In this document: positions 1 to 49,241 of the stretch, piece by piece
Position numbering within the stretch: the first letter of the stretch is position 1
How the letters are laid out: each line of letters starts with the position of its first letter
Notes under the pieces: generated by a model
The model's database searches: none
What the model was told of the DNA's origin: nothing
The model's input: only the letters and a program-made list of their open reading frames with translations
Translations under genes and position numbers: made by a program
DNA from: Steroidobacteraceae bacterium
Lineage (GTDB): Bacteria; Pseudomonadota; Gammaproteobacteria; Steroidobacterales; Steroidobacteraceae
Assembly: GCA_036390615.1 (NCBI GenBank)
Contig: DASWBL010000057.1
Coordinates: 1-49,241 of the forward strand
Length of the DNA stretch: 49,241 bases
Reading direction: 5' to 3'

Positions 1-641
1 AGCAGGCACACGAGTACCGTAGCGGCTGGGGGGAAACCCATGACGGGGAGGCCTACTCGAACGGTCAAATCTATTTTGGTATCAAGCTGGATGTCGGAGT
101 CGGCAGTGGCGGGCCGCTGTTCTTTACACATTATTCCTTCATCGGCGTTGATCCACATTTACTGCACGATCGTTACACGACGTCCTATTTTGATAACAAT
201 CGCAATATAGCGTTGATCAATCGCGCCTGGTGCATCGCGAACCCGCTGCACTTTGACGGCTACGGACCCGATGCCTGGGGGTTGACCGCCAGCGACGGGC
301 CGAATGGTTACCTGCCGGCGTCGCCCGACAAGGATCATGACATCGGCACGCTCACGCCAACGGGTGCGCTCGCTTCATTCCCCTATACTCCGGAAGCCTC
401 AATGGCTGCCTTCAAGCACTTCTATCGCGATCTTGGCAGTCAGCTATGGGACATCTACGGACCTCGTGATGCCTATAATCTGTCGGCCCACTGGGTGTCA
501 CCCATCTACATGGGTCTTAATCAGGCTCCCATCGTGGCGATGGTTGAAAACTACCGTAGCGGCCTGCTATGGCGGACGTTCATGTCCAACCCAGAAATTA
601 CCGCCATGCTTTCGAAGCTTGATGCGGCCGGTAAGGAATGA
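1..641 (+). CDS. GH144 / glucoamylase-like (PF10091, DUF3131-type) glycoside hydrolase, C-terminal part; 5' end lies outside the window
   Basis: Frame 3 is open from the window edge ([42 protein letters not shown]..) to the TGA at 639-641, so the M listed at 213 is internal. Motifs [25 protein letters not shown] and [20 protein letters not shown] match my memory of the endo-beta-1,2-glucanase-like family. Confidence 0.65.
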
Positions 642-660
642 GCGCAATGGATGAATCCTA

Positions 661-2178
661 ATGCTGCGAAGTAGCTGGATTGTCATTGGCCTGTCTGGGC
701 TTATACCAGTATGTGGATATAGCGCCGATGTCGCGACTACGGCGAATTCCGAGGTTGTCACTGTGGACGCGTCGGCGCCCGCGCGCGATTTTCCGCACTT
801 CTGGGAAAAGATGTTCGGATCCGGCCGTGCGGTACTTGCGCTGCGCGAGAATTACCGCCGCGACTTGCATGACACGAAACAGATCACTGATTTCGAGTTT
901 GTACGTGCGCACGCGATTTTTCACGATGAGCTAGGTGTTTATGATGAGGACGCCTCGGGGCACCCGGTTTATAACTTTTCCTATGTTGACCAGATTTACG
1001 ACAATTTGTTGGCTGCCGGCGTACGACCATTTGTAGAGCTGAGCTTTATGCCACGCAAGCTGGCGTCTAGAGAGTCCATTCATCCTTTCTGGTATAAGCC
1101 AAATGTGTCGCCGCCGAAGGACTATGCGCGGTGGGATGGCCTGATCAGCGAATTTGCGCAGCATTTAATTGGCCGCTACGGCATTCAGGAAGTCAGCCAG
1201 TGGTATTTCGAGGTCTGGAACGAACCGAATCTGGATTTCTGGGCGGGCATACCGGCGCAAGCTTCCTACTGGGAGTTGTACGACCACACGGCGAGAGTTC
1301 TCAAGGCCGTCGACGCGCGGCTGCGCGTCGGCGGTCCCGCTACCGCGCAGGCGGCCTGGGTCGATGCAATGATCGCGCACGCGGTGCAGCACAACGTGCC
1401 CCTCGACTTCGTGTCGACGCACGTCTACGGAAATGACACCGCTGATAATGTCTTTGGAACGAGCGAGAACATTCCGCAGGACAAGATGGTCTGCCGTGCT
1501 GTAAGAAAGGTGCACGAGCAGATCAAGAGCTCGGCGCGACCAGCTCTGCCGCTAATTTGGAGCGAATTTAACGCCAGTTACGGCAATGACCCGGCCGTCA
1601 CTGATGCGGTGTACATGGGTCCATGGCTGGCCGATACGATTCGCCAGTGCGACGGCTTGGTCGACATGATGTCCTACTGGACATTCTCGGATGTTTTCGA
1701 AGAGCAGGGAGTCACCAAGGGGCCCTTCAGAGGGGGATTCGGCCTGCTCGCCATGGGCGGTATCCCCAAGCCCGCGTTTAACGCCTTCAAGGTATTGCAT
1801 CGCTTGGGTACGCAACGGCTAGCAGTTGATTCGGACTCGGTACTGGCGACCCGTCGCCCCGATGGCTCGTTGGTGCTGGCGCTCTGGAATTACGCACCTT
1901 ACAACGCTCCCGGCTCCGCGAAGACGATCACAGTGCAGCTCAAGGGGTTGGCTGCGAAGAATGCCGAAGTCTGGCGGGTTGATGCCGAGCATGGGGACGT
2001 GCATCCGGCATACAAGGCCATGGGATCACCGCAGTCGCCAACGCTCGCGCAAATTGTGAGTCTCAAGCAAGCCAGCGCGCTACCGCCTGCTGAAACAGTC
2101 AAGCTGTACGCCGACAAATTAACGCTGCAATTGCCGACTTATGGTCTTGTCGTGGTGGAGATCGGGAGCGGGCGGTGA
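661..2178 (+). CDS. Secreted glycoside hydrolase family 39 (beta-xylosidase/iduronidase-like)
   Basis: 505-aa ORF with an N-terminal signal-like segment (WIVIGLSGLIPVCGYSA). It has a GH39-type acid/base motif WYFEVWNEPNL and a nucleophile-region motif PLIWSEFNASY. It starts 20 nt after the preceding hydrolase gene. Confidence 0.8.
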   Translation: MLRSSWIVIGLSGLIPVCGYSADVATTANSEVVTVDASAPARDFPHFWEKMFGSGRAVLALRENYRRDLHDTKQITDFEFVRAHAIFHDELGVYDEDASGHPVYNFSYVDQIYDNLLAAGVRPFVELSFMPRKLASRESIHPFWYKPNVSPPKDYARWDGLISEFAQHLIGRYGIQEVSQWYFEVWNEPNLDFWAGIPAQASYWELYDHTARVLKAVDARLRVGGPATAQAAWVDAMIAHAVQHNVPLDFVSTHVYGNDTADNVFGTSENIPQDKMVCRAVRKVHEQIKSSARPALPLIWSEFNASYGNDPAVTDAVYMGPWLADTIRQCDGLVDMMSYWTFSDVFEEQGVTKGPFRGGFGLLAMGGIPKPAFNAFKVLHRLGTQRLAVDSDSVLATRRPDGSLVLALWNYAPYNAPGSAKTITVQLKGLAAKNAEVWRVDAEHGDVHPAYKAMGSPQSPTLAQIVSLKQASALPPAETVKLYADKLTLQLPTYGLVVVEIGSGR

Positions 2179-2714
2179 AAATCGCGCTGCCGTGCATACT
2201 GCTCTTATTGCCGATTTTCTGCGAGAGCGCACCGGATTTGCTCTACGGCAATTGGCAGCGCCGCGATTTCAGCCTTGAGTTCAATGGTTTTATGCAGGTC
2301 TACGCCTGTGATGAACTTCAGGAGAAGCTCGAAATCCTTCTCAAGGCTTCGGGCGCAAGGAAAGATTTGGGCATAAAGACTTCGTGCCGCTTTCCGGATC
2401 GCCCGTCAGAAGGTGCCAGGGCTCAGATGGAATTCTTTGCCCTGACACTGCCGGCGAACGCAACTGCCAATGCTGCTACAGCACCTGAGACAGGCAATGT
2501 AGCAGCGCGATGGCGTAAAGTGAGTTTGCGCTACGGTTCGCCTTCAGACTTGAAGGTATCGGACTGCGAATTGTTGGCCCGGTTCAGGGATCAGCTGCTG
2601 CCCTTGTTCACGATCCGCCATCTTGTTGATCGTACACATTGCAGGCTGGGAATGTCACAACCGGGTGACCTCGACCTGCAATTCGAGGTACTGGTTCCCG
2701 CCGGGCCGGATTGA
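2175..2714 (+). CDS. Hypothetical small secreted protein, coupled to the GH39 gene
   Basis: 179-aa ORF. Its GTG start overlaps the GH39 stop (GTGA at 2175-2178). It has a clear signal peptide (MKIALPCILLLLPIFCESA) and four Cys residues. I recognise no family. Confidence 0.5.
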   Translation: MKIALPCILLLLPIFCESAPDLLYGNWQRRDFSLEFNGFMQVYACDELQEKLEILLKASGARKDLGIKTSCRFPDRPSEGARAQMEFFALTLPANATANAATAPETGNVAARWRKVSLRYGSPSDLKVSDCELLARFRDQLLPLFTIRHLVDRTHCRLGMSQPGDLDLQFEVLVPAGPD

Positions 2715-2735
2715 GCGCTCCGACCTCTCGATCTA

Positions 2736-4742
2736 TCACTTGCGGCCTGTCGCCGGTCTCATTCGCTCCAACCAGCGGTATAACAGGAACGCGGTCAATG
2801 CGAATGCGCTACCGCCAATCCACACCGAGGCATTGTCCGCGAACCGATCTCCGACCAGTGCCAACGGGAAATCCTTGCCTGAAAATGCGACGAAGGCCGC
2901 TATCATTACGCCCACCAATCCTTCGCCAACAATCATTCCAGAGGCCAGCAGCACGCCGAGCTGCTTAGTTGCCTGCGGATCGGGGCCGCGATCAGCTCGA
3001 TGGTCGAAATACCAGCCGACAACGGCGCCAACTACTACCATGAGCGTGCTCTGCGTAGGCAGGTATATCCCCAAGCCGACCGCAAGCGGTGCCAGGTGGG
3101 CCGAGGGCGTTACGCGTCGGAGAATTTCGTCTATCGCGATCACCCCGACTCCAATCCACGCGCCAATCCTGATCAGGCTCCAGTCAATATTATTTTGGAT
3201 CACGCCCTGGGCGAGCGCCGAAATCAGCCCGGCCTGCGGCGCCGGCAATGGATGATCGTGATGGGGGCCGGGCGCGCCAGCGAATCCATAGGCGTGGTTG
3301 AGCAGATCGAGGATTGGTGGAATGATCAAGGCGCCGGCAATGACGCCAATAACCAGCGCCACCTGCTGCTTCCATGGCGTGGCATCTACGAGTTGGCCGG
3401 TTTTCAGATCCTGCAGGTTGTTGTTAGCGATGGTGGCGACTGCAAACACGACCGCCGTGACAAACAGCGCGTAGGCCACCAGCGATTTTTCGCCACTCAC
3501 CGAGACGCTGGATCGGATGCTGAATACCAAAAGAAGCGCGGCCCCAATCACCACCAGAATACCGATGCCCGAGAGCGGGCTGTTCGACGACCCGATGAGC
3601 CCGGCCATGTAGCCGCACACAGCGGAGACGAAGAAACTCATCAGCGCGATATAGATGAGGCCACCCAAAACCAAAACGAGCATGTGATTTCCAAGACCAC
3701 TGGTCGTGCTGAAGTCCGCCAGCAGCCAACCGATCGGGGCGAGGCAGATCAGGGTAATCAGACCGACCAGACCGATGGGAATATCGCGTTCAGTGCGAGG
3801 CAGAAGGGCTGCATTTCCGGCAGCGCGAGCACGTGAAGCCGCCATGGCTGAAGTTAGGCCAGTGACCACCGGCTTCACCAGCTTAGCTAACGTCCAAACT
3901 GCGGCGACGCCAATGGTACCGGCCCCCAGGAAGCGCACCTTATGACTCCAGGTTTCCTGCGCCAGATCAGCGATCGCACCGACGTGTCCTGCCAGCGCCG
4001 AGTAATGCGGTACGCCCCAAGCCCAGCCAATTAACGCACCCACAAGCATCGCCAGGCCGACCCACAAACCAACGAGGTGCCCGATGGCGAACAGTGCAAA
4101 CGAGAGAAAAAAGTCGAATCCGGATACGCCGCCGCGATCGCCACCCAGGCGAAAGTACCGAACGACGTCGCTGGCGAAAATGCGGGTGGCTACGATTATT
4201 GCGAATGCGGCCGAAACAATGGACCCCCACACGACCGCGCGAAGGCCAGCGCGACTCGCCTCGACTGCGGACGCCTCGGCCTGGGCTCCGCCGCCGACCT
4301 TTAACACTTCGGCGCAAGCAAGGCCCTCGGGGTATGGCAGATCGGATTGGGTGACCAGCGCGCGCCGCAGCGGTATCGAGTACATCACACCCAGTATGCC
4401 GCCAAGGCCGCAGATCCAAAACGACACCCAGTATGGGAAACCCGTCCACCAGCCGATCATTACCAGGCCCGGCAGCACGAAAATAATCGAGGATAAAGTG
4501 CCAGCCGCAGACGCGACCGTCTGAACGATGTTGTTCTCCTGGATGGTCATTCCTTTAAAGCTGCGCAGCACCGCCATCGAGATCACGGCAGCTGGGATCG
4601 ACGTGGCAAACGTCAGGCCGGCCTTCAGGCCGAAGTAGACGTTGGCCGCGGTAAACACCACCGTGATGATGAATCCCAGAATCAGGCCGCGCAGCGTCAA
4701 TTCAGTATTGGTATCGGCGAGCAGAGATGGCTTTTTATTCAC
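2736..4742 (-). CDS. OPT-superfamily oligopeptide transporter
   Basis: 668-aa polytopic membrane protein with a GTG start. The N-terminus LTLRGLILGFIITVVFTAANVYFGLKAGLTFATSIPAAVISMAVLRSF is typical of bacterial OPT (PF03169) proteins. Confidence 0.88.
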   Translation of the reverse strand: MNKKPSLLADTNTELTLRGLILGFIITVVFTAANVYFGLKAGLTFATSIPAAVISMAVLRSFKGMTIQENNIVQTVASAAGTLSSIIFVLPGLVMIGWWTGFPYWVSFWICGLGGILGVMYSIPLRRALVTQSDLPYPEGLACAEVLKVGGGAQAEASAVEASRAGLRAVVWGSIVSAAFAIIVATRIFASDVVRYFRLGGDRGGVSGFDFFLSFALFAIGHLVGLWVGLAMLVGALIGWAWGVPHYSALAGHVGAIADLAQETWSHKVRFLGAGTIGVAAVWTLAKLVKPVVTGLTSAMAASRARAAGNAALLPRTERDIPIGLVGLITLICLAPIGWLLADFSTTSGLGNHMLVLVLGGLIYIALMSFFVSAVCGYMAGLIGSSNSPLSGIGILVVIGAALLLVFSIRSSVSVSGEKSLVAYALFVTAVVFAVATIANNNLQDLKTGQLVDATPWKQQVALVIGVIAGALIIPPILDLLNHAYGFAGAPGPHHDHPLPAPQAGLISALAQGVIQNNIDWSLIRIGAWIGVGVIAIDEILRRVTPSAHLAPLAVGLGIYLPTQSTLMVVVGAVVGWYFDHRADRGPDPQATKQLGVLLASGMIVGEGLVGVMIAAFVAFSGKDFPLALVGDRFADNASVWIGGSAFALTAFLLYRWLERMRPATGRK

Positions 4743-4776
4743 GGAATAAGTCCATTGTTATGGGGCGAGGACCGCG

Positions 4777-6498
4777 TCAACGAGCGGGCGGACGGCTGAA
4801 ATCAAACAGGTTCATGAGGTCGCCGATTGCTGGCCGGTTCGCTGGCACGTAAGGATTGTGCGGATCGGCAATCGGGTTTGGCAGATTGTCGCGGCTGCGC
4901 ACGCTGAGTGGTTGCACGCCCCAGTTACGCTCGACGAATTTGAGAATCGAAGCATGATCGTAGTAAGTGTGGTCAACATGTCCGCGTCTGGCCCAGGGCG
5001 ATATGGCGATCAGTGGCATCCGCGTGCCGTCGCCGAAGAAATCCAAGGGTTGCACGTAGCCGGAATCATAATAGCCGCCACCCTCGTCAAAGGTGACCAG
5101 GATGACGGTGTGCTGCCAAAGCTTTTGATTGGCGCGTACGCGATCAAAGACGTCGTGCACCAGCTCCTCAAAGGATGGTTCCATGGCGTAGCCAGGGTGC
5201 CCGGACACGCTGTCATACGGCGCAATGACTGAGAATGCCGGAAAGTGCTCGGCGTCCCGGACGTCGACGTAAAACTGCTGCAAATCTTGCAATTTGGCGC
5301 GGTCTGGTCCGGTCATCGTCGAAGTGAAAAACACCAGTGTGTCGCACGAGTGGCAATACTCCTTGTCGATCAGTTTGCCGTCGTTGCGCCCGCCGGAGTA
5401 CCACTTCCACGGCACTTGCGCGGCGGTCAGGGCATCACCGATATTGCGGATGATCTGTGGCGGCAGCAGAAACTTATCGGGCCCGAGTTGCCGCGGGCTG
5501 CCGTCCGGGAAATAACCGGGGTCAAGATTGTTGACCATATAATAGTGGCCCGACTCGCAGTTGCCTGCGTGGTAGGTCTGGTACGGGAGCGTCGCGAGAT
5601 ACGCTCGAATGCCAGCAACACCCGGCGCTGCGATATCGGCACAGCCGACATAACTGCCGCCCTCGTAGCCGTCCTCGGTGTACCAGTTATTGGTCCCTGG
5701 TTGCGGATTAGGGTTCTCGATCTGGTTCGGAGGTGGAGCAGCCGATTGGCCTACTTCAGTGAAAAAGCCGACATCGCCTGTCGCCAGTGCAAAATAGTTT
5801 GCTGTGGTACCGCCGATCACAGGTTGATGGTAGTTATCGGCGATGGCGAAGCGGTCAGCCAGGCTCTCAAAGTAAGCGGCGTCGCCCTGCGCCATGTTGT
5901 AAAAGCCCATCGGCTCACCGCCGAGCAACGTATGTCCGGGTGTCGTTGACTCCTTGCCGTTGCTGGGTCCGTGACCAGCTGACTCGGCAGTCCACACAAA
6001 CAAATCCATCTTGCCGCCATCAATCTGCTGCCACATTTGAAAAAACCGGTGCACGGGATCGCCGGTATGGGCGCCGAAACTGACCGACCGTGTGATCGGA
6101 TACGGCCCATTTGGCATCCCGGCGGCAAAACGCACATCCGGCTGGTCTTGGCGCTGGCCAACCGCGCTGTTCGCGTAGGGTTGAGGCAGCTGTGCGTAGG
6201 GGCCACTGATCCTCGGGGTTGGAGTATAAAAATCAAGGACTTCCGCCCTGCGCTGGGTGGCCAGTGCGAAGTTGGGTCCGGGAGAGCCATCCTCAAGAAC
6301 TATGCCACGCGACAGCAGGTTGCCTACCGTCTCCCCTGGCCTGGGCTTGTAAGTCCCAAAAAGATTATCGAACGTACGGTTCTCACCCACGATCACGATC
6401 ACATGTTCTATTGGCGTCGTGGCTTGAGGTGCCGCGGCCAGCGACAGTGATGGGGTTAGGGCCAGCAACCAGCAGCGGACTTTGCTCTTTGAAGGCAT
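4777..6498 (-). CDS. Secreted phosphoesterase-family protein (PF04185; AcpA acid phosphatase / non-haemolytic phospholipase C family)
   Basis: 573 aa with a signal peptide (CWLLALTPSLSLAAA). The hallmark N-terminal motif IEHVIVIVGENRTFDNLFGTY and a C-terminal block TVILVTFDEGGGYYDSGYVQP are present. It ends only 34 nt upstream of the OPT gene on the same strand. Confidence 0.82.
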   Translation of the reverse strand: MPSKSKVRCWLLALTPSLSLAAAPQATTPIEHVIVIVGENRTFDNLFGTYKPRPGETVGNLLSRGIVLEDGSPGPNFALATQRRAEVLDFYTPTPRISGPYAQLPQPYANSAVGQRQDQPDVRFAAGMPNGPYPITRSVSFGAHTGDPVHRFFQMWQQIDGGKMDLFVWTAESAGHGPSNGKESTTPGHTLLGGEPMGFYNMAQGDAAYFESLADRFAIADNYHQPVIGGTTANYFALATGDVGFFTEVGQSAAPPPNQIENPNPQPGTNNWYTEDGYEGGSYVGCADIAAPGVAGIRAYLATLPYQTYHAGNCESGHYYMVNNLDPGYFPDGSPRQLGPDKFLLPPQIIRNIGDALTAAQVPWKWYSGGRNDGKLIDKEYCHSCDTLVFFTSTMTGPDRAKLQDLQQFYVDVRDAEHFPAFSVIAPYDSVSGHPGYAMEPSFEELVHDVFDRVRANQKLWQHTVILVTFDEGGGYYDSGYVQPLDFFGDGTRMPLIAISPWARRGHVDHTYYDHASILKFVERNWGVQPLSVRSRDNLPNPIADPHNPYVPANRPAIGDLMNLFDFSRPPAR

Positions 6499-6587
6499 GT
6501 GTCCCTTACCCCTTGTTTATCGAGCGCCCTGCATGGTCCTAGGATTATGCCAGTCGGACGCGCCCGCTGGCGTGGCCGATGTGTCGC

Positions 6588-7754
6588 TCAACTCTGTAGG
6601 CTCAAATCGCCTTTTACCGCCGAACGGAATATTCGTGCGTACGTAGCAGCGTCCGTGGGCAGCGGGTTACCGCCAGCGCACGGGTCGAGCGACGCCTCGT
6701 GACCGATCGTGTCCGGATTGGTGAGCGTCACCCCGATCTCCGAAAGCGAATGCGGAATGTTTAGGCGTTTACGGAAGGCGAGTACCCACTCGCTGAAGGC
6801 TGCGAAGGGTTCGCCAGATAAATTCAATGTACGCGCAATCACGGGCAATTTTGATTCGATTGCTGGGCGATTGTGGCCGAGCATATAGGGCAGCACGATT
6901 GCATTGGTCAGTCCGTGGTGCGTGTTGAAAAATGCCCCCACAGGATGCGCAATCGCATGCACGCCGCCGAGCCCTTTCTGGAATGCCGTGGCGCCCATGC
7001 TTGCCGCCGCCAACATGCGTGAGCGGGCTTCAATATCGTGCCCGTTGTCAAAGGCGCGCGGCAGGTAGAACTGAATCAACCGCATGCCTTCGAGTGCGAC
7101 GCCATCGGCAAGCGGATGGAATCCGGGCGTGCAATAGGCTTCGAAGCAGTGTACAAAGGCGTCCAGCCCGGTGGCCGCTGTGACGCCTGGCGGTAATCCG
7201 ACTGTCAGTTCCGGGTCACTGATGACCACACCCGGCATCATCTGCGGATGAAAAATGATTTTCTTTTGATGAGTCGCTTCATTAATGACTACACCGGCCC
7301 GGCCGACTTCCGATCCGGTTCCCGCCGTAGTGGGAACCGCAACGATCGGTGCAATACCGCGCCGGTCAGCGCGTGTCCACCAATCACCGATATCCTCAAA
7401 GTCCCACATCGGTCGCGTCTGGCCGGACATAAAGGCAATGACTTTTCCCGCATCGAGTGCCGATCCGCCTCCGAGCGCGATGACACCGTCATGTCCACCT
7501 GACCGGTAAGCAGTTAGCCCTACTTCGATGTTGGCGGCCACCGGATTGCCGCGAACGTCCGAAAACAATCCGGTTCCGAGTACTAGCGCGCGCGCCTTCT
7601 GGATCATCGGCGCATCGCGCAGACCATTGTCAGTCACCAGCAACGGCCGCTTGATCCCCAGCATTGCGCATGCCGCCGGCAGCTCCGCGATACGACCGGG
7701 GCCGGCCCAAATAGTGGTTGGATAATTCCAGTTGGCTTTGAGAATCGCGCTCAC
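6588..7754 (-). CDS. Iron-containing (group III) alcohol dehydrogenase
   Basis: 388 aa. It has the NAD-binding motif ALGGGSALDAGK and the metal-binding His cluster GGVHAIAHPVGAFFNTHHGLTNA. Its GTG start overlaps the upstream ALDH stop (GTGA at 7751-7754). Confidence 0.85.
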   Translation of the reverse strand: MSAILKANWNYPTTIWAGPGRIAELPAACAMLGIKRPLLVTDNGLRDAPMIQKARALVLGTGLFSDVRGNPVAANIEVGLTAYRSGGHDGVIALGGGSALDAGKVIAFMSGQTRPMWDFEDIGDWWTRADRRGIAPIVAVPTTAGTGSEVGRAGVVINEATHQKKIIFHPQMMPGVVISDPELTVGLPPGVTAATGLDAFVHCFEAYCTPGFHPLADGVALEGMRLIQFYLPRAFDNGHDIEARSRMLAAASMGATAFQKGLGGVHAIAHPVGAFFNTHHGLTNAIVLPYMLGHNRPAIESKLPVIARTLNLSGEPFAAFSEWVLAFRKRLNIPHSLSEIGVTLTNPDTIGHEASLDPCAGGNPLPTDAATYARIFRSAVKGDLSLQS

Positions 7755-9130
7755 GTAGTTACCCGCATATGAAAGGATTTTGGCCGCGTCAGATGCTCAA
7801 AGCCGACCACCGACAGTGTGCAGCCTCGTCCTGAATCTTTAACGCCAACCCAGGCAAGTGCCGGATCCAAGTAGTCGCACCGATTCATGAACCAGGTGCC
7901 GGTCTGTACCTGTCCGCCAATTTCCAGTGACGCCGCCTCATCGCGGGTCCAAATCGCCGCCGTGAGACCAAAAGGGCTGTCATTCATCAGGGCTACTGCT
8001 TCGCGGTCCGAATGCACCTTCATGATACCGGCGACGGGGCCAAAGATCTCCTCGCGCATTACCGAAGATTTTAGCGGTGCATCCAGCAGCAATTGCGGCG
8101 CGAGATACGGAGTACCCGTCATACTCCGCGGAAACGCACGCTCGTCAATGGCTGGCCGAGCACCGGCTTCGACGGCCGCGCGCAGCTGCTGACGGATCCC
8201 ATCGGCCGCTGCAGTTCGAACTACCGGACCGAGCGTAACGGACGGATCTAGCGGATCGCCCAGCCGGTATTGCTGGATCAATTCGACGCACCCGGCGGTG
8301 AATCGGTCGTGAATGCTCTCATGGACGAAAATGCGCTGCAGGCCACAACAAGACTGGCCGGAATTGAAATACGCGCCGTCGACAATATTTTCAATCGCGT
8401 GCGCCACGTCGGCGTCGTGCCGCACATACACTGGATCGCATCCGCCAAGCTCAAGTCCTACGCCAATAAAGCGCTCGGCCGCCACCCGCTGCACGGCGTG
8501 GCCTCCGGCAACGGATCCGGTGAAAGCGACAAAATCGACGCGGCCATCACGGATTACACGCTCGGTATCGGCATGCTCCATATGAAGCACCTGGAAGACT
8601 CCAGCGGGCAATCCGGCGGTAGCAAAACATTCAGCAAAACGCTCTGCGCACAAGGGCGTCTGCGCCGAGTGTTTGAGTAAAACGACGTTACCGGCTAACA
8701 GCGCTGGCACCACGCTGTTGACGGCAATCAGGTAGGGATAATTCCAGGCCGCCACAGCGAATACGACACCGAGCGGCTCGCGATGAATGAAGCGGCGAAA
8801 TCCTGGCAACGGAGTAGGTTCCACATCGGCTAGCGCCGCCGCGGCGATGCTTGTCATGTGGCGGGCGCGCGCAACCGTGCTGCGCACCTCGTTGGGGGCG
8901 TAGCGGATGGGGCGCCCCATCTGCCAACTCAGTTCTTCGGCGATTTCCGTGGCCCGCGCTTCAAATTCGTGACAGAAACGCTCCATGATGGCCGCCCGTT
9001 CCGTGACCGGGACAGTTCTCCAATGCGGCTGCGCACCGCGGGCGCGCTGCAACGCCACCTCGATCTCGCCAGGCGAGGCGGCCGGACGCTCAGCGTATGT
9101 GCGTCCATCAACCGGACTGATGCATTTCAT
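7751..9130 (-). CDS. NAD(P)-dependent aldehyde dehydrogenase
   Basis: ALDH family with the catalytic Glu block VGLELGGCDP and the catalytic Cys block YFNSGQSCCGLQRIFVHES. I place the start at the ATG at 9130 (MKCISPVDGRTY), which shares one base with the GS-like gene stop (TGATG). The longer ORF reaching 9199 would overlap that gene by 70 nt. Confidence 0.88.
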   Translation of the reverse strand: MKCISPVDGRTYAERPAASPGEIEVALQRARGAQPHWRTVPVTERAAIMERFCHEFEARATEIAEELSWQMGRPIRYAPNEVRSTVARARHMTSIAAAALADVEPTPLPGFRRFIHREPLGVVFAVAAWNYPYLIAVNSVVPALLAGNVVLLKHSAQTPLCAERFAECFATAGLPAGVFQVLHMEHADTERVIRDGRVDFVAFTGSVAGGHAVQRVAAERFIGVGLELGGCDPVYVRHDADVAHAIENIVDGAYFNSGQSCCGLQRIFVHESIHDRFTAGCVELIQQYRLGDPLDPSVTLGPVVRTAAADGIRQQLRAAVEAGARPAIDERAFPRSMTGTPYLAPQLLLDAPLKSSVMREEIFGPVAGIMKVHSDREAVALMNDSPFGLTAAIWTRDEAASLEIGGQVQTGTWFMNRCDYLDPALAWVGVKDSGRGCTLSVVGFEHLTRPKSFHMRVTT

Positions 9131-10497
9131 CAGATAATCTCGAAATACCGCGCCAGCTCCCAGTCCGTCACAGCGCGTTGGAACTGCCGTTCCTCCCACT
9201 CGCGGCTGGCTGCAAAATGAGCGACGAACGGTGCGCCAAATAATTCCTGCGCGGCTTTGGAATGCGCGAGTCGACCTGCTGCCTCACTCAGCGTCCGTGG
9301 CAGCTGTCGCTTAGCGGGCATTTTGCGTTCGTACGCGTTGCCGGTAATCGGCTCGTCCGGTTCAATCCTGTGCTCGATGCCCCACAGACCTGAACCGATT
9401 GCTACTGCAATTGCCAGATAGGGGTTGATGTCGGCGGCCGCGATGCGATATTCCACGCGCTGGCTCTTGCGGCCTCCCTGGATTACCCGCAGGGCACAGG
9501 TGCGGTTTTCAATGCCCCAAGTGGCCGATGTCGGGGCCCAGAATCCTGGCACCAGTCGCGAGTAACTGTTGACCGTCGAGGCCACCATTGCGAGCAACTC
9601 CGGCATCAGCTGCTGTTGGCCGCCTACAAACCACCGCAGCTCGTCGGAGATTGCGCCCGGTTTGCCTTCATCGTGAAACGCGGCCGAACCATCTTTGCGG
9701 ACCATTGACACATGCAGGTGGCCGCTTTGGCCGGGAAGCTTTTCGGACCACTTGGCCATAAAGGTCGCCATCAGGCCGCGACGCTGCGCGAAGACCTTGG
9801 CAAAAGTCTTGAACAGCGCAGCGCGGTCGGCCGCCTCCAGCGCTTCGGTGTAGTGCAGTGCCGCTTCGATAACGCCGGGGCCAGTTTCGGTATGCAGGCC
9901 TTCGATCGGCATCCGCATGTCGGTGGCCAGCTGCAGCAACGCTTGGTAAAGTTCAGCGTGCACGGAGCTACGCAACACCGAATACCCAAAGTATCCGGGC
10001 GTCATATTTTTGAGCCCGCGATAGCCTTTCTCGCGCACGCTGTCGGGTGTCTCGTTAAAAAGGAAGAACTCGTATTCGGCCGCCGCTGATGCAGCGTAGC
10101 CCATATCAGCAGCGCGCTTAATCACACGTCGCAGTGTTGCGCGCGGACAGACGTCTTCGGCGGTGCCTGTGAATTCTCCCAGGAAGAGCAGCATGTTGCC
10201 TTCGAAGGGCAATGCCCGGCAGGTCTCCGGTAATAAACGGACCTGTGCATCGGGAAAGGCCGTGTGCCAGCCGGTGAAAGTAATATTGTCGTATTGTTGG
10301 TCGTTCGAGTCCCAGCCCAACACGACATCGCAAAAGGCAATGCCTTTATCGAGCGCAGTAAAGAATTTCTCCCGGTCAATGTATTTGCCACGCAGAATCC
10401 CGTCGTTGTCGAAGATTCCGACTTTTACGTGCTGCAGATTGCGCTCCTGGACAATGGCGCGGGCCTGTGCAGTCGTACGCACCTCATCAGGCTGCAT
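9130..10497 (-). CDS. Glutamine-synthetase-family protein, gamma-glutamyl-amine ligase type (PuuA/GlnA4/IpuC-like)
   Basis: 455 aa with a GS beta-grasp N-terminus (HVKVGIFDNDGILRGKYI) and a catalytic-domain block (GQSGHLHVSM, NSYSRLVPGFWAP, RVEYRIAAADINPYLA). It sits first in a coupled trio with ALDH and Fe-ADH, the context seen for gamma-glutamylation pathways rather than housekeeping glnA. Confidence 0.8.
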   Translation of the reverse strand: MQPDEVRTTAQARAIVQERNLQHVKVGIFDNDGILRGKYIDREKFFTALDKGIAFCDVVLGWDSNDQQYDNITFTGWHTAFPDAQVRLLPETCRALPFEGNMLLFLGEFTGTAEDVCPRATLRRVIKRAADMGYAASAAAEYEFFLFNETPDSVREKGYRGLKNMTPGYFGYSVLRSSVHAELYQALLQLATDMRMPIEGLHTETGPGVIEAALHYTEALEAADRAALFKTFAKVFAQRRGLMATFMAKWSEKLPGQSGHLHVSMVRKDGSAAFHDEGKPGAISDELRWFVGGQQQLMPELLAMVASTVNSYSRLVPGFWAPTSATWGIENRTCALRVIQGGRKSQRVEYRIAAADINPYLAIAVAIGSGLWGIEHRIEPDEPITGNAYERKMPAKRQLPRTLSEAAGRLAHSKAAQELFGAPFVAHFAASREWEERQFQRAVTDWELARYFEII

Positions 10498-10627
10498 GCA
10501 TCTGGCTCCTTAAATGATGGCGGTTCCTGCGTTTTGAGTACACGCGGCTCGCCGTAGCGATTTGCCAAATACCTGAAGGGCAAATATCCGCCAATGAACC
10601 TGGTCTGGCAATATGCAAAGACTCCGC

Positions 10628-11419
10628 TTACTCAGGGGATGCCAATATCGCGACGGCCTGTTCCCACAGAGCATCGGTTGCCGCCGCCACAACCCGACCG
10701 TCGGAGCCTGCTCCGAGCGGCTTTCCATGCCAGTCGCTGAATTTTCCACCGGCGCCCTGGACCACAGGAATGAGCGCCTGAAAGTCGTGCGGCTTAAGCG
10801 CTGCCTCAATGACCAAGTCGCAGTGCCCCGAAGCCAGCATGCCGTAGAGATAACAATCCCCGCCAAAGCGGCGCAATGCGGCCCGGCTCGTTAGCCGGTC
10901 AAATCGCTGGCGATCCGCCGGGGCAAACGTGTCGGCCGTCGTGGCATAGACCCGGGCTTCTTCGATATTCCGGCAATTACTAGAGCGTACCGCGGCGCCG
11001 TTAAACTGGGTCGGCAGACCCTCACATCCTACCCAGCGCTCATTCAGGGCGGGCGCCTCTATAATCCCGAGTACTGCCTTGTCGCCGAATAGTAAAGCGA
11101 TAAGTGATCCAAAGACGGGAAAGCCGGTGATGAAGCTTTTTGTGCCGTCGATTGGATCAAGAACCCAGGTAAATTCCCCGCCGGCTTCGGCCGCGAATTC
11201 CTCTCCCTTTATGCCGTGCGCCGGAAAAGCGGCGCGGATCATGCGACGCATCTCGGTCTCGATGGTACGGTCCGCAATTGTGACCGGGCTGCGGTCGCTT
11301 TTCCTTTCAACAGCGAGCGGCATGCGAAAGTAGCGGCGGGCGATTTCACGGGCTATATCAGCGAGCTGCCCGGACAATTCCAAGGCCTTGGGAAAATCCG
11401 GGTGCTCAGCGAAACCCAT
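10628..11419 (-). CDS. Inositol-monophosphatase-family phosphatase (HisN/SuhB-like)
   Basis: It has the IMPase signature WVLDPIDGTKSF and the upstream motif SPVTIADRTIE. I place the start at the ATG at 11419 (MGFAEHPDF). The extension to 11515 would run antisense into the divergent kinase gene. Confidence 0.8.
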   Translation of the reverse strand: MGFAEHPDFPKALELSGQLADIAREIARRYFRMPLAVERKSDRSPVTIADRTIETEMRRMIRAAFPAHGIKGEEFAAEAGGEFTWVLDPIDGTKSFITGFPVFGSLIALLFGDKAVLGIIEAPALNERWVGCEGLPTQFNGAAVRSSNCRNIEEARVYATTADTFAPADRQRFDRLTSRAALRRFGGDCYLYGMLASGHCDLVIEAALKPHDFQALIPVVQGAGGKFSDWHGKPLGAGSDGRVVAAATDALWEQAVAILASPE

Positions 11420-11428
11420 AGACCTGAG

Positions 11429-11434
11429 TATAAT
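11429..11434 (+). promoter_or_regulatory. Candidate -10 box (TATAAT) for the kinase-DMGDH-BHMT operon
   Basis: A perfect TATAAT lies 30 nt upstream of the ATG at 11464, inside the 44-bp divergent gap. GGAAGG at 11453-11458 is a plausible RBS. No convincing -35 box was seen. Confidence 0.3.
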
Positions 11435-11463
11435 CAGCAGCCACCTGCTGCGGGAAGGCCAGA

Positions 11464-12357
11464 ATGGCGGATAAGGACGTCTTAGAGACCATCGCCGCGC
11501 TTCCGTGCTGGTCATCGCCGATCGAAGTCCATGCTCTGGTCGGTGGTCTCACCAACCGCAATTTTCGAGTTAACGACCGAGACCGGCAGTCATTCGTCGT
11601 TCGCATCGGACACGATATTCCCGAACATGGGGTGATGCGATTCAATGAGCTGGCGTCGGCACGCGCCGCATACGCGGCCGGCATCACCCCAGAGGTGATA
11701 TACGCCAGCAAAGGCATTCTGGTCAGTCGCTTTATAGAGGGTTCCGTGCTGACGCCCGCGCACGTGCGCGATCCGCAAATGCTCGAACGCATTGTCGCGC
11801 TGCTGCAGCGTTGTCACCGCGAAGTTGCGCAGCACTTTCAAGGTCCGGCGCTGATCTTCTGGGTATTTCAGGTGATCCGCGGTTACTTAACGGTGGTTGA
11901 GGCGCGCGGCGGCGGCCCGACCGGTCCCGAGCTCAAGGTAATGGCCGCTCGGGCAGCGCGGCTTGAGCAAGCCGTGGGCCCGGTGCGGATTGTATTTGCC
12001 CATAACGACCTGCTCGCAGCCAATCTAATAGATGACGGTAAACGACTTTGGCTGATCGACTGGGACTATGCTGGTTTTAACAGTCCGTTGTTTGATCTTG
12101 CCAATTTATCTACTAACAACGAGCTGTCGCCGGATCTTCAGGAGGCGATGCTCAATCAATACTTCTGCGAGCCGATCAACCCCGACGTGCGCCGTGGTTT
12201 CGCTGCAATGCAATGTGCCTCATTGTTGCGCGAGACTTTATGGGCGGCGGTTTATGGGCTCACATCGACCATAGCCTTCAATTACCGCAGTTACGGTGAC
12301 AACTACCAAAAGCGATTCGAGCGCAACTGGCTGGAGTTCGAGCAGCACTATGGGTGA
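11464..12357 (+). CDS. Choline/ethanolamine-kinase-family (APH-fold) small-molecule kinase
   Basis: 297 aa with the N-terminal motif LVGGLTNRNFRV and a Brenner/catalytic-loop block FAHNDLLAANLIDDGKRLWLIDWDYAGFNSPLFDLANL. Its stop overlaps the next gene's start by 8 nt (ATGGGTGA at 12350-12357). Confidence 0.72.
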   Translation: MADKDVLETIAALPCWSSPIEVHALVGGLTNRNFRVNDRDRQSFVVRIGHDIPEHGVMRFNELASARAAYAAGITPEVIYASKGILVSRFIEGSVLTPAHVRDPQMLERIVALLQRCHREVAQHFQGPALIFWVFQVIRGYLTVVEARGGGPTGPELKVMAARAARLEQAVGPVRIVFAHNDLLAANLIDDGKRLWLIDWDYAGFNSPLFDLANLSTNNELSPDLQEAMLNQYFCEPINPDVRRGFAAMQCASLLRETLWAAVYGLTSTIAFNYRSYGDNYQKRFERNWLEFEQHYG

Positions 12358-14794
12358 TTTTCCGGCACAAGCGCGCGCCGTAGTGATCGGCGGGGGCATT
12401 GTCGGTTGCTCCACAGCCTACCATCTGGCGAAGCTCGGCTGGACTGACACGCTCCTGGTTGAGCGTCATAAGCTGACTTCCGGTTCGACTCATCACGCCG
12501 CCGGGCTGGTCGGGCAATTACGTACCAGCGCTAATATTACGCAGCTGCTGGGATATTCGGTGGCTTTGTATAAGTCCCTGGAAGCGGAGACCGGCCTCGC
12601 CAGTGGTTGGAAGATGAACGGCGGCCTGCGTCTGGCGTGCAATGAATCGCGCTGGATTGAACTGAAGCGCCAGGCAACCAGCGCGCGCTCATTCGGTCTC
12701 GATATGCACTTGCTCTCGCCGCGCGAGGCGCGACAGTTGTGGCCGCTAATGGAAATCTCCGATCTGGTCGGCGCCGCGTTTCTGCCGACGGATGGTCAAG
12801 TCAATCCAAGTGACATTACCCTGTCGCTGGCGAAGGGGGCCCGCCAACGCGGCGTCAAGCTACTTGAGAACACGAACGTACTTGGCATCGAACTCGAACA
12901 TGGCCGCGTCACAGCGGTGCTGACTTCGCGAGGGCGCGTGGCATGCGATGTCGTTGTGAATTGTGCCGGCCAGTGGGCACGACAGATCGGTCTGCTGGCC
13001 GGAGTCAACGTGCCGCTGGTTTCGGTGCAACATCAATACCTTATTACCGACGCCATTCCGGGTGTGACGCCAGGCCTGCCGACGCTGCGCGACCCTGATC
13101 GCCTAACGTACTTTAAGGAAGACGTCGGCGGCCTAGTGATGGGTGGTTATGAGCCTAATCCTCGGCCCTGGGCGGTCGCGGGGTTCCCGGAAAATTTCAA
13201 TTTCCAGCTGCTGCCGGGTGATTGGGATCACTTCCAGCCGATGCTCAATCAGGCTATGACCCGTGTGCCCGCTCTCTCGCAAGCGGGTGTAAAGGAGCTT
13301 ATCAATGGGCCGGAGAGCTTTACGTCGGACGGTAACTTCATAATCGGACCCGCGACCGAAGTCAGCGGGTTTTATGTCGGTGCGGGATTTAACGCCTTTG
13401 GTATAGCTTCCGGAGGCGGGGCGGGGCAGGTACTGGCCCAGTGGGTCGCGGACGGTGAAGCGCCCTGCGATTTATGGCCGGTCGACTTCCGGCGCTTCGG
13501 GCCACCGCATGGAGACATCAATTGGGTGCGGGCTCGATCGCTCGAACTGTACGGTAAGCATTACTCGATCGCATGGCCCGGGGAAGAACATGCTGAGGGA
13601 AGATTGTGGCGGCGCTCGCCCCTTTACGAGCGACTGCAGGCTCACGGCGCCGTGTTCGGCGAAAAAATGGGATGGGAACGACCAAACTGGTTTGCCGCCG
13701 CCGGCGAATTAGCCAGCGATGAATACGGCTACACGCGACCAAACTGGTTCGTGGCGATGGCACGGGAACACGAGGCGACTCGCGAGCGGGTAGCCGTATT
13801 TGATCAGACCTCATTTGCGAAATTTCGACTCGCCGGTAAGGACGCGGAGCAGGCTCTAAGCTGGATATGCGCCAATGATGTGGCGCGACCGGTGGGATGC
13901 ATTACCTATACGCAGATGCTTAATCACCGCGGCGGCATTGAATGTGACCTGACGGTGGCGCGACTCGCTGCTGACGATTTTTATATCGTGACGGGTACCG
14001 GCTTCCTGACGCATGATTTCGATTGGATCAAACGGCAGTTACCCGTCGGACTCGATGTCCGGCTGACCGATGAGACCCTGCGTTACGCAGTGCTAGCACT
14101 TATGGGACCGCAGGCCCGATCGGTATTGGAGCGTTTGACGCGCGACGATGTCAGCAATGCAGCGTTTCCTTTTGGCCAAGCGCGCAGGTTGCATGTAGCC
14201 GACGTACCGTTGTTGGCGCTACGAATTACCTACGTGGGCGAGCTCGGCTGGGAACTCCATCTGCCGGTCGAGGAGGCGGCGACTGTCTACGAAGCCCTGA
14301 TGCACGCCGGTGCAGAGGTTGGCATTGCCAATGCCGGCTATCGGGCCATTGAGAGCCTGCGGCTCGAGAAGGCCTATCGTGCTTGGGGAGCTGATATCGG
14401 TCCCGATTACACGCCGCTGGAAGCCGGATTGAGCTGGGCCGTCAAGCTCAAATCCAAAATCCCGTTTCTGGGTCGCGAGTCGCTTGAAAAGCAGGCACGC
14501 GGGCCTCTTGTGAAATGGCTATGTGGATTTTCAACCGTTGATCCTGCAGTGATGCTGCTTGGCCGCGAGACCATTTATCGTGACGGCGAACGCGTAGGGT
14601 GGCTCGGAAGCGGTGGCTTCGGTCACACGCTAAAGACTAATATCGGCTACGGTTACGTGCGACAGCCGGGGGGCGTTAGCCGCGAGTACCTGTTGGCTGG
14701 ACATTACGAACTAGATGTGGCGACTGAGCGGATTCCGTGCCGCCTTCACTTGTCGCCGTTATACGACCCAAAGATGGAGCGAGTGCGGTCATGA
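12350..14794 (+). CDS. Dimethylglycine/sarcosine-dehydrogenase-like flavoprotein with a C-terminal GcvT (folate-binding aminomethyltransferase) domain
   Basis: It has the dinucleotide fold AVVIGGGIVGCSTAYHLAKLGW and the covalent-FAD histidine context LTSGSTHHAAGLVGQL. The C-terminal half is GcvT-like (VAVFDQTSFAKFRLAGKDA, RITYVGELGWELH, AGYRAIESLRLEKAY). I place the start at the ATG at 12350 (MGDFPAQ). Confidence 0.88.
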   Translation: MGDFPAQARAVVIGGGIVGCSTAYHLAKLGWTDTLLVERHKLTSGSTHHAAGLVGQLRTSANITQLLGYSVALYKSLEAETGLASGWKMNGGLRLACNESRWIELKRQATSARSFGLDMHLLSPREARQLWPLMEISDLVGAAFLPTDGQVNPSDITLSLAKGARQRGVKLLENTNVLGIELEHGRVTAVLTSRGRVACDVVVNCAGQWARQIGLLAGVNVPLVSVQHQYLITDAIPGVTPGLPTLRDPDRLTYFKEDVGGLVMGGYEPNPRPWAVAGFPENFNFQLLPGDWDHFQPMLNQAMTRVPALSQAGVKELINGPESFTSDGNFIIGPATEVSGFYVGAGFNAFGIASGGGAGQVLAQWVADGEAPCDLWPVDFRRFGPPHGDINWVRARSLELYGKHYSIAWPGEEHAEGRLWRRSPLYERLQAHGAVFGEKMGWERPNWFAAAGELASDEYGYTRPNWFVAMAREHEATRERVAVFDQTSFAKFRLAGKDAEQALSWICANDVARPVGCITYTQMLNHRGGIECDLTVARLAADDFYIVTGTGFLTHDFDWIKRQLPVGLDVRLTDETLRYAVLALMGPQARSVLERLTRDDVSNAAFPFGQARRLHVADVPLLALRITYVGELGWELHLPVEEAATVYEALMHAGAEVGIANAGYRAIESLRLEKAYRAWGADIGPDYTPLEAGLSWAVKLKSKIPFLGRESLEKQARGPLVKWLCGFSTVDPAVMLLGRETIYRDGERVGWLGSGGFGHTLKTNIGYGYVRQPGGVSREYLLAGHYELDVATERIPCRLHLSPLYDPKMERVRS

Positions 14795-14893
14795 ATGAGT
14801 CCGGCTGGGAGAATTAAGTTTTCGCATTTGTAATCGGATCCACACATAAATCCGGTCATCATTGCTGCTGGGAAATAATAATTGGAGACCGCA

Positions 14894-15970
14894 ATGAGCA
14901 CGCGCACCAAAAAAACGGCCACGCCAGCACGCCAGCCGGCGGGCCGCGATTTGTTGAGCCGATTGACAGATGGCGCCGTCATCTGCGCGGAAGGTTATGT
15001 TTTTGAACTGGAGCGACGTGGTTATCTGCAGGCCGGCGCTTTTGTGCCGGTCGTTTTGACAGAGCACCCGGAAGTGGTTGAACAGCTGCATATGGACTTT
15101 GTGCGCGCTGGATCGGACGTCACGCTGGCGCTGACTTACTATGCGCATCGCGAGAAGCTGCGAGTCATCGGTCGTGAAAAGGACTTGCTGCCGATGAATC
15201 GCAAGGCACTTGCGATCGCGAAGAAAGTTGCACGCAAAACTGACACGCTCTTCGCGGGCGACATCTGCAATACCAATATCTATGACCCGTCTGACCGCAA
15301 AGCGCTTAAGGACGTGGCAAGAATATTCGAGGAGCAAGTCGGTTGGGCGGCTGATGCGGGCGTCGATTACATCGTTGCGGAGACTTATTCGTGGGGCGGC
15401 GAAGCATTGATGGCGCTCGAGGCGATCAAGAAGTACTCCAAGGTCCCTGCCGTAATCACGATCACCCAGCATCGAGAGGAAACGACGCGAGAAGGCTGGA
15501 GCATTGCGGAAGCCTGCCAGCGGCTTGAGGCGGCCGGCGCCGACGTCGTTGGCCTTAATTGCCATCGTGGCCCGCGTACTATTATGCCTGCGCTCAAGCA
15601 GATCCGCGCAACGGTCCAATGTCCTGTCGCTGCCCTGCCGGTACCCTATCGAACTACGTCCGATCAACCTTCCTTTATGTCGTTGACTGACCCGTGTTGC
15701 GGGAATGTGCGAGCCTTTCCAGTTGGGCTGGATCCGTTCGTCTGCACGCGCCATGAAATTTACGAGTTCGGCAAAGACGCCTATGCGTTAGGCGTTCGCT
15801 ATCTAGGCGTTTGCTGCGGTGCCGGTCCGCACCACATCCGGGCGTTGGCAGAGGCGTTGGGCCGCCACCCAGCGGCGAGTGAGTACTCGGCGGATATGTC
15901 TAAGCACGCCTATTTCGGGACAAATCGGCGCATCAGGTCCGTGCAGCGGGAGTATCGGGACAAGCTTTGA
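14894..15970 (+). CDS. Homocysteine S-methyltransferase-domain protein, betaine-homocysteine methyltransferase-like
   Basis: PF02574-like N-terminus (VICAEGYVFELERRGYLQAGAFVPVVLTEHPEVVEQLHMDFVRAGSDV). Zn-ligand cysteines appear at VGLNCHRGP and YLGVCCGAGPHHIRALAEAL. The ATG at 14894 is preceded by GGAGA; an in-frame ATG at 14882 is the alternative start. Confidence 0.78.
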   Translation: MSTRTKKTATPARQPAGRDLLSRLTDGAVICAEGYVFELERRGYLQAGAFVPVVLTEHPEVVEQLHMDFVRAGSDVTLALTYYAHREKLRVIGREKDLLPMNRKALAIAKKVARKTDTLFAGDICNTNIYDPSDRKALKDVARIFEEQVGWAADAGVDYIVAETYSWGGEALMALEAIKKYSKVPAVITITQHREETTREGWSIAEACQRLEAAGADVVGLNCHRGPRTIMPALKQIRATVQCPVAALPVPYRTTSDQPSFMSLTDPCCGNVRAFPVGLDPFVCTRHEIYEFGKDAYALGVRYLGVCCGAGPHHIRALAEALGRHPAASEYSADMSKHAYFGTNRRIRSVQREYRDKL

Positions 15971-16093
15971 CGCCGCGGAAAGTCGCCGCCGATCGCGAAT
16001 GGCAATGTGTAAAAAACCACGCTGTTCGTCAGCTCTACTCAGTTTCCAGCTAACAATTCCGCGAAGACTGCATCGCTTAACGCTTATTAGGCG

Positions 16094-17656
16094 CTAATCT
16101 GGATTTTTGCCGAGTGCCGCTTCGGCCGCCGCGATTGCGGCCTGTCGCGCTACAATAACCCCGCCTACCGGCGGCCCTTTGAAGCGTCGCTGCTCAAAAA
16201 CAAACCAAATAATTGCCGTCACCACCAGAAAGCCGATTGTAAAATTGAGCGCAAGCTCATTGGGTGGCTGGACGCCGACAATCAGGATCAGCGCCATTGA
16301 AGCGATCGCGAGCACGGCGGCAATCGAATAGCCCGCTCGGCCTATGTTCCAGGGACCCATGTGCGGCCATTTTGGCCCTCCAAACGCAGTTAGTCCGGCT
16401 GCAATGGGTACCGCGTACGATAAGAACATGAAGATTACGGTGCAAGACACTACCACTGTGTAGACCGGAGTACCTTTGGCTTCGCACCATTTCGCGCCCA
16501 ACACGAATAGCAACGAGAGCCCGGCGGTCGTCCAGATCGCCGCAAGTGGTGTGCGGTGTCGCGGCGATACCTTGGCTAAATGCTTTGATGCCGGAAGTCC
16601 ACCATCGCGAGCGAACGCATAGATCATCCGCGAGGCCGAGGTCACAGTCGCCAGACCGCACAGCAGCTGCGCCAAGAAGATCAGGCCGTACAAAATATTG
16701 CGCGTTGCAAGTGGTACGCGCTGCTCCATTGCCCAGAAAAAAACGCTCCAGCCTTGCTTGGCCGCCTCCTCCATATTGGGAATCATTAGAAGAAATGCAA
16801 CTAGAAATAAATAGCCAAATGCGCCTGACCAGAGGATGGAGGAGAGTAGAGCGCGGGGGACGGCCAGCGTCGCGTGCTTAGTTTCCTCCGATGTGTGAAC
16901 CGAGGCGTCATATCCGGTTATGGTGTAGATAGGCAGGAGCAGACCCAGCAGAAACGCCCAGCCCAGGGACACGCGCGGCCAGACGTCGCCGCCACTGGGC
17001 CCCGAGTAGTTCGAAAATCGCCACAGACGCGTCAGATCAAAATGACTGGTATAAGTAAGGCAAACGATTGCGAGCAATAGCGAGGTCCCGAAGATCAGGT
17101 AGCCGGAGAAGTCGGTCAGCCGGGCTGTTGCCGAAATTCCGTACGCGTTGATCAGCGCCTGCAGCAATGTGACCCCGCCCAAGTAGATAACCAGGCCCGG
17201 AATTGAATCGGTTAAGTGCAATTCCGGTCCAAAGGCGCCAATTAAGAAGAAATAGCTGCCAACGTTTATGGCCCCGAGCACGGTTACCAAGCCCAACAGG
17301 TTGAACCAGGCGGTGAGCCAGCCCGTGAACCGGTTGCCGAGAATTGAACCCCAATGATAGAGCCCCCCCGCGGTCGGGAAAGCCGACGCAATTTGCGCCA
17401 TCGACAGGCCAAAGCACGCGGAGAGCAGTACTCCGAGAGGCCAGCCAAGGCCAATGGCGGCACCGCCTACACCACTGGTGGCCTGGGCCAGCGAGGTAAT
17501 GCCGCCGGCAAGAATGCAGATAATGGAAAATGAGATGGCGAAGTTCGAGAAGCGGCTGAGCCGGCGCGCCAGCTCCTGCGCGTAGCCAAGGCTATGCAGC
17601 ACCTTGACGTCATCATCCAAGGATGGAACTGCGACGGTCCGTTCAGTGACTGCCAT
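16094..17656 (-). CDS. APC-superfamily amino acid/choline/ethanolamine-type permease
   Basis: 520 aa with about 12 TM segments. The N-terminal block YAQELARRLSRFSNFAISFSIICILAGGITS is typical of the PF13520 (AA_permease_2) group that contains GABA, choline and ethanolamine carriers. It is convergent with the BHMT-like gene. Confidence 0.82.
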   Translation of the reverse strand: MAVTERTVAVPSLDDDVKVLHSLGYAQELARRLSRFSNFAISFSIICILAGGITSLAQATSGVGGAAIGLGWPLGVLLSACFGLSMAQIASAFPTAGGLYHWGSILGNRFTGWLTAWFNLLGLVTVLGAINVGSYFFLIGAFGPELHLTDSIPGLVIYLGGVTLLQALINAYGISATARLTDFSGYLIFGTSLLLAIVCLTYTSHFDLTRLWRFSNYSGPSGGDVWPRVSLGWAFLLGLLLPIYTITGYDASVHTSEETKHATLAVPRALLSSILWSGAFGYLFLVAFLLMIPNMEEAAKQGWSVFFWAMEQRVPLATRNILYGLIFLAQLLCGLATVTSASRMIYAFARDGGLPASKHLAKVSPRHRTPLAAIWTTAGLSLLFVLGAKWCEAKGTPVYTVVVSCTVIFMFLSYAVPIAAGLTAFGGPKWPHMGPWNIGRAGYSIAAVLAIASMALILIVGVQPPNELALNFTIGFLVVTAIIWFVFEQRRFKGPPVGGVIVARQAAIAAAEAALGKNPD

Positions 17657-17999
17657 GCCGGGGCCCCCGTACGGACAGTTTGCCAGAGTTGCGCTAATAA
17701 TTCGCCCGGGGCCGGATTCTGGACGGGCCAGTGAATTGCGCGACGGCCAGGATCCTATGTCAGAACACGGCGCGACATTTGGGTCTCACACGGTAAAAAA
17801 GAAGGCAAGTCTCTATATAGGCCCGCCTTTGATTTCAAGGTTGCCGCCCGCGGTAGTCTGCCCGGGGCGGCGGTCCGTCGGAATCAGAAGAACCTGGCTT
17901 GGTCTGCACCGCTGCAGTGAGTAGTTATGTGTGTCCTACCTAAGCGGTGCGGCCCTAGCGCAGCGATCCGGCAGACCTGTGACGATTTACAAATCCCAT

Positions 18000-20381
18000 C
18001 TAGCGCTTGGAAGGTTCCAAATTCGTCAGTGCGCGCAACGGTCCGATGTGCTGTTCGTAGTTTCGCCAACGATCTATCGAAGACTTGCTGATTTTCTGTC
18101 GCACCTGCCATTTGCTCGCAGTGGTGACCCTGCGGCTGACCGTATGAAACTCAAGGCAGCGTGGGTCCCACGGCAGCCCGATAAATTCCACCAGCCGTCG
18201 GCTCCAGACTTCGGGCTCATTAATTAATGCTTCATATCGGATTTCGAGCAGTCGGTCTGGCGGCAGCACCGCGCGCCAATGCGCGATCATGCGCAGATAC
18301 TCGGAATAATAGTGCGCCAGATCTTCCAGGTCATTGGCGTAGGGCAGGGCGGTTGAGAAATTCTGGAAGTAGACGGATAGACAGGTATCGATCGGATGAC
18401 GCCGGACGTGAATGATGCGTGCTTCTGGAAGGGCCGCGTGCATCAAGCCCAGATTCATGAAATTCGCCGGCATCTTGTCCACGACCCGCATTGCGTCCGG
18501 CGCTAGGCTTTGAAGCACTTTTAGGTAACCTTCACCAAACGTGGACACCGCGCCCGGACTCGCATTGGTTGCAAACACAGACGACTCGTAGTTCGCCGCC
18601 GCAGTGTTCCAATACGAAAGCTCACCCGCACCGAACCCCGCGGGGTGTGATGCCAGAATCTGCTCGATCAGCGTCGTGCCGGATCGTGGCATTCCAACAA
18701 CGAAGACTGGACGTCGCGCGTTAATGGCCCCGCTACGCTCGCGCTCCAGCCACATCCGATCATAGAGCGCGATCCTTCGATCAACCAGTTGGCTCAGCCG
18801 TTGCCGGTCGTATTTCAGGCCATACTGGCAGACCAAATCATTAGCGCGCCGGTAATTCGCAAAGGCCTGTTCATAATTCTTCACATCATCGAAATACTTT
18901 CCGACTGAGAAGCGCAGGCTGATCTCGTGCCGGACGGGCAATTCCTTGCCGATCAGCCGTTGCGCCGTCGTTAGCCAGTTGGCATCGTTGCTACCCATTT
19001 TCCTGAATCGCGGAATACCGGCCCAAGCGACCGGCAGTTCAGGATCGATAGAAATCGCCTGCCGAAAAAGCCGCTCTGCGCCGGCAAAGTCCCCGCGGTC
19101 CGCAAGGAACTCCGCCATGAACGTGAGCGCCTCAGCATTGTTCGGCGCAATCTCAACCGCCTTGCCGCAGCTTGCCTCAGCCTCATCCGACCGCCCCATC
19201 TTACGCAAGGTCATGCTGAGCCCGAGAAACGCCGTGGCGTATTCCGGCTTCAATGCAAGCGCTTGCCTATAGCTGGATTCGGCCTCAGTCAGCTGCGTCA
19301 GATCCATCAATGCGTTGCCGAGATTGTTGAAAATCTCCGGGAGGGTCGGCTGAAGTTCCAGCGCGCGTCGGAAACAAGTCATCGCTTCCTCAAGTCGCCC
19401 GAGATCGCGCAGGGCGTTACCCAGGTTGCCGTAGACCGCTGCCTGGTCCGGCGCGAGCTCGATTGCCTTTCGGTAGCAGCGCTCCGCTTCACCGGGGTGA
19501 CCGAGCTGCATCTGCAGATTGCCGAGCCTGTTATGAAGCTCAGCCAGATCCGGTCGCAATTCGAGTGCGCGCTGGTAAGCAACAAGTGCCCGGTCTAAGT
19601 CGCCGGAATCGCGCAATGCGTCGGCGAGCCCAATCTGCGCGTCGCCCATCGTGGGATTGAAGTGCAGCGCCCGACGATAGCCCGCGACCGCGTCGGCGCG
19701 GCGTCCGATTTTTATCCAGGCATTAGCAAGGTTTGAGTGTGCCTCGGCAAAGTCGGGCCGCAGCTGGATAGCCTTCTGGTAGCACGCCAACGCTTCGTCG
19801 GTATTGCCGAGCGCTAGCAGCGAGTTGCCAAGGTTGCTATGAGCCTCGGCCATGTCGGGCCTAAGCCGCAAGGCCCTGCGGAAACTCGCCAGTGAATCTT
19901 CGTGCCTACCCAGATCCTGAAGCGTTGAGCCGAGTGCATCGTGCGCTTCAGCAAAATCGGGACGCAGCTGGATCGCTCGCCGATAGGCGTCAGCGGCCGC
20001 CGCGGGCTCGGCACCGTCCTGCATTGCGTTGCCAAAAAAATAATGCGTCTCTGGATCCTCAGGCAGGAGCTGTGCCGCGCGCTGTAATTCGTGCACTGCC
20101 GGCTGTCGCTGCTGCACTAATGCGGCACCCCGGAGCTTCCAAAGCGGGCCGTGCTCCGGGTACTGTCGGATAAGTTCTCCGGCCCGATGGGCTACTTCAG
20201 CGAATCGCCCGTTGTTCATCAGTATGGCGAGATCGCGCAGCTCGGCAGGCGGGGGCGAGTCCGCCGGCGCGGGGCCGCGAGAATGTGACTTGGCTTGCGC
20301 CGGCTCAGCTACCTTACCGCAGCAGTTCTTGTATTTTGTCGAACTGCCGCAGGGGCATGGATCATTTCTTCCGGGTTTCAC
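18000..20381 (-). CDS. SEC-C motif / multi-TPR / sulfotransferase fusion protein
   Basis: 793 aa. The N-terminus carries a SEC-C metal-binding motif (NDPCPCGSSTKYKNCCGK). About a dozen 34-aa TPR units follow (recurring AxxxYxxAlxlxPdxAEAhxNLGN). The C-terminal sulfotransferase domain has the 5'-PSB loop VFVVGMPRSGTTLIEQIL and an RHPIDTCLS block. Confidence 0.85.
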   Translation of the reverse strand: MKPGRNDPCPCGSSTKYKNCCGKVAEPAQAKSHSRGPAPADSPPPAELRDLAILMNNGRFAEVAHRAGELIRQYPEHGPLWKLRGAALVQQRQPAVHELQRAAQLLPEDPETHYFFGNAMQDGAEPAAAADAYRRAIQLRPDFAEAHDALGSTLQDLGRHEDSLASFRRALRLRPDMAEAHSNLGNSLLALGNTDEALACYQKAIQLRPDFAEAHSNLANAWIKIGRRADAVAGYRRALHFNPTMGDAQIGLADALRDSGDLDRALVAYQRALELRPDLAELHNRLGNLQMQLGHPGEAERCYRKAIELAPDQAAVYGNLGNALRDLGRLEEAMTCFRRALELQPTLPEIFNNLGNALMDLTQLTEAESSYRQALALKPEYATAFLGLSMTLRKMGRSDEAEASCGKAVEIAPNNAEALTFMAEFLADRGDFAGAERLFRQAISIDPELPVAWAGIPRFRKMGSNDANWLTTAQRLIGKELPVRHEISLRFSVGKYFDDVKNYEQAFANYRRANDLVCQYGLKYDRQRLSQLVDRRIALYDRMWLERERSGAINARRPVFVVGMPRSGTTLIEQILASHPAGFGAGELSYWNTAAANYESSVFATNASPGAVSTFGEGYLKVLQSLAPDAMRVVDKMPANFMNLGLMHAALPEARIIHVRRHPIDTCLSVYFQNFSTALPYANDLEDLAHYYSEYLRMIAHWRAVLPPDRLLEIRYEALINEPEVWSRRLVEFIGLPWDPRCLEFHTVSRRVTTASKWQVRQKISKSSIDRWRNYEQHIGPLRALTNLEPSKR

Positions 20382-20547
20382 ACGTAGCTACCGGGCTGGT
20401 TCTTTAAGTCCTAAATTTAGGGCTGCTGCCATGTTGCGGCCTGCCCAGTCGATGGTCAAACGGTCGCTTTTATTTGCTTGCGGGAAGGCAAGAATACCTG
20501 TTGCAAAGGCAGCGACCGGCGATCAGCCACAGTAGAATCCGCAGCGG

Positions 20548-21735
20548 TCAGCCCACCCCACTATTTTGTCCCAGCAGGCTGGCAATCAGTTCCTCGCCGA
20601 TTGCAAAGCCTATAGACGCGCCGGCGCCCGTGGTGACGACAGCAATACGGACCGATGCTTCCGGCGTGTCGATCAATACTGATCGGTCAGAAGCGGAGGC
20701 GATCGTTCCCGCCCAGCGGTCGATTGTTGGTGGCGGCTCGATGCCAAGCGCCGCGCGAAATTCGTCGAGAATCAGCGCGTCGACTTCTTCGTGCAGGAGT
20801 GAATCTGGAGTTACCGCGTAGTGGTGGCTGTCACCTACAACAAGGCTGCCATCCGCGTTTTGCGCAACTATGAGGTGGACGCCGTGCCGGAGATGTTCCG
20901 GCTGTTCGACGCCGAGGCGCGCCTTGAGCGGTGCCGCTTCGGCCAGGCTCGCATAGCCAGGGTAACGCGTAAGCCCGAGGTCGGACATGACAGTAGCCGG
21001 TAGCCTGAATCCCGGATCGGCGAGTCTGAGCATCTGCAATTTGCAGCGACTGAGCGAGTACGCGGCCAGCCGCTCCGGATAGAGCGCATTGAAGTCATCA
21101 CCGGGGCAGACTACCACTCGCTCCGCCTGAACGACGCCGCCCGACGTGCGGATGCCGGGCATGTCCACGCTGAGCACCGCAGTGCTGCGCAGAAAAGTGA
21201 CGCCGTGGGCGCTGGCAAGCCACGCCGCAAGTCGTGGAATCGCTTCTCGCGACTCAACCCTAAGCTCAACTGTACTCTCAAGAACCGCCGCCATTCGCGG
21301 TGCAACAAGCTGTGGACAACGGCGTCGCGCCTCGGTCGGACTCAGGAGACGGCAGCCGGCAGCCATCTCAGTCGCCATGAATGCCTCAAGGATTCGCAGC
21401 GACTCAGGCCGGCGGACAACCATCCACAGACCTGATTGAACAACCGGTATAGCGGCCAACTCGGCCACTTCACGCCAGATCTCACGGGTGCGCCGCGCAC
21501 GCTCCCACATTGCCTGGCGCTCCTGGCCGGTCACAGCCACGAAGCCGAAATTTCGAACAGAAGCGCCGTTCGCCTGCGCATCGCGATCAATTACAAGTAC
21601 TCTTAAGCCGCGTCGCGCGCCCGCCAAGGCCGTGGCCAATCCAACAATACCGGCACCAACCACGGCCAGGTCAAAACGCTCGGATATCAGGCCCGAAGAA
21701 CGATTTTCCCTTGTGCGTCTACCGGGCGAATCCAC
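20548..21735 (-). CDS. DAO-family FAD-dependent oxidoreductase (TIGR03364/HpnW-like, phosphonate-transporter-associated type)
   Basis: 395 aa with a GTG start 3 nt after the upstream permease stop. It has the Rossmann motif DLAVVGAGIVGLATALAGARRGLRV followed by GASVRNFGFV, which I recall as typical of TIGR03364. It is the last gene of the ABC importer operon. Confidence 0.72.
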   Translation of the reverse strand: MDSPGRRTRENRSSGLISERFDLAVVGAGIVGLATALAGARRGLRVLVIDRDAQANGASVRNFGFVAVTGQERQAMWERARRTREIWREVAELAAIPVVQSGLWMVVRRPESLRILEAFMATEMAAGCRLLSPTEARRRCPQLVAPRMAAVLESTVELRVESREAIPRLAAWLASAHGVTFLRSTAVLSVDMPGIRTSGGVVQAERVVVCPGDDFNALYPERLAAYSLSRCKLQMLRLADPGFRLPATVMSDLGLTRYPGYASLAEAAPLKARLGVEQPEHLRHGVHLIVAQNADGSLVVGDSHHYAVTPDSLLHEEVDALILDEFRAALGIEPPPTIDRWAGTIASASDRSVLIDTPEASVRIAVVTTGAGASIGFAIGEELIASLLGQNSGVG

Positions 21736-21738
21736 CGC

Positions 21739-22599
21739 TCAGGCTTCCTGGCGTCGGCCTCGGCGAACAAGGGTCAGGGCCAGTATTGCCGACGCTACCA
21801 TCAGGAACAGACTGACTGCATTCAGCACTGGCGTAGCGCCTTCGCGCATTCGCCCGTACATCATGATCGTCAGTGGGGCGTCGGAGCCAACCAGCATCAG
21901 CGTCGTATTGAAGTTTTCAAAGGACATCAAAAAGGCGATTGCCGCCGCGCCAATCATTGCTGGCCGCAGATAAGGCAGCGTCACTGTTCTCAGGACCGCG
22001 GTGTTTGAAGCGCCCAGATTAAGCGCGGCTTCCTCCAGTGTGAGGTCGAAACGCTTCAGTCGCGCACTGATCGTGAGCGTCGCAATGGCGGCAATGTAGG
22101 AAAACTGGCCTAGGACGACGAGCGGCAGGCCGGGACGCAAAAAATCCAGATCTAATCCGAACAGGTCACTGCAAAGGTCGGCGATACGGCTCGCAAAGGC
22201 CAGAATGGAAATGCCAAGAATCACACCGGGAATCACCAGCGGCGCGAGCATCAACATAGACAACGCGCCTTTGCCCGGAAATGTGGCACGCTCCATCAAA
22301 AACGCATTGGCGGTGCCGACGAGCACCGACAGCACCGTGACCCACAAGGCAACGGTACAGCTGGTCCAGATGCTGCCAAGCAATTCCTGATCGCCGAATA
22401 ATCCGGTGCGTCCGCCAGCTTCATTGCCGAGAAACCAATCGAGCGTAAAACCATGCCACGGCGGGGCCGGGTAGGGGGCGTCATTGAACGCAAAAATCGC
22501 GACGATCAACAGTGGCAGGAACAGGAAGATCAAAAACGCGGCCAGGTACAGTGCGGTCGCAGCCTTCAACCAGGCGGGTCGTGGCAAAGTCGGAATCAT
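21739..22599 (-). CDS. ABC transporter permease (PotI/PhnV-like)
   Basis: 286 aa, about 6 TM, with an EAA-loop region LEEAALNLGASNTAVLRTVTLPYLRPA. Its ATG overlaps the upstream permease stop (ATGA at 22596-22599). Confidence 0.85.
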   Translation of the reverse strand: MIPTLPRPAWLKAATALYLAAFLIFLFLPLLIVAIFAFNDAPYPAPPWHGFTLDWFLGNEAGGRTGLFGDQELLGSIWTSCTVALWVTVLSVLVGTANAFLMERATFPGKGALSMLMLAPLVIPGVILGISILAFASRIADLCSDLFGLDLDFLRPGLPLVVLGQFSYIAAIATLTISARLKRFDLTLEEAALNLGASNTAVLRTVTLPYLRPAMIGAAAIAFLMSFENFNTTLMLVGSDAPLTIMMYGRMREGATPVLNAVSLFLMVASAILALTLVRRGRRQEA

Positions 22600-23480
22600 G
22601 TGCGGCGCATGACGTCGCTGAAGCGCTGGCCACTGAGTTTTAGGCCCAGCCAGACCATGGCGGTCGACAGTGCCAGCAACAGAAAGCCGAAGGCCGCACC
22701 CTGCTCCCAGTTAAAGCGGGTAATGAACTGCGTGTAGATCTGCTCAGTGAACCATTGCGAGTTCTTTCCACCCAGCAGAGTCGGAGTCAAATAATTGCCT
22801 AGGGTCAGCATGAATACAACGATGCAGCCGGCGGTAATGCCAGGTGCCGCGTGCGGGATGATTATTTCGCGCAGGATCGCCCAGCCCTTGCCACCTAGGT
22901 CGTATGCGGCCTCGATCAGCGCGTTGTCCAGGCTTTCGAGGCTTCCTACCAGCGGCACGACCATGAACAGCAGTGACGTGTAGACAAGGCCGACGAGAAT
23001 GGTAGCGTTGTGGTAAAGCAGCTCCACCGGCTGATCGGTCAGGCCAAGGTACGCAAGCAGGTGAGGCAGAACTCCTGATTCGCGCAGCAGGATCATCCAG
23101 CCGAGCGTACGCACTGTCTCGCTGACCCAGAACGGGATCAGGCATACTACAAACAGCAAAGCACTCGTGCGCCCGCGCGCGAGCTTGGCAATAATCCAGG
23201 CGATCGGGAAGGCGATCAGCAGTGTCAAGGCCGTGGCAATCGCCGAGATAATGGCCGTCCGGACAAACACGTGCCAGTAAAGCGGTTCGTGAAAGAAGTT
23301 GCGGTACTGCGCGAGGCTTGCCACGTATTCGCGCGGCGCGACTCGCTCTCGAAACGACAATAGCGCCAGATCAAAGTGCGGCAGCACGATCAGCGCAAAC
23401 AGCCAGAGCAGCGCCGGAGCCAGCAGTAGTCCGAGCACCAGGCGCCGGTACCAGGCAGATGTCGGCATGGCCTCAAGCAT
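22596..23480 (-). CDS. ABC transporter permease (PotH/PhnU-like)
   Basis: About 6 TM, with an EAA-loop region LIEAAYDLGGKGWAILREIIIPHAAPG. I place the start at the ATG at 23480 (MLEAMPTSAWY), overlapping the ATPase stop by 8 nt. The ATG at 23468 is an alternative start. Confidence 0.85.
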   Translation of the reverse strand: MLEAMPTSAWYRRLVLGLLLAPALLWLFALIVLPHFDLALLSFRERVAPREYVASLAQYRNFFHEPLYWHVFVRTAIISAIATALTLLIAFPIAWIIAKLARGRTSALLFVVCLIPFWVSETVRTLGWMILLRESGVLPHLLAYLGLTDQPVELLYHNATILVGLVYTSLLFMVVPLVGSLESLDNALIEAAYDLGGKGWAILREIIIPHAAPGITAGCIVVFMLTLGNYLTPTLLGGKNSQWFTEQIYTQFITRFNWEQGAAFGFLLLALSTAMVWLGLKLSGQRFSDVMRRT

Positions 23481-24606
23481 TTGCGCCCGCAGCGGCGAAG
23501 CAGATCGCCTGTTCCGGGTCAAAGCTGAAATGAATGTGATTGCCAACTTGCAGATCCGCAAAAGCGCCTGTCTGTGGCAATGCGATGCGAAATTCGAACT
23601 GACTTCGTTGTTCCTTGAGCAGTACCGCAGAATTCGCCCCGTCGAATAACAGGCTTACGACCTCGCCGCTGTGTTTCTGCTGCCCGGACGGCAGTTCTCC
23701 GGGTGCTCGCCCGAGCGTCGTCGCCTCGGGTCGGATGAAAGCCTCTACCTTTCCGCCGATCGCAATCGCGCCGTGGCTTCGCGCTCTTATTAGCCAGCCG
23801 TCGGCGGTCTCTACATCTACCAGCGATCCATTAACAGCGACTGCCTTGCCGGCCAAGCGGTTATTGGCGCCAACGAAACCGGCGACAAACGACGTGGCGG
23901 GTGAATAGTAGAGTTCCTGCGGTGTGCCGAGTTGCTCAAAGCGGCCGCGGTTCATCACACCGACGTGATCGGATAAGACCAACGCCTCGGACTGATCGTG
24001 CGTGATGTAGACAAACGTCGTGCCGAATGCGGCCTGCAACTGCTTCAGCTCTATCTTCATGTGTTCGCGCAATTTCAGATCCAGCGCCCCGAGCGGTTCA
24101 TCCAGCAGCAATAGCGTCGGTTCAAGCACGAGACTGCGGGCGATAGCCACCCGCTGCCGCTGGCCGCCGGAAAGTTCATCAACCCGCTTGCCGCCAGCGC
24201 CCCCGAGACTGACCCGCTCCAGCATTGCATCGGCGCGTCGCATGCGTTCGGCGCGTCCCACGCCGCGCCGCGCCAGCCCAAAGGCAACGTTTTGGCGCAC
24301 TGACATCATCGGGAATAGGGCAAGTTGCTGGAAAACCATATTGACTGGGCGCCGGTTAGGAGCGACGCCAGCCATGCTGCGACCACCGATCGCGATATCG
24401 CCTGCGTCCGGCTGAATGAAGCCTGCGATCATCCGTAGCAAAGTCGTCTTGCCGCAGCCGGAGGGTCCAAGAATCGAAAAGAAGCTGCCGCGGGCAACGC
24501 TGAAGGACAGGTCGTCAACCGCCACGTGGGCGGCAAAGCGTTTGCCGACGCTACGGGCTACCAGGTCTGGCGCCGCGTTTGCGCCAGCTGTCGCCGGACT
24601 GCTCAA
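23473..24606 (-). CDS. ABC transporter ATP-binding protein (PotG/PotA/PhnT-like)
   Basis: It has Walker A GPSGCGKTT, the signature LSGGQRQRVAIARSL and Walker B LLLLDEPLGALD, plus a C-terminal regulatory (TOBE-like) domain. The start is uncertain. The ATG at 24678 would overlap the binding-protein gene by 75 nt, so I prefer the TTG at 24606, which forms TTGA with that gene's stop. Confidence 0.88.
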   Translation of the reverse strand: MSSPATAGANAAPDLVARSVGKRFAAHVAVDDLSFSVARGSFFSILGPSGCGKTTLLRMIAGFIQPDAGDIAIGGRSMAGVAPNRRPVNMVFQQLALFPMMSVRQNVAFGLARRGVGRAERMRRADAMLERVSLGGAGGKRVDELSGGQRQRVAIARSLVLEPTLLLLDEPLGALDLKLREHMKIELKQLQAAFGTTFVYITHDQSEALVLSDHVGVMNRGRFEQLGTPQELYYSPATSFVAGFVGANNRLAGKAVAVNGSLVDVETADGWLIRARSHGAIAIGGKVEAFIRPEATTLGRAPGELPSGQQKHSGEVVSLLFDGANSAVLLKEQRSQFEFRIALPQTGAFADLQVGNHIHFSFDPEQAICFAAAGANA

Positions 24607-25664
24607 TCGGCCGCCTTTATCCGGTCGAGTACACCGCCTTCGATTTCTTCGAGTCCCGGCGGAATTGCCGGATACCACTTTATGTTCTTCATACCGTCCG
24701 GAAAGCTGACTGCAAATTGTGCGCGCAACTTCGGATCCATCAGCAGATCAGCCCCTTTGGACGCCGTAAAATTGCCAATGGATTTGCCAACCTTAGCCGC
24801 GTTTTCTGGGCGCATCACGAAATTGATCCACGCGTACGCGCCCGCTTCATTGCGGCCACGCGCCGGCAACGCGAAAGTGTCCAGCCAAGCGATTGCCCCC
24901 GACTTGGGGTTAATAAACTTGATGTCGGGATTTTCACGGTTCAACGCCCATCCCCCGGAGTCCCACATCATGGCTGCATCTATCTCCCCCGACCGCACGC
25001 CATTAAGCAGCTGGTCCTTATTGTCATAGAAAAACCGGAAATTGACCTTGCACGCAGTAAGAGTTTTGCCGACCGCTTCCATCAGCGCCGTGTAGGCCTT
25101 GATGTTACCGTACAGAGCAAATGGATCCTGTCCGGAGGCCAAAGCAAAGGCCATCAGGGTTGGCCGCTTCAGCCGCACCGCCGTCTTGCCTTTTAGTTGC
25201 GGTTTACAAAGATCCGTGTAGTCGCCTATCTGGGTGCGTTTGGAGTTATAAACCAGGCCCTCCGTACCCCAGACGTAGGGCAGACCGTAGAGCTTGCCGT
25301 CGATGGTGGCGTTCTTCTTAACGGTGTCGACTAACTCCGGCACGAATTCGTCAAGTTTTATCTTGCTGACATCGAACGGCTTGTAAATTCGAAATTCCTG
25401 TTGGGCGCCCAGAATCCGATCCTGCGAAGGCTGCGCCAGGTCAAAACCAGCTCCGCCCGTAGCCCGCAATTTTGAAATCATTTCCTCGTTGTTTGAAAGC
25501 GTCACTTCGACCTGAATGCCGGTCTCCTGCTTGAATTGCGCTATCAATGCCGCGGGAACGTAATCGGCCCAGCTGATGATCCGCAGCACTTTTGCATCAT
25601 CAGCGCGCGCCGGCGAGGCAATGACGCAGCCCAGTGCTAGCAGGACGGAAAGTGTGCGCTTCAT
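24603..25664 (-). CDS. Periplasmic substrate-binding protein, PotD/PotF/PhnS family
   Basis: 353 aa with a signal peptide (MKRTLSVLLALGCVIASPARA). Family-typical blocks are LRIISWADYVP, NNEEMISKLRATGGAGFDLAQPS and AAMMWDSG. It is the first gene of an SBP-ATPase-permease-permease operon. Confidence 0.83.
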   Translation of the reverse strand: MKRTLSVLLALGCVIASPARADDAKVLRIISWADYVPAALIAQFKQETGIQVEVTLSNNEEMISKLRATGGAGFDLAQPSQDRILGAQQEFRIYKPFDVSKIKLDEFVPELVDTVKKNATIDGKLYGLPYVWGTEGLVYNSKRTQIGDYTDLCKPQLKGKTAVRLKRPTLMAFALASGQDPFALYGNIKAYTALMEAVGKTLTACKVNFRFFYDNKDQLLNGVRSGEIDAAMMWDSGGWALNRENPDIKFINPKSGAIAWLDTFALPARGRNEAGAYAWINFVMRPENAAKVGKSIGNFTASKGADLLMDPKLRAQFAVSFPDGMKNIKWYPAIPPGLEEIEGGVLDRIKAAD

Positions 25665-25955
25665 GAATGCTCCGGACGCCGGCCAAACTGGCCAGCTGTT
25701 GCAAGAGGAAGAGATGTTCCGATCAACATTTGCTCTAACCTATTGAAATTATGCAGAATCGAAGTTCGGCTCAGCCTGCGCGATTATAGTTTGCCGTCCG
25801 CGCTAACGTCGCCGCCCTCGCCGAAAACTGGCCCGCGGACCTTTGGCTGAGGATAGTTTTAATAGGACATCACGGCAATAGCCCACCGGCATCGACCTGT
25901 ATCGCCTCCCTTATATATGAGCCCCGTGCCGTCTTGTCCGCCGATTCGCAGCCAT

Positions 25956-27260
25956 TTAATTGGCCGGGGCGGTCTCCCGTGCCAATTCAAGTCCGTGGCC
26001 GCTCGGGCCGCTTTCACGCCGCCAAAGCAAGACTACTGAAGCGAGCGCAGTAAGGCTTAGTAAGCCAAAAAACCAAAGCATCGTCGTGTACCCGGCCGGG
26101 TGCGCGGGTCCGGCGCCAGCCTTGTCAGCCAGCCAACCGGCGAGTCGATTGGAGCCCCATAGCCCGACGTTTTGCAGCAGCGTGATGATGCCAAGCGCGG
26201 TACCAAGTCGTTTGGGGTCGACAATGATCGTCGTCGCTGGCCAGATAACTGCCGGCACAAGCGAAAAACTTACGCCCATGAGGACCGTTGAAATCCACGG
26301 ACTCCAATCCGTGACCCCCAGCACTACAAACGTAACCGGCAGAAGTATTGTTCCAAAAGTCAGCATTAGCGCACGGTGACCGAAGCGGTCTGCCAGCAGG
26401 CCGAAAAACGGCGTTGCGATAATTGCCGCCGCAAACACGCCGGAATTGACGCTCCCGGCCTGCTGCAACGTCAGGTGTTTGGCGTGCTGAAAGTATTCAA
26501 TTGCGTAAGTCTGTCGGAACGGAAAAAACACCGCAGCGTACAACACATGCAATCCGAGGATGTACCAGTATGAAAGGTCAAATCTCCAGATATCGGACCA
26601 ACTCAAGCGTTCGCGCTTGGCTAGGCCCGCGGCCACCAGCGCTATGCGTCGCGAATCGAGCAGCCGAAATAGTATGGTAGCGGCGAGACCCGCACCCGTA
26701 ATTGCTGCGCCGAGCCACAAGGGCTGCTGCCAGCCAGCGTCGTAAAGCGGCCGCGCCCAGGTGGTCGAAGTGTCAAGCGAGAAAGACCCAACCCGGGCAA
26801 GACAGAGGAATAGCGAAAGGGCGAGAGCGACCCCAGTGCGCGAAAACCATTGCGCCACGCCGGCCACGAGCGAGATAAAGATTGCGCCTTCGCTCATGCC
26901 AAATACGAAGCGGCCGGCCCACATCAGATCATAGGTTGTGCCGATAGCGGTCATGACGGCGCCTACGAAGCCGATAATGGCTGCCCACAACGTTACGCGC
27001 GCCGGACCAAAGCGATCGATAAGCAGTCCGTTGATCAGAGCGAGCGGAATGTTTGGAAGACTGATTACGGCCGTCAGGTCACCGATCTGGTACTGACTGA
27101 AGCCGCGTTGGCGTCCGAGCAGGTCGGCAATGGCGCCAATAACGTCCGATTCGTAGTAACTGCTGAAAATCGCAGTTGCCGCAAGGCCGAGTGCCAACCA
27201 GCGCAAGGGCGAGGTTCCGCGGCCGTCTTCATGTTCCGCGCCCGCGACGGCGTGACTCAC
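25956..27260 (-). CDS. MFS transporter (substrate unknown)
   Basis: 434 aa with about 12 TM. Its GTG start overlaps the stop of the upstream flavoprotein gene (GTGA at 27257-27260). An MFS loop motif-like segment GLLIDRFGPARV is present. Confidence 0.78.
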   Translation of the reverse strand: MSHAVAGAEHEDGRGTSPLRWLALGLAATAIFSSYYESDVIGAIADLLGRQRGFSQYQIGDLTAVISLPNIPLALINGLLIDRFGPARVTLWAAIIGFVGAVMTAIGTTYDLMWAGRFVFGMSEGAIFISLVAGVAQWFSRTGVALALSLFLCLARVGSFSLDTSTTWARPLYDAGWQQPLWLGAAITGAGLAATILFRLLDSRRIALVAAGLAKRERLSWSDIWRFDLSYWYILGLHVLYAAVFFPFRQTYAIEYFQHAKHLTLQQAGSVNSGVFAAAIIATPFFGLLADRFGHRALMLTFGTILLPVTFVVLGVTDWSPWISTVLMGVSFSLVPAVIWPATTIIVDPKRLGTALGIITLLQNVGLWGSNRLAGWLADKAGAGPAHPAGYTTMLWFFGLLSLTALASVVLLWRRESGPSGHGLELARETAPAN

Positions 27261-28621
27261 TGGAATCGTGCGCCTTGACGCGAAAGTTCCTTGTGTACCG
27301 CGCCGATGTCGAGCCGGTCGAACGCCTCATCTCGCTTCAGGGAGACAGCGGCCGCGACGCCCGCGCCTTGGCCGCTGACGGCGCAGCACATCATGTTGCG
27401 GGCCGAGGCATGCGAAATGTTGTCGCCGCCGATGCAGCGGCCGGCAACCAGCAGGTTGCCGACCCCCCTTGGAACCAGCGCGCGATACGGCACATGCCAG
27501 TATCGGCCCGTGGTGGGCAGGATCAGGATACCGTAGCCGTCTATGAATTCAGGAAAGATACCGATCGCGTCGTCAAAGCGCGCCTGCTCGCGCACGTCGG
27601 TTCCGGTAAGGTTATACAGCGCGTCGATCTTGCGTGTGTCGCGAACGCCAAGAGTCATCCCGAAATTACGCAGCTTCGCATCCTCACAGCCCGGCATGAA
27701 TTTTTTAAGCGCTTCAATTGCGAAGATAGCCTCACGGCGGCCGCGAATCTCGCCGGTCGTCAGGTCGTGCGGATCGGTGCCATCGATCTCGGGCACATGC
27801 ACGAGATTGAGGTAGGTCAGATCCCCCTGGTCCGTCACAGTGCCCCATGTACCGGCGATCGTTTTCAGGTAAGGCGGTATGAGCCCGGCTTCAAGCGCTT
27901 TCTGGAAGGGCTTGCGCAAGAACGGCGAGAACATCTGGTCTTCCTTGCCGGTAGTCTCGTAATCCCATTCGCCGTTGCCTGACCAGTCGGCATAGGTTTG
28001 CGGATCAGCCTTGACTGCGTCAATGAAGCGCCGCTTGTTGACACCGGACATGGAGAACATGACCGACACGGCCATCATTTTCTCCTTCGGGTTCTTGTGA
28101 TACGGCGCCCCGGCTCGCGCAGCAATGTCAGCATCCCCGGTGGCATCGATGATTCGCTTGGCGAGGATCGCCTCCCGGCCAGCCTTGCTCTCGGTGATGA
28201 CGCCGCGGATCACGCCGTTCTCCATGATGGGCGCAACGCCGAGTCGATGTAACATCGGCTTAACACCCGATTCCTCCACCAGTACGTCTGCCACCCATTT
28301 GAACATTTCTGCATCGAGAGCGTGGCTAAGCGACTGCGGCTCCGGCATTGCCGCGCCCATCGCTTTGGCGCGATTCTCAAACTCGATGCCGATCCCCTCG
28401 CAGTCCACCGTGTGCTCGTGTCGGTACCAGGCAAATCCTTCAACACCGACCTGCGTTATATTGCCGCCAAAGCAGCCATTGCGATCGATCAGCGCCGTGT
28501 CAACACCCGCGCGCGCGGCGGCGAGCGCCGCAGCGAGACCGCCAGGACCGCTACCCACGACTAATACGTCAGTTTGCAGAACGACGTCGACTGACCGGGC
28601 CGGTTCAGAAATTTTTTCCAT
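27257..28621 (-). CDS. FAD-dependent oxidoreductase, PF12831 (FAD_oxidored) type
   Basis: 454 aa with the N-terminal dinucleotide fold DVLVVGSGPGGLAAALAAARAGVDTALIDRNGCFGGNIT. The C-terminal block VAGRCIGGDNISHASARNMMCCAVSGQGAGVAAAV is typical of this family. It starts 35 nt downstream of the HD gene. Confidence 0.78.
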   Translation of the reverse strand: MEKISEPARSVDVVLQTDVLVVGSGPGGLAAALAAARAGVDTALIDRNGCFGGNITQVGVEGFAWYRHEHTVDCEGIGIEFENRAKAMGAAMPEPQSLSHALDAEMFKWVADVLVEESGVKPMLHRLGVAPIMENGVIRGVITESKAGREAILAKRIIDATGDADIAARAGAPYHKNPKEKMMAVSVMFSMSGVNKRRFIDAVKADPQTYADWSGNGEWDYETTGKEDQMFSPFLRKPFQKALEAGLIPPYLKTIAGTWGTVTDQGDLTYLNLVHVPEIDGTDPHDLTTGEIRGRREAIFAIEALKKFMPGCEDAKLRNFGMTLGVRDTRKIDALYNLTGTDVREQARFDDAIGIFPEFIDGYGILILPTTGRYWHVPYRALVPRGVGNLLVAGRCIGGDNISHASARNMMCCAVSGQGAGVAAAVSLKRDEAFDRLDIGAVHKELSRQGARFQ

Positions 28622-28656
28622 GCAAACAGTTATCCTCGAATTTCAAGCGAAGAGTG

Positions 28657-29235
28657 TCAGGCACGGGATGCCGACTTCGGAAGCTGGCTGGCTAAACGGT
28701 CAATTAACTCTGCGTAGTCCGTGAACACAGGTGTATGTAGTCCAACGACCTTGCCCTGGTCGTCGCATTTGCGGAGCAGGACCGACTGGCGACCGAATCG
28801 CTCAGCCTCAAATGCCGCCACTTCGGACTGCGACATCGGGCCTCCCTGGAGTTTTAGGGTTATTACGGACGCCGGGCTTAGCTGTGCAAAATAATCGGAA
28901 TCGGTCGCACAAAGGTAACGCTTTGCCGGCACGTGCAGACGGACAGGCTCGGACACTTCAGCGCCGAAGCGCGCAGCCAGCCACCGGCTGCCGCTCAATT
29001 CATGATGCGCGTCGGTCTTCCAGTCGGCTATGTCCTCCGGCGCCGGCTCGATCAAATGTCCGATATCGTGCAGAAGCGCAGCAAGTACGAGCGAATCGGG
29101 AGCTTTGGCAGTGCGCGCAAAATATGCCGCCTGCAGTGAATGTTCGGTTACGGTTACTGCCTCGCCAAAATAGGCCGCGGCACCTCCGCGCCCGTAGATC
29201 GCCAAAATCTCATCCGCTGTAGTCATAATTGTCAT
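28657..29235 (-). CDS. HD-domain protein, PhnZ-like (TIGR03276-type mixed-valent diiron oxygenase candidate)
   Basis: 192 aa. The ordered ligand-like motifs are TEHSLQAAYFA, AALLHDIGH, HHELSG, VRLHVPAKRYL, LKLQGGPM and RKCDDQGK. They match in spacing and wording my memory of PhnZ (..LEHSLQCAYFA..ALLHDLGH..HV.AKRYL..QGGPM..WDE.GK). Its ATG overlaps the upstream MFS stop (ATGA at 29232-29235). Confidence 0.72.
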   Translation of the reverse strand: MTIMTTADEILAIYGRGGAAAYFGEAVTVTEHSLQAAYFARTAKAPDSLVLAALLHDIGHLIEPAPEDIADWKTDAHHELSGSRWLAARFGAEVSEPVRLHVPAKRYLCATDSDYFAQLSPASVITLKLQGGPMSQSEVAAFEAERFGRQSVLLRKCDDQGKVVGLHTPVFTDYAELIDRLASQLPKSASRA

Positions 29236-30572
29236 CCCGCACGCGCAGCCGCTCTGGCTTCGAGGCGATGCAGATAGGCAGCCCCGATGGCAGCGATCAG
29301 GCTGACGACGGCAAGGCCGCCAAACACGACTTTCCAGCTGAATTCAGTCTGGACGCGCGCAACTGCGTAACCCGCAAGCACTGCGCCTGCATATCCAACG
29401 CCGTCGATGAGCCCTGAGGAAAGCGCGGAGCCCTGCTTACCGCCAAAGTCGAGCGCGAAGGCGCCGCCGAGATAGGAGTAGGGACCTAGAAGGCAGAACG
29501 CGGCCGTGCCGATCGCTACCAGCGGCAGTCTCGGTCCCACCAGGCTCGGCTGCAGCCAGGTCAAAGCGAGCAACGCAGCGGCGGTGGCGAACAGGCCGAA
29601 TGCCATGACGGTCGCGCGACTATTGGCGCCGAGTCGATCGCTGAGCCAGCCCACCGCTATAACGGATACCGCGCCGACGGCGGGGAATACCGCGCTCGCA
29701 CTGGCAGCGCCGCTGTTGCTGTAGCCGAAGTAATCGCGCAGATACAAAGGGGTCCAGGAATTGAAGGATTCGCGTATGACCGTGCAACCGAGCGACAGCA
29801 CGCAGACCAACAGGAAGGCTCGGCTCTTCAGCAGCGGCATTACCAGCGCGGCGATACTCGGCGGTTTGGCGGCAGCATCGCCATATAGATTAAGTGGATT
29901 TGCCTTCGCCTCTGGAAATCCTGCCTCAGTGCGAGACTCTCGCAGCAGCAGCAGATTGGCGATCAGGAAAAACCCGGCCACCGCAGCCGCCAGATAAAAA
30001 AGTGCCCGCCAGTCATATCCCTCGTGGATCAGCAGTGCCATCCACTGGCGGGCGGCCGCGTCGCCTATCAGGTAACTGATGCTCAGAATCCCGACGATCG
30101 TGCCGTGCGAAGTGAAATCGAACCACTTCGACGATACCTTTATCAGGCCAGCCCAGGCTAGCGACTGAGTCAGGCGGTTGCCCAGCCACGCGATTGTAAA
30201 GATTGGCAGACCCCCACCGAGCGTAAAGAGCAAGGTAAATACGGTAGCTCCACCGACACCAATCAGAAAATTGATTCGGCCGCCCCAGAAGTCGCCGAGT
30301 CCGGTCAGAAACAGCTTGCCTAATGCATACGCCAGCACGCCGAGCGACGTAATTTCGCCGATACGCAGAATACCTTCGGCACGATTAATGCCATGAGCAC
30401 CCAGCTCGTCGACCAGCATGGGCGTGGCCACGGAAAGATCGGCTCGACAAAAATAGCAGGCCGCATACCCTCCAAATAGGAGCGCGACAACCAGGAATTG
30501 GCGCGTTGCTAGCGATCGCGCAGAGCGCTTTGCGCGCGACCCGCTAACGTCGGAGTCCTGCGTATCGCTCAT
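29232..30572 (-). CDS. MFS transporter of the organophosphate:phosphate antiporter (OPA; GlpT/UhpT/UhpC-like) family
   Basis: 446 aa with about 12 TM. The N-terminal pattern FLVVALLFGGYAACYFCRADLSVATPML and the following GVLAYALGKLFLTGLGDFWGGR parallel the GlpT pattern (GYAAYY..R.N...A.P.L ... Y...K...G..SD). Confidence 0.75.
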   Translation of the reverse strand: MSDTQDSDVSGSRAKRSARSLATRQFLVVALLFGGYAACYFCRADLSVATPMLVDELGAHGINRAEGILRIGEITSLGVLAYALGKLFLTGLGDFWGGRINFLIGVGGATVFTLLFTLGGGLPIFTIAWLGNRLTQSLAWAGLIKVSSKWFDFTSHGTIVGILSISYLIGDAAARQWMALLIHEGYDWRALFYLAAAVAGFFLIANLLLLRESRTEAGFPEAKANPLNLYGDAAAKPPSIAALVMPLLKSRAFLLVCVLSLGCTVIRESFNSWTPLYLRDYFGYSNSGAASASAVFPAVGAVSVIAVGWLSDRLGANSRATVMAFGLFATAAALLALTWLQPSLVGPRLPLVAIGTAAFCLLGPYSYLGGAFALDFGGKQGSALSSGLIDGVGYAGAVLAGYAVARVQTEFSWKVVFGGLAVVSLIAAIGAAYLHRLEARAAARAG

Positions 30573-30614
30573 TTCGTCCCGCTCGGTCGGTTAATGCGCG
30601 CTGCATGCGTTGGC

Positions 30615-30661
30615 GGTAATTCTATGGAGGTATTTGATATTCCGCTAAGGTAATTTTATGG
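30615..30661. promoter_or_regulatory. Pair of 13-bp direct repeats (GGTAATTCTATGG / GGTAATTTTATGG) in the promoter region of the MFS-HD-flavoprotein operon
   Basis: The repeats lie at 30615-30627 and 30649-30661 with 12/13 identity and a 34-bp centre-to-centre spacing. They sit 43-89 nt upstream of the MFS start (30572), in the divergent gap shared with the gene at 30811. Confidence 0.4.
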
Positions 30662-30810
30662 CGACTTAACCGCCGGTTACCTGGACAAATGTCGCCCCAG
30701 CCAGCTCAAGTGGGCCGGTCGTGCCAGGCGGTCACCGCATGCGCAATTTGTGTCCGGATATCGTGTAGCGTTTGTTAAAATGAAGGCACCGCCAGCCGGA
30801 GCATTCTGCA

Positions 30811-31665
30811 ATGAGCCAACCTCGGATTCTGGTGATCGACGGGAATCGCGCAGCGATTAGGGAGCAGCAGGTAGCCGCCGGTGGCCAGCCGACCGGCGAA
30901 GCGTATGTACAGACACTTCAGCGGTTGGCGCCGGTGGCTTGCGATATCGTCCGGCCCGCCGATGGTGAAGTCCGCCTGCCATCTGGAGCCGGCCTCACCG
31001 ATTACGACGGCATTGCTATCACCGGATCGGCGCTCAATATCTATGACGGCGGCGAACATATTGAAAGACAGGTAGAGCTGGCGCGCGCCGTGTTTGCCAC
31101 CGCTGTGCCGTTCTTCGGCAGTTGCTGGGGGCTGCAGGTAGCCGTTACCGCGGCGGGAGGACGCGTACGAGCCAATCCGTTGGGCCGCGAGTTTGGGTTC
31201 GCGCGCCGCATCGAGCTCGGCGAGGCGGGTCGTACTCACCCGATGTACAGAGGCAAGCCACCGGTATTTGAGGCGGTCACAGTTCATCGCGACGATATTG
31301 AGCAGTTGCCGGCCGGCGCGGTGCCGCTGGCAGGCAATGACATGGGATTACAGGCGGTCGAATTGCGCTTCGGCCGTGGCATTTTCTGGGGGGTCCAATA
31401 CCACCCCGAATACAGCTATGCCGAGATAGCGGCGACTGCCGTGCGATATGCAACGGTGCTGACGAACGAGAAATTGTTCACCGGCCGCGCCGAACTGGAA
31501 GCGTTTGTGTCGGAGCTACGCCAGCTCCAGCAAAATCCTTGGGATCGGCGGCTAACCTGGAAGCACGGACTTGGTCTGGCAATGCAGGATGAACGGATCA
31601 AACTTGCGGAATTGCGTAACTGGCTGGAGTTGCAGGTCACTCCTTTCTATCAGCGACGACATTGA
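30811..31665 (+). CDS. Class-I glutamine-amidotransferase-like protein (stand-alone GATase1 domain)
   Basis: 284 aa with a nucleophile elbow FFGSCWGLQV and a His-Glu pair in WGVQYHPEYS. No synthase domain is attached. Confidence 0.72.
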   Translation: MSQPRILVIDGNRAAIREQQVAAGGQPTGEAYVQTLQRLAPVACDIVRPADGEVRLPSGAGLTDYDGIAITGSALNIYDGGEHIERQVELARAVFATAVPFFGSCWGLQVAVTAAGGRVRANPLGREFGFARRIELGEAGRTHPMYRGKPPVFEAVTVHRDDIEQLPAGAVPLAGNDMGLQAVELRFGRGIFWGVQYHPEYSYAEIAATAVRYATVLTNEKLFTGRAELEAFVSELRQLQQNPWDRRLTWKHGLGLAMQDERIKLAELRNWLELQVTPFYQRRH

Positions 31666-31957
31666 GCGGTATGCCCGCTGGGATCGGGCACCGCGATCTA
31701 ATGAAATTCCTTTCAAATCAACGAACTTTGTACCGAATAGGCCAGTTCTTCTTGCCGGATCGTCCGAAGCGTGCAACCGACTAAGCGCGCGCCTCAGTCT
31801 GGAGGGCGAGTGCTCCGAGTCATTCGTCCGCACGCACTTACCAACTTGCGAGGCCTTTTTCGACAGCAGCCTAATTGCTCGATCAACGTGCTGATCGGCA
31901 GCACACCATGGCGAATACTCACAAAACGCTGGCGATCCGTGCCAACAGGTCCTTGTA

Positions 31958-33040
31958 TTGCCAATGTGTCACAATGGCGACGCCTGCCCTACAGGGGAGC
32001 ACCATTCCGTGCCACCGCGAGAGTTTCTGCACACCGAAACCCTGCGCTTGGTGTCTGTTCAAAAGGGTGACCTGCTCAACACGCCACTGGAATCGCGCTT
32101 TAACCGGATCGCGCGAGTCGCCCGGCGTGCGCTCGACGTTCGTGCCGCCACAGTTAGTTTTTTGGATGAAGAACGCGAGTGGATCAAAGCGGCCGACGGC
32201 TGGGATCTACGGGAGCTAGCGCTGGCAAAGAGCCTGGTCGCTTTGCTGCTGGCCGAAGAACACCATGTAGTAATCAACGATACCCTGAACGACGATCGCT
32301 GCAAGGAACACCGACTTGTAACGAAGGCGCCGAAATTCCGATTTTGCGCCGTCTATCCGCTGCGAGACCGGCTGGAGCACGTGATTGGTGCGCTGGCAGC
32401 CTATGACACCGAACCGCACCAGGTCGCGGCCGACTTTGGGGAGATCCTGAGTGATGTAGGGCAATTGGCGCAACGTGAGCTCCTGTATGTAGAGGCCGGC
32501 ACCGCCCAAGAGCAGCTCCTTACGAAATTGAGCTCGGCGCGCCGTCAGGCCATGCTCGACGAGTTGACCCGCGTCTGGAACAGGCGCGGCGGAATGCAAT
32601 TGCTCCAGACAGCCATTGCCGATGGCGCCCGGCTAAAGCAGGGACTTGGGGTTTGCATCGCCGATCTGGACAAATTTAAAGACGTCAACGATACACATGG
32701 TCATTCCGTAGGCGATATCATTTTAAAGAAAGTTGCCGCCGCGATGGTCGATGTCGTCCGACCCACCGATTCAGTGTGCCGATTCGGTGGCGAGGAATTC
32801 CTGCTGATCGTTCCAGGCGTGAACGTGACTCAACTCAAGGAACTTATGGAACGCGTCCGTCAGCGCGTGGCGGGGCAGGCTGTTCGCGTCCGGGAAGGCG
32901 TGGTGCGCATGACACTCAGCCTGGGCGGCTATGTGCAACCGCCGCACTTGCCCAGTACCCCGGAGAGCGTGCTCAAGCACGCCGATGATGCTCTTTACAA
33001 GGCAAAGGCGGGCGGGCGAAATGTCGTCGTGGCTTCATAG
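31958..33040 (+). CDS. GAF-domain diguanylate cyclase (GGDEF)
   Basis: The N-terminal part is GAF-like (RFNRIARVARRALDVRAATVSFLDEEREWIKAADGWD). The C-terminal GGDEF domain has an intact active site RFGGEEFLL and an I-site RPTD exactly five residues upstream. The start may be the TTG at 31958 or the ATG at 31964. Confidence 0.85.
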   Translation: MPMCHNGDACPTGEHHSVPPREFLHTETLRLVSVQKGDLLNTPLESRFNRIARVARRALDVRAATVSFLDEEREWIKAADGWDLRELALAKSLVALLLAEEHHVVINDTLNDDRCKEHRLVTKAPKFRFCAVYPLRDRLEHVIGALAAYDTEPHQVAADFGEILSDVGQLAQRELLYVEAGTAQEQLLTKLSSARRQAMLDELTRVWNRRGGMQLLQTAIADGARLKQGLGVCIADLDKFKDVNDTHGHSVGDIILKKVAAAMVDVVRPTDSVCRFGGEEFLLIVPGVNVTQLKELMERVRQRVAGQAVRVREGVVRMTLSLGGYVQPPHLPSTPESVLKHADDALYKAKAGGRNVVVAS

Positions 33041-33085
33041 TCGAAACCTCGAATACTGACGAACAACGTTCGCGGCGGAAATTTA

Positions 33086-33922
33086 TCAGGAAAAACTAGC
33101 GCGGCTCGCCACTATTTCGCCGGTCTTCGCAGCCTCGAAGCGATGAGCTAGGCGCGCTAACAATGTCGCCCGCATCGATTCACGGTTGGCAGGGTCCGGA
33201 ACCCTGGCTTTTAATTCTAGTACTGCATCCGCGCCTTCCAGCTTTTTCAAAAGGCAACTTTCAATACTCTGCTCACCCAAGGTTTCGGCGGCGACGACCA
33301 GAGTAAGTGCGCGCGCCTGCTCCACATCCAATTCACGACTGATTCGAATCGCGACCGCTATCTGCCCCGGTACAAATGATTTACCCAGATTGATGGTGAT
33401 CTGACTGGCCGCTACGCTGTTGGGCAGCACGACAAACCGGGCATCCGGTGTGAGCAGTCTCGTATAACCCAACGAAATCCTGTCCACCACACCGATTTCA
33501 TTGCCGGTAGGCGCGACTATCTGCAACGTGTCGCCGAGGCGGAAGGGTCTATATATAGTAATCGCGATGCCCGCCACTAGATTACCCAGCGTGCTTTGCG
33601 CCGCCATGCCGATTACGATCGAGGCAACGCCTGCGCCGGCTAGTAGCGCCGTCCCCATCGCCCGAAGTGCAGGAATCAAGTGTGCATACAATATGATCAT
33701 CACTGCCCAGATAATTACTGTACCCAGCTGCTGTATGAAGCTGATGGTCGTACGGTCTATATGACCCTCGCGCGTCATAGCTGCACGCACAGTCGTGCGC
33801 AGCGCGCGTGAAACGAGCAGCGCCAAAAGTAAAAACACAGCAAAATAAAAAGACGCCCCGATCAGGGTATCCGGCCGGAAATAGGAGAGTATGTCGTGCT
33901 CGCCAGTCCGCAATTCATTCAT
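33086..33922 (-). CDS. Small-conductance mechanosensitive channel (MscS family)
   Basis: 278 aa with three N-terminal TM segments and the MscS pore/beta-domain block STLGNLVAGIAITIYRPFRLGDTLQI. Confidence 0.85.
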   Translation of the reverse strand: MNELRTGEHDILSYFRPDTLIGASFYFAVFLLLALLVSRALRTTVRAAMTREGHIDRTTISFIQQLGTVIIWAVMIILYAHLIPALRAMGTALLAGAGVASIVIGMAAQSTLGNLVAGIAITIYRPFRLGDTLQIVAPTGNEIGVVDRISLGYTRLLTPDARFVVLPNSVAASQITINLGKSFVPGQIAVAIRISRELDVEQARALTLVVAAETLGEQSIESCLLKKLEGADAVLELKARVPDPANRESMRATLLARLAHRFEAAKTGEIVASRASFS

Positions 33923-34326
33923 AAGCGATCTGCTAGTAAAGAGAGATACTGATGCCAGCGTGCGGTCTGGTGTTTGGCGACACGACGGGACAGGTCGAAT
34001 TGCAGGAAAGGGGGCCTTGCACCACTAAAACGATACGCGAGTGAAAGAACCCGCGAGTAGGCACCACAACACGACCACTCAGCGCGAAGTGACCTGCGAA
34101 GTTACCAATTTAAATGGGCGAGCCTTTGCTGGTCTCCTTAATATAATCGCCCCAATAGCTATGGTCCTAGATCAATGCACGTACAACTATCCGAGAGCAT
34201 GTGAAAAGGCGAGCCTCGACGCCAAAACAAATTTTTGAGTTCTAGCGCCGGGCCCACTGCGACATCCGTGATCACCAAATCGTAATGCACTCAAATTGGC
34301 AAAACGGGGTCCGGACAGTCGATTGA

Positions 34327-34659
34327 TCATTCGCCCGCCTTTACCGTGAGTGCGTTGTTGATCATGGTCACGCCTTCGGTGCTGCGAGCGATTGCCAGGG
34401 TCTTGTCGATATCACCCTGGCTCAGCGCATAACCCTTAAGCCACACGGTTCCACTGGCGTCCGAATCGACTTGAATTGAGCCTACGCTTGCGACATGTTG
34501 CGCCGCCATCTCGACCTTGATCTTCGAGGCAATCGAAGAATCCGGCGCAACTATCTTCGTTGTGTCTTCGTCGGTGGCTGACTCATTGACCGCGTAACTC
34601 ACCATCGGCAGAAGACCGGCACTGATCAACGCGCCGGCGAGTACGACCATCCTGTTCAT
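34327..34659 (-). CDS. Secreted BON-domain protein
   Basis: 110 aa with a signal peptide (MNRMVVLAGALISAGLLPMVSYA) and a BON-like core (IQVDSDASGTVWLKGYALSQGDIDKTLAIARSTEGVTMINNALTV). A strong RBS (AAGGAGG) precedes the ATG. Confidence 0.72.
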   Translation of the reverse strand: MNRMVVLAGALISAGLLPMVSYAVNESATDEDTTKIVAPDSSIASKIKVEMAAQHVASVGSIQVDSDASGTVWLKGYALSQGDIDKTLAIARSTEGVTMINNALTVKAGE

Positions 34660-35120
34660 ATCGCCTCCTTTGCTAATTACATTAGACCGTCAGCGATATT
34701 CTCACTGCAATATTGATCTCACTCTATAGTCACCCGCCGCAGTTTGTCGTCAGGAGCATCCTACGTCATTGGATTGTGTCACCGATGCTTGTCATTACTT
34801 CTGCACTAAGGCGTATGGAAGAACTAATTAGTTGGCGCGATTCCTGTTTGGCGACATGAGTGAAAGTTGAGCACCTACTTAACTGCCGACTGAATCATGA
34901 TCGGCGTTCTTTGCTGGCGCTGTTCCACAAACGCCTTCCGATGTGCGCGATGCTTTGTCTGTCAATGCAGACAATGTCCTCCGGGCAGGCCGCGGGGCGG
35001 ACTCAAAAGCGGTTGTAGGTCATTTCTTGCAGTTAACGAGGGTACTCACCGATAGGGCAATGCAGCGTCCTGATGGATCCTCATATACGCCGAAATTCTC
35101 GGCAGACGGAGAGCGCCGTG

Positions 35121-35669
35121 ATGAACCGATATGTAAACGTACTAACGAAATCTGCAGTGGTGCTGCTCGTACTGAGCTGGGGAAGCCTGTCGTCGGCCAT
35201 GAATATGGGAAAGGTTGACGTCAGCGTGGACCAGACCCTACAGGCATTTTATGCCCAAAATCCCAGTCACCGCGAACTCGTGAACAAGGCCGCCGGTGTG
35301 CTGGTGTTTCCTCGCGTGACTAAGGCTGGCGTTGGGGTCGGCGGCGAACACGGCGAAGGCGCACTGCTCGTCAACGGAACCGTTGTGGCGCATTACCTGG
35401 TGAGCGGAGCGTCGCTGGGCGCAACGGTCGGCGTCGGTAAGCACTCCGAAATTATTCTATTTATGACTTCGGAGGCACGCGAGGAATTTCAGCGCAGCCA
35501 CGGATGGACGGTTGGCGCGGATGCCGGAGTGGCAGTTGCATCTGCCGGCGCTGGCCATGAATACGACACCGAAACGCTGAAACGCCCAGTGCTGTCATTC
35601 GTCTTGGGTGAGCACGGTCTGATCGGTGACTTGTCGCTGCAAGGCGCCAAAATTACGCCGATTGTTTGA
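35121..35669 (+). CDS. Secreted SYLF/Ysc84-like (DUF500) lipid-binding domain protein
   Basis: I place the start at the ATG at 35121, preceded by GGAGAG, giving the signal peptide MNRYVNVLTKSAVVLLVLSWGSLSSA. The domain blocks are AGVLVFPRVTKAGVGVGGEHGEGALL, GASLGATVGV and GWTVGADAGVAVA. Confidence 0.78.
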   Translation: MNRYVNVLTKSAVVLLVLSWGSLSSAMNMGKVDVSVDQTLQAFYAQNPSHRELVNKAAGVLVFPRVTKAGVGVGGEHGEGALLVNGTVVAHYLVSGASLGATVGVGKHSEIILFMTSEAREEFQRSHGWTVGADAGVAVASAGAGHEYDTETLKRPVLSFVLGEHGLIGDLSLQGAKITPIV

Positions 35670-35926
35670 TATCACCGATTGCAACGATGGCTGAGCAAGG
35701 AAAACGGCTGCGGCGGCACTGCTGGTACTGCGGAGCGTGGCGGCGCTCGGTAGTGCTGGCTATGCCGCCGCAGTGCGCGCGGACGATCAGGAAGTCGGCG
35801 AGTACCACCACTGGGATGGAAGCCTGGACCTGATGATTCGCGGTTTCCTAGGTATAAGACACAGGCCTAATTGAGGATTCCGTAGTTTATTTAGTGATGA
35901 TCAAAGGGGCTATTGGAGACGGCGTC

Positions 35927-37234
35927 ATGACAGATCTGAAGCACATGTCCACGGAGCAACTCGCAGAAACCTTTGCAGCGCTATCCCGCGATTTAGTCTA
36001 CGGACGCGCTTGCGCGATGATTGGCCAGCAGCCTTTGCCGCATAAAAACTGGGCTGAGCGTTGCTTACGTGGTGTTCAATTTTTCATATTGAACGGAGCG
36101 GCACTACTGTTGACCTGTTGGCCGCTAGTCTCGTTTCCCCAGGGTGTAGCCGCCGAAATATCGGTAACACTAGCCCCGCCTTCGCTTCCGGTTTACACAC
36201 AACCGCCGCTCCCGGAGGACGGGTATCTTTGGATGCCAGGCTATTGGGCCTACGGGGATGATGGCTATTACTGGGTGCCGGGCGTGTGGGTTGAGCCCCC
36301 GGCGATCGGGTTGTTATGGACACCAGGTTACTGGGACTGGAACGGTGGCATCTTTGTATGGCAGGCGGGCTACTGGGGGCCGCACGTAGGATTCTATGGT
36401 GGTGTGAACTACGGCTTTGGTTACGTCGGAACCGGTTACGCAGGCGGTTACTGGCAAAACGGCGCGCTCTACTACAACCGCACCGTTGTAAACATCGGTA
36501 GTGTAAGAGTTGTCAATGTGTACCAGCAGCCTGCCCCCAATGTCTCCGTTGTTACAAGGGCGAGCTTTCACGGTGGTCAAGGCGGAACAACTGCTACGCC
36601 GACCCCCGCCGAACAGGCTGCGGCGAGGGATTCGCACCGGCCGCCAACCGCGGCGCAAGTGCAACAGCAAAGGTGGGCTGGCACGCAGCATAACCTTTTG
36701 ACTTCGGTAAACCATGGTAAGCCAGCCATCACGTCTACCCAAAAACCTGCGCAACGACCGGACTCCGGCGTTGCCGCCGCCCGGACGGGCACCCGAGACA
36801 ACATGGTCGCGCCTCGTAGCGCCAACAGCGGCACCGGCAGTACGGGCGCCCCTGCACGCGCCGCATCCGATCAGATCAAATTTGGCCAAAAGCCTGCGCA
36901 GCAATCGGGCTCCAGTGTCGCCGCTGAACGAACGGGCGCTCGAGAGAAAATGGTCGCGCCTCCTTCCACTGAGGCCCGCGCCGTCAACAGGACCGCCTCC
37001 GCGCGCACTGCGCCCGATCAGCTTAAATCCGCGCCGCCCATAAAGCTCCGCGACGTTTCCGCGCAGCAACGGCAGCCATTGCAGGTACAACGGCCGACTG
37101 CGCAAGAGCAAAGGCCAATGGTTAGGCAGACGCCGACGAAAGAGCAACGCCCGGAGAATGCCCGAAGTGCTCGGCCGCCGACGCGGCCTGAGGAGCGCCG
37201 TGAATCGAGCGGCGAACGCGCAAGTTCGGGTTAA
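35927..37234 (+). CDS. YXWGXW-repeat membrane/secreted protein with a low-complexity, internally duplicated C-terminal tail
   Basis: The aromatic-Gly repeats are YLWMPGYWAYGDDGYYWVPGVWVEPP, LWTPGYWDWNGGIFVWQAGYWGP and YAGGYWQNG. One hydrophobic segment (FFILNGAALLLTCWPLVSF) is present, and the tail is rich in P, A, Q and R. The ATG at 35927 follows GGAGA; the ORF is open from 35894. Confidence 0.68.
   Translation: MTDLKHMSTEQLAETFAALSRDLVYGRACAMIGQQPLPHKNWAERCLRGVQFFILNGAALLLTCWPLVSFPQGVAAEISVTLAPPSLPVYTQPPLPEDGYLWMPGYWAYGDDGYYWVPGVWVEPPAIGLLWTPGYWDWNGGIFVWQAGYWGPHVGFYGGVNYGFGYVGTGYAGGYWQNGALYYNRTVVNIGSVRVVNVYQQPAPNVSVVTRASFHGGQGGTTATPTPAEQAAARDSHRPPTAAQVQQQRWAGTQHNLLTSVNHGKPAITSTQKPAQRPDSGVAAARTGTRDNMVAPRSANSGTGSTGAPARAASDQIKFGQKPAQQSGSSVAAERTGAREKMVAPPSTEARAVNRTASARTAPDQLKSAPPIKLRDVSAQQRQPLQVQRPTAQEQRPMVRQTPTKEQRPENARSARPPTRPEERRESSGERASSG
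36740..37033 (+). repeat. In-frame tandem duplication, 2 x 147 bp (49 aa), inside the YXWGXW-protein gene
   Basis: Unit 1 starts at CAAAAACCTGCGCAACGACCGGACTCCGGCG (36740) and unit 2 at CAAAAGCCTGCGCAGCAATCGGGCTCCAGTG (36887). Both end in GATCAG(ATC/CTT)AAA. The peptides QKPAQRPDSGVAAARTGTRDNMVAP..SDQIK and QKPAQQSGSSVAAERTGAREKMVAP..PDQLK align. Confidence 0.8.
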
Positions 37235-37362
37235 CGAGCGCACTTTTGCCGCGACACTGTATTTAGCAACACTACCGAACGGACGGCTCCAGCGTCGCAA
37301 TTCGACCTTTCCCGACCGTGACTTTAGGTGATCCGATTAACAATCGGAGAGCGAGCCTGGTT

Positions 37363-37986
37363 ATGCAGGCCATGTCGACCGAGACCATTGTTACTTGCAG
37401 CACTTGCGGGCTAAGGCAGCGTGTGGCGCCGCTGCGCCAAGGTGCGATTTCCGTGTGTTGCAACTGTGGATCCGTAGTGGGCCGCGGGAGGAACAATGCG
37501 ATTGCGCGGACTGCAGCGCTTACGTTAGCTGCGCTGATTCTTTATGTCCCAGCGAATATCTACCCGATACTGACGATGAGTTATTACGGCGCCTATTCGG
37601 AAAGCACCGTTTGGGATGGTTGCGTTAATTTATTTCGCGACGGCCAGTGGCCGGTTGCGGTAGTGGTCTTCCTAGCGAGCATCCTGATCCCACTATTCAA
37701 GCTCCTCGGACTACTATACATCTGCATAACTACGACGTTGCGTTCGACCAGTGCGCAACTACAACGTACCTGGGTACACCGAGTCATTGCAGCCATTGGT
37801 CCATGGGCGCTGCTCGATGTTTTTATTGTCGCCGTACTGGTAGCGCTGGTGAAGCTGGGCGAATTAATCACGGTTCTGCCGGGACCTGGGCTATTGGCTT
37901 TTGCCGCGGTCGTCGTGCTAACTAACTTCGCCTCCACGAGCTTTGAACCCCGACTCATCTGGGAGCAGCGGGGAGGCCCGACGTGA
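37363..37986 (+). CDS. pqiA: PqiA-family integral membrane protein (half-size, single module)
   Basis: It has a Cys-pair N-terminus (CSTCGLRQRV..VCCNCGSVV) followed by TM segments and the block ILYVPANIYPILTMSYYG. The ORF is open from 37318, and I prefer the ATG at 37363. Its stop overlaps the next gene (GTGA at 37983-37986). Confidence 0.78.
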   Translation: MQAMSTETIVTCSTCGLRQRVAPLRQGAISVCCNCGSVVGRGRNNAIARTAALTLAALILYVPANIYPILTMSYYGAYSESTVWDGCVNLFRDGQWPVAVVVFLASILIPLFKLLGLLYICITTTLRSTSAQLQRTWVHRVIAAIGPWALLDVFIVAVLVALVKLGELITVLPGPGLLAFAAVVVLTNFASTSFEPRLIWEQRGGPT

Positions 37987-38882
37987 AGGGATCGGTATCC
38001 GAGATCTCCTCCTCTGCGAAGCCGCCCAAGGCGCTTGAGCGGAGCCGTCGCCTCAATGCTTCCCTTGTGTGGGTCGTTCCGCTGGTGACCGCGCTGGTGG
38101 CCGGGTATTTGGTGTACCAAAGGGCACAGGAATATGGACCAACAATCACAATTACGTTTAAGGACGGGAGCGGTCTGCGGGCCGGGTACACGCCTATTAA
38201 GTATCGCGGGGTAGCTGTTGGGCAAGTAATAAAAATTGGTTTGAGCAAGGACCACCAGCACGTGGTGGCTACCGCGCACCTGAAGCGCAGTGATGCCGAA
38301 CTAGTTCAGGAGGGAACTGATTTTTGGATCGTCCGACCAGAGGTCGAGCTGGGCAGCGTTACTGGGTTATCGACTGTCATGACCGGCCCGGAAATTCAGA
38401 TGCTTCCCGGAAACGGCAAACGGCGAGCAGATTTTGAAGGCTTGGAGTCCGCCCCGCCCGGGCAGGGCCGTAAGGGGCTCGAAGTGATTTTGCATTGTGC
38501 CCGTCTTGGCTTCCTAAGACCGAACTCGCCGGTTTCATACCGAGGCGTCGAAGTAGGGGTTGTGGAAAGCGCCCAACTTGGCTCCGATGCCACAACGGCA
38601 GACGTCAAAGTCTTTATTCAGCAGCGCTACGCTCACCTCGTTCGCGACGGCTCAAGGTTCTGGCGCGTTGGTGGCGCGCAGATCAGCGGTGGGCTTTTCC
38701 AAGGCGTGAAGGTCAAAGTAGATTCTTTAAGCTCCCTAGCCGAGGGAGGAATTACTTTTGCTACGCCAGATGATCCTAACGGGAGGGTCGCGAAAAGCGG
38801 CGCAGAATTTGCCCTTTATGATGATGCCTCGAAGGAATGGCTGGATTGGGCGCCACGAATACCATTGCCTAACGAGCAATAA
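37983..38882 (+). CDS. pqiB: PqiB/MlaD-like MCE-domain protein (two MCE domains)
   Basis: 299 aa with an N-terminal anchor (LVWVVPLVTALVAGYLVY). Two MCE cores are present: ITITFKDGSGLRAGYTPIKYRGVAVGQV and LEVILHCARLGFLRPNSPVSYRGVEVGVV. Confidence 0.78.
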   Translation: MKGSVSEISSSAKPPKALERSRRLNASLVWVVPLVTALVAGYLVYQRAQEYGPTITITFKDGSGLRAGYTPIKYRGVAVGQVIKIGLSKDHQHVVATAHLKRSDAELVQEGTDFWIVRPEVELGSVTGLSTVMTGPEIQMLPGNGKRRADFEGLESAPPGQGRKGLEVILHCARLGFLRPNSPVSYRGVEVGVVESAQLGSDATTADVKVFIQQRYAHLVRDGSRFWRVGGAQISGGLFQGVKVKVDSLSSLAEGGITFATPDDPNGRVAKSGAEFALYDDASKEWLDWAPRIPLPNEQ

Positions 38883-39076
38883 GCCAACGTCGGACGGCTA
38901 TAGGCAGCAGTGATGGCGCGGACCTCGCATAAGGACGGGCGCTGAATCACTGCAACACTAGCCTTTATTACCCATCGTAAGTCTCAGCCGAAGTTTCATA
39001 CCCATGCGACAGTGTGGGGTCGATTGGCTATGATCTTGCCAATGACGATTTACAGCTACACCGAGACAGGTAGCCA

Positions 39077-40522
39077 ATGACGCATTCGCGCTTTCGGCAG
39101 GGTGCGGGCCTCGCGCTACTGCTGGCAGGCCTTTTTCTGAGCGGTCTGACCGTCGCTGCCGGAAATGAGCTTTCCATCGAGCTGCAGCAGCAACCATGGA
39201 CCGGCGATTTGGATGGCATGATCAGGCGTGGGTTTATCCGGGCCCTGGTGCCGTACAACCACACATTATACTTTGTTGATCTGGGCGGCACTCAGCGCGG
39301 CATCAGCTACGAGTTTATGCGTGGCTTTGAGGACACTTTGAACAGCCGGCTCGGGCGTGGTGCCTTGCGCGTTGAAGTCGTATTTATACCAGTGTCGCGA
39401 GATCAGTTACTGCCGATGCTGGTCAGCGGGCAGGGTGACATTGCGGCCGCAAATCTCACCATTACTCCGCAACGACAGCAGCTAGTCGATTTCACGCTGC
39501 CGGGGGCACGTCACGTCAACGAGGTTATTGTTACCGGTCCCGGCGCGCCGCCGCTGAATACGCTTGATGATCTAGCCGGCAAAGAGATATACGTCAGTCG
39601 CGCGACTAGTTATTACGAAAGTCTCGTAACCCTCAACCGTAAGTTTACGGAACGCGGCTTAATCCCGATGAAGCTGCGTGAAGCTCCAGGCAATTTCGAG
39701 ACCGAGGATGTGCTCGAGATGGCGAACGCCGGACTGGTGAAGGTCGTGGTAGCGGATCGCTATATCGCCAACCTATGGCGGCAGGTGTACCCGAATATCC
39801 GGGTCCATGAGGATCTAGTAGTGCGCGAGAACGGCGACATTGCATTCGCCATTCGCAAGAATAGCCCGCAGTTTAAAGCACAACTCGATGCTTTCAGCAA
39901 AAGCCACGGTGGCGGCACCGCATTCGGCAACGTCACGCTGCAGCGTTATCTAGCCCAGACTCGCTGGGTAAAAAATGCAACGAGCCAGGATGAACTCAAG
40001 AAGTTCACGACGCTGGTCGGCCTATTCCAGAAATACGGCAAGCAATATGACATTGACTGGTTGCTCATGGCCGCGCAGGGCTATCAGGAATCGCAATTGG
40101 ACCAGAACCGGCGCAGTCAGGTGGGAGCCATAGGCGTGATGCAAGTCATGCCTGCGACGGCTGAGAAGCTGCAGGTCGGTGATATCAATGAGCTCGAGCC
40201 GAACATCCATGCCGGCGTTAAGTACATTAGACAGATTGTCGATGAGTACTACGGCGACGTGCCGATGGACCCCTTGAACAAGGTCTTATTTGCCTTTGCC
40301 TCCTACAACGCCGGACCGACCCGGATCAAAGGGCTGCGAAAAGAGGCACAAGCGCTAGGGTTAAATCCTAATGTGTGGTTCGACAACGTCGAACGGGTCG
40401 CGGCCTATCGCATTGGCCGGGAGACGGTGCAGTACGTCGCCAATATCTATAAGTACTACATCGCCTATACGCTGGTGCAGGAAGACGTCGCGCAGGATCT
40501 GGAACAACACAGCGTGCACTGA
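39077..40522 (+). CDS. mltF: Membrane-bound lytic murein transglycosylase F-like protein (SBP_bac_3 domain plus SLT domain)
   Basis: 481 aa with a signal peptide (GAGLALLLAGLFLSGLTVAAG). The N-terminal solute-binding-like domain contains GFIRALVPYNHTLYFVDLGGTQRGISYEF. The C-terminal SLT catalytic block is MAAQGYQESQLDQNRRSQVGAIGVMQVMPATA..SYNAGPTRI. Confidence 0.85.
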   Translation: MTHSRFRQGAGLALLLAGLFLSGLTVAAGNELSIELQQQPWTGDLDGMIRRGFIRALVPYNHTLYFVDLGGTQRGISYEFMRGFEDTLNSRLGRGALRVEVVFIPVSRDQLLPMLVSGQGDIAAANLTITPQRQQLVDFTLPGARHVNEVIVTGPGAPPLNTLDDLAGKEIYVSRATSYYESLVTLNRKFTERGLIPMKLREAPGNFETEDVLEMANAGLVKVVVADRYIANLWRQVYPNIRVHEDLVVRENGDIAFAIRKNSPQFKAQLDAFSKSHGGGTAFGNVTLQRYLAQTRWVKNATSQDELKKFTTLVGLFQKYGKQYDIDWLLMAAQGYQESQLDQNRRSQVGAIGVMQVMPATAEKLQVGDINELEPNIHAGVKYIRQIVDEYYGDVPMDPLNKVLFAFASYNAGPTRIKGLRKEAQALGLNPNVWFDNVERVAAYRIGRETVQYVANIYKYYIAYTLVQEDVAQDLEQHSVH

Positions 40523-40790
40523 GCGTGCCAACGGCGGATATAGCTCGATTCAAACCGTTCCGAAAGCGGCGTGCTATCTTGCCAAAGATTTATAACCTGT
40601 TGATATACATAAGTTTATCTCTGATTTCGCGGTCGCTAACGCCGTCATTCAATTTGAAAGCCTCCCGAGCACACATAAATAAGGAGTGCGCCAGGCAGAC
40701 CAGTCCGGCCGCGCCATGCGCCTGAGCTGCATCCACGGCGCCCTGCCCCCCGTATTTACTTGGCGGAATCAATAAAGGTGCACGCAGGTC

Positions 40791-41747
40791 ATGACGCAGA
40801 CTATTCCCCGGCGGCGCATAGCCGTTGCGCTAGCGCGCTGGCTAGACTCCGGTGTTGGCGACACGCCCAGTGACAACGACGACCGTATTGACTGGCTGCG
40901 CACGCTGCCCTTTATAGCTCTGCATCTGGGCTGCTTCGGTGTGATCTGGGTCGGCGTGTCGGGCTTTGCCGTCGCAACGGCAATCGCGCTCTATGCCGTG
41001 CGCATGTTTGCCCTGACTGGTTTTTACCACCGCTATTTTTCGCATCAGGCCTTTCGAACGTCGCGTACGCTGCAGTTTATCTTTGCCGCCATCGGGGCCA
41101 CCTGCGTTCAGCGCGGTCCGTTATGGTGGGCCGCGCACCATCGTAACCATCATCGCTACGCCGATAGCGGGCGCGATCCGCATTCACCGCTGCTGCGCGG
41201 ATTTCTGTGGAGTCACTTAGGCTGGTTTCTAACGCCGCGCGGATTCCGTACGGACTGGAATGTCATCGGGGATCTGGCGCGCTTTCCGGAGCTGCGGTTG
41301 TTGGATCGATTTGACATCCTGATGCCGACCGTGCTGGCAGTCGCTCTTTATGGTTTCGGTCAGCACCTTCACAACGCTCATCCCAGTCTTGGGACCGACG
41401 GCATGCAATTGCTGGTCTGGGGACTGTGCATTTCTACTGTGGCGCTTTTCCACGCAACCTTCATGATTAATTCCCTCGCACATCGCCTCGGATCACGTCG
41501 CTTCAGCACGCGCGATGCGAGCCGTAACAACTGGCTGCTGGCGCTGTTTACGTTCGGCGAAGGTTGGCACAATAATCACCACCGCTTTCCAGGCGCCGCC
41601 CGGCAAGGCCTTTACTGGTGGGAGTACGATTTGACCTATTACGGCCTTAGCCTTCTGGCGATACTTGGACTGGTGCACGACCTGCGGCCATATCCCGCCA
41701 ATCTGCGCACCGCGGAACGCATCAATGTAGTCGGGAGCTCGCCGTGA
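40791..41747 (+). CDS. Membrane fatty-acid (acyl-CoA/acyl-lipid delta-9-type) desaturase
   Basis: 318 aa with three histidine boxes in canonical order (HRYFSH, HHRNHHRYAD, HNNHHRF) and flanking TM segments. Confidence 0.88.
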   Translation: MTQTIPRRRIAVALARWLDSGVGDTPSDNDDRIDWLRTLPFIALHLGCFGVIWVGVSGFAVATAIALYAVRMFALTGFYHRYFSHQAFRTSRTLQFIFAAIGATCVQRGPLWWAAHHRNHHRYADSGRDPHSPLLRGFLWSHLGWFLTPRGFRTDWNVIGDLARFPELRLLDRFDILMPTVLAVALYGFGQHLHNAHPSLGTDGMQLLVWGLCISTVALFHATFMINSLAHRLGSRRFSTRDASRNNWLLALFTFGEGWHNNHHRFPGAARQGLYWWEYDLTYYGLSLLAILGLVHDLRPYPANLRTAERINVVGSSP

Positions 41748-43090
41748 ACGGCGTCAGTCTCGCGTCGACGATGCCATCTGCTCGTGGCGCAAATTGGCTT
41801 GAGCGCGCACTACGCCGACGCGTGCTCGAGTTGTTGCGTGGGATGCGGGACTGCGATTTGCTCATCAGCGAAGGCGCGGCGCGCACCGAGCTGTCAGCCC
41901 GCAAGGAGGGCTCGGCAACGCCACTGAGTGCTTTAGTGCAGATTCATGACCCGGCCTTCTATCGATTCGCAGCTCTCCAGGGTAGTGTCGGCGCGGCTGA
42001 AGCTTTTATGGAGGGCCTATGGGATTGCGACGACCTAGTCGCACTGGTGCGTATTTTGGTCAGAAATCGTGATCGTCTGGACGCGATGGAGCGTGGTCCG
42101 GCGCGAATCGGCGGAGTGTTACTTCGCGCGTGGGCCGCGCTGCGCCCGAATACCAGTGCCGGCAGCCGGCGCAATATTGCCGCACACTACGATCTTGGCA
42201 ATGAACTGTTCAAATTATTCCTCGATGACAATCTCATGTACTCCTCGGCACTATTCGCATCGGAGCACGATTCCCTGGAGGCTGCCTCGACACGCAAGCT
42301 CGAACGAATCTGCGAGAAGCTGGAATTGTCGCCGGAGACGCGGGTTATTGAAATAGGTACTGGCTGGGGTGGATTTGCCTTGCATGCCGCAACTCATCAC
42401 GGCTGTCATGTGACCACCACCACAATCTCGCGCGAGCAGTATGAGCTCGCATGTTCACGTGTCGTTGCCGCCGGCCTGCAAGATCGCGTCGACGTGTTGC
42501 TGACTGATTACCGGCAATTGCGCGGGCGCTACGATCGCCTTGTATCGATCGAGATGATCGAGGCCATTGGACATCGACAGCTCGGGGCTTACTTTCACCA
42601 AGTCGGTGAACTGCTGCATGATGATGGTATGGCACTTGTCCAAGCCATCACGATTGAAGATTACCGCTACGCGCAGGCCTTGCGCAGCGTGGATTTCATC
42701 CAGCGCCACATTTTTCCCGGCAGCTTCCTGCCGTCGATCAGTGCCATGCTGTCGGCGCTGGCGCGGGTCAGCGACCTGAAACTCTTTAATCTCGAGGACA
42801 TTGGACCTAGCTACGCTTTGACCTTGCGCGCTTGGCGGCAGCGCTTCATCCGTCAGCGTGAAAAGGCGCGTGCCCTCGGCTATCCCGAACGCTTTCTGCG
42901 TATGTGGGAATTCTACTTGGCCTATTGTGAAGGCGCCTTTATAGAGCGTTCGATCGGCGATGTGCAGATGCTGCTGGTCAAACCGCGCGCGCGCCGCCAG
43001 CAATACGTTCCGGGCCTGCTGGGCATCGGCGCGGATTTCCCGGGTTGTGGCCTGATCAAGGACACGGCACAACCGTCGGCTGAAACGTGA
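41744..43090 (+). CDS. Cyclopropane-fatty-acyl-phospholipid-synthase-family SAM-dependent methyltransferase
   Basis: 448 aa with the CMAS-family blocks NIAAHYDLGNELFKLFLDDNLMYSSALF, SAM motif I VIEIGTGWGGFALHAA, SIEMIEAIG and MWEFYLAYCEGAF. Its start overlaps the desaturase stop (GTGA at 41744-41747). Confidence 0.88.
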   Translation: MNGVSLASTMPSARGANWLERALRRRVLELLRGMRDCDLLISEGAARTELSARKEGSATPLSALVQIHDPAFYRFAALQGSVGAAEAFMEGLWDCDDLVALVRILVRNRDRLDAMERGPARIGGVLLRAWAALRPNTSAGSRRNIAAHYDLGNELFKLFLDDNLMYSSALFASEHDSLEAASTRKLERICEKLELSPETRVIEIGTGWGGFALHAATHHGCHVTTTTISREQYELACSRVVAAGLQDRVDVLLTDYRQLRGRYDRLVSIEMIEAIGHRQLGAYFHQVGELLHDDGMALVQAITIEDYRYAQALRSVDFIQRHIFPGSFLPSISAMLSALARVSDLKLFNLEDIGPSYALTLRAWRQRFIRQREKARALGYPERFLRMWEFYLAYCEGAFIERSIGDVQMLLVKPRARRQQYVPGLLGIGADFPGCGLIKDTAQPSAET

Positions 43091-43255
43091 TGCGTGCGGC
43101 CAGGGCAGAAGCCGCGGTGGAAAGATATTCCGACCGCGGTGCCGGACCCATGATGTCCGCCGGCGGCCGTCGTCGGCCCCTTCCGCGGGTAGCTGAATCC
43201 GCGATTGAACTGTGCGCAAGGCAAGTTTCGCAGGCGCTATTAGAGCGACGCCGAT

Positions 43256-43951
43256 ATGCTGCCTGCTAATCCGCAATTACTCGATTCATTGGCTGCGGAA
43301 TACGTACTTGGAACGCTTCGCGATCCAGCGCGCCGCAGGGTGGCGCGCTGGAATCATGACCTAGCCGAAATGCAGCGTGCCGTGCAGCGCTGGGAAAATC
43401 TGCTTCTGCCGCTGGCCCTGGCACTGCCACCGATTGAACCCCCATTCGAGGTCTGGATCGGCATTCGCCGCCGCATTGAATTCCGTCGATCCAGCAGTAC
43501 AACGAAGGGGTCAGCTCGCGATCGTCCGTGGCGATGGGCTGCCGCAGCAGTCGTACTGCTAGGTCTTATTATTGCACTTTGGTTGGGACCGACGCGTGAA
43601 CTGCCGCCGCATGAAGTTGCAGATGTGACCGCTGGAAACGGCCAATTGCTCTGGCGTATCGTCGTTAATGCGACGCAGGATACGTTGCGCGTTCGGGCGA
43701 TTGCGCCGGAGCGACATAGCCCGCGCGAGGACTTTGAGCTTTGGGCTTTGCCTGCCAAGAGCGGCAGCCCGGTATCACTCGGTCTGATGCCGGCACAAGG
43801 AGAGGTCAGACATCGACTCAACGCCAACCAACGCGAAGCATTGCGCGTTGCCGCCAAGATTGCGGTCAGTTTGGAACCCAGTGGCGGTTCGCCGGTCGGA
43901 GCCCCAACCGGACCGGTTGTGCACGTTGCCGACCTGCAGCGGTCTGGGTAA
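43256..43951 (+). CDS. Anti-sigma factor, RskA (anti-sigma-K) family
   Basis: 231 aa with an N-terminal ASD-like helix region (LAAEYVLGTLRDPARRRV..), a single TM (WRWAAAAVVLLGLIIALWL) and a C-terminal RskA-like domain (FELWALPAKSGSPVSLGLMP..IAVSLEPSGGSPVGAPTGPVV). Confidence 0.7.
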   Translation: MLPANPQLLDSLAAEYVLGTLRDPARRRVARWNHDLAEMQRAVQRWENLLLPLALALPPIEPPFEVWIGIRRRIEFRRSSSTTKGSARDRPWRWAAAAVVLLGLIIALWLGPTRELPPHEVADVTAGNGQLLWRIVVNATQDTLRVRAIAPERHSPREDFELWALPAKSGSPVSLGLMPAQGEVRHRLNANQREALRVAAKIAVSLEPSGGSPVGAPTGPVVHVADLQRSG

Positions 43952-44200
43952 TCGGCCGCCGTATTTTGCGTGACCTTTCAGCTCTTGCCAGCTCACGCCT
44001 CGATATCTTTCTAATCAACGGGTTAGATGCTCACAAGTTTCGTGGACCAGCATAGTTTTGACACCAGATTAAATTCTCGCGCCATCCGCCCCCAGCTACA
44101 ATTTGGCGGCTCCCAAGCACGGCCTCGAGGACCCGAAGAAAAGGAAGAGGCGGACGCTTGCGGAATCATGGAATTGATAAGCCAGCAAGGGAATTAGCGG

Positions 44201-45460
44201 ATGGATGTCAAGGCCATTGGATCTGCCCTGCGAGCGAAATCGCCGTGGTATTGGGTCCGTGTGGCGGTGATCGCTGTGCTCGGTATGCTGATCAGTCACT
44301 GGTTGGCCATTCGTACGCCTTATTGGCTGGTGGATTTTCGCCTGTCGGCCTACCAACTCCTGACCAGTGCCGGGTCGCGCAAGCCGCAATTTCGGCACAT
44401 CGACATCGTGCAGATTTCAGATGATGAATTCTGGAAAGGCGAGCTCGCCGGCCGCCGACCGACCAAGCGCACTTATATTGCGAAGCTCGTCAAATCTATC
44501 TGCCACGGCGGCGCGACGGCGATAGCCCTGGATTTTGATTTTCGCTCGCCAGCGGTGGACGGCAGCCTGGCAAATCACCCGGATTACGAATCCGAGACCG
44601 CGGATTTGGCGCAGGCCGTCAATGACGCTTCGACACACTGCAAGATCATTTTGCCAAGGACGCTGAACTGCCCAGATCCACCTGATGGCCTTTGCAATTC
44701 CGAGCCCAGCGTCCTTGATGCCTACCACTTTGATCCCGATCGCGTCTCTTGGGGGTATATCAACCTACCGGAGGACGTGCGGCAGGTCCCGTTGCGGCGC
44801 TCCAATGTCGATCGCGGAACTCTCGACTCCTTCTCGCAGGCCATTGCGGCGGCGGACACCGGGCAACAGCAGTCGCTGGCGGCACCACGCCAGTTCCCCT
44901 ACGGCAGCTTTATCGCCGAGCGAGCGTTTCAGGATGCCGATGTTGTAATCCAGGCCGGCAAAGTGCTTGCCAGCAGCGATCGCGAGCTCGCCAGTATTTT
45001 TAATGGCAATACCGTACTGATCGGCGGCTCCTGGCACGGCTACGCTTACGGCCGTGGCCCGATCGCGGACAATCACGCCACACCCGTCGGCCTGATGCCT
45101 GGCATTTTCCTGCACGCCAACTACGCAGCGGCGATTTTGGATGGGCGCACCAATCCGCCCGCCAGCGATCTGCTGAGCTATATTCTGGACGTGCTCATTG
45201 TTGCGTTGATTGGCGTCGCTTTTGCCCTGCCTATTAGTTGGTGGCGCCGCTGGCTGTGGATCGGCACGGCTGCGATAGCGTTAGTGGCTTTAACCTATTT
45301 CTTCTGGCAAAACGTCGGAGTATTCCTTGAGATAACGATTCCGGCCGTATTGTTGTTAATCCACTCGCTCTTCGACGAATACATGAAAATGCGCGAAGAG
45401 CTGGTTAACCTACGGACCGAGGTCGCGAATCTTCGCAAGCGCGCAGCGGCCGGATCATGA
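44201..45460 (+). CDS. CHASE2-domain membrane sensor with no recognisable output domain
   Basis: 419 aa with an N-terminal TM (WYWVRVAVIAVLGMLISHWLAI). CHASE2-like blocks are IDIVQISDDEFW, YIAKLVKSICHGGATAIALDFDF, VLIGGSW and TPVGLMPGIFLHANYAAAIL. Three C-terminal TM segments are followed by only a roughly 25-aa coiled tail (MREELVNLRTEVANLRKRAAAGS). Confidence 0.78.
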   Translation: MDVKAIGSALRAKSPWYWVRVAVIAVLGMLISHWLAIRTPYWLVDFRLSAYQLLTSAGSRKPQFRHIDIVQISDDEFWKGELAGRRPTKRTYIAKLVKSICHGGATAIALDFDFRSPAVDGSLANHPDYESETADLAQAVNDASTHCKIILPRTLNCPDPPDGLCNSEPSVLDAYHFDPDRVSWGYINLPEDVRQVPLRRSNVDRGTLDSFSQAIAAADTGQQQSLAAPRQFPYGSFIAERAFQDADVVIQAGKVLASSDRELASIFNGNTVLIGGSWHGYAYGRGPIADNHATPVGLMPGIFLHANYAAAILDGRTNPPASDLLSYILDVLIVALIGVAFALPISWWRRWLWIGTAAIALVALTYFFWQNVGVFLEITIPAVLLLIHSLFDEYMKMREELVNLRTEVANLRKRAAAGS

Positions 45461-45489
45461 TTGGCAAGTGAATCTACGGGGGAGGGTGC

Positions 45490-45702
45490 ATGGTGACCAA
45501 AAAGCCGCGTCAATTGATCCTGGTTGGCCTGTCCATGATGGCGACACTGGCCCTAGCGCAGTCTGATATGCCGGGTGGTGTACCTGCGGCCAGCCGGGAT
45601 ATTTCCGCGATCAAGCCGGGTACCGCCAAACCGGCGCCGAAGCATGGCACCAAACACAAGAAGGCCAAACCGGCGGCCAGCACTCCGATACCGGCCAAGT
45701 AG
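45490..45702 (+). CDS. Small secreted Lys/Pro-rich protein
   Basis: 70 aa with a strong RBS (GGGGGAGGG, ending 5 nt before the ATG) and a signal peptide (LILVGLSMMATLALAQS). The mature part is basic and low-complexity (KPGTAKPAPKHGTKHKKAKPAA). It starts 29 nt after the CHASE2 gene. I recognise no family. Confidence 0.5.
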   Translation: MVTKKPRQLILVGLSMMATLALAQSDMPGGVPAASRDISAIKPGTAKPAPKHGTKHKKAKPAASTPIPAK

Positions 45703-45766
45703 ACGCCGGTTCGATGGCGCTTTTGCTAGACTGCGCTAGCGTGGTCTGCCTGAGAGGAATCAGCTC

Positions 45767-46240
45767 ATGAAAGGTGATCAAAAGATCGTGCAGCACCTGA
45801 ATAAGGTGCTGAAAAATGAATTGGCCGCTATTAACCAGTACTTTCTACATTCGCGCATGTACGGTAACTGGGGACTTAAGCGGCTGGAGGACCACGAATA
45901 TAAGGAATCCATTGACGAGATGAAGCACGCTGACCGGCTGATCGCGCGCCTGCTGTTCCTGGAAGGTGTGCCCGTGATGGACACCGGTAAGTTATTCATC
46001 GGCAAGGATGTCCGGGAAATGCTCGGCAACGATCTGAAGCTTGAAGAGCTGGCTCATAAGGATCTGCGGTCTGCAATTGCCGATTGTGAGGCCGGTAACG
46101 ATTTTGTGTCGCGGGAGCTTTTTAAGGCGATACTTGAATCTGAGGAAGAGCATATTGATTGGCTCGAAACCCAGATCGATTTGATTCAGCGCATCGGTCT
46201 GGAAAATTATTGCCAGTCACAGATGGCAGCGAACGGCTAA
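45767..46240 (+). CDS. bfr: Bacterioferritin
   Basis: 157 aa. [61 protein letters not shown] is a near-textbook Bfr sequence, including the ferroxidase ligands and the haem-ligand Met in the [10 protein letters not shown] block. Confidence 0.95.
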
Positions 46241-46263
46241 CGGCTAACGGCTGGAAACTGCCC

Positions 46264-48177
46264 ATGAGTGGGGATGTTGGGTTCGGTAACCACCCCGCGG
46301 GGGCGGCCCGACGCGCGTTGGCGCCAGCTGCCGTCGCATGCATGGGCGTAGTCTTTGGCGATATCGGAACCAGCCCGCTTTACACACTCAATGTCGCCGC
46401 CAAAGCATCGAGCCCAGGAGGTGTAATAGCACCGGAAGCGGTGCTGGGCATTGTCTCGCTGATCTTCTGGTCGCTGATCATCGTCATATCCATCAAGTAC
46501 GCGATCCTGATCATGCGCGCCGACAATCACGGCGAAGGCGGCATATTGGCGCTGCTGGCATTGGTCAGTCCGCGGCGCGCCAAAGAGAGCCGCCGCCGCG
46601 CAATCATGGTCATCGTCGGGCTTGTTGGCGCATGCCTGCTTTACGGCGATGGGGCCATTACGCCGGCAATCTCGGTACTCAGCGCGATCGAAGGCATCAA
46701 GGTATACGCCCCGGAATTGGATCGCATCATCGTGCCGCTTTCGGTCGTGATCTTGCTGGCGTTGTTTTTCGTCCAACGCAAAGGCACGTCATTTATTGGC
46801 GGGATTTTTGGGCCCATCATGCTTGTCTGGTTCGTGGTGATCGGTGTTCTCGGCATCATCGGTATTGTGCGGGCGCCCGTTATACTCGAGGCACTCAGCC
46901 CGCTTCCGGCCATAACTTATCTTTGGCATGCGGGACCGCTTGCCTTCGCGGTAATCGGTGGCGCCTTCCTTGCGGTGACAGGTGGTGAGGCGTTCTATGC
47001 CGACATGGGGCACTTTGGCCCGCTGCCCATTCGCGTAGCGTGGTTTGGCCTGGCGCTGCCGGCTCTGACTCTTAATTATTTCGGACAGGGCGGTTTGTTG
47101 CTGACCCAGCCCACTGCGATGAACAGCCCGTTTTACGAATTGGCACCGCGCTGGGGCCATTACGGGCTGGTAGTGCTGGCCACCGTTGCAACGATCATTG
47201 CCTCGCAGTCGATCATTTCCGGCGCCTATTCTTTGACCCAGCAGGCCGTGCGGCTTGGATTTCTGCCGCGGCTCACGGTCATCCACACGGCCGGCCGTGA
47301 AATTGGCCAAATATATGTGCCGTTCGTAAACTGGGCTCTCGCCGCCGCGACCCTCACTGCCGTAATTGGCTTTGGATCCTCCGACGCGCTGGCCGGGGCA
47401 TTCGGCATCGCAGTCTCGCTGCTGATGGCAATCACAACGCTCATGGCGACTTTTGTGGCGTTGCACTGGAAATACAACATCTGGGCAGTTGCCCTCGTCA
47501 ACGGTAGTCTATTGGCCTTGGATCTGCTGTTTTTCGCCTCGACTACAACCAAGCTATTCGACGGCGGCTGGTTCCCGTTGCTGATCACCGCGATCGTTGC
47601 CTTTCTAATGCTCACGTGGCGCAAGGGGCAGGAAATTATGGACACGGTCCGCCTTGAAGTGCGGCAGCGCGCAAAGGATTTCATGGCGGCAATTGCGGCC
47701 GATCCGCCGATACGTATTCCCGGGACCGCGGTTGTCCTCGGCCGCATGGCACAAGGCGTACCGTTGCCGCTCACACAAAATCTCAAGCACAATCACGTTT
47801 TGCATGAACATATCGTGCTGGTTGCGGTGACAATGGCCGAAATCCCGTACGTATCGGACGATGAGCGAGTCGTGATCATGCCTCTCTGCGGCGACTTGGC
47901 TCGAGTTGAGCTACGCTTTGGCTTCATGGAACAGCCGGACGTACCGCTCGGACTGAGGGTCGGCGAGGCTACTGGAAAACTTTTGCTCGGGGACCTTGAC
48001 CAAGTGACCTATTACACCGGACACGAGACGATTTGCCCTTTGGGCAAGCGCCGCGAGATGTCGCCATGGCGCGAGCGCGTGTTCGTGCTGATGAATAAAA
48101 TATCCCAGCGGCCGGGGGCGTATTTTAGAATTCCTAGTGCGCAGATCATGGAAATCGGCGTGGAGTTCGAGATCTGA
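46264..48177 (+). CDS. kup: KUP/HAK/KT-family potassium uptake protein
   Basis: It has the conserved N-terminal block GVVFGDIGTSPLYT, about 12 TM segments and a cytosolic C-terminal domain. I prefer the ATG at 46264 (MSGDVGF); the longer ORF from 46159 would overlap bfr. Confidence 0.93.
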   Translation: MSGDVGFGNHPAGAARRALAPAAVACMGVVFGDIGTSPLYTLNVAAKASSPGGVIAPEAVLGIVSLIFWSLIIVISIKYAILIMRADNHGEGGILALLALVSPRRAKESRRRAIMVIVGLVGACLLYGDGAITPAISVLSAIEGIKVYAPELDRIIVPLSVVILLALFFVQRKGTSFIGGIFGPIMLVWFVVIGVLGIIGIVRAPVILEALSPLPAITYLWHAGPLAFAVIGGAFLAVTGGEAFYADMGHFGPLPIRVAWFGLALPALTLNYFGQGGLLLTQPTAMNSPFYELAPRWGHYGLVVLATVATIIASQSIISGAYSLTQQAVRLGFLPRLTVIHTAGREIGQIYVPFVNWALAAATLTAVIGFGSSDALAGAFGIAVSLLMAITTLMATFVALHWKYNIWAVALVNGSLLALDLLFFASTTTKLFDGGWFPLLITAIVAFLMLTWRKGQEIMDTVRLEVRQRAKDFMAAIAADPPIRIPGTAVVLGRMAQGVPLPLTQNLKHNHVLHEHIVLVAVTMAEIPYVSDDERVVIMPLCGDLARVELRFGFMEQPDVPLGLRVGEATGKLLLGDLDQVTYYTGHETICPLGKRREMSPWRERVFVLMNKISQRPGAYFRIPSAQIMEIGVEFEI

Positions 48178-48253
48178 GGCATGGCGCATCCGGATCCCTT
48201 TCATCCACTGAGCCCATTATGGATCCGACTGATTCGATTCTGAGGCGGCGCGG

Positions 48254-49241
48254 ATGAGTGCGTGGAATTCACCCGGGCCCAGGCGGCGCGCTCGCCCCGG
48301 CGTAATGACAGTTGCCTTGCTGGTCTTCGTGACAATAGTGGTCGGGTACCCGGTCCAAGCGAGACGATTGGCGTTGGTAATCGGCAACGACAGCTACCAG
48401 CACGCTGATCGGCTGAATAACGCCCGCACTGACGCCAAAGCATTCGCGGCCGTTCTATCGGCTACGAGCTTCACGGTCACTTTGAAGCAGGACCTTACGC
48501 TGCAAGCCATGAAAGAGGCGCTGCGAACGTTTAAAGCGCAAATCGCCGGCGGTGACGAGGTCGTGTTTTACTATTCAGGCCACGGCGTACAGCTCGATGG
48601 CAACAACTACCTGATCCCGATCGATACCGCGGGGCAAAACGCCGATCAGATCAAGGACGACTCGTTGTCGCTACAGCGAGTGTTGGATGACATGCAGGAT
48701 CAAAAAGCGAAATTCACGCTCGCGATCATTGACGCGTGCCGCGACGACCCGTTCAAGGGCAATGGCCGGGCAATCCGCAGTCGCGGCCTGGCGCCAGTCA
48801 CGGCGGCTACAGGCCAAATGGTCTTGTATTCGGCCGGAGCCGGACAGGAGGCGCTGGATAATCTTGGCGGCGCGGATAAGGATCCGAACGGTGTCTTTAC
48901 CCGCGTACTGATTAAAGAAATGCGAAAGCCGGGAGTGCCGGCGGAACAAGTACTCAAAAGCGTACGCGACCAAGTGGTACAAATGGCGAAGAGTGTGCAC
49001 CATGAGCAAGTGCCGGCACTTTATGATCAATCCATCGGTGAATTTTATTTTGTACCCGGCAACGCGGTGGCTGCCGCGGCGCCGACGCCTAGTATAGTGC
49101 ACGTGCAGACCGCTGATGAACGCGAGCAAACTTATTGGGATCGCGTCAAGGATAGCACCGATCCGGCGGATTTCACCGATTACAAGAAGCAGTTTCCGAA
49201 CGGGTCGCACGCGGCAGAAGCGGCGCTAATGCTGCGCAAGC
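48254..49241 (+). CDS. Secreted caspase-fold (peptidase C14) protein; 3' end lies outside the window
   Basis: This gene is not in the supplied ORF track because it has no stop within the window. Frame 2 is open from the ATG at 48254 (alternative ATG at 48305) to the window end. It has a signal/anchor segment MTVALLVFVTIVVGYPVQA. The caspase core is RLALVIGNDSYQH.. with catalytic His in VVFYYSGHGVQLDGNNYLIP and catalytic Cys in TLAIIDACRDDPF. A repeat-like tail follows (YWDRVKDSTDPADFTDYKKQFPNGSHAAEA). Confidence 0.82.
   Translation, partial: MSAWNSPGPRRRARPGVMTVALLVFVTIVVGYPVQARRLALVIGNDSYQHADRLNNARTDAKAFAAVLSATSFTVTLKQDLTLQAMKEALRTFKAQIAGGDEVVFYYSGHGVQLDGNNYLIPIDTAGQNADQIKDDSLSLQRVLDDMQDQKAKFTLAIIDACRDDPFKGNGRAIRSRGLAPVTAATGQMVLYSAGAGQEALDNLGGADKDPNGVFTRVLIKEMRKPGVPAEQVLKSVRDQVVQMAKSVHHEQVPALYDQSIGEFYFVPGNAVAAAAPTPSIVHVQTADEREQTYWDRVKDSTDPADFTDYKKQFPNGSHAAEAALMLRK

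Follow-up and report, generated by a model that had tools for sequence, protein, structure and literature searches.

What could an ABC importer be for when its operon ends in an oxidase that would produce phosphonoacetaldehyde and none of the recognised enzymes consuming this aldehyde is encoded with it? The question is raised by a locus within a 49,241-nucleotide stretch of Steroidobacteraceae DNA, the whole of which is called the window here. A large share of the organic phosphorus pool, in soils as well as in the sea, consists of aminophosphonates. To our knowledge, only four hydrolytic routes for 2-aminoethylphosphonate (AEP) exist, all of them leading via phosphonoacetaldehyde to PhnX or to PhnY/PhnA.

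The five genes are all on the minus strand and, by ORF reading, follow the order substrate-binding protein (SBP), ATPase, permease, permease, flavoenzyme. The SBP gene (ORF 24603..25664) encodes a periplasmic protein of the PotD/PotF lineage. The ABC ATPase gene (23473..24606) probably starts at TTG 24606, its longest ORF reaching 24678, and the gene of the PotB/PotH-like permease 1 (22596..23480) probably starts at ATG 23480 within the ORF 22596-23561. The PotC/PotI-like permease 2 (21739..22599) was assigned from profile scores and from its ATGA overlap with permease 1. The last gene (20548..21735) encodes, by profile score and orthology, a PbfD-type (TIGR03364) FAD-dependent aminophosphonate oxidase, with GTG at 21735 as the sole possible start. 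In the sequence, the in-frame ATPase TTG overlaps the SBP stop (TTGA, 24606-24603), the permease 1 ATG shares eight nucleotides with the ATPase stop (ATGCTTGA, 23480-23473), the permease genes overlap in ATGA at 22599-22596, and a 3-nt gap (21738-21736) precedes the flavoenzyme gene. The gene order and tight junctions of the initial annotation were thus seen again on direct reading. Importer, PbfD and sulfotransferase without phnX were also seen on L166 and L167, metagenome contigs that are independent of each other; because the arrangement recurs in them, it is not an assembly artefact. As part of the explanation that we favour, tentatively and as a whole at somewhat less than an even chance, the five genes form one operon, with translational coupling between a PotABCD-type ABC importer and a PbfD-type FAD oxidase. 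The gene contexts of relatives were obtained with tblastn and our own ORF calling, and the genus tallies include one unpublished genome (G010).

The flavoenzyme had been likened to the TIGR03364 clade, and this placement is clear: it matched the model with 403 bits (cut-off 285.1) over model positions 2-365, and other oxidase families reached at most 56 bits (ThiO 56, N-methyltryptophan oxidase 50). Enzymes of the PbfD family oxidise N-methyl-AEP and AEP to phosphonoacetaldehyde (PMC10590968). The window PbfD is 58-77% identical to 80 genomic relatives. Its closest orthologues (74-77% identity) come from pbfD-phnX pairs, and in a quick IQ-TREE tree, built without ten PbfD rows that showed read-through stops or short matches, it nests in a clade of 24 rows among phnX-linked sequences (SH-aLRT 99). 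From the identity to these orthologues, it would oxidise N-methyl-AEP or AEP to phosphonoacetaldehyde as well. Just one deviation is found at near-invariant columns. Omega (dN/dS) relative to L166 and L167 is 0.125-0.157 at dS of about 0.41-0.43, compared with 0.08-0.19 for phnX-linked PbfD pairs. Judged from sequence, purifying selection has acted on PbfD ever since the arrangement without phnX came about.

Among the closest described counterparts is the PbfD2-PhnX pathway, whose FAD oxidase turns N-methyl-AEP or AEP into phosphonoacetaldehyde, the substrate that PhnX then hydrolyses (Zangelmi et al. 2023, iScience, PMC10590968). Common to both are a TIGR03364/PbfD protein above the cut-off and the lack of PhnW, and the nearest orthologues of the window enzyme stand in pbfD-phnX pairs. 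In contrast, the window has no phnX in cis or elsewhere in the assembled genome, and its pbfD ends an ABC importer operon, whereas pbfD there pairs with a divergent DUF5690 gene. Among related loci with enough downstream DNA, phnX directly follows pbfD in 130 of 147 (71/80 genomic and 59/67 metagenomic).

Searches of the window and of the whole MAG (2.50 Mb, 332 contigs, 86% complete) turned up no PhnX, PhnX-like protein, PhnA, PhnY, PhnW or PhnJ. The claim that the locus has no PhnW, PhnX or PhnA is thus upheld and now extends genome-wide within an 86%-complete assembly, whose 2.5 Mb compare with about 3-4 Mb for its kin. A whole-genome tblastn search for a hidden phnX with a relative's PhnX gave no match, the sole genomic match to TIGR03351 (PhnX-like) was a generic HAD protein with 36 bits, and at E <= 0.001 the genome gave no match to PhnA. 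Its highest-scoring PhnY-like aldehyde dehydrogenase had 321 bits (cut-off 636). Synteny of the window pbfD with phnX or phnY/phnA was found neither in the window nor in the MAG. The second phnX island of genome G089 has no counterpart in the genome of the window (G000), where the site is contiguous on contig C89 and empty, and the chromosomal hot spot where G074 and G091 have phnWAY, and others pbfD-phnX, carries none of these.

All other phnX-less PbfD lineages that were examined (G013, G034, G100 and G002-G005) have a bona fide PhnA (more than 580 bits). Hence a known phosphonoacetaldehyde consumer is the rule, and the idea of a new route common to PbfD lineages without phnX was rejected. 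Their route is the PbfD-PhnY-PhnA pathway of the Luteolibacter luteus type (PMC10590968), from which the genome of the window differs in having no PhnA and in the low score of its PhnY-like protein. Among congeners with a window-type SBP (at least 73% identity), 17 of 19 are PhnA-positive.

The reading that we tentatively prefer, with a little under half of our confidence, is that the operon is an uptake and first-step module for AEP or N-methyl-AEP whose C-P-cleaving partner is unassembled or not yet recognised. The importer would take up a small zwitterionic amine, AEP and its N-methyl forms being the likeliest ligands. PbfD, by orthology to the characterised enzyme, would then deaminate the amine oxidatively to phosphonoacetaldehyde, ammonia or methylamine, and H2O2. 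The C-P-cleaving partner (PhnX, or PhnY and PhnA), present in every relative, is not in cis and would most likely be encoded by genomic sequence missing from the assembly. Counted for this reading were the PbfD score, the phnX linkage in kin, purifying selection, the PhnA rule, the incompleteness of the MAG, the coupled junctions, an arginine-substituted PotD-like pocket, co-occurrence, the GDPD, phosphoesterase and Na/Pi-PhoU neighbours of the importer in congeners, and the congener islands. Counted against it were the absence of the partners from the assembled genome, the hot spot and G089-type site without phnX or phnWAY, the rarity of importer-pbfD adjacency, the distant SBP orthologues among housekeeping genes, and the lack of a Pho box and of a shared operator.

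Other candidates for handling the PbfD product are encoded upstream on the same strand. One module (25956..28621) consists of an MFS transporter (25956-27260) and a PF12831 flavoprotein (27257-28621), both assigned by Pfam; in the ESM Atlas the flavoprotein is described just as 'FAD oxidoreductase / IbeA family'. The pair occurs near PbfD in 13 of 80 loci (77-90% identity) and lies between HD and PbfD in G078, G097 and G103. The other module (28657..30572) comprises a putative PhnZ/TmpB-type HD diiron oxygenase (28657-29235), likened to this type by profile and PDB matches, and an OPA-family MFS transporter (29232-30572). The HD protein stays below the cut-offs of both TIGR03276 (192 bits, cut-off 214.6) and TmpB (182 bits, cut-off 300). 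Its closest structure is TmpB (6npa, 128 bits; 4mlm, 97 bits), and its H/HD/H/H/D metal ligands and Tyr-Glu pair align with both structures. No TmpA or PhnY* 2OG dioxygenase gene adjoins HD in the window; a TmpA-like gene exists in trans, split over the ends of contigs C80 and C6 (200 and 131 bits, cut-off 400). This differs from the TmpA/TmpB route of trimethyl-AEP oxidation (Rajakovich et al. 2019; summarised in PMC10574752), to which the window is similar in that its HD protein is nearest to TmpB and that congeners hold TmpA-HD pairs in the same island. In four of these (G066, G078, G097, G103) tmpA adjoins HD, sitting between the MFS and HD genes.

Possibly, the lineage truly has none of the known phosphonoacetaldehyde consumers, and other chemistry, perhaps by the PF12831 flavoprotein and/or the HD protein, converts AEP to phosphate independently of PhnX and PhnA. 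We consider this unlikely. The genome-wide absence of the known enzymes would fit, as would the purifying selection on PbfD in three independent assemblies with the phnX-less junction, the presence of the island in the hot spot instead of phnWAY, and the position of the flavoprotein directly beside PbfD in several islands. Yet PhnX and TmpA are present in those islands too, and the flavoprotein therefore does not replace them. PhnZ/TmpB chemistry requires a 1-hydroxyl (PMC10574752), which phosphonoacetaldehyde does not have. Finally, PhnA occurs in every other phnX-less lineage, and the MAG is incomplete. In the preferred reading of an uptake and first-step module, held with the same reserve as above, the HD oxygenase acts on 1-hydroxylated or trimethylated analogues in a route that runs parallel, and does not consume the PbfD product. 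The presence of HD was also tried as a marker of phnX-less genomes but was of no use, since it occurs in nearly all genomes that have PbfD.

The importer had been described as PhnSTUV- or PotFGHI-like, and its PhnSTUV identity was not borne out. The SBP did not match the PhnS and PhnS2 models at E <= 0.001, its best Pfam match is SBP_bac_8, and in NCBIfam it scored 127 bits with PotD (cut-off 582) and 113 with PotF (636). Its AF2 model (pLDDT 90.7) matched PotD/PotF structures best in Foldseek (1pot, 8y5i, 6yec; TM 0.75-0.80), whereas the PhnS structure 4r6y came at rank 32 with 16% identity. The ATPase (ABC_tran and TOBE_2 domains) scored 311 bits with PhnT2 (cut-off 457.7), 268 with PhnT (499) and 305 with PotA (482); as the PhnT2 and PotA scores are nearly alike and both below cut-off, its family is ambiguous. 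Permease 1 is closer to PotB (174 bits, cut-off 348) than to PhnU (64, 283), and permease 2 closer to PotC (107, 326) than to PhnV (70, 359). None of the importer genes reached an equivalog cut-off, neither for PhnT/PhnU/PhnV nor for PotD/F, PotA/G, PotB/H and PotC/I. Compared with E. coli PotABCD/PotFGHI, the fold (TM about 0.8), the aromatic box (PotD W34/Y37/W229/W255, with D257 also kept) and the potFGHI order are the same. In contrast, the scores lie far under the equivalog cut-offs, the importer is coupled to a phosphonate enzyme, and PotD D168 and E171 are replaced by P168 and M171 in a sequence alignment of about 27% identity. Unchanged in 12 orthologues are W32, Y35, S80, R83, R164, R167, W234, D235 and W260, of which R164 and R167 lie near the replaced acids. 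The replaced distal acids and the three invariant arginines argue against polyamines; an amine with an anionic tail is the predicted ligand.

It is nevertheless conceivable, if distinctly unlikely, that the imported amine is no phosphonate but, for example, a polyamine, phosphocholine, phosphoethanolamine, GABA or a compound of the betaine type, and that PbfD has drifted to oxidise such a compound, so that no C-P enzyme would be needed. The PotD/PotF lineage of the SBP is in line with this, and so are the orthologues from other gammaproteobacterial families, which are stand-alone importers among housekeeping genes. GDPD, phosphoesterase, MTTB, DMGDH and sarcosine-oxidase-like genes, which adjoin the importer in congeners, would fit as well. 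However, a PbfD so close to phnX-linked orthologues, with its single unusual residue, speaks against drift. Together with the loss of the PotD acids it also disfavours the plain polyamine importer with an amine oxidase that the initial annotation had offered as its alternative. Genome-level co-occurrence, uncorrected for phylogeny, links the SBP with HD (29/34 versus 8/41 genomes) and with PbfD (14/16 versus 20/59). In none of 159 other loci does the importer stand beside pbfD; the close relative L166 is the only one to show this.

The known AEP transporters are PhnSTUV, AepXVW and AepSTU, with FbpA-like SBPs (PF13343), and AepP, an OPA-family MFS protein (Murphy et al. 2021, PMC8316502). The importer of the window shares their presumed ligand class, and the island MFS is of the OPA family like AepP, whereas the SBP belongs to the PotD/F lineage. 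A literature search found no PotD/F-type binder of aminophosphonate or phosphocholine. The SBP may represent a new class of proteins that bind aminophosphonates or phospho-amines, one derived from the polyamine PotD/F lineage. In the boldest version, which we regard as improbable, a soil Steroidobacteraceae lineage with a selected PbfD but without PhnX, PhnY/PhnA and C-P lyase would use an undescribed step, with the flavoprotein and HD as candidates, as a fifth AEP route, fed by a new PotD-lineage aminophosphonate SBP with an arginine-lined pocket. The retention by selection of PbfD without a recognised downstream enzyme would reveal either that pathways can be read from MAGs only within limits, or that some chemistry is still missing.

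Very improbable is nitrogen scavenging only, in which PbfD would free ammonia or methylamine and the aldehyde would be reduced, oxidised or exported without C-P cleavage. No C-P enzyme was detected in the assembly, the genome is rich in genes for methylamine and betaine catabolism, and AEP use is phosphate-insensitive in some other bacteria (PMC8316502). On the other hand, a reactive aldehyde would build up and phosphorus would be wasted, and the other neighbourhoods of the importer are phosphorus-scavenging. We know of no precedent for nitrogen scavenging from aminophosphonates without C-P cleavage. That a rearrangement took out phnX and left PbfD behind to decay is hardly credible: breakpoints at gene borders and the missing phnX, which 71/80 relatives have, would suit it, but an uninterrupted ORF covers the HMM in full, conserved columns deviate once, omega is 0.13-0.16 over dS of about 0.4, and the gene is translationally coupled to the importer.

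Full islands in congeners read MFS-TmpA-HD-(flavoprotein or enolase-like)-PbfD-PhnX. The breakpoints of the mosaic coincide with gene borders. Returning to the explanation that we provisionally favour, the operon sits in a hot spot of variable phosphonate genes, and the locus is a mosaic whose importer comes from one genus subclade; on the same cautious footing, PbfD and the HD/MFS modules derive from islands of the MFS-TmpA-HD-x-PbfD-PhnX type. The idea of one locus with non-canonical wiring holds in part. The importer/PbfD and HD operons belong to one phosphonate island, given that congeners hold HD and PbfD in a single array, but there is no evidence that PbfD is wired to HD: relatives pair HD with TmpA, and PbfD with PhnX or PhnY/PhnA, and the window has both usual partners missing in cis. 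More generally, Steroidobacteraceae would build modular islands that join the oxidative TmpAB and the hydrolytic PbfD-PhnX routes, a combination that spans the whole N-methylation series of AEP and was not described in the literature examined.

The HD operon ends upstream of a spacer of 291 bp between the MFS and SBP genes (25665..25955, minus strand), which possibly holds an internal promoter. A promoter/terminator scan, itself uninformative, showed no terminator-like or sigma-70-like site in it, and it has no nucleotide homology to relatives. The E. coli-type Pho box pattern had no match in either of the two promoter regions and no excess over shuffles, and the 13-bp repeat that precedes the HD operon (30615-30661) does not recur ahead of the SBP gene. 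Kup failed as a relatedness marker because it is a multi-copy accessory paralogue. In the place where relatives carry phnX, 166 bp downstream of PbfD, the window has a SEC-C/TPR/sulfotransferase gene (Pfam; 18000..20381, minus strand), which is collinear in L166 and L167 (84-86% identity) and whose homologues (44-50% identity) flank the phosphonate loci of G074, G097, G103 and L041-L057. At the other end, a divergent class-I amidotransferase-like gene (GATase/Peptidase_C26; 30811..31665, plus strand) recurs in phosphonate clusters; an orthologue with 70% identity closes the phnW-phnA-phnY-HAD-MFS cluster of G091.

By its predicted role, the operon is an uptake and first-step module for aminophosphonates of the 2-aminoethylphosphonate (AEP) type, and it forms part of a phosphonate island of modular build, with its C-P-cleaving partner missing in cis. 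ORF calling gave five minus-strand genes: the substrate-binding protein (SBP, 24603-25664), the ATPase (23473-24678, with an in-frame TTG at 24606), permease 1 (22596-23561), permease 2 (21739-22599) and the flavoenzyme PbfD (20548-21735), for which GTG at 21735 is the sole possible start. Reading the sequence confirmed every junction of the initial annotation: the TTG overlaps the SBP stop as TTGA, the ATPase/permease 1 junction is ATGCTTGA at 23480-23473, the permease 1/permease 2 junction is ATGA (22599-22596), and a 3-nt gap precedes the flavoenzyme start. In the 291-bp spacer between the SBP gene and the upstream MFS gene, neither a Pho box (E. coli-type pattern) nor a shared operator was found, and no terminator or promoter was clear.

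The flavoenzyme had been likened to the TIGR03364 clade. HMM assignment bears this out (403 bits, cut-off 285.1), with other DAO clades far below (ThiO, 56 bits). Zangelmi et al. (PMC10590968) assigned TIGR03364-annotated proteins to the PbfD group, oxidases that convert N-methyl-AEP to phosphonoacetaldehyde; PbfD2 also acts on AEP. Relatives with 58-77% identity were found at 80 genomic loci, mainly in Steroidobacteraceae and Caulobacteraceae and some in Mesorhizobium. A bona fide phnX (TIGR01422, 314 bits) directly follows pbfD in 71 of them, and phnX is present in 59 of the 67 metagenomic loci with enough downstream DNA. None of the 80 has the ABC importer. In a quick IQ-TREE tree the window PbfD is nested in a 24-row clade (SH-aLRT 99) whose sequences are for the most part phnX-linked, and the phnX-less cases are dispersed over the tree.

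We surveyed the 75 other species representatives of the GTDB genus, which are Steroidobacteraceae MAGs. PbfD and PhnX were each found in 16 genomes, PhnA in 19, the SBP in 34, the HD oxygenase in 37 and a TmpA-like protein in 40; these tallies include the unpublished G010, counted once each as SBP-, HD-, TmpA- and PhnA-positive. The SBP co-occurs with HD (29/34 versus 8/41 genomes, 9e-9) and with PbfD (14/16 versus 20/59, 1.5e-4) in Fisher tests uncorrected for phylogeny, in which kin are non-independent. Full islands occur in G097 and G103 (loci L163 and L164; MFS-TmpA-HD-x-PF12831 flavoprotein-PbfD-PhnX), G078 (L162; TmpA-HD-flavoprotein-PbfD-PhnX) and G066 (L165; MFS-TmpA-HD-enolase-like-PbfD-PhnX). 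In a single array they unite the oxidative route for trimethyl-AEP with the hydrolytic one for N-methyl-AEP/AEP, a combination of TmpAB with PbfD-PhnX that is undescribed in the literature examined. Since congeners carry such full islands, HD and PbfD share one island, as had been proposed for the two modules of the window. At L162-L165 and L169 the genes, with a flavoprotein or enolase-superfamily protein before PbfD, lie on a single strand. In the closest relatives (L011:5289-6488 of G089, L014:8497-9996 of G093, L010 of G085, L018, L021 and L165), HD and PbfD are separated by an enolase-superfamily (MR_MLE) protein, which has sugar-acid dehydratases as its best, weak matches and is without counterpart in the window.

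The proposed non-canonical wiring of PbfD to HD is unsupported. PhnZ/TmpB chemistry needs a 1-hydroxyl; phosphonoacetaldehyde has none, and in the congener islands HD and PbfD are each accompanied by their canonical partner. The HD protein aligns better with TmpB (128 bits) than with PhnZ (97 bits) and has all metal ligands in place; no hydroxylase accompanies it in cis at the window. The same genome (G000) has a TmpA-like 2OG dioxygenase on two contigs (C80:1-636, plus C6:2-421; minus and plus strand, respectively), split exactly at model position 223/224 (NF049936, 200 + 131 bits; BBOX, 140 + 114). Translationally coupled after it is a divergent HD protein of 196 aa (C6:442-1032, plus strand; 24 bits to PhnZ). 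A second oxidative C-P pair, as well as an in-trans hydroxylase for the window's HD, may thus exist in this genome. In many congeners HD and a C-terminal HAD-phosphatase-like domain form one fused protein (414 aa) with a TmpA-like gene (334 bits) directly upstream, e.g. L128:802-2046(-) and L128:2043-3185(-) in G020; G091 has a free-standing homologue of this HAD domain (62% identity) after phnY.

By blastn the window is a mosaic of distinct blocks, and the breaks in homology fall at gene borders. The blocks of PbfD (20571-21692), MFS (25978-27230), flavoprotein and HD (27318-29227), and HD and MFS (28739-30526) are homologous to relatives' islands, the importer block (21770-25605) only to congeners' importers. 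On two independent metagenome contigs the sequence runs collinear with the window at nucleotide identities of 84-91%: L166 (ATPase 3' end-permease-permease-PbfD-TPR sulfotransferase) and L167 (PbfD-sulfotransferase-amino-acid permease-BHMT-like-DMGDH-like). Neither has phnX. The PF12831 flavoprotein (27257-28621, minus strand) shares 87-90% identity with those at L032, L034, L039 and L045, PbfD merely 62-64%, which points to a flavoprotein-MFS pair that is unusually well conserved or was recently transferred.

The initial finding that PhnW, PhnX and PhnA are missing extends to the whole MAG (2.50 Mb, 332 contigs, 86% complete). There we found no PhnX (best match 34 bits, and nothing in tblastn when PhnX of a relative was the query), no PhnX-like protein (best 36 bits), no PhnA, PhnW or PhnJ, and no PhnY above cut-off (321 versus 636 bits). 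A new pathway common to phnX-less PbfDs was rejected for the other lineages, all of which encode PhnA at >580 bits, within ~1.5-2.5 kb of PbfD in G013, G034 and G100 and elsewhere in the genome in G002-G005. These use the known PbfD-PhnY-PhnA route (Zangelmi et al., PMC10590968); among the phnX-less lineages examined, only that of the window has neither PhnX nor PhnA. Our leading explanation, held tentatively, is that the partner (PhnY/PhnA or PhnX) is encoded elsewhere in the genome and was not assembled. The MAG is small and incomplete, and 17 of 19 congeners with a window-type SBP (at least 73% identity) are PhnA-positive.

Alternatively, the partner could be truly absent and the chemistry downstream of PbfD not yet described. 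In its favor, the contiguous site syntenic to the second phnX island of G089 holds no such island in the window's genome. Moreover, the window's island lies in apparently the same variable hot spot, between sulfotransferase and amidotransferase-like genes, as the phnW-phnA-phnY clusters of G074 and G091, and it fills the spot without a phosphonoacetaldehyde consumer. The G074 cluster (PhnW, 521 bits to PDB 7e7g) adjoins a TPR sulfotransferase 44% identical to the window's; that of G091 (phnW-phnA-phnY-HAD-MFS) is closed by a 70%-identical orthologue (L246:9975-10829) of the window's amidotransferase-like gene (30811-31665, plus strand). Yet all other phnX-less PbfD lineages examined have PhnA, and we regard undescribed chemistry as unlikely. 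The amidotransferase-like gene is stand-alone, class-I and divergent from the HD operon; its recurrence suggests that it is functionally part of phosphonate clusters. Homologues (44-50% identity) of the SEC-C/TPR/sulfotransferase gene (18000-20381, minus strand) directly flank phosphonate loci (L247:5861-8038 of G074, L163, L164, L041-L057) of differing content, namely phnWAY, TmpAB-PbfD-PhnX and the window's island, and are markers of a variable hot spot.

A non-phosphonate substrate for the module is quite improbable. The importer is PotABCD/PotFGHI-like, as initially noted, though all subunits score far under the equivalog cut-offs; the PhnSTUV label failed in HMM assignment, with no PhnS or PhnS2 match for the SBP and a near tie for the ATPase (PhnT2 311, PotA 305 bits). 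The AlphaFold model of the SBP (pLDDT 90.7) matches PotD/PotF best (TM ~0.8, 24-27% identity); Salmonella PhnS (4r6y) ranks only 32 and the GABA receptor Atu4243 42. In a phmmer alignment the SBP keeps the aromatic box and proximal acids of PotD (W34, Y37, S83, W229, W255, D257; E36 becomes D), whereas the distal D168 and E171 are replaced by P and M. R83, R164 and R167 are invariant across 12 orthologues. As judged from sequence alignment, the ligand would combine an ammonium head with an anionic tail, and a polyamine would be disfavored. In congeners the importer lies at another site, by genes for GDPD, PF04185 phosphoesterase, Na/Pi-PhoU transporter, MTTB, DMGDH-like and sarcosine-oxidase-like proteins, and SBP orthologues (48-62% identity) occur among housekeeping genes in eight other gammaproteobacterial families.

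That the module serves nitrogen scavenging only is very unlikely. PbfD as a decaying remnant is hardly credible, because its dN/dS is low (0.125-0.157 at dS ~0.41-0.43 between the window, L166 and L167 lineages, inside the 0.08-0.19 of phnX-linked pairs) and it has a single departure at near-invariant columns; two other phnX-less lineages have 9 and 7.

In other genomes of the genus, the SBP gene looks pseudogenised at G034:C6:608643-609624 (split, one TGA), as does phnA at G094:C4:1458724-1459927 (split) and G098:C5:14665-15773 (fragmented, TGA stops); these phosphorus-scavenging modules appear to be quickly gained and lost. In the window, a minus-strand cluster at 4777-11515 encodes an IMPase-family protein, a GS-like ligase, an aldehyde dehydrogenase, an Fe-alcohol dehydrogenase and a PF04185 phosphoesterase (AcpA/PLC-like), and resembles a route that gamma-glutamylates an amino alcohol released from phospho-headgroups. 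With 212 bits (cut-off 636), the aldehyde dehydrogenase of this cluster is not PhnY. The commonest divergent neighbor upstream of pbfD-phnX (47/80 genomic, 29/80 metagenomic loci) is DUF5690 (PF18943), a membrane protein of ~434 aa found at L013:8548-9852(-) and 46 other loci. It is likely an uncharacterised aminophosphonate transporter, and its place at the window is taken by the ABC importer.

Follow-up and report, generated by a model that had tools for sequence, protein, structure and literature searches.

A stretch of 49,241 nucleotides from a Steroidobacteraceae bacterium, here called the window, was derived from a soil metagenome. It encodes a membrane protein that consists of a CHASE2 sensor domain and its membrane helices, followed at once by a gene for a small secreted protein. 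This arrangement raises two questions, namely what the CHASE2 domain recognises and what a sensor can do when no transmitter is attached to it. The domain (Pfam PF05226) was reportedly defined by Zhulin et al. in 2003, and no ligand for it is defined in the literature surveyed.

The CHASE2 gene and its surroundings

The features of the locus to which the following text refers are these:

44201..45460, + strand: gene of an output-less CHASE2 membrane protein (ORF of 419 aa; Pfam, AF2, hydropathy)
45461..45489, + strand: spacer of 29 nt from the CHASE2 stop codon to the partner ATG, read from the sequence
45478-45486, + strand: Shine-Dalgarno run GGGGGAGGG, 3-4 nt before the ATG at 45490
45490-45702, + strand: partner ORF, 70 aa
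45490..45558, + strand: Sec signal peptide of the partner, MVTKKPRQLILVGLSMMATLALA, residues 1-23, ending in ALA (n-region KK..R, hydrophobic core, AxA site)
45559..45582, + strand: conserved motif QSDMPGGV, partner residues 24-31, predicted mature N-terminus and candidate docking motif (consensus match)
45583..45702, + strand: variable "cargo" of the partner, a 39-residue basic Lys/Pro/Ala-rich tail plus the stop codon (composition, pI)
45704..45719, + strand: terminator-like hairpin and short T-rich run directly 3' of the partner stop (consensus scan)
45767-46240, downstream of the partner: bfr (Ferritin, Pfam)
ending at 48177, downstream of bfr: kup (K_trans, Pfam)
starting at 48254, given as the same strand in the initial annotation: caspase ORF that runs off the window end (Peptidase_C14, E 2.3e-36)

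The CHASE2 match of the 419-aa protein covers residues 35-339 with an E value of 2e-20 and 73.9 bits, the Pfam gathering score being 26.3 bits. Hydropathy places hydrophobic segments at 17-39, ~322-345, 351-369 and 371-392, in agreement with the helices of the AF2 model at 15-37, 323-342, 347-372 and 379-418 (pLDDT 79.8, pTM 0.73). The layout is thus TM1 at 17-39, a periplasmic CHASE2 domain at ~40-320 and three TM helices at ~322-392, which is the 1 + 3 pattern described for CHASE2 (PMC3501461). A cytoplasmic tail of 28 residues (392-419, DEYMKMREELVNLRTEVANLRKRAAAGS) is modelled as a helix and ends at the stop codon, 45458-45460. With 16 residues before TM1, 28 after TM4 and nothing more, CHASE2 is the sole Pfam match in the polypeptide, and no kinase, cyclase, GGDEF/EAL, caspase, TIR or STAND domain was found in it. 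The initial annotation of this DNA had described the 1 + 3 topology, a coiled tail of about 25 residues, a 70-aa pre-protein with a signal peptide behind a strong ribosome-binding site 29 nt downstream and a caspase 2.8 kb downstream, past bfr and kup. On all these points, coordinates included, it proved accurate, the distance to the caspase being counted from the CHASE2 stop codon.

Foldseek searches of the PDB with two AF2 models gave no match at E<=1e-3 and a CHASE2 sequence profile search of the PDB found nothing, so that a caspase-like or other known fold for CHASE2 is unsupported by these searches. Among the defence-system models of PADLOC-DB 2.0 there was no match for the CHASE2 protein or its partner; only the separate caspase matched, to a generic caspase model.

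The 419-aa protein is a genuine conserved form and belongs to a large family of proteins of ~400-470 aa in soil Gammaproteobacteria and Acidobacteriota. All 18 close homologues contain CHASE2 only and measure 271-455 aa, the CHASE2 ORFs in 92 related loci measure ~390-470 aa, and a profile search returned 440 cluster representatives at E<=1e-30, of which almost all of the top 150 have 380-470 aa. As a transmitter is lacking in hundreds of relatives, its absence is conserved. Moreover conservation extends through the TM region and the tail up to the final helix. The possibility raised beforehand that the gene is a truncated pseudogene of a longer orthologue is ruled out by this tail and by the matching length of the relatives. 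The residues D74, R85, D111, D113, E132, D192, R194, D290, H305 and N307, charged or polar, are invariant in the family, and the TM3-TM4 hairpin has the conserved polar residues Y366, Q370 and N371.

Some relatives do carry further domains: an N-terminal TIR_2 (P0033), an N-terminal nSTAND1 (P0085, P0096), a C-terminal Peptidase_C14 behind the TM helices (P0118), or a cyclase that is placed N-terminal and not C-terminal of CHASE2. A SIR2_2 gene immediately precedes one of the nSTAND1-CHASE2 genes. A tblastn search of a plasmid collection with the CHASE2 protein, aimed at canonical sensors such as the rhizobial cyclases, gave no match.

A secreted partner and its motif

The partner is predicted to be cleaved before QSD, leaving a mature protein of 47 aa with a pI of 10.5, a net charge of about +7, 8 Lys, 8 Pro and 9 Ala, of which the 39-residue tail is probably disordered. 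All five close homologues are 70 aa long with substitutions that favour codon position 3, and the Shine-Dalgarno run is kept in two of the nearest relatives (L002 and L023). Neither for the protein nor for its motif is there a family model in Pfam, NCBIfam or PADLOC. The hairpin behind the stop codon is a possible end of a two-gene operon, the consensus scan being weak, with 5 sites against 2.8 expected in shuffles. A search for RNA runs that contain this sequence found none.

The two genes are a cassette conserved in soil bacteria. A cassette was defined as a CHASE2 gene with an adjacent same-strand ORF that has a signal peptide and the motif [VI][DN][PST][ND]x[PTR]GG[APSV], the family consensus, or QS[DN]x[PT]GG[VA], the consensus of the window clade, which lies at the predicted signal-peptidase site. 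In the window the adjacent same-strand ORF has both, at a gap of 29 nt. Of the 90 related loci whose sequence extends far enough downstream, 60 have the motif in the next ORF, which begins between -17 and about +100 nt relative to the CHASE2 stop and across the family mostly at -17 to +49 nt, and in two more loci (L026, L063) the partner is directly upstream of CHASE2. A signal-peptide-like N-terminus is present in 50 of 51 distinct motif partners, which span two phyla. The two genes stand together in dozens of independent loci from metagenomes and MAGs, so their pairing is not due to chance. Strict motif partners are absent in about a quarter to a third of the loci, some of which show a lipoprotein or a degenerate form of the motif (PGAA or KGGL, for example), and none was found at the TIR-CHASE2 loci L101, L103 and L108 or at the nSTAND1-CHASE2 locus L105. 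By contrast, the gene after each of three cyclase-CHASE2 genes (L088, L106, L107) encodes a secreted, Cys-rich protein with the C-terminus ...EIDPNRPGGAK or ...EIDIHKPGGAK.

All-against-all BLAST clustering of the flanking ORFs in the 92 loci gave no other conserved neighbour; RskA, bfr and kup are common to the nearest relatives only. The initial annotation had suggested small secreted proteins and C14 peptidases as recurrent companions of output-less CHASE2. The former are the sole conserved neighbourhood feature, in more than 60 loci, and the latter are not conserved across loci.

Motif density is 3.56 per 1000 aa in the downstream ORFs and 0.018 per 1000 aa in a six-frame background of 570,000 aa, an enrichment of about 200-fold, and 43 of 77 downstream ORFs carry the motif, where shuffling leaves 0.4 of 77 on average. 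These counts contain some circularity, as the expression was refined on the loci in which it was counted, but the motif was first seen in 7 loci and recurred in 79 that were fetched independently. Within the 49-kb window QSDMPGGV is the only match in a real gene. A literature search for the motif strings returned no paper.

The position of the motif is variable: it can be N-terminal, internal or at the extreme C-terminus, and two to three copies may be present. The first copy lies <=45 residues from the start in 34 of 51 partners, often exactly at the mature N-terminus. The rest of the protein is exchanged freely, the cargo including basic tails, caspase+WD40, Ysc84, OmpA and TPR proteins. Motif subtype tracks the CHASE2 sequence clusters and cargo changes within a cluster, for instance from a 543-aa BamE-like protein to caspase+WD40 or from Lys-rich tails to a TM-anchored coiled coil, so that the motif follows the receptor and not the cargo. 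The basic, Lys/Pro-rich composition singled out at the outset is indeed present in the window protein, but the conserved partner feature is the short N-proximal motif and not the tail.

In addition, three natural fusions (P0052, P0055, P0076) join CHASE2 through a fifth TM helix to one to three motif copies, which puts the motif in the compartment of the CHASE2 domain. The AF2 model of P0055 has a pLDDT above 90 in the CHASE2 part and below 50 in the motif region. The one exception is PIDPDK in the third copy, which reaches 50 or more and forms two isolated beta-bridges, a faint hint of docking at best. A mutual-information test of motif positions against columns of the CHASE2 alignment was dominated by phylogeny and uninformative.

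Proposed docking and its alternatives

Judged from the sequence comparisons, the best explanation, with a probability of about 0.6, is that the motif of the co-encoded partner docks onto the periplasmic CHASE2 domain and that the two would constitute a self-contained cassette of a receptor and a secreted ligand or client. The 70-aa protein would be exported by Sec and cleaved after ALA, exposing (pyro)Gln-Ser-Asp-Met-Pro-Gly-Gly-Val, and the membrane protein translated along with the partner would then receive this short linear motif in its periplasmic CHASE2 domain. The motif and the CHASE2 module would be the constant parts, and everything C-terminal of the motif would be exchangeable cargo, which in the window would be the 39-residue polycationic, putatively disordered tail. 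We infer both the physical binding of the motif by CHASE2 and the function of the complex. Where a relative carries a class III cyclase at its N-terminus, cNMP synthesis would be set by docking. The output-less majority, the window protein included, would work without an enzymatic transmitter, and such a protein most likely serves as a tether or receptor in the inner membrane, at whose outer face it would hold or gate its partner. An onward signal, if any, would have to pass through the conserved three-TM bundle and the juxtamembrane helix to an unlinked protein.

The initial annotation had proposed signalling through a separate partner. As far as the adjacent small secreted protein is concerned, this agrees with the conserved pairing and with the natural CHASE2-TM-motif fusions; the part assigned to the caspase is not supported for this locus.

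A more general claim can be made only tentatively, at slightly under even odds: that CHASE2 is a receptor for short peptide motifs, that the [VI][DN]P[ND]xPGG-type motif is its first defined cognate ligand, and that a periplasmic system of receptor plus tagged client operates in Acidobacteriota and soil Gammaproteobacteria and controls cNMP synthesis in the cyclase relatives.

An alternative that we regard as unlikely is that the CHASE2 module is an enzyme that processes or modifies the client motif, for example by cleavage at or near GG or by attachment of a lipid or other group, in a one-to-one sorting or maturation system. The invariant charged and polar residues and the polar TM3-TM4 hairpin would suit an enzyme, as would the frequent placement of the motif at the mature N-terminus, and an output-less membrane protein is simpler to rationalise in this way. 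Nevertheless the module has no likeness to a solved enzyme in the Foldseek and PDB profile searches, and like a sensor it is found attached to cyclase, TIR and STAND domains. Moreover the free position of the motif and its occurrence in two or three copies are easier to reconcile with a docking motif than with a site of processing.

Still less probable is a split CHASE2/caspase cell-fate module, in which the sensor would gate or send a signal to the caspase 2.8 kb downstream with the Lys-rich peptide possibly as substrate or co-factor. The window caspase has SGHG and DACR motifs and a hydrophobic N-terminal segment, so it is probably periplasmic, as are the CHASE2 domain and the peptide. Caspase domains also recur in the family, since the motif-bearing partners of L053 and L070 are themselves secreted caspase+WD40 proteins (motif, Peptidase_C14 and WD40) and P0118 is a CHASE2-TM-Peptidase_C14 fusion; moreover N-terminal caspase-CHASE2 fusions have been described (PMC3501461, PMC8195603). 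A downstream caspase gene is shared with L023, which is 89% identical, but besides L053 and L070 it is absent from the other ~85 loci. Synteny of the caspase, bfr and kup is limited to relatives of ~89% identity (L002, L022, L023, L033), and the three genes are absent around the other relatives examined, including homologues of ~54-58% identity that have the motif subtype of the window (such as L003, L004, L007, L010 and L024). The split CHASE2/protease module put forward in the initial annotation is thus not supported at this locus. Furthermore, two unrelated housekeeping genes and the terminator-like site after the small ORF separate the pair from the caspase, the visible 329 residues of which contain no motif.

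A pairing devoid of joint function, with the small ORF spurious or untranslated or an unrelated secreted protein beside a decayed sensor gene, would suit a short, low-complexity peptide that is known from its sequence and matches no family model, but it is already strongly disfavoured by the frame, 70-codon length and Shine-Dalgarno run kept in five relatives with substitutions biased to the third codon position, by motif-bearing secreted partners in two phyla at ~200-fold enrichment, by the gene fusions and by the conservation of the CHASE2 tail and TM region.

If the docking reading is correct, it would account for a widespread sensor module that lacks a transmitter, and it would show how soil bacteria link very different periplasmic proteins, caspases included, to one membrane receptor in a modular fashion. 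The short motif shared by the secreted partners is a testable candidate for what the CHASE2 domain recognises, and because it is conserved and self-encoded the ligand question can be taken to the bench with a synthetic peptide, QSDMPGGVPAAS. For this purpose the relatives with a cyclase would offer a convenient readout.

Comparison with known systems

The canonical CHASE2 sensors CyaD1, CyaD2 and CyaK of Sinorhizobium meliloti have the same module of a TM helix, a periplasmic CHASE2 domain and three TM helices. The only CHASE2 signal reported is that of CyaK, namely free ribosomal uL2, which is basic and intrinsically disordered (PMC7529298, PMC13001267); it was loosely defined as being of "protein nature" (PMC7529298) and parallels the basic and probably disordered partner in the window. 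Furthermore, cyclase-bearing relatives of the window protein have motif partners too. Unlike the canonical sensors, in which the cyclase is C-terminal, these relatives have it at the N-terminus, and the window protein is devoid of any transmitter domain. Its candidate ligand is self-encoded, adjacent and endowed with a short conserved motif, and no outer-membrane co-receptor of the NsrA type is encoded nearby.

A second group comprises CHASE2 proteins linked to caspase, STAND or TIR domains in bacterial systems of conflict or of an apoptosis-like kind, to which the relatives with TIR_2, nSTAND1 or Peptidase_C14 bear a likeness. The window protein differs in having no such domain, and the TIR and STAND forms examined have no motif partner. 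In the orthocaspase-CHASE2 (PMC3501461) and EACC2-caspase-CHASE2 (PMC8195603) proteins the domain was taken to be a receptor of small molecules, and no protein motif cognate to it was described.

The cassette can also be set beside two kinds of system in which no CHASE2 is involved. ComC-ComD and AgrD-AgrC are adjacent peptide-pheromone and receptor gene pairs of Gram-positive quorum sensing, in which a small secreted peptide gene likewise stands beside the gene of a membrane receptor that senses on the extracytoplasmic side. The motif subtype co-varies with the receptor clade, as does the specificity-determining part of a pheromone. However, the window receptor has no kinase domain by Pfam, and as the hosts are diderm the peptide would be released into the periplasm. 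Moreover the partners can be multidomain proteins of 600 aa, which does not fit a diffusible pheromone.

The exosortase/PEP-CTERM and sortase/LPXTG systems combine a constant module with variable cargo through a sorting signal. There too a short conserved tag is found on otherwise unrelated secreted proteins that are served by one dedicated multi-TM membrane protein. The CHASE2 module differs from the sorting enzymes in that no catalytic fold was recognised in it by Foldseek with two models, and the position of its partner tag is not fixed at a terminus. In addition, a sorting system has one enzyme for many dispersed substrates, whereas the relation of CHASE2 to its partner is one to one, as only about two stray, unexplained motif matches occur in the 570,000 aa of flanking sequence. 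If the docking is true, a receptor-plus-tagged-client system with swappable cargo, ranging from basic tails and a periplasmic caspase+WD40 to Ysc84, OmpA and TPR proteins, would be previously undescribed.

The CHASE2 gene of the window and its relatives

The window originates from a soil metagenome, and the part of it considered here contains the following features:

43256-43951, + strand: RskA_C-type anti-sigma factor gene, directly 5' of the CHASE2 gene
44201-45460, + strand: CHASE2 gene, an ORF of 419 aa with a Pfam CHASE2 match (E 2e-20, well over threshold)
29 nt between the CHASE2 gene and the next ORF, + strand: spacer containing GGGGGAGGG
45490-45702: partner ORF of 70 codons, with a canonical signal peptide ending in ALA
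45767-46240: bfr, after the partner
46159-48177: kup (longest ORF), after bfr and overlapping it by 82 nt
48254-49241, + strand: Peptidase_C14 caspase gene with SGHG and DACR motifs, running off the window end, C-terminal part missing

By hydropathy the CHASE2 domain is flanked by one transmembrane (TM) helix on its N-terminal side and three on its C-terminal side, and the AlphaFold2 (AF2) model (pLDDT 79.8) gives the same layout. The 1 + 3 TM topology with a short tail described in the initial annotation is thus borne out by the ORF, Pfam, hydropathy and the model, the tail being a helix of 28 residues. No ECF sigma gene adjoins the RskA_C-type gene. Before it come two genes whose ORFs overlap at 41744-41747, one for a fatty-acid desaturase and the other for a cyclopropane-fatty-acid synthase.

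The 18 closest homologues (32-89% identity) are all CHASE2-only proteins of 375-455 aa, save one fragment of 271 aa. Conservation in their alignment reaches the TM3-TM4 hairpin (Y..WQNxGxF.E..P) and the short tail (DEYxKMRxELxxLR). With homologues of like length and conservation through hairpin and tail, a pseudogene was rejected. Scans of genome and metagenome contigs yielded about 90 further loci, and in every complete one the CHASE2 ORF ends 10-30 codons past the fourth TM helix. Among 1.84 billion cluster representatives, a profile search returned 440 matches at E<=1e-30, and almost all of the top 150 have 380-470 aa. The genes come from uncultured soil Gammaproteobacteria, Steroidobacteraceae among them, and Acidobacteriota.

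The partner motif and its variable cargo

Inspection and all-against-all clustering of flanking ORFs showed that the neighbourhoods of the relatives differ completely save for the immediately downstream ORF. The window's 70-aa pre-protein, with its signal peptide and basic mature part (47 residues, pI 10.5, Lys/Pro/Ala-rich), was confirmed 29 nt downstream of the CHASE2 gene. An ORF bearing a short motif lies immediately 3' of the CHASE2 gene in 60 of the 90 loci with enough sequence, the strict motif being absent from about a quarter to a third of loci. These partners start from -17 to about +100 nt relative to the CHASE2 stop codon, frequently overlapping it, and 50 of 51 distinct ones have a signal-peptide-like N-terminus. 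The consensus of 61 instances is [VI][DN][PST][ND]x[PTR]GG[APSV]; in the window's clade it is QS[DN]x[PT]GG[VA], shorter by one residue and placed exactly at the predicted signal-peptidase site (QSDMPGGV, residues 24-31, in the window partner).

Motif density was 3.56 per 1000 aa in downstream ORFs against 0.018 per 1000 aa in a six-frame background of 570,000 aa, and 43 of 77 downstream ORFs had the motif against 0.4 per 77 after shuffling; the expression was refined on the same loci in which it was counted, and the enrichment is judged far too large for this to matter. Several of the few background matches are themselves motif proteins directly upstream of a CHASE2 gene (loci L026 and L063). 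Across the whole window the 70-aa ORF is the sole match in a real gene. Since composition varies while the motif recurs downstream, the small-protein link of the initial annotation stands as a conserved next ORF, and the conserved feature is the motif and not the Lys/Pro richness emphasised there.

Past the motif the partners are not related to one another, and their lengths span 66 to 620 aa. Their cargo may be a basic low-complexity tail, a small Cys-containing domain, a TM-anchored coiled coil, a CarboxypepD_reg, OmpA, Ysc84, DUF5818, BamE-like or TPR domain or, at L053 and L070, Peptidase_C14 followed by WD40 repeats. The motif subtype tracks the CHASE2 sequence cluster, and cargo differs inside one cluster. 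Position and copy number of the motif vary: it occurs N-terminally, internally or at the very C-terminal end, at times in two or three copies. Such behaviour fits a short linear motif for docking that lies in a disordered segment.

In the window's own CHASE2 clade, the partners at L003 (1877-2176), L007 (7331-7621) and L027/L028 carry a small, conserved two-Cys module, C-K-x-L-x(2,3)-K-G-L-K-G-x(5,6)-F-x-K-x-C, in place of the Lys-rich tail. The partner of a 57%-identical relative (L010, 7284-7733), with an N-terminal motif, EQLSAAREQL-type repeats, a C-terminal TM segment and RRRK, is a membrane-anchored coiled-coil version. The gammaproteobacterial relative L018 (55% identity) encodes a TIR_2/SEFIR protein of 178 aa (7628-8161, + strand) about 100 nt past the motif partner and, nearby on the opposite strand (9940-12789, - strand), a WD40 protein of 950 aa whose N-terminal sequence is TIR-like. 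Ysc84 is the cargo at L093 (6241-7224) and L098; the window also encodes a Ysc84-domain protein (35073-35669), 9 kb 5' of the cassette and without motif, which is probably unrelated to it.

Proposed recognition of the motif and the place of caspases

Three natural fusions (P0052, P0055 and P0076) continue the four-TM CHASE2 module with a fifth TM helix, after which the motif occurs one to three times. Such an arrangement locates the motif in the periplasm, next to the CHASE2 domain, and fusions of this sort are a classic type of evidence that two proteins act together. In the AF2 model of P0055 the CHASE2 part has pLDDT >90 and the motif region <50, apart from PIDPDK of one copy. We infer that the motif is what the periplasmic CHASE2 domain recognises in the partner that is encoded and translated together with it. 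That the module instead acts enzymatically on the motif seems unlikely: a search for PDB structural relatives of both AF2 models (window protein and P0055) found none, so the fold gives no hint of catalysis. Under recognition, the window's CHASE2 protein would tether a 39-residue polycationic tail on the periplasmic side of the inner membrane or control the release of that tail. Any onward signal would need to travel by way of the conserved TM bundle and the juxtamembrane helix, and its recipient would be an unlinked protein.

The initial annotation also proposed a split CHASE2/caspase module, which is unsupported at this locus. The downstream caspase is shared only with the 89%-identical relative L023, bfr and kup intervene, a weak terminator-like site lies 3' of the small ORF, and the visible part of the caspase has no motif. 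As kup in relative L002 is called at 611 aa, the true start of the window's kup probably lies about 180 nt 3' of 46159. At its N-terminus the caspase has an Arg-rich segment and then a hydrophobic one; export or membrane anchoring is probable, and hence a periplasmic location is likely. Within the family as a whole, caspases are found repeatedly, both in fusions and as cargo carrying the motif, and the original intuition was not baseless. The secreted L053 (2430-4292) and L070 (6208-8043) partners, of 611-620 aa, have signal peptide, motif, Peptidase_C14 and WD40 repeats, with the start codon 1 nt past the CHASE2 stop codon; even taken alone, a caspase-WD40 protein in the periplasm is unusual.

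Comparison with other CHASE2 systems

Added domains occur in only a few of the nearest relatives: N-terminal TIR_2 (P0033), nSTAND1 (P0085, P0096) or class III cyclase (P0095), and a C-terminal TM helix with Peptidase_C14 (P0118). No motif partner was seen at the three TIR-CHASE2 loci and one STAND-CHASE2 locus inspected. All three cyclase-CHASE2 loci (L088, L106, L107) have one, a secreted protein of 120 aa that is rich in Cys and whose C-terminus reads ...EIDPNRPGGAK or ...EIDIHKPGGAK. The motif partner thus accompanies a CHASE2 module with a measurable cytoplasmic output, which favours a ligand-receptor relationship. L105 (3919-7517) has an nSTAND1-CHASE2 gene encoding 838 aa, with a SIR2_2 gene 8 nt 5' of it. 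The pair, for which PADLOC has no model, looks like a conflict or defence-type effector with a STAND NTPase, CHASE2 being the membrane or sensor part.

CHASE2 is a known sensor module, described in caspase-, STAND- and cyclase-linked forms and viewed as a small-molecule receptor (PMC3501461, PMC8195603). Only one signal has been reported, free ribosomal protein uL2 for the CHASE2 cyclases of S. meliloti; this protein is basic and disordered, and each of its halves is active (PMC7529298, PMC13001267). As Pfam, NCBIfam and PADLOC hold no model for the partner or motif, and a literature search for the motif strings returned no paper containing them, the pairing of an output-less CHASE2 protein with a motif-tagged partner looks like an undescribed form of CHASE2 system. 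Some uL2 stretches resemble the motif loosely, such as ...YDPNR... and ...NPVDHPHGGG... in E. coli RplB, maybe by coincidence. The motif is a concrete candidate ligand for the CHASE2 domain.
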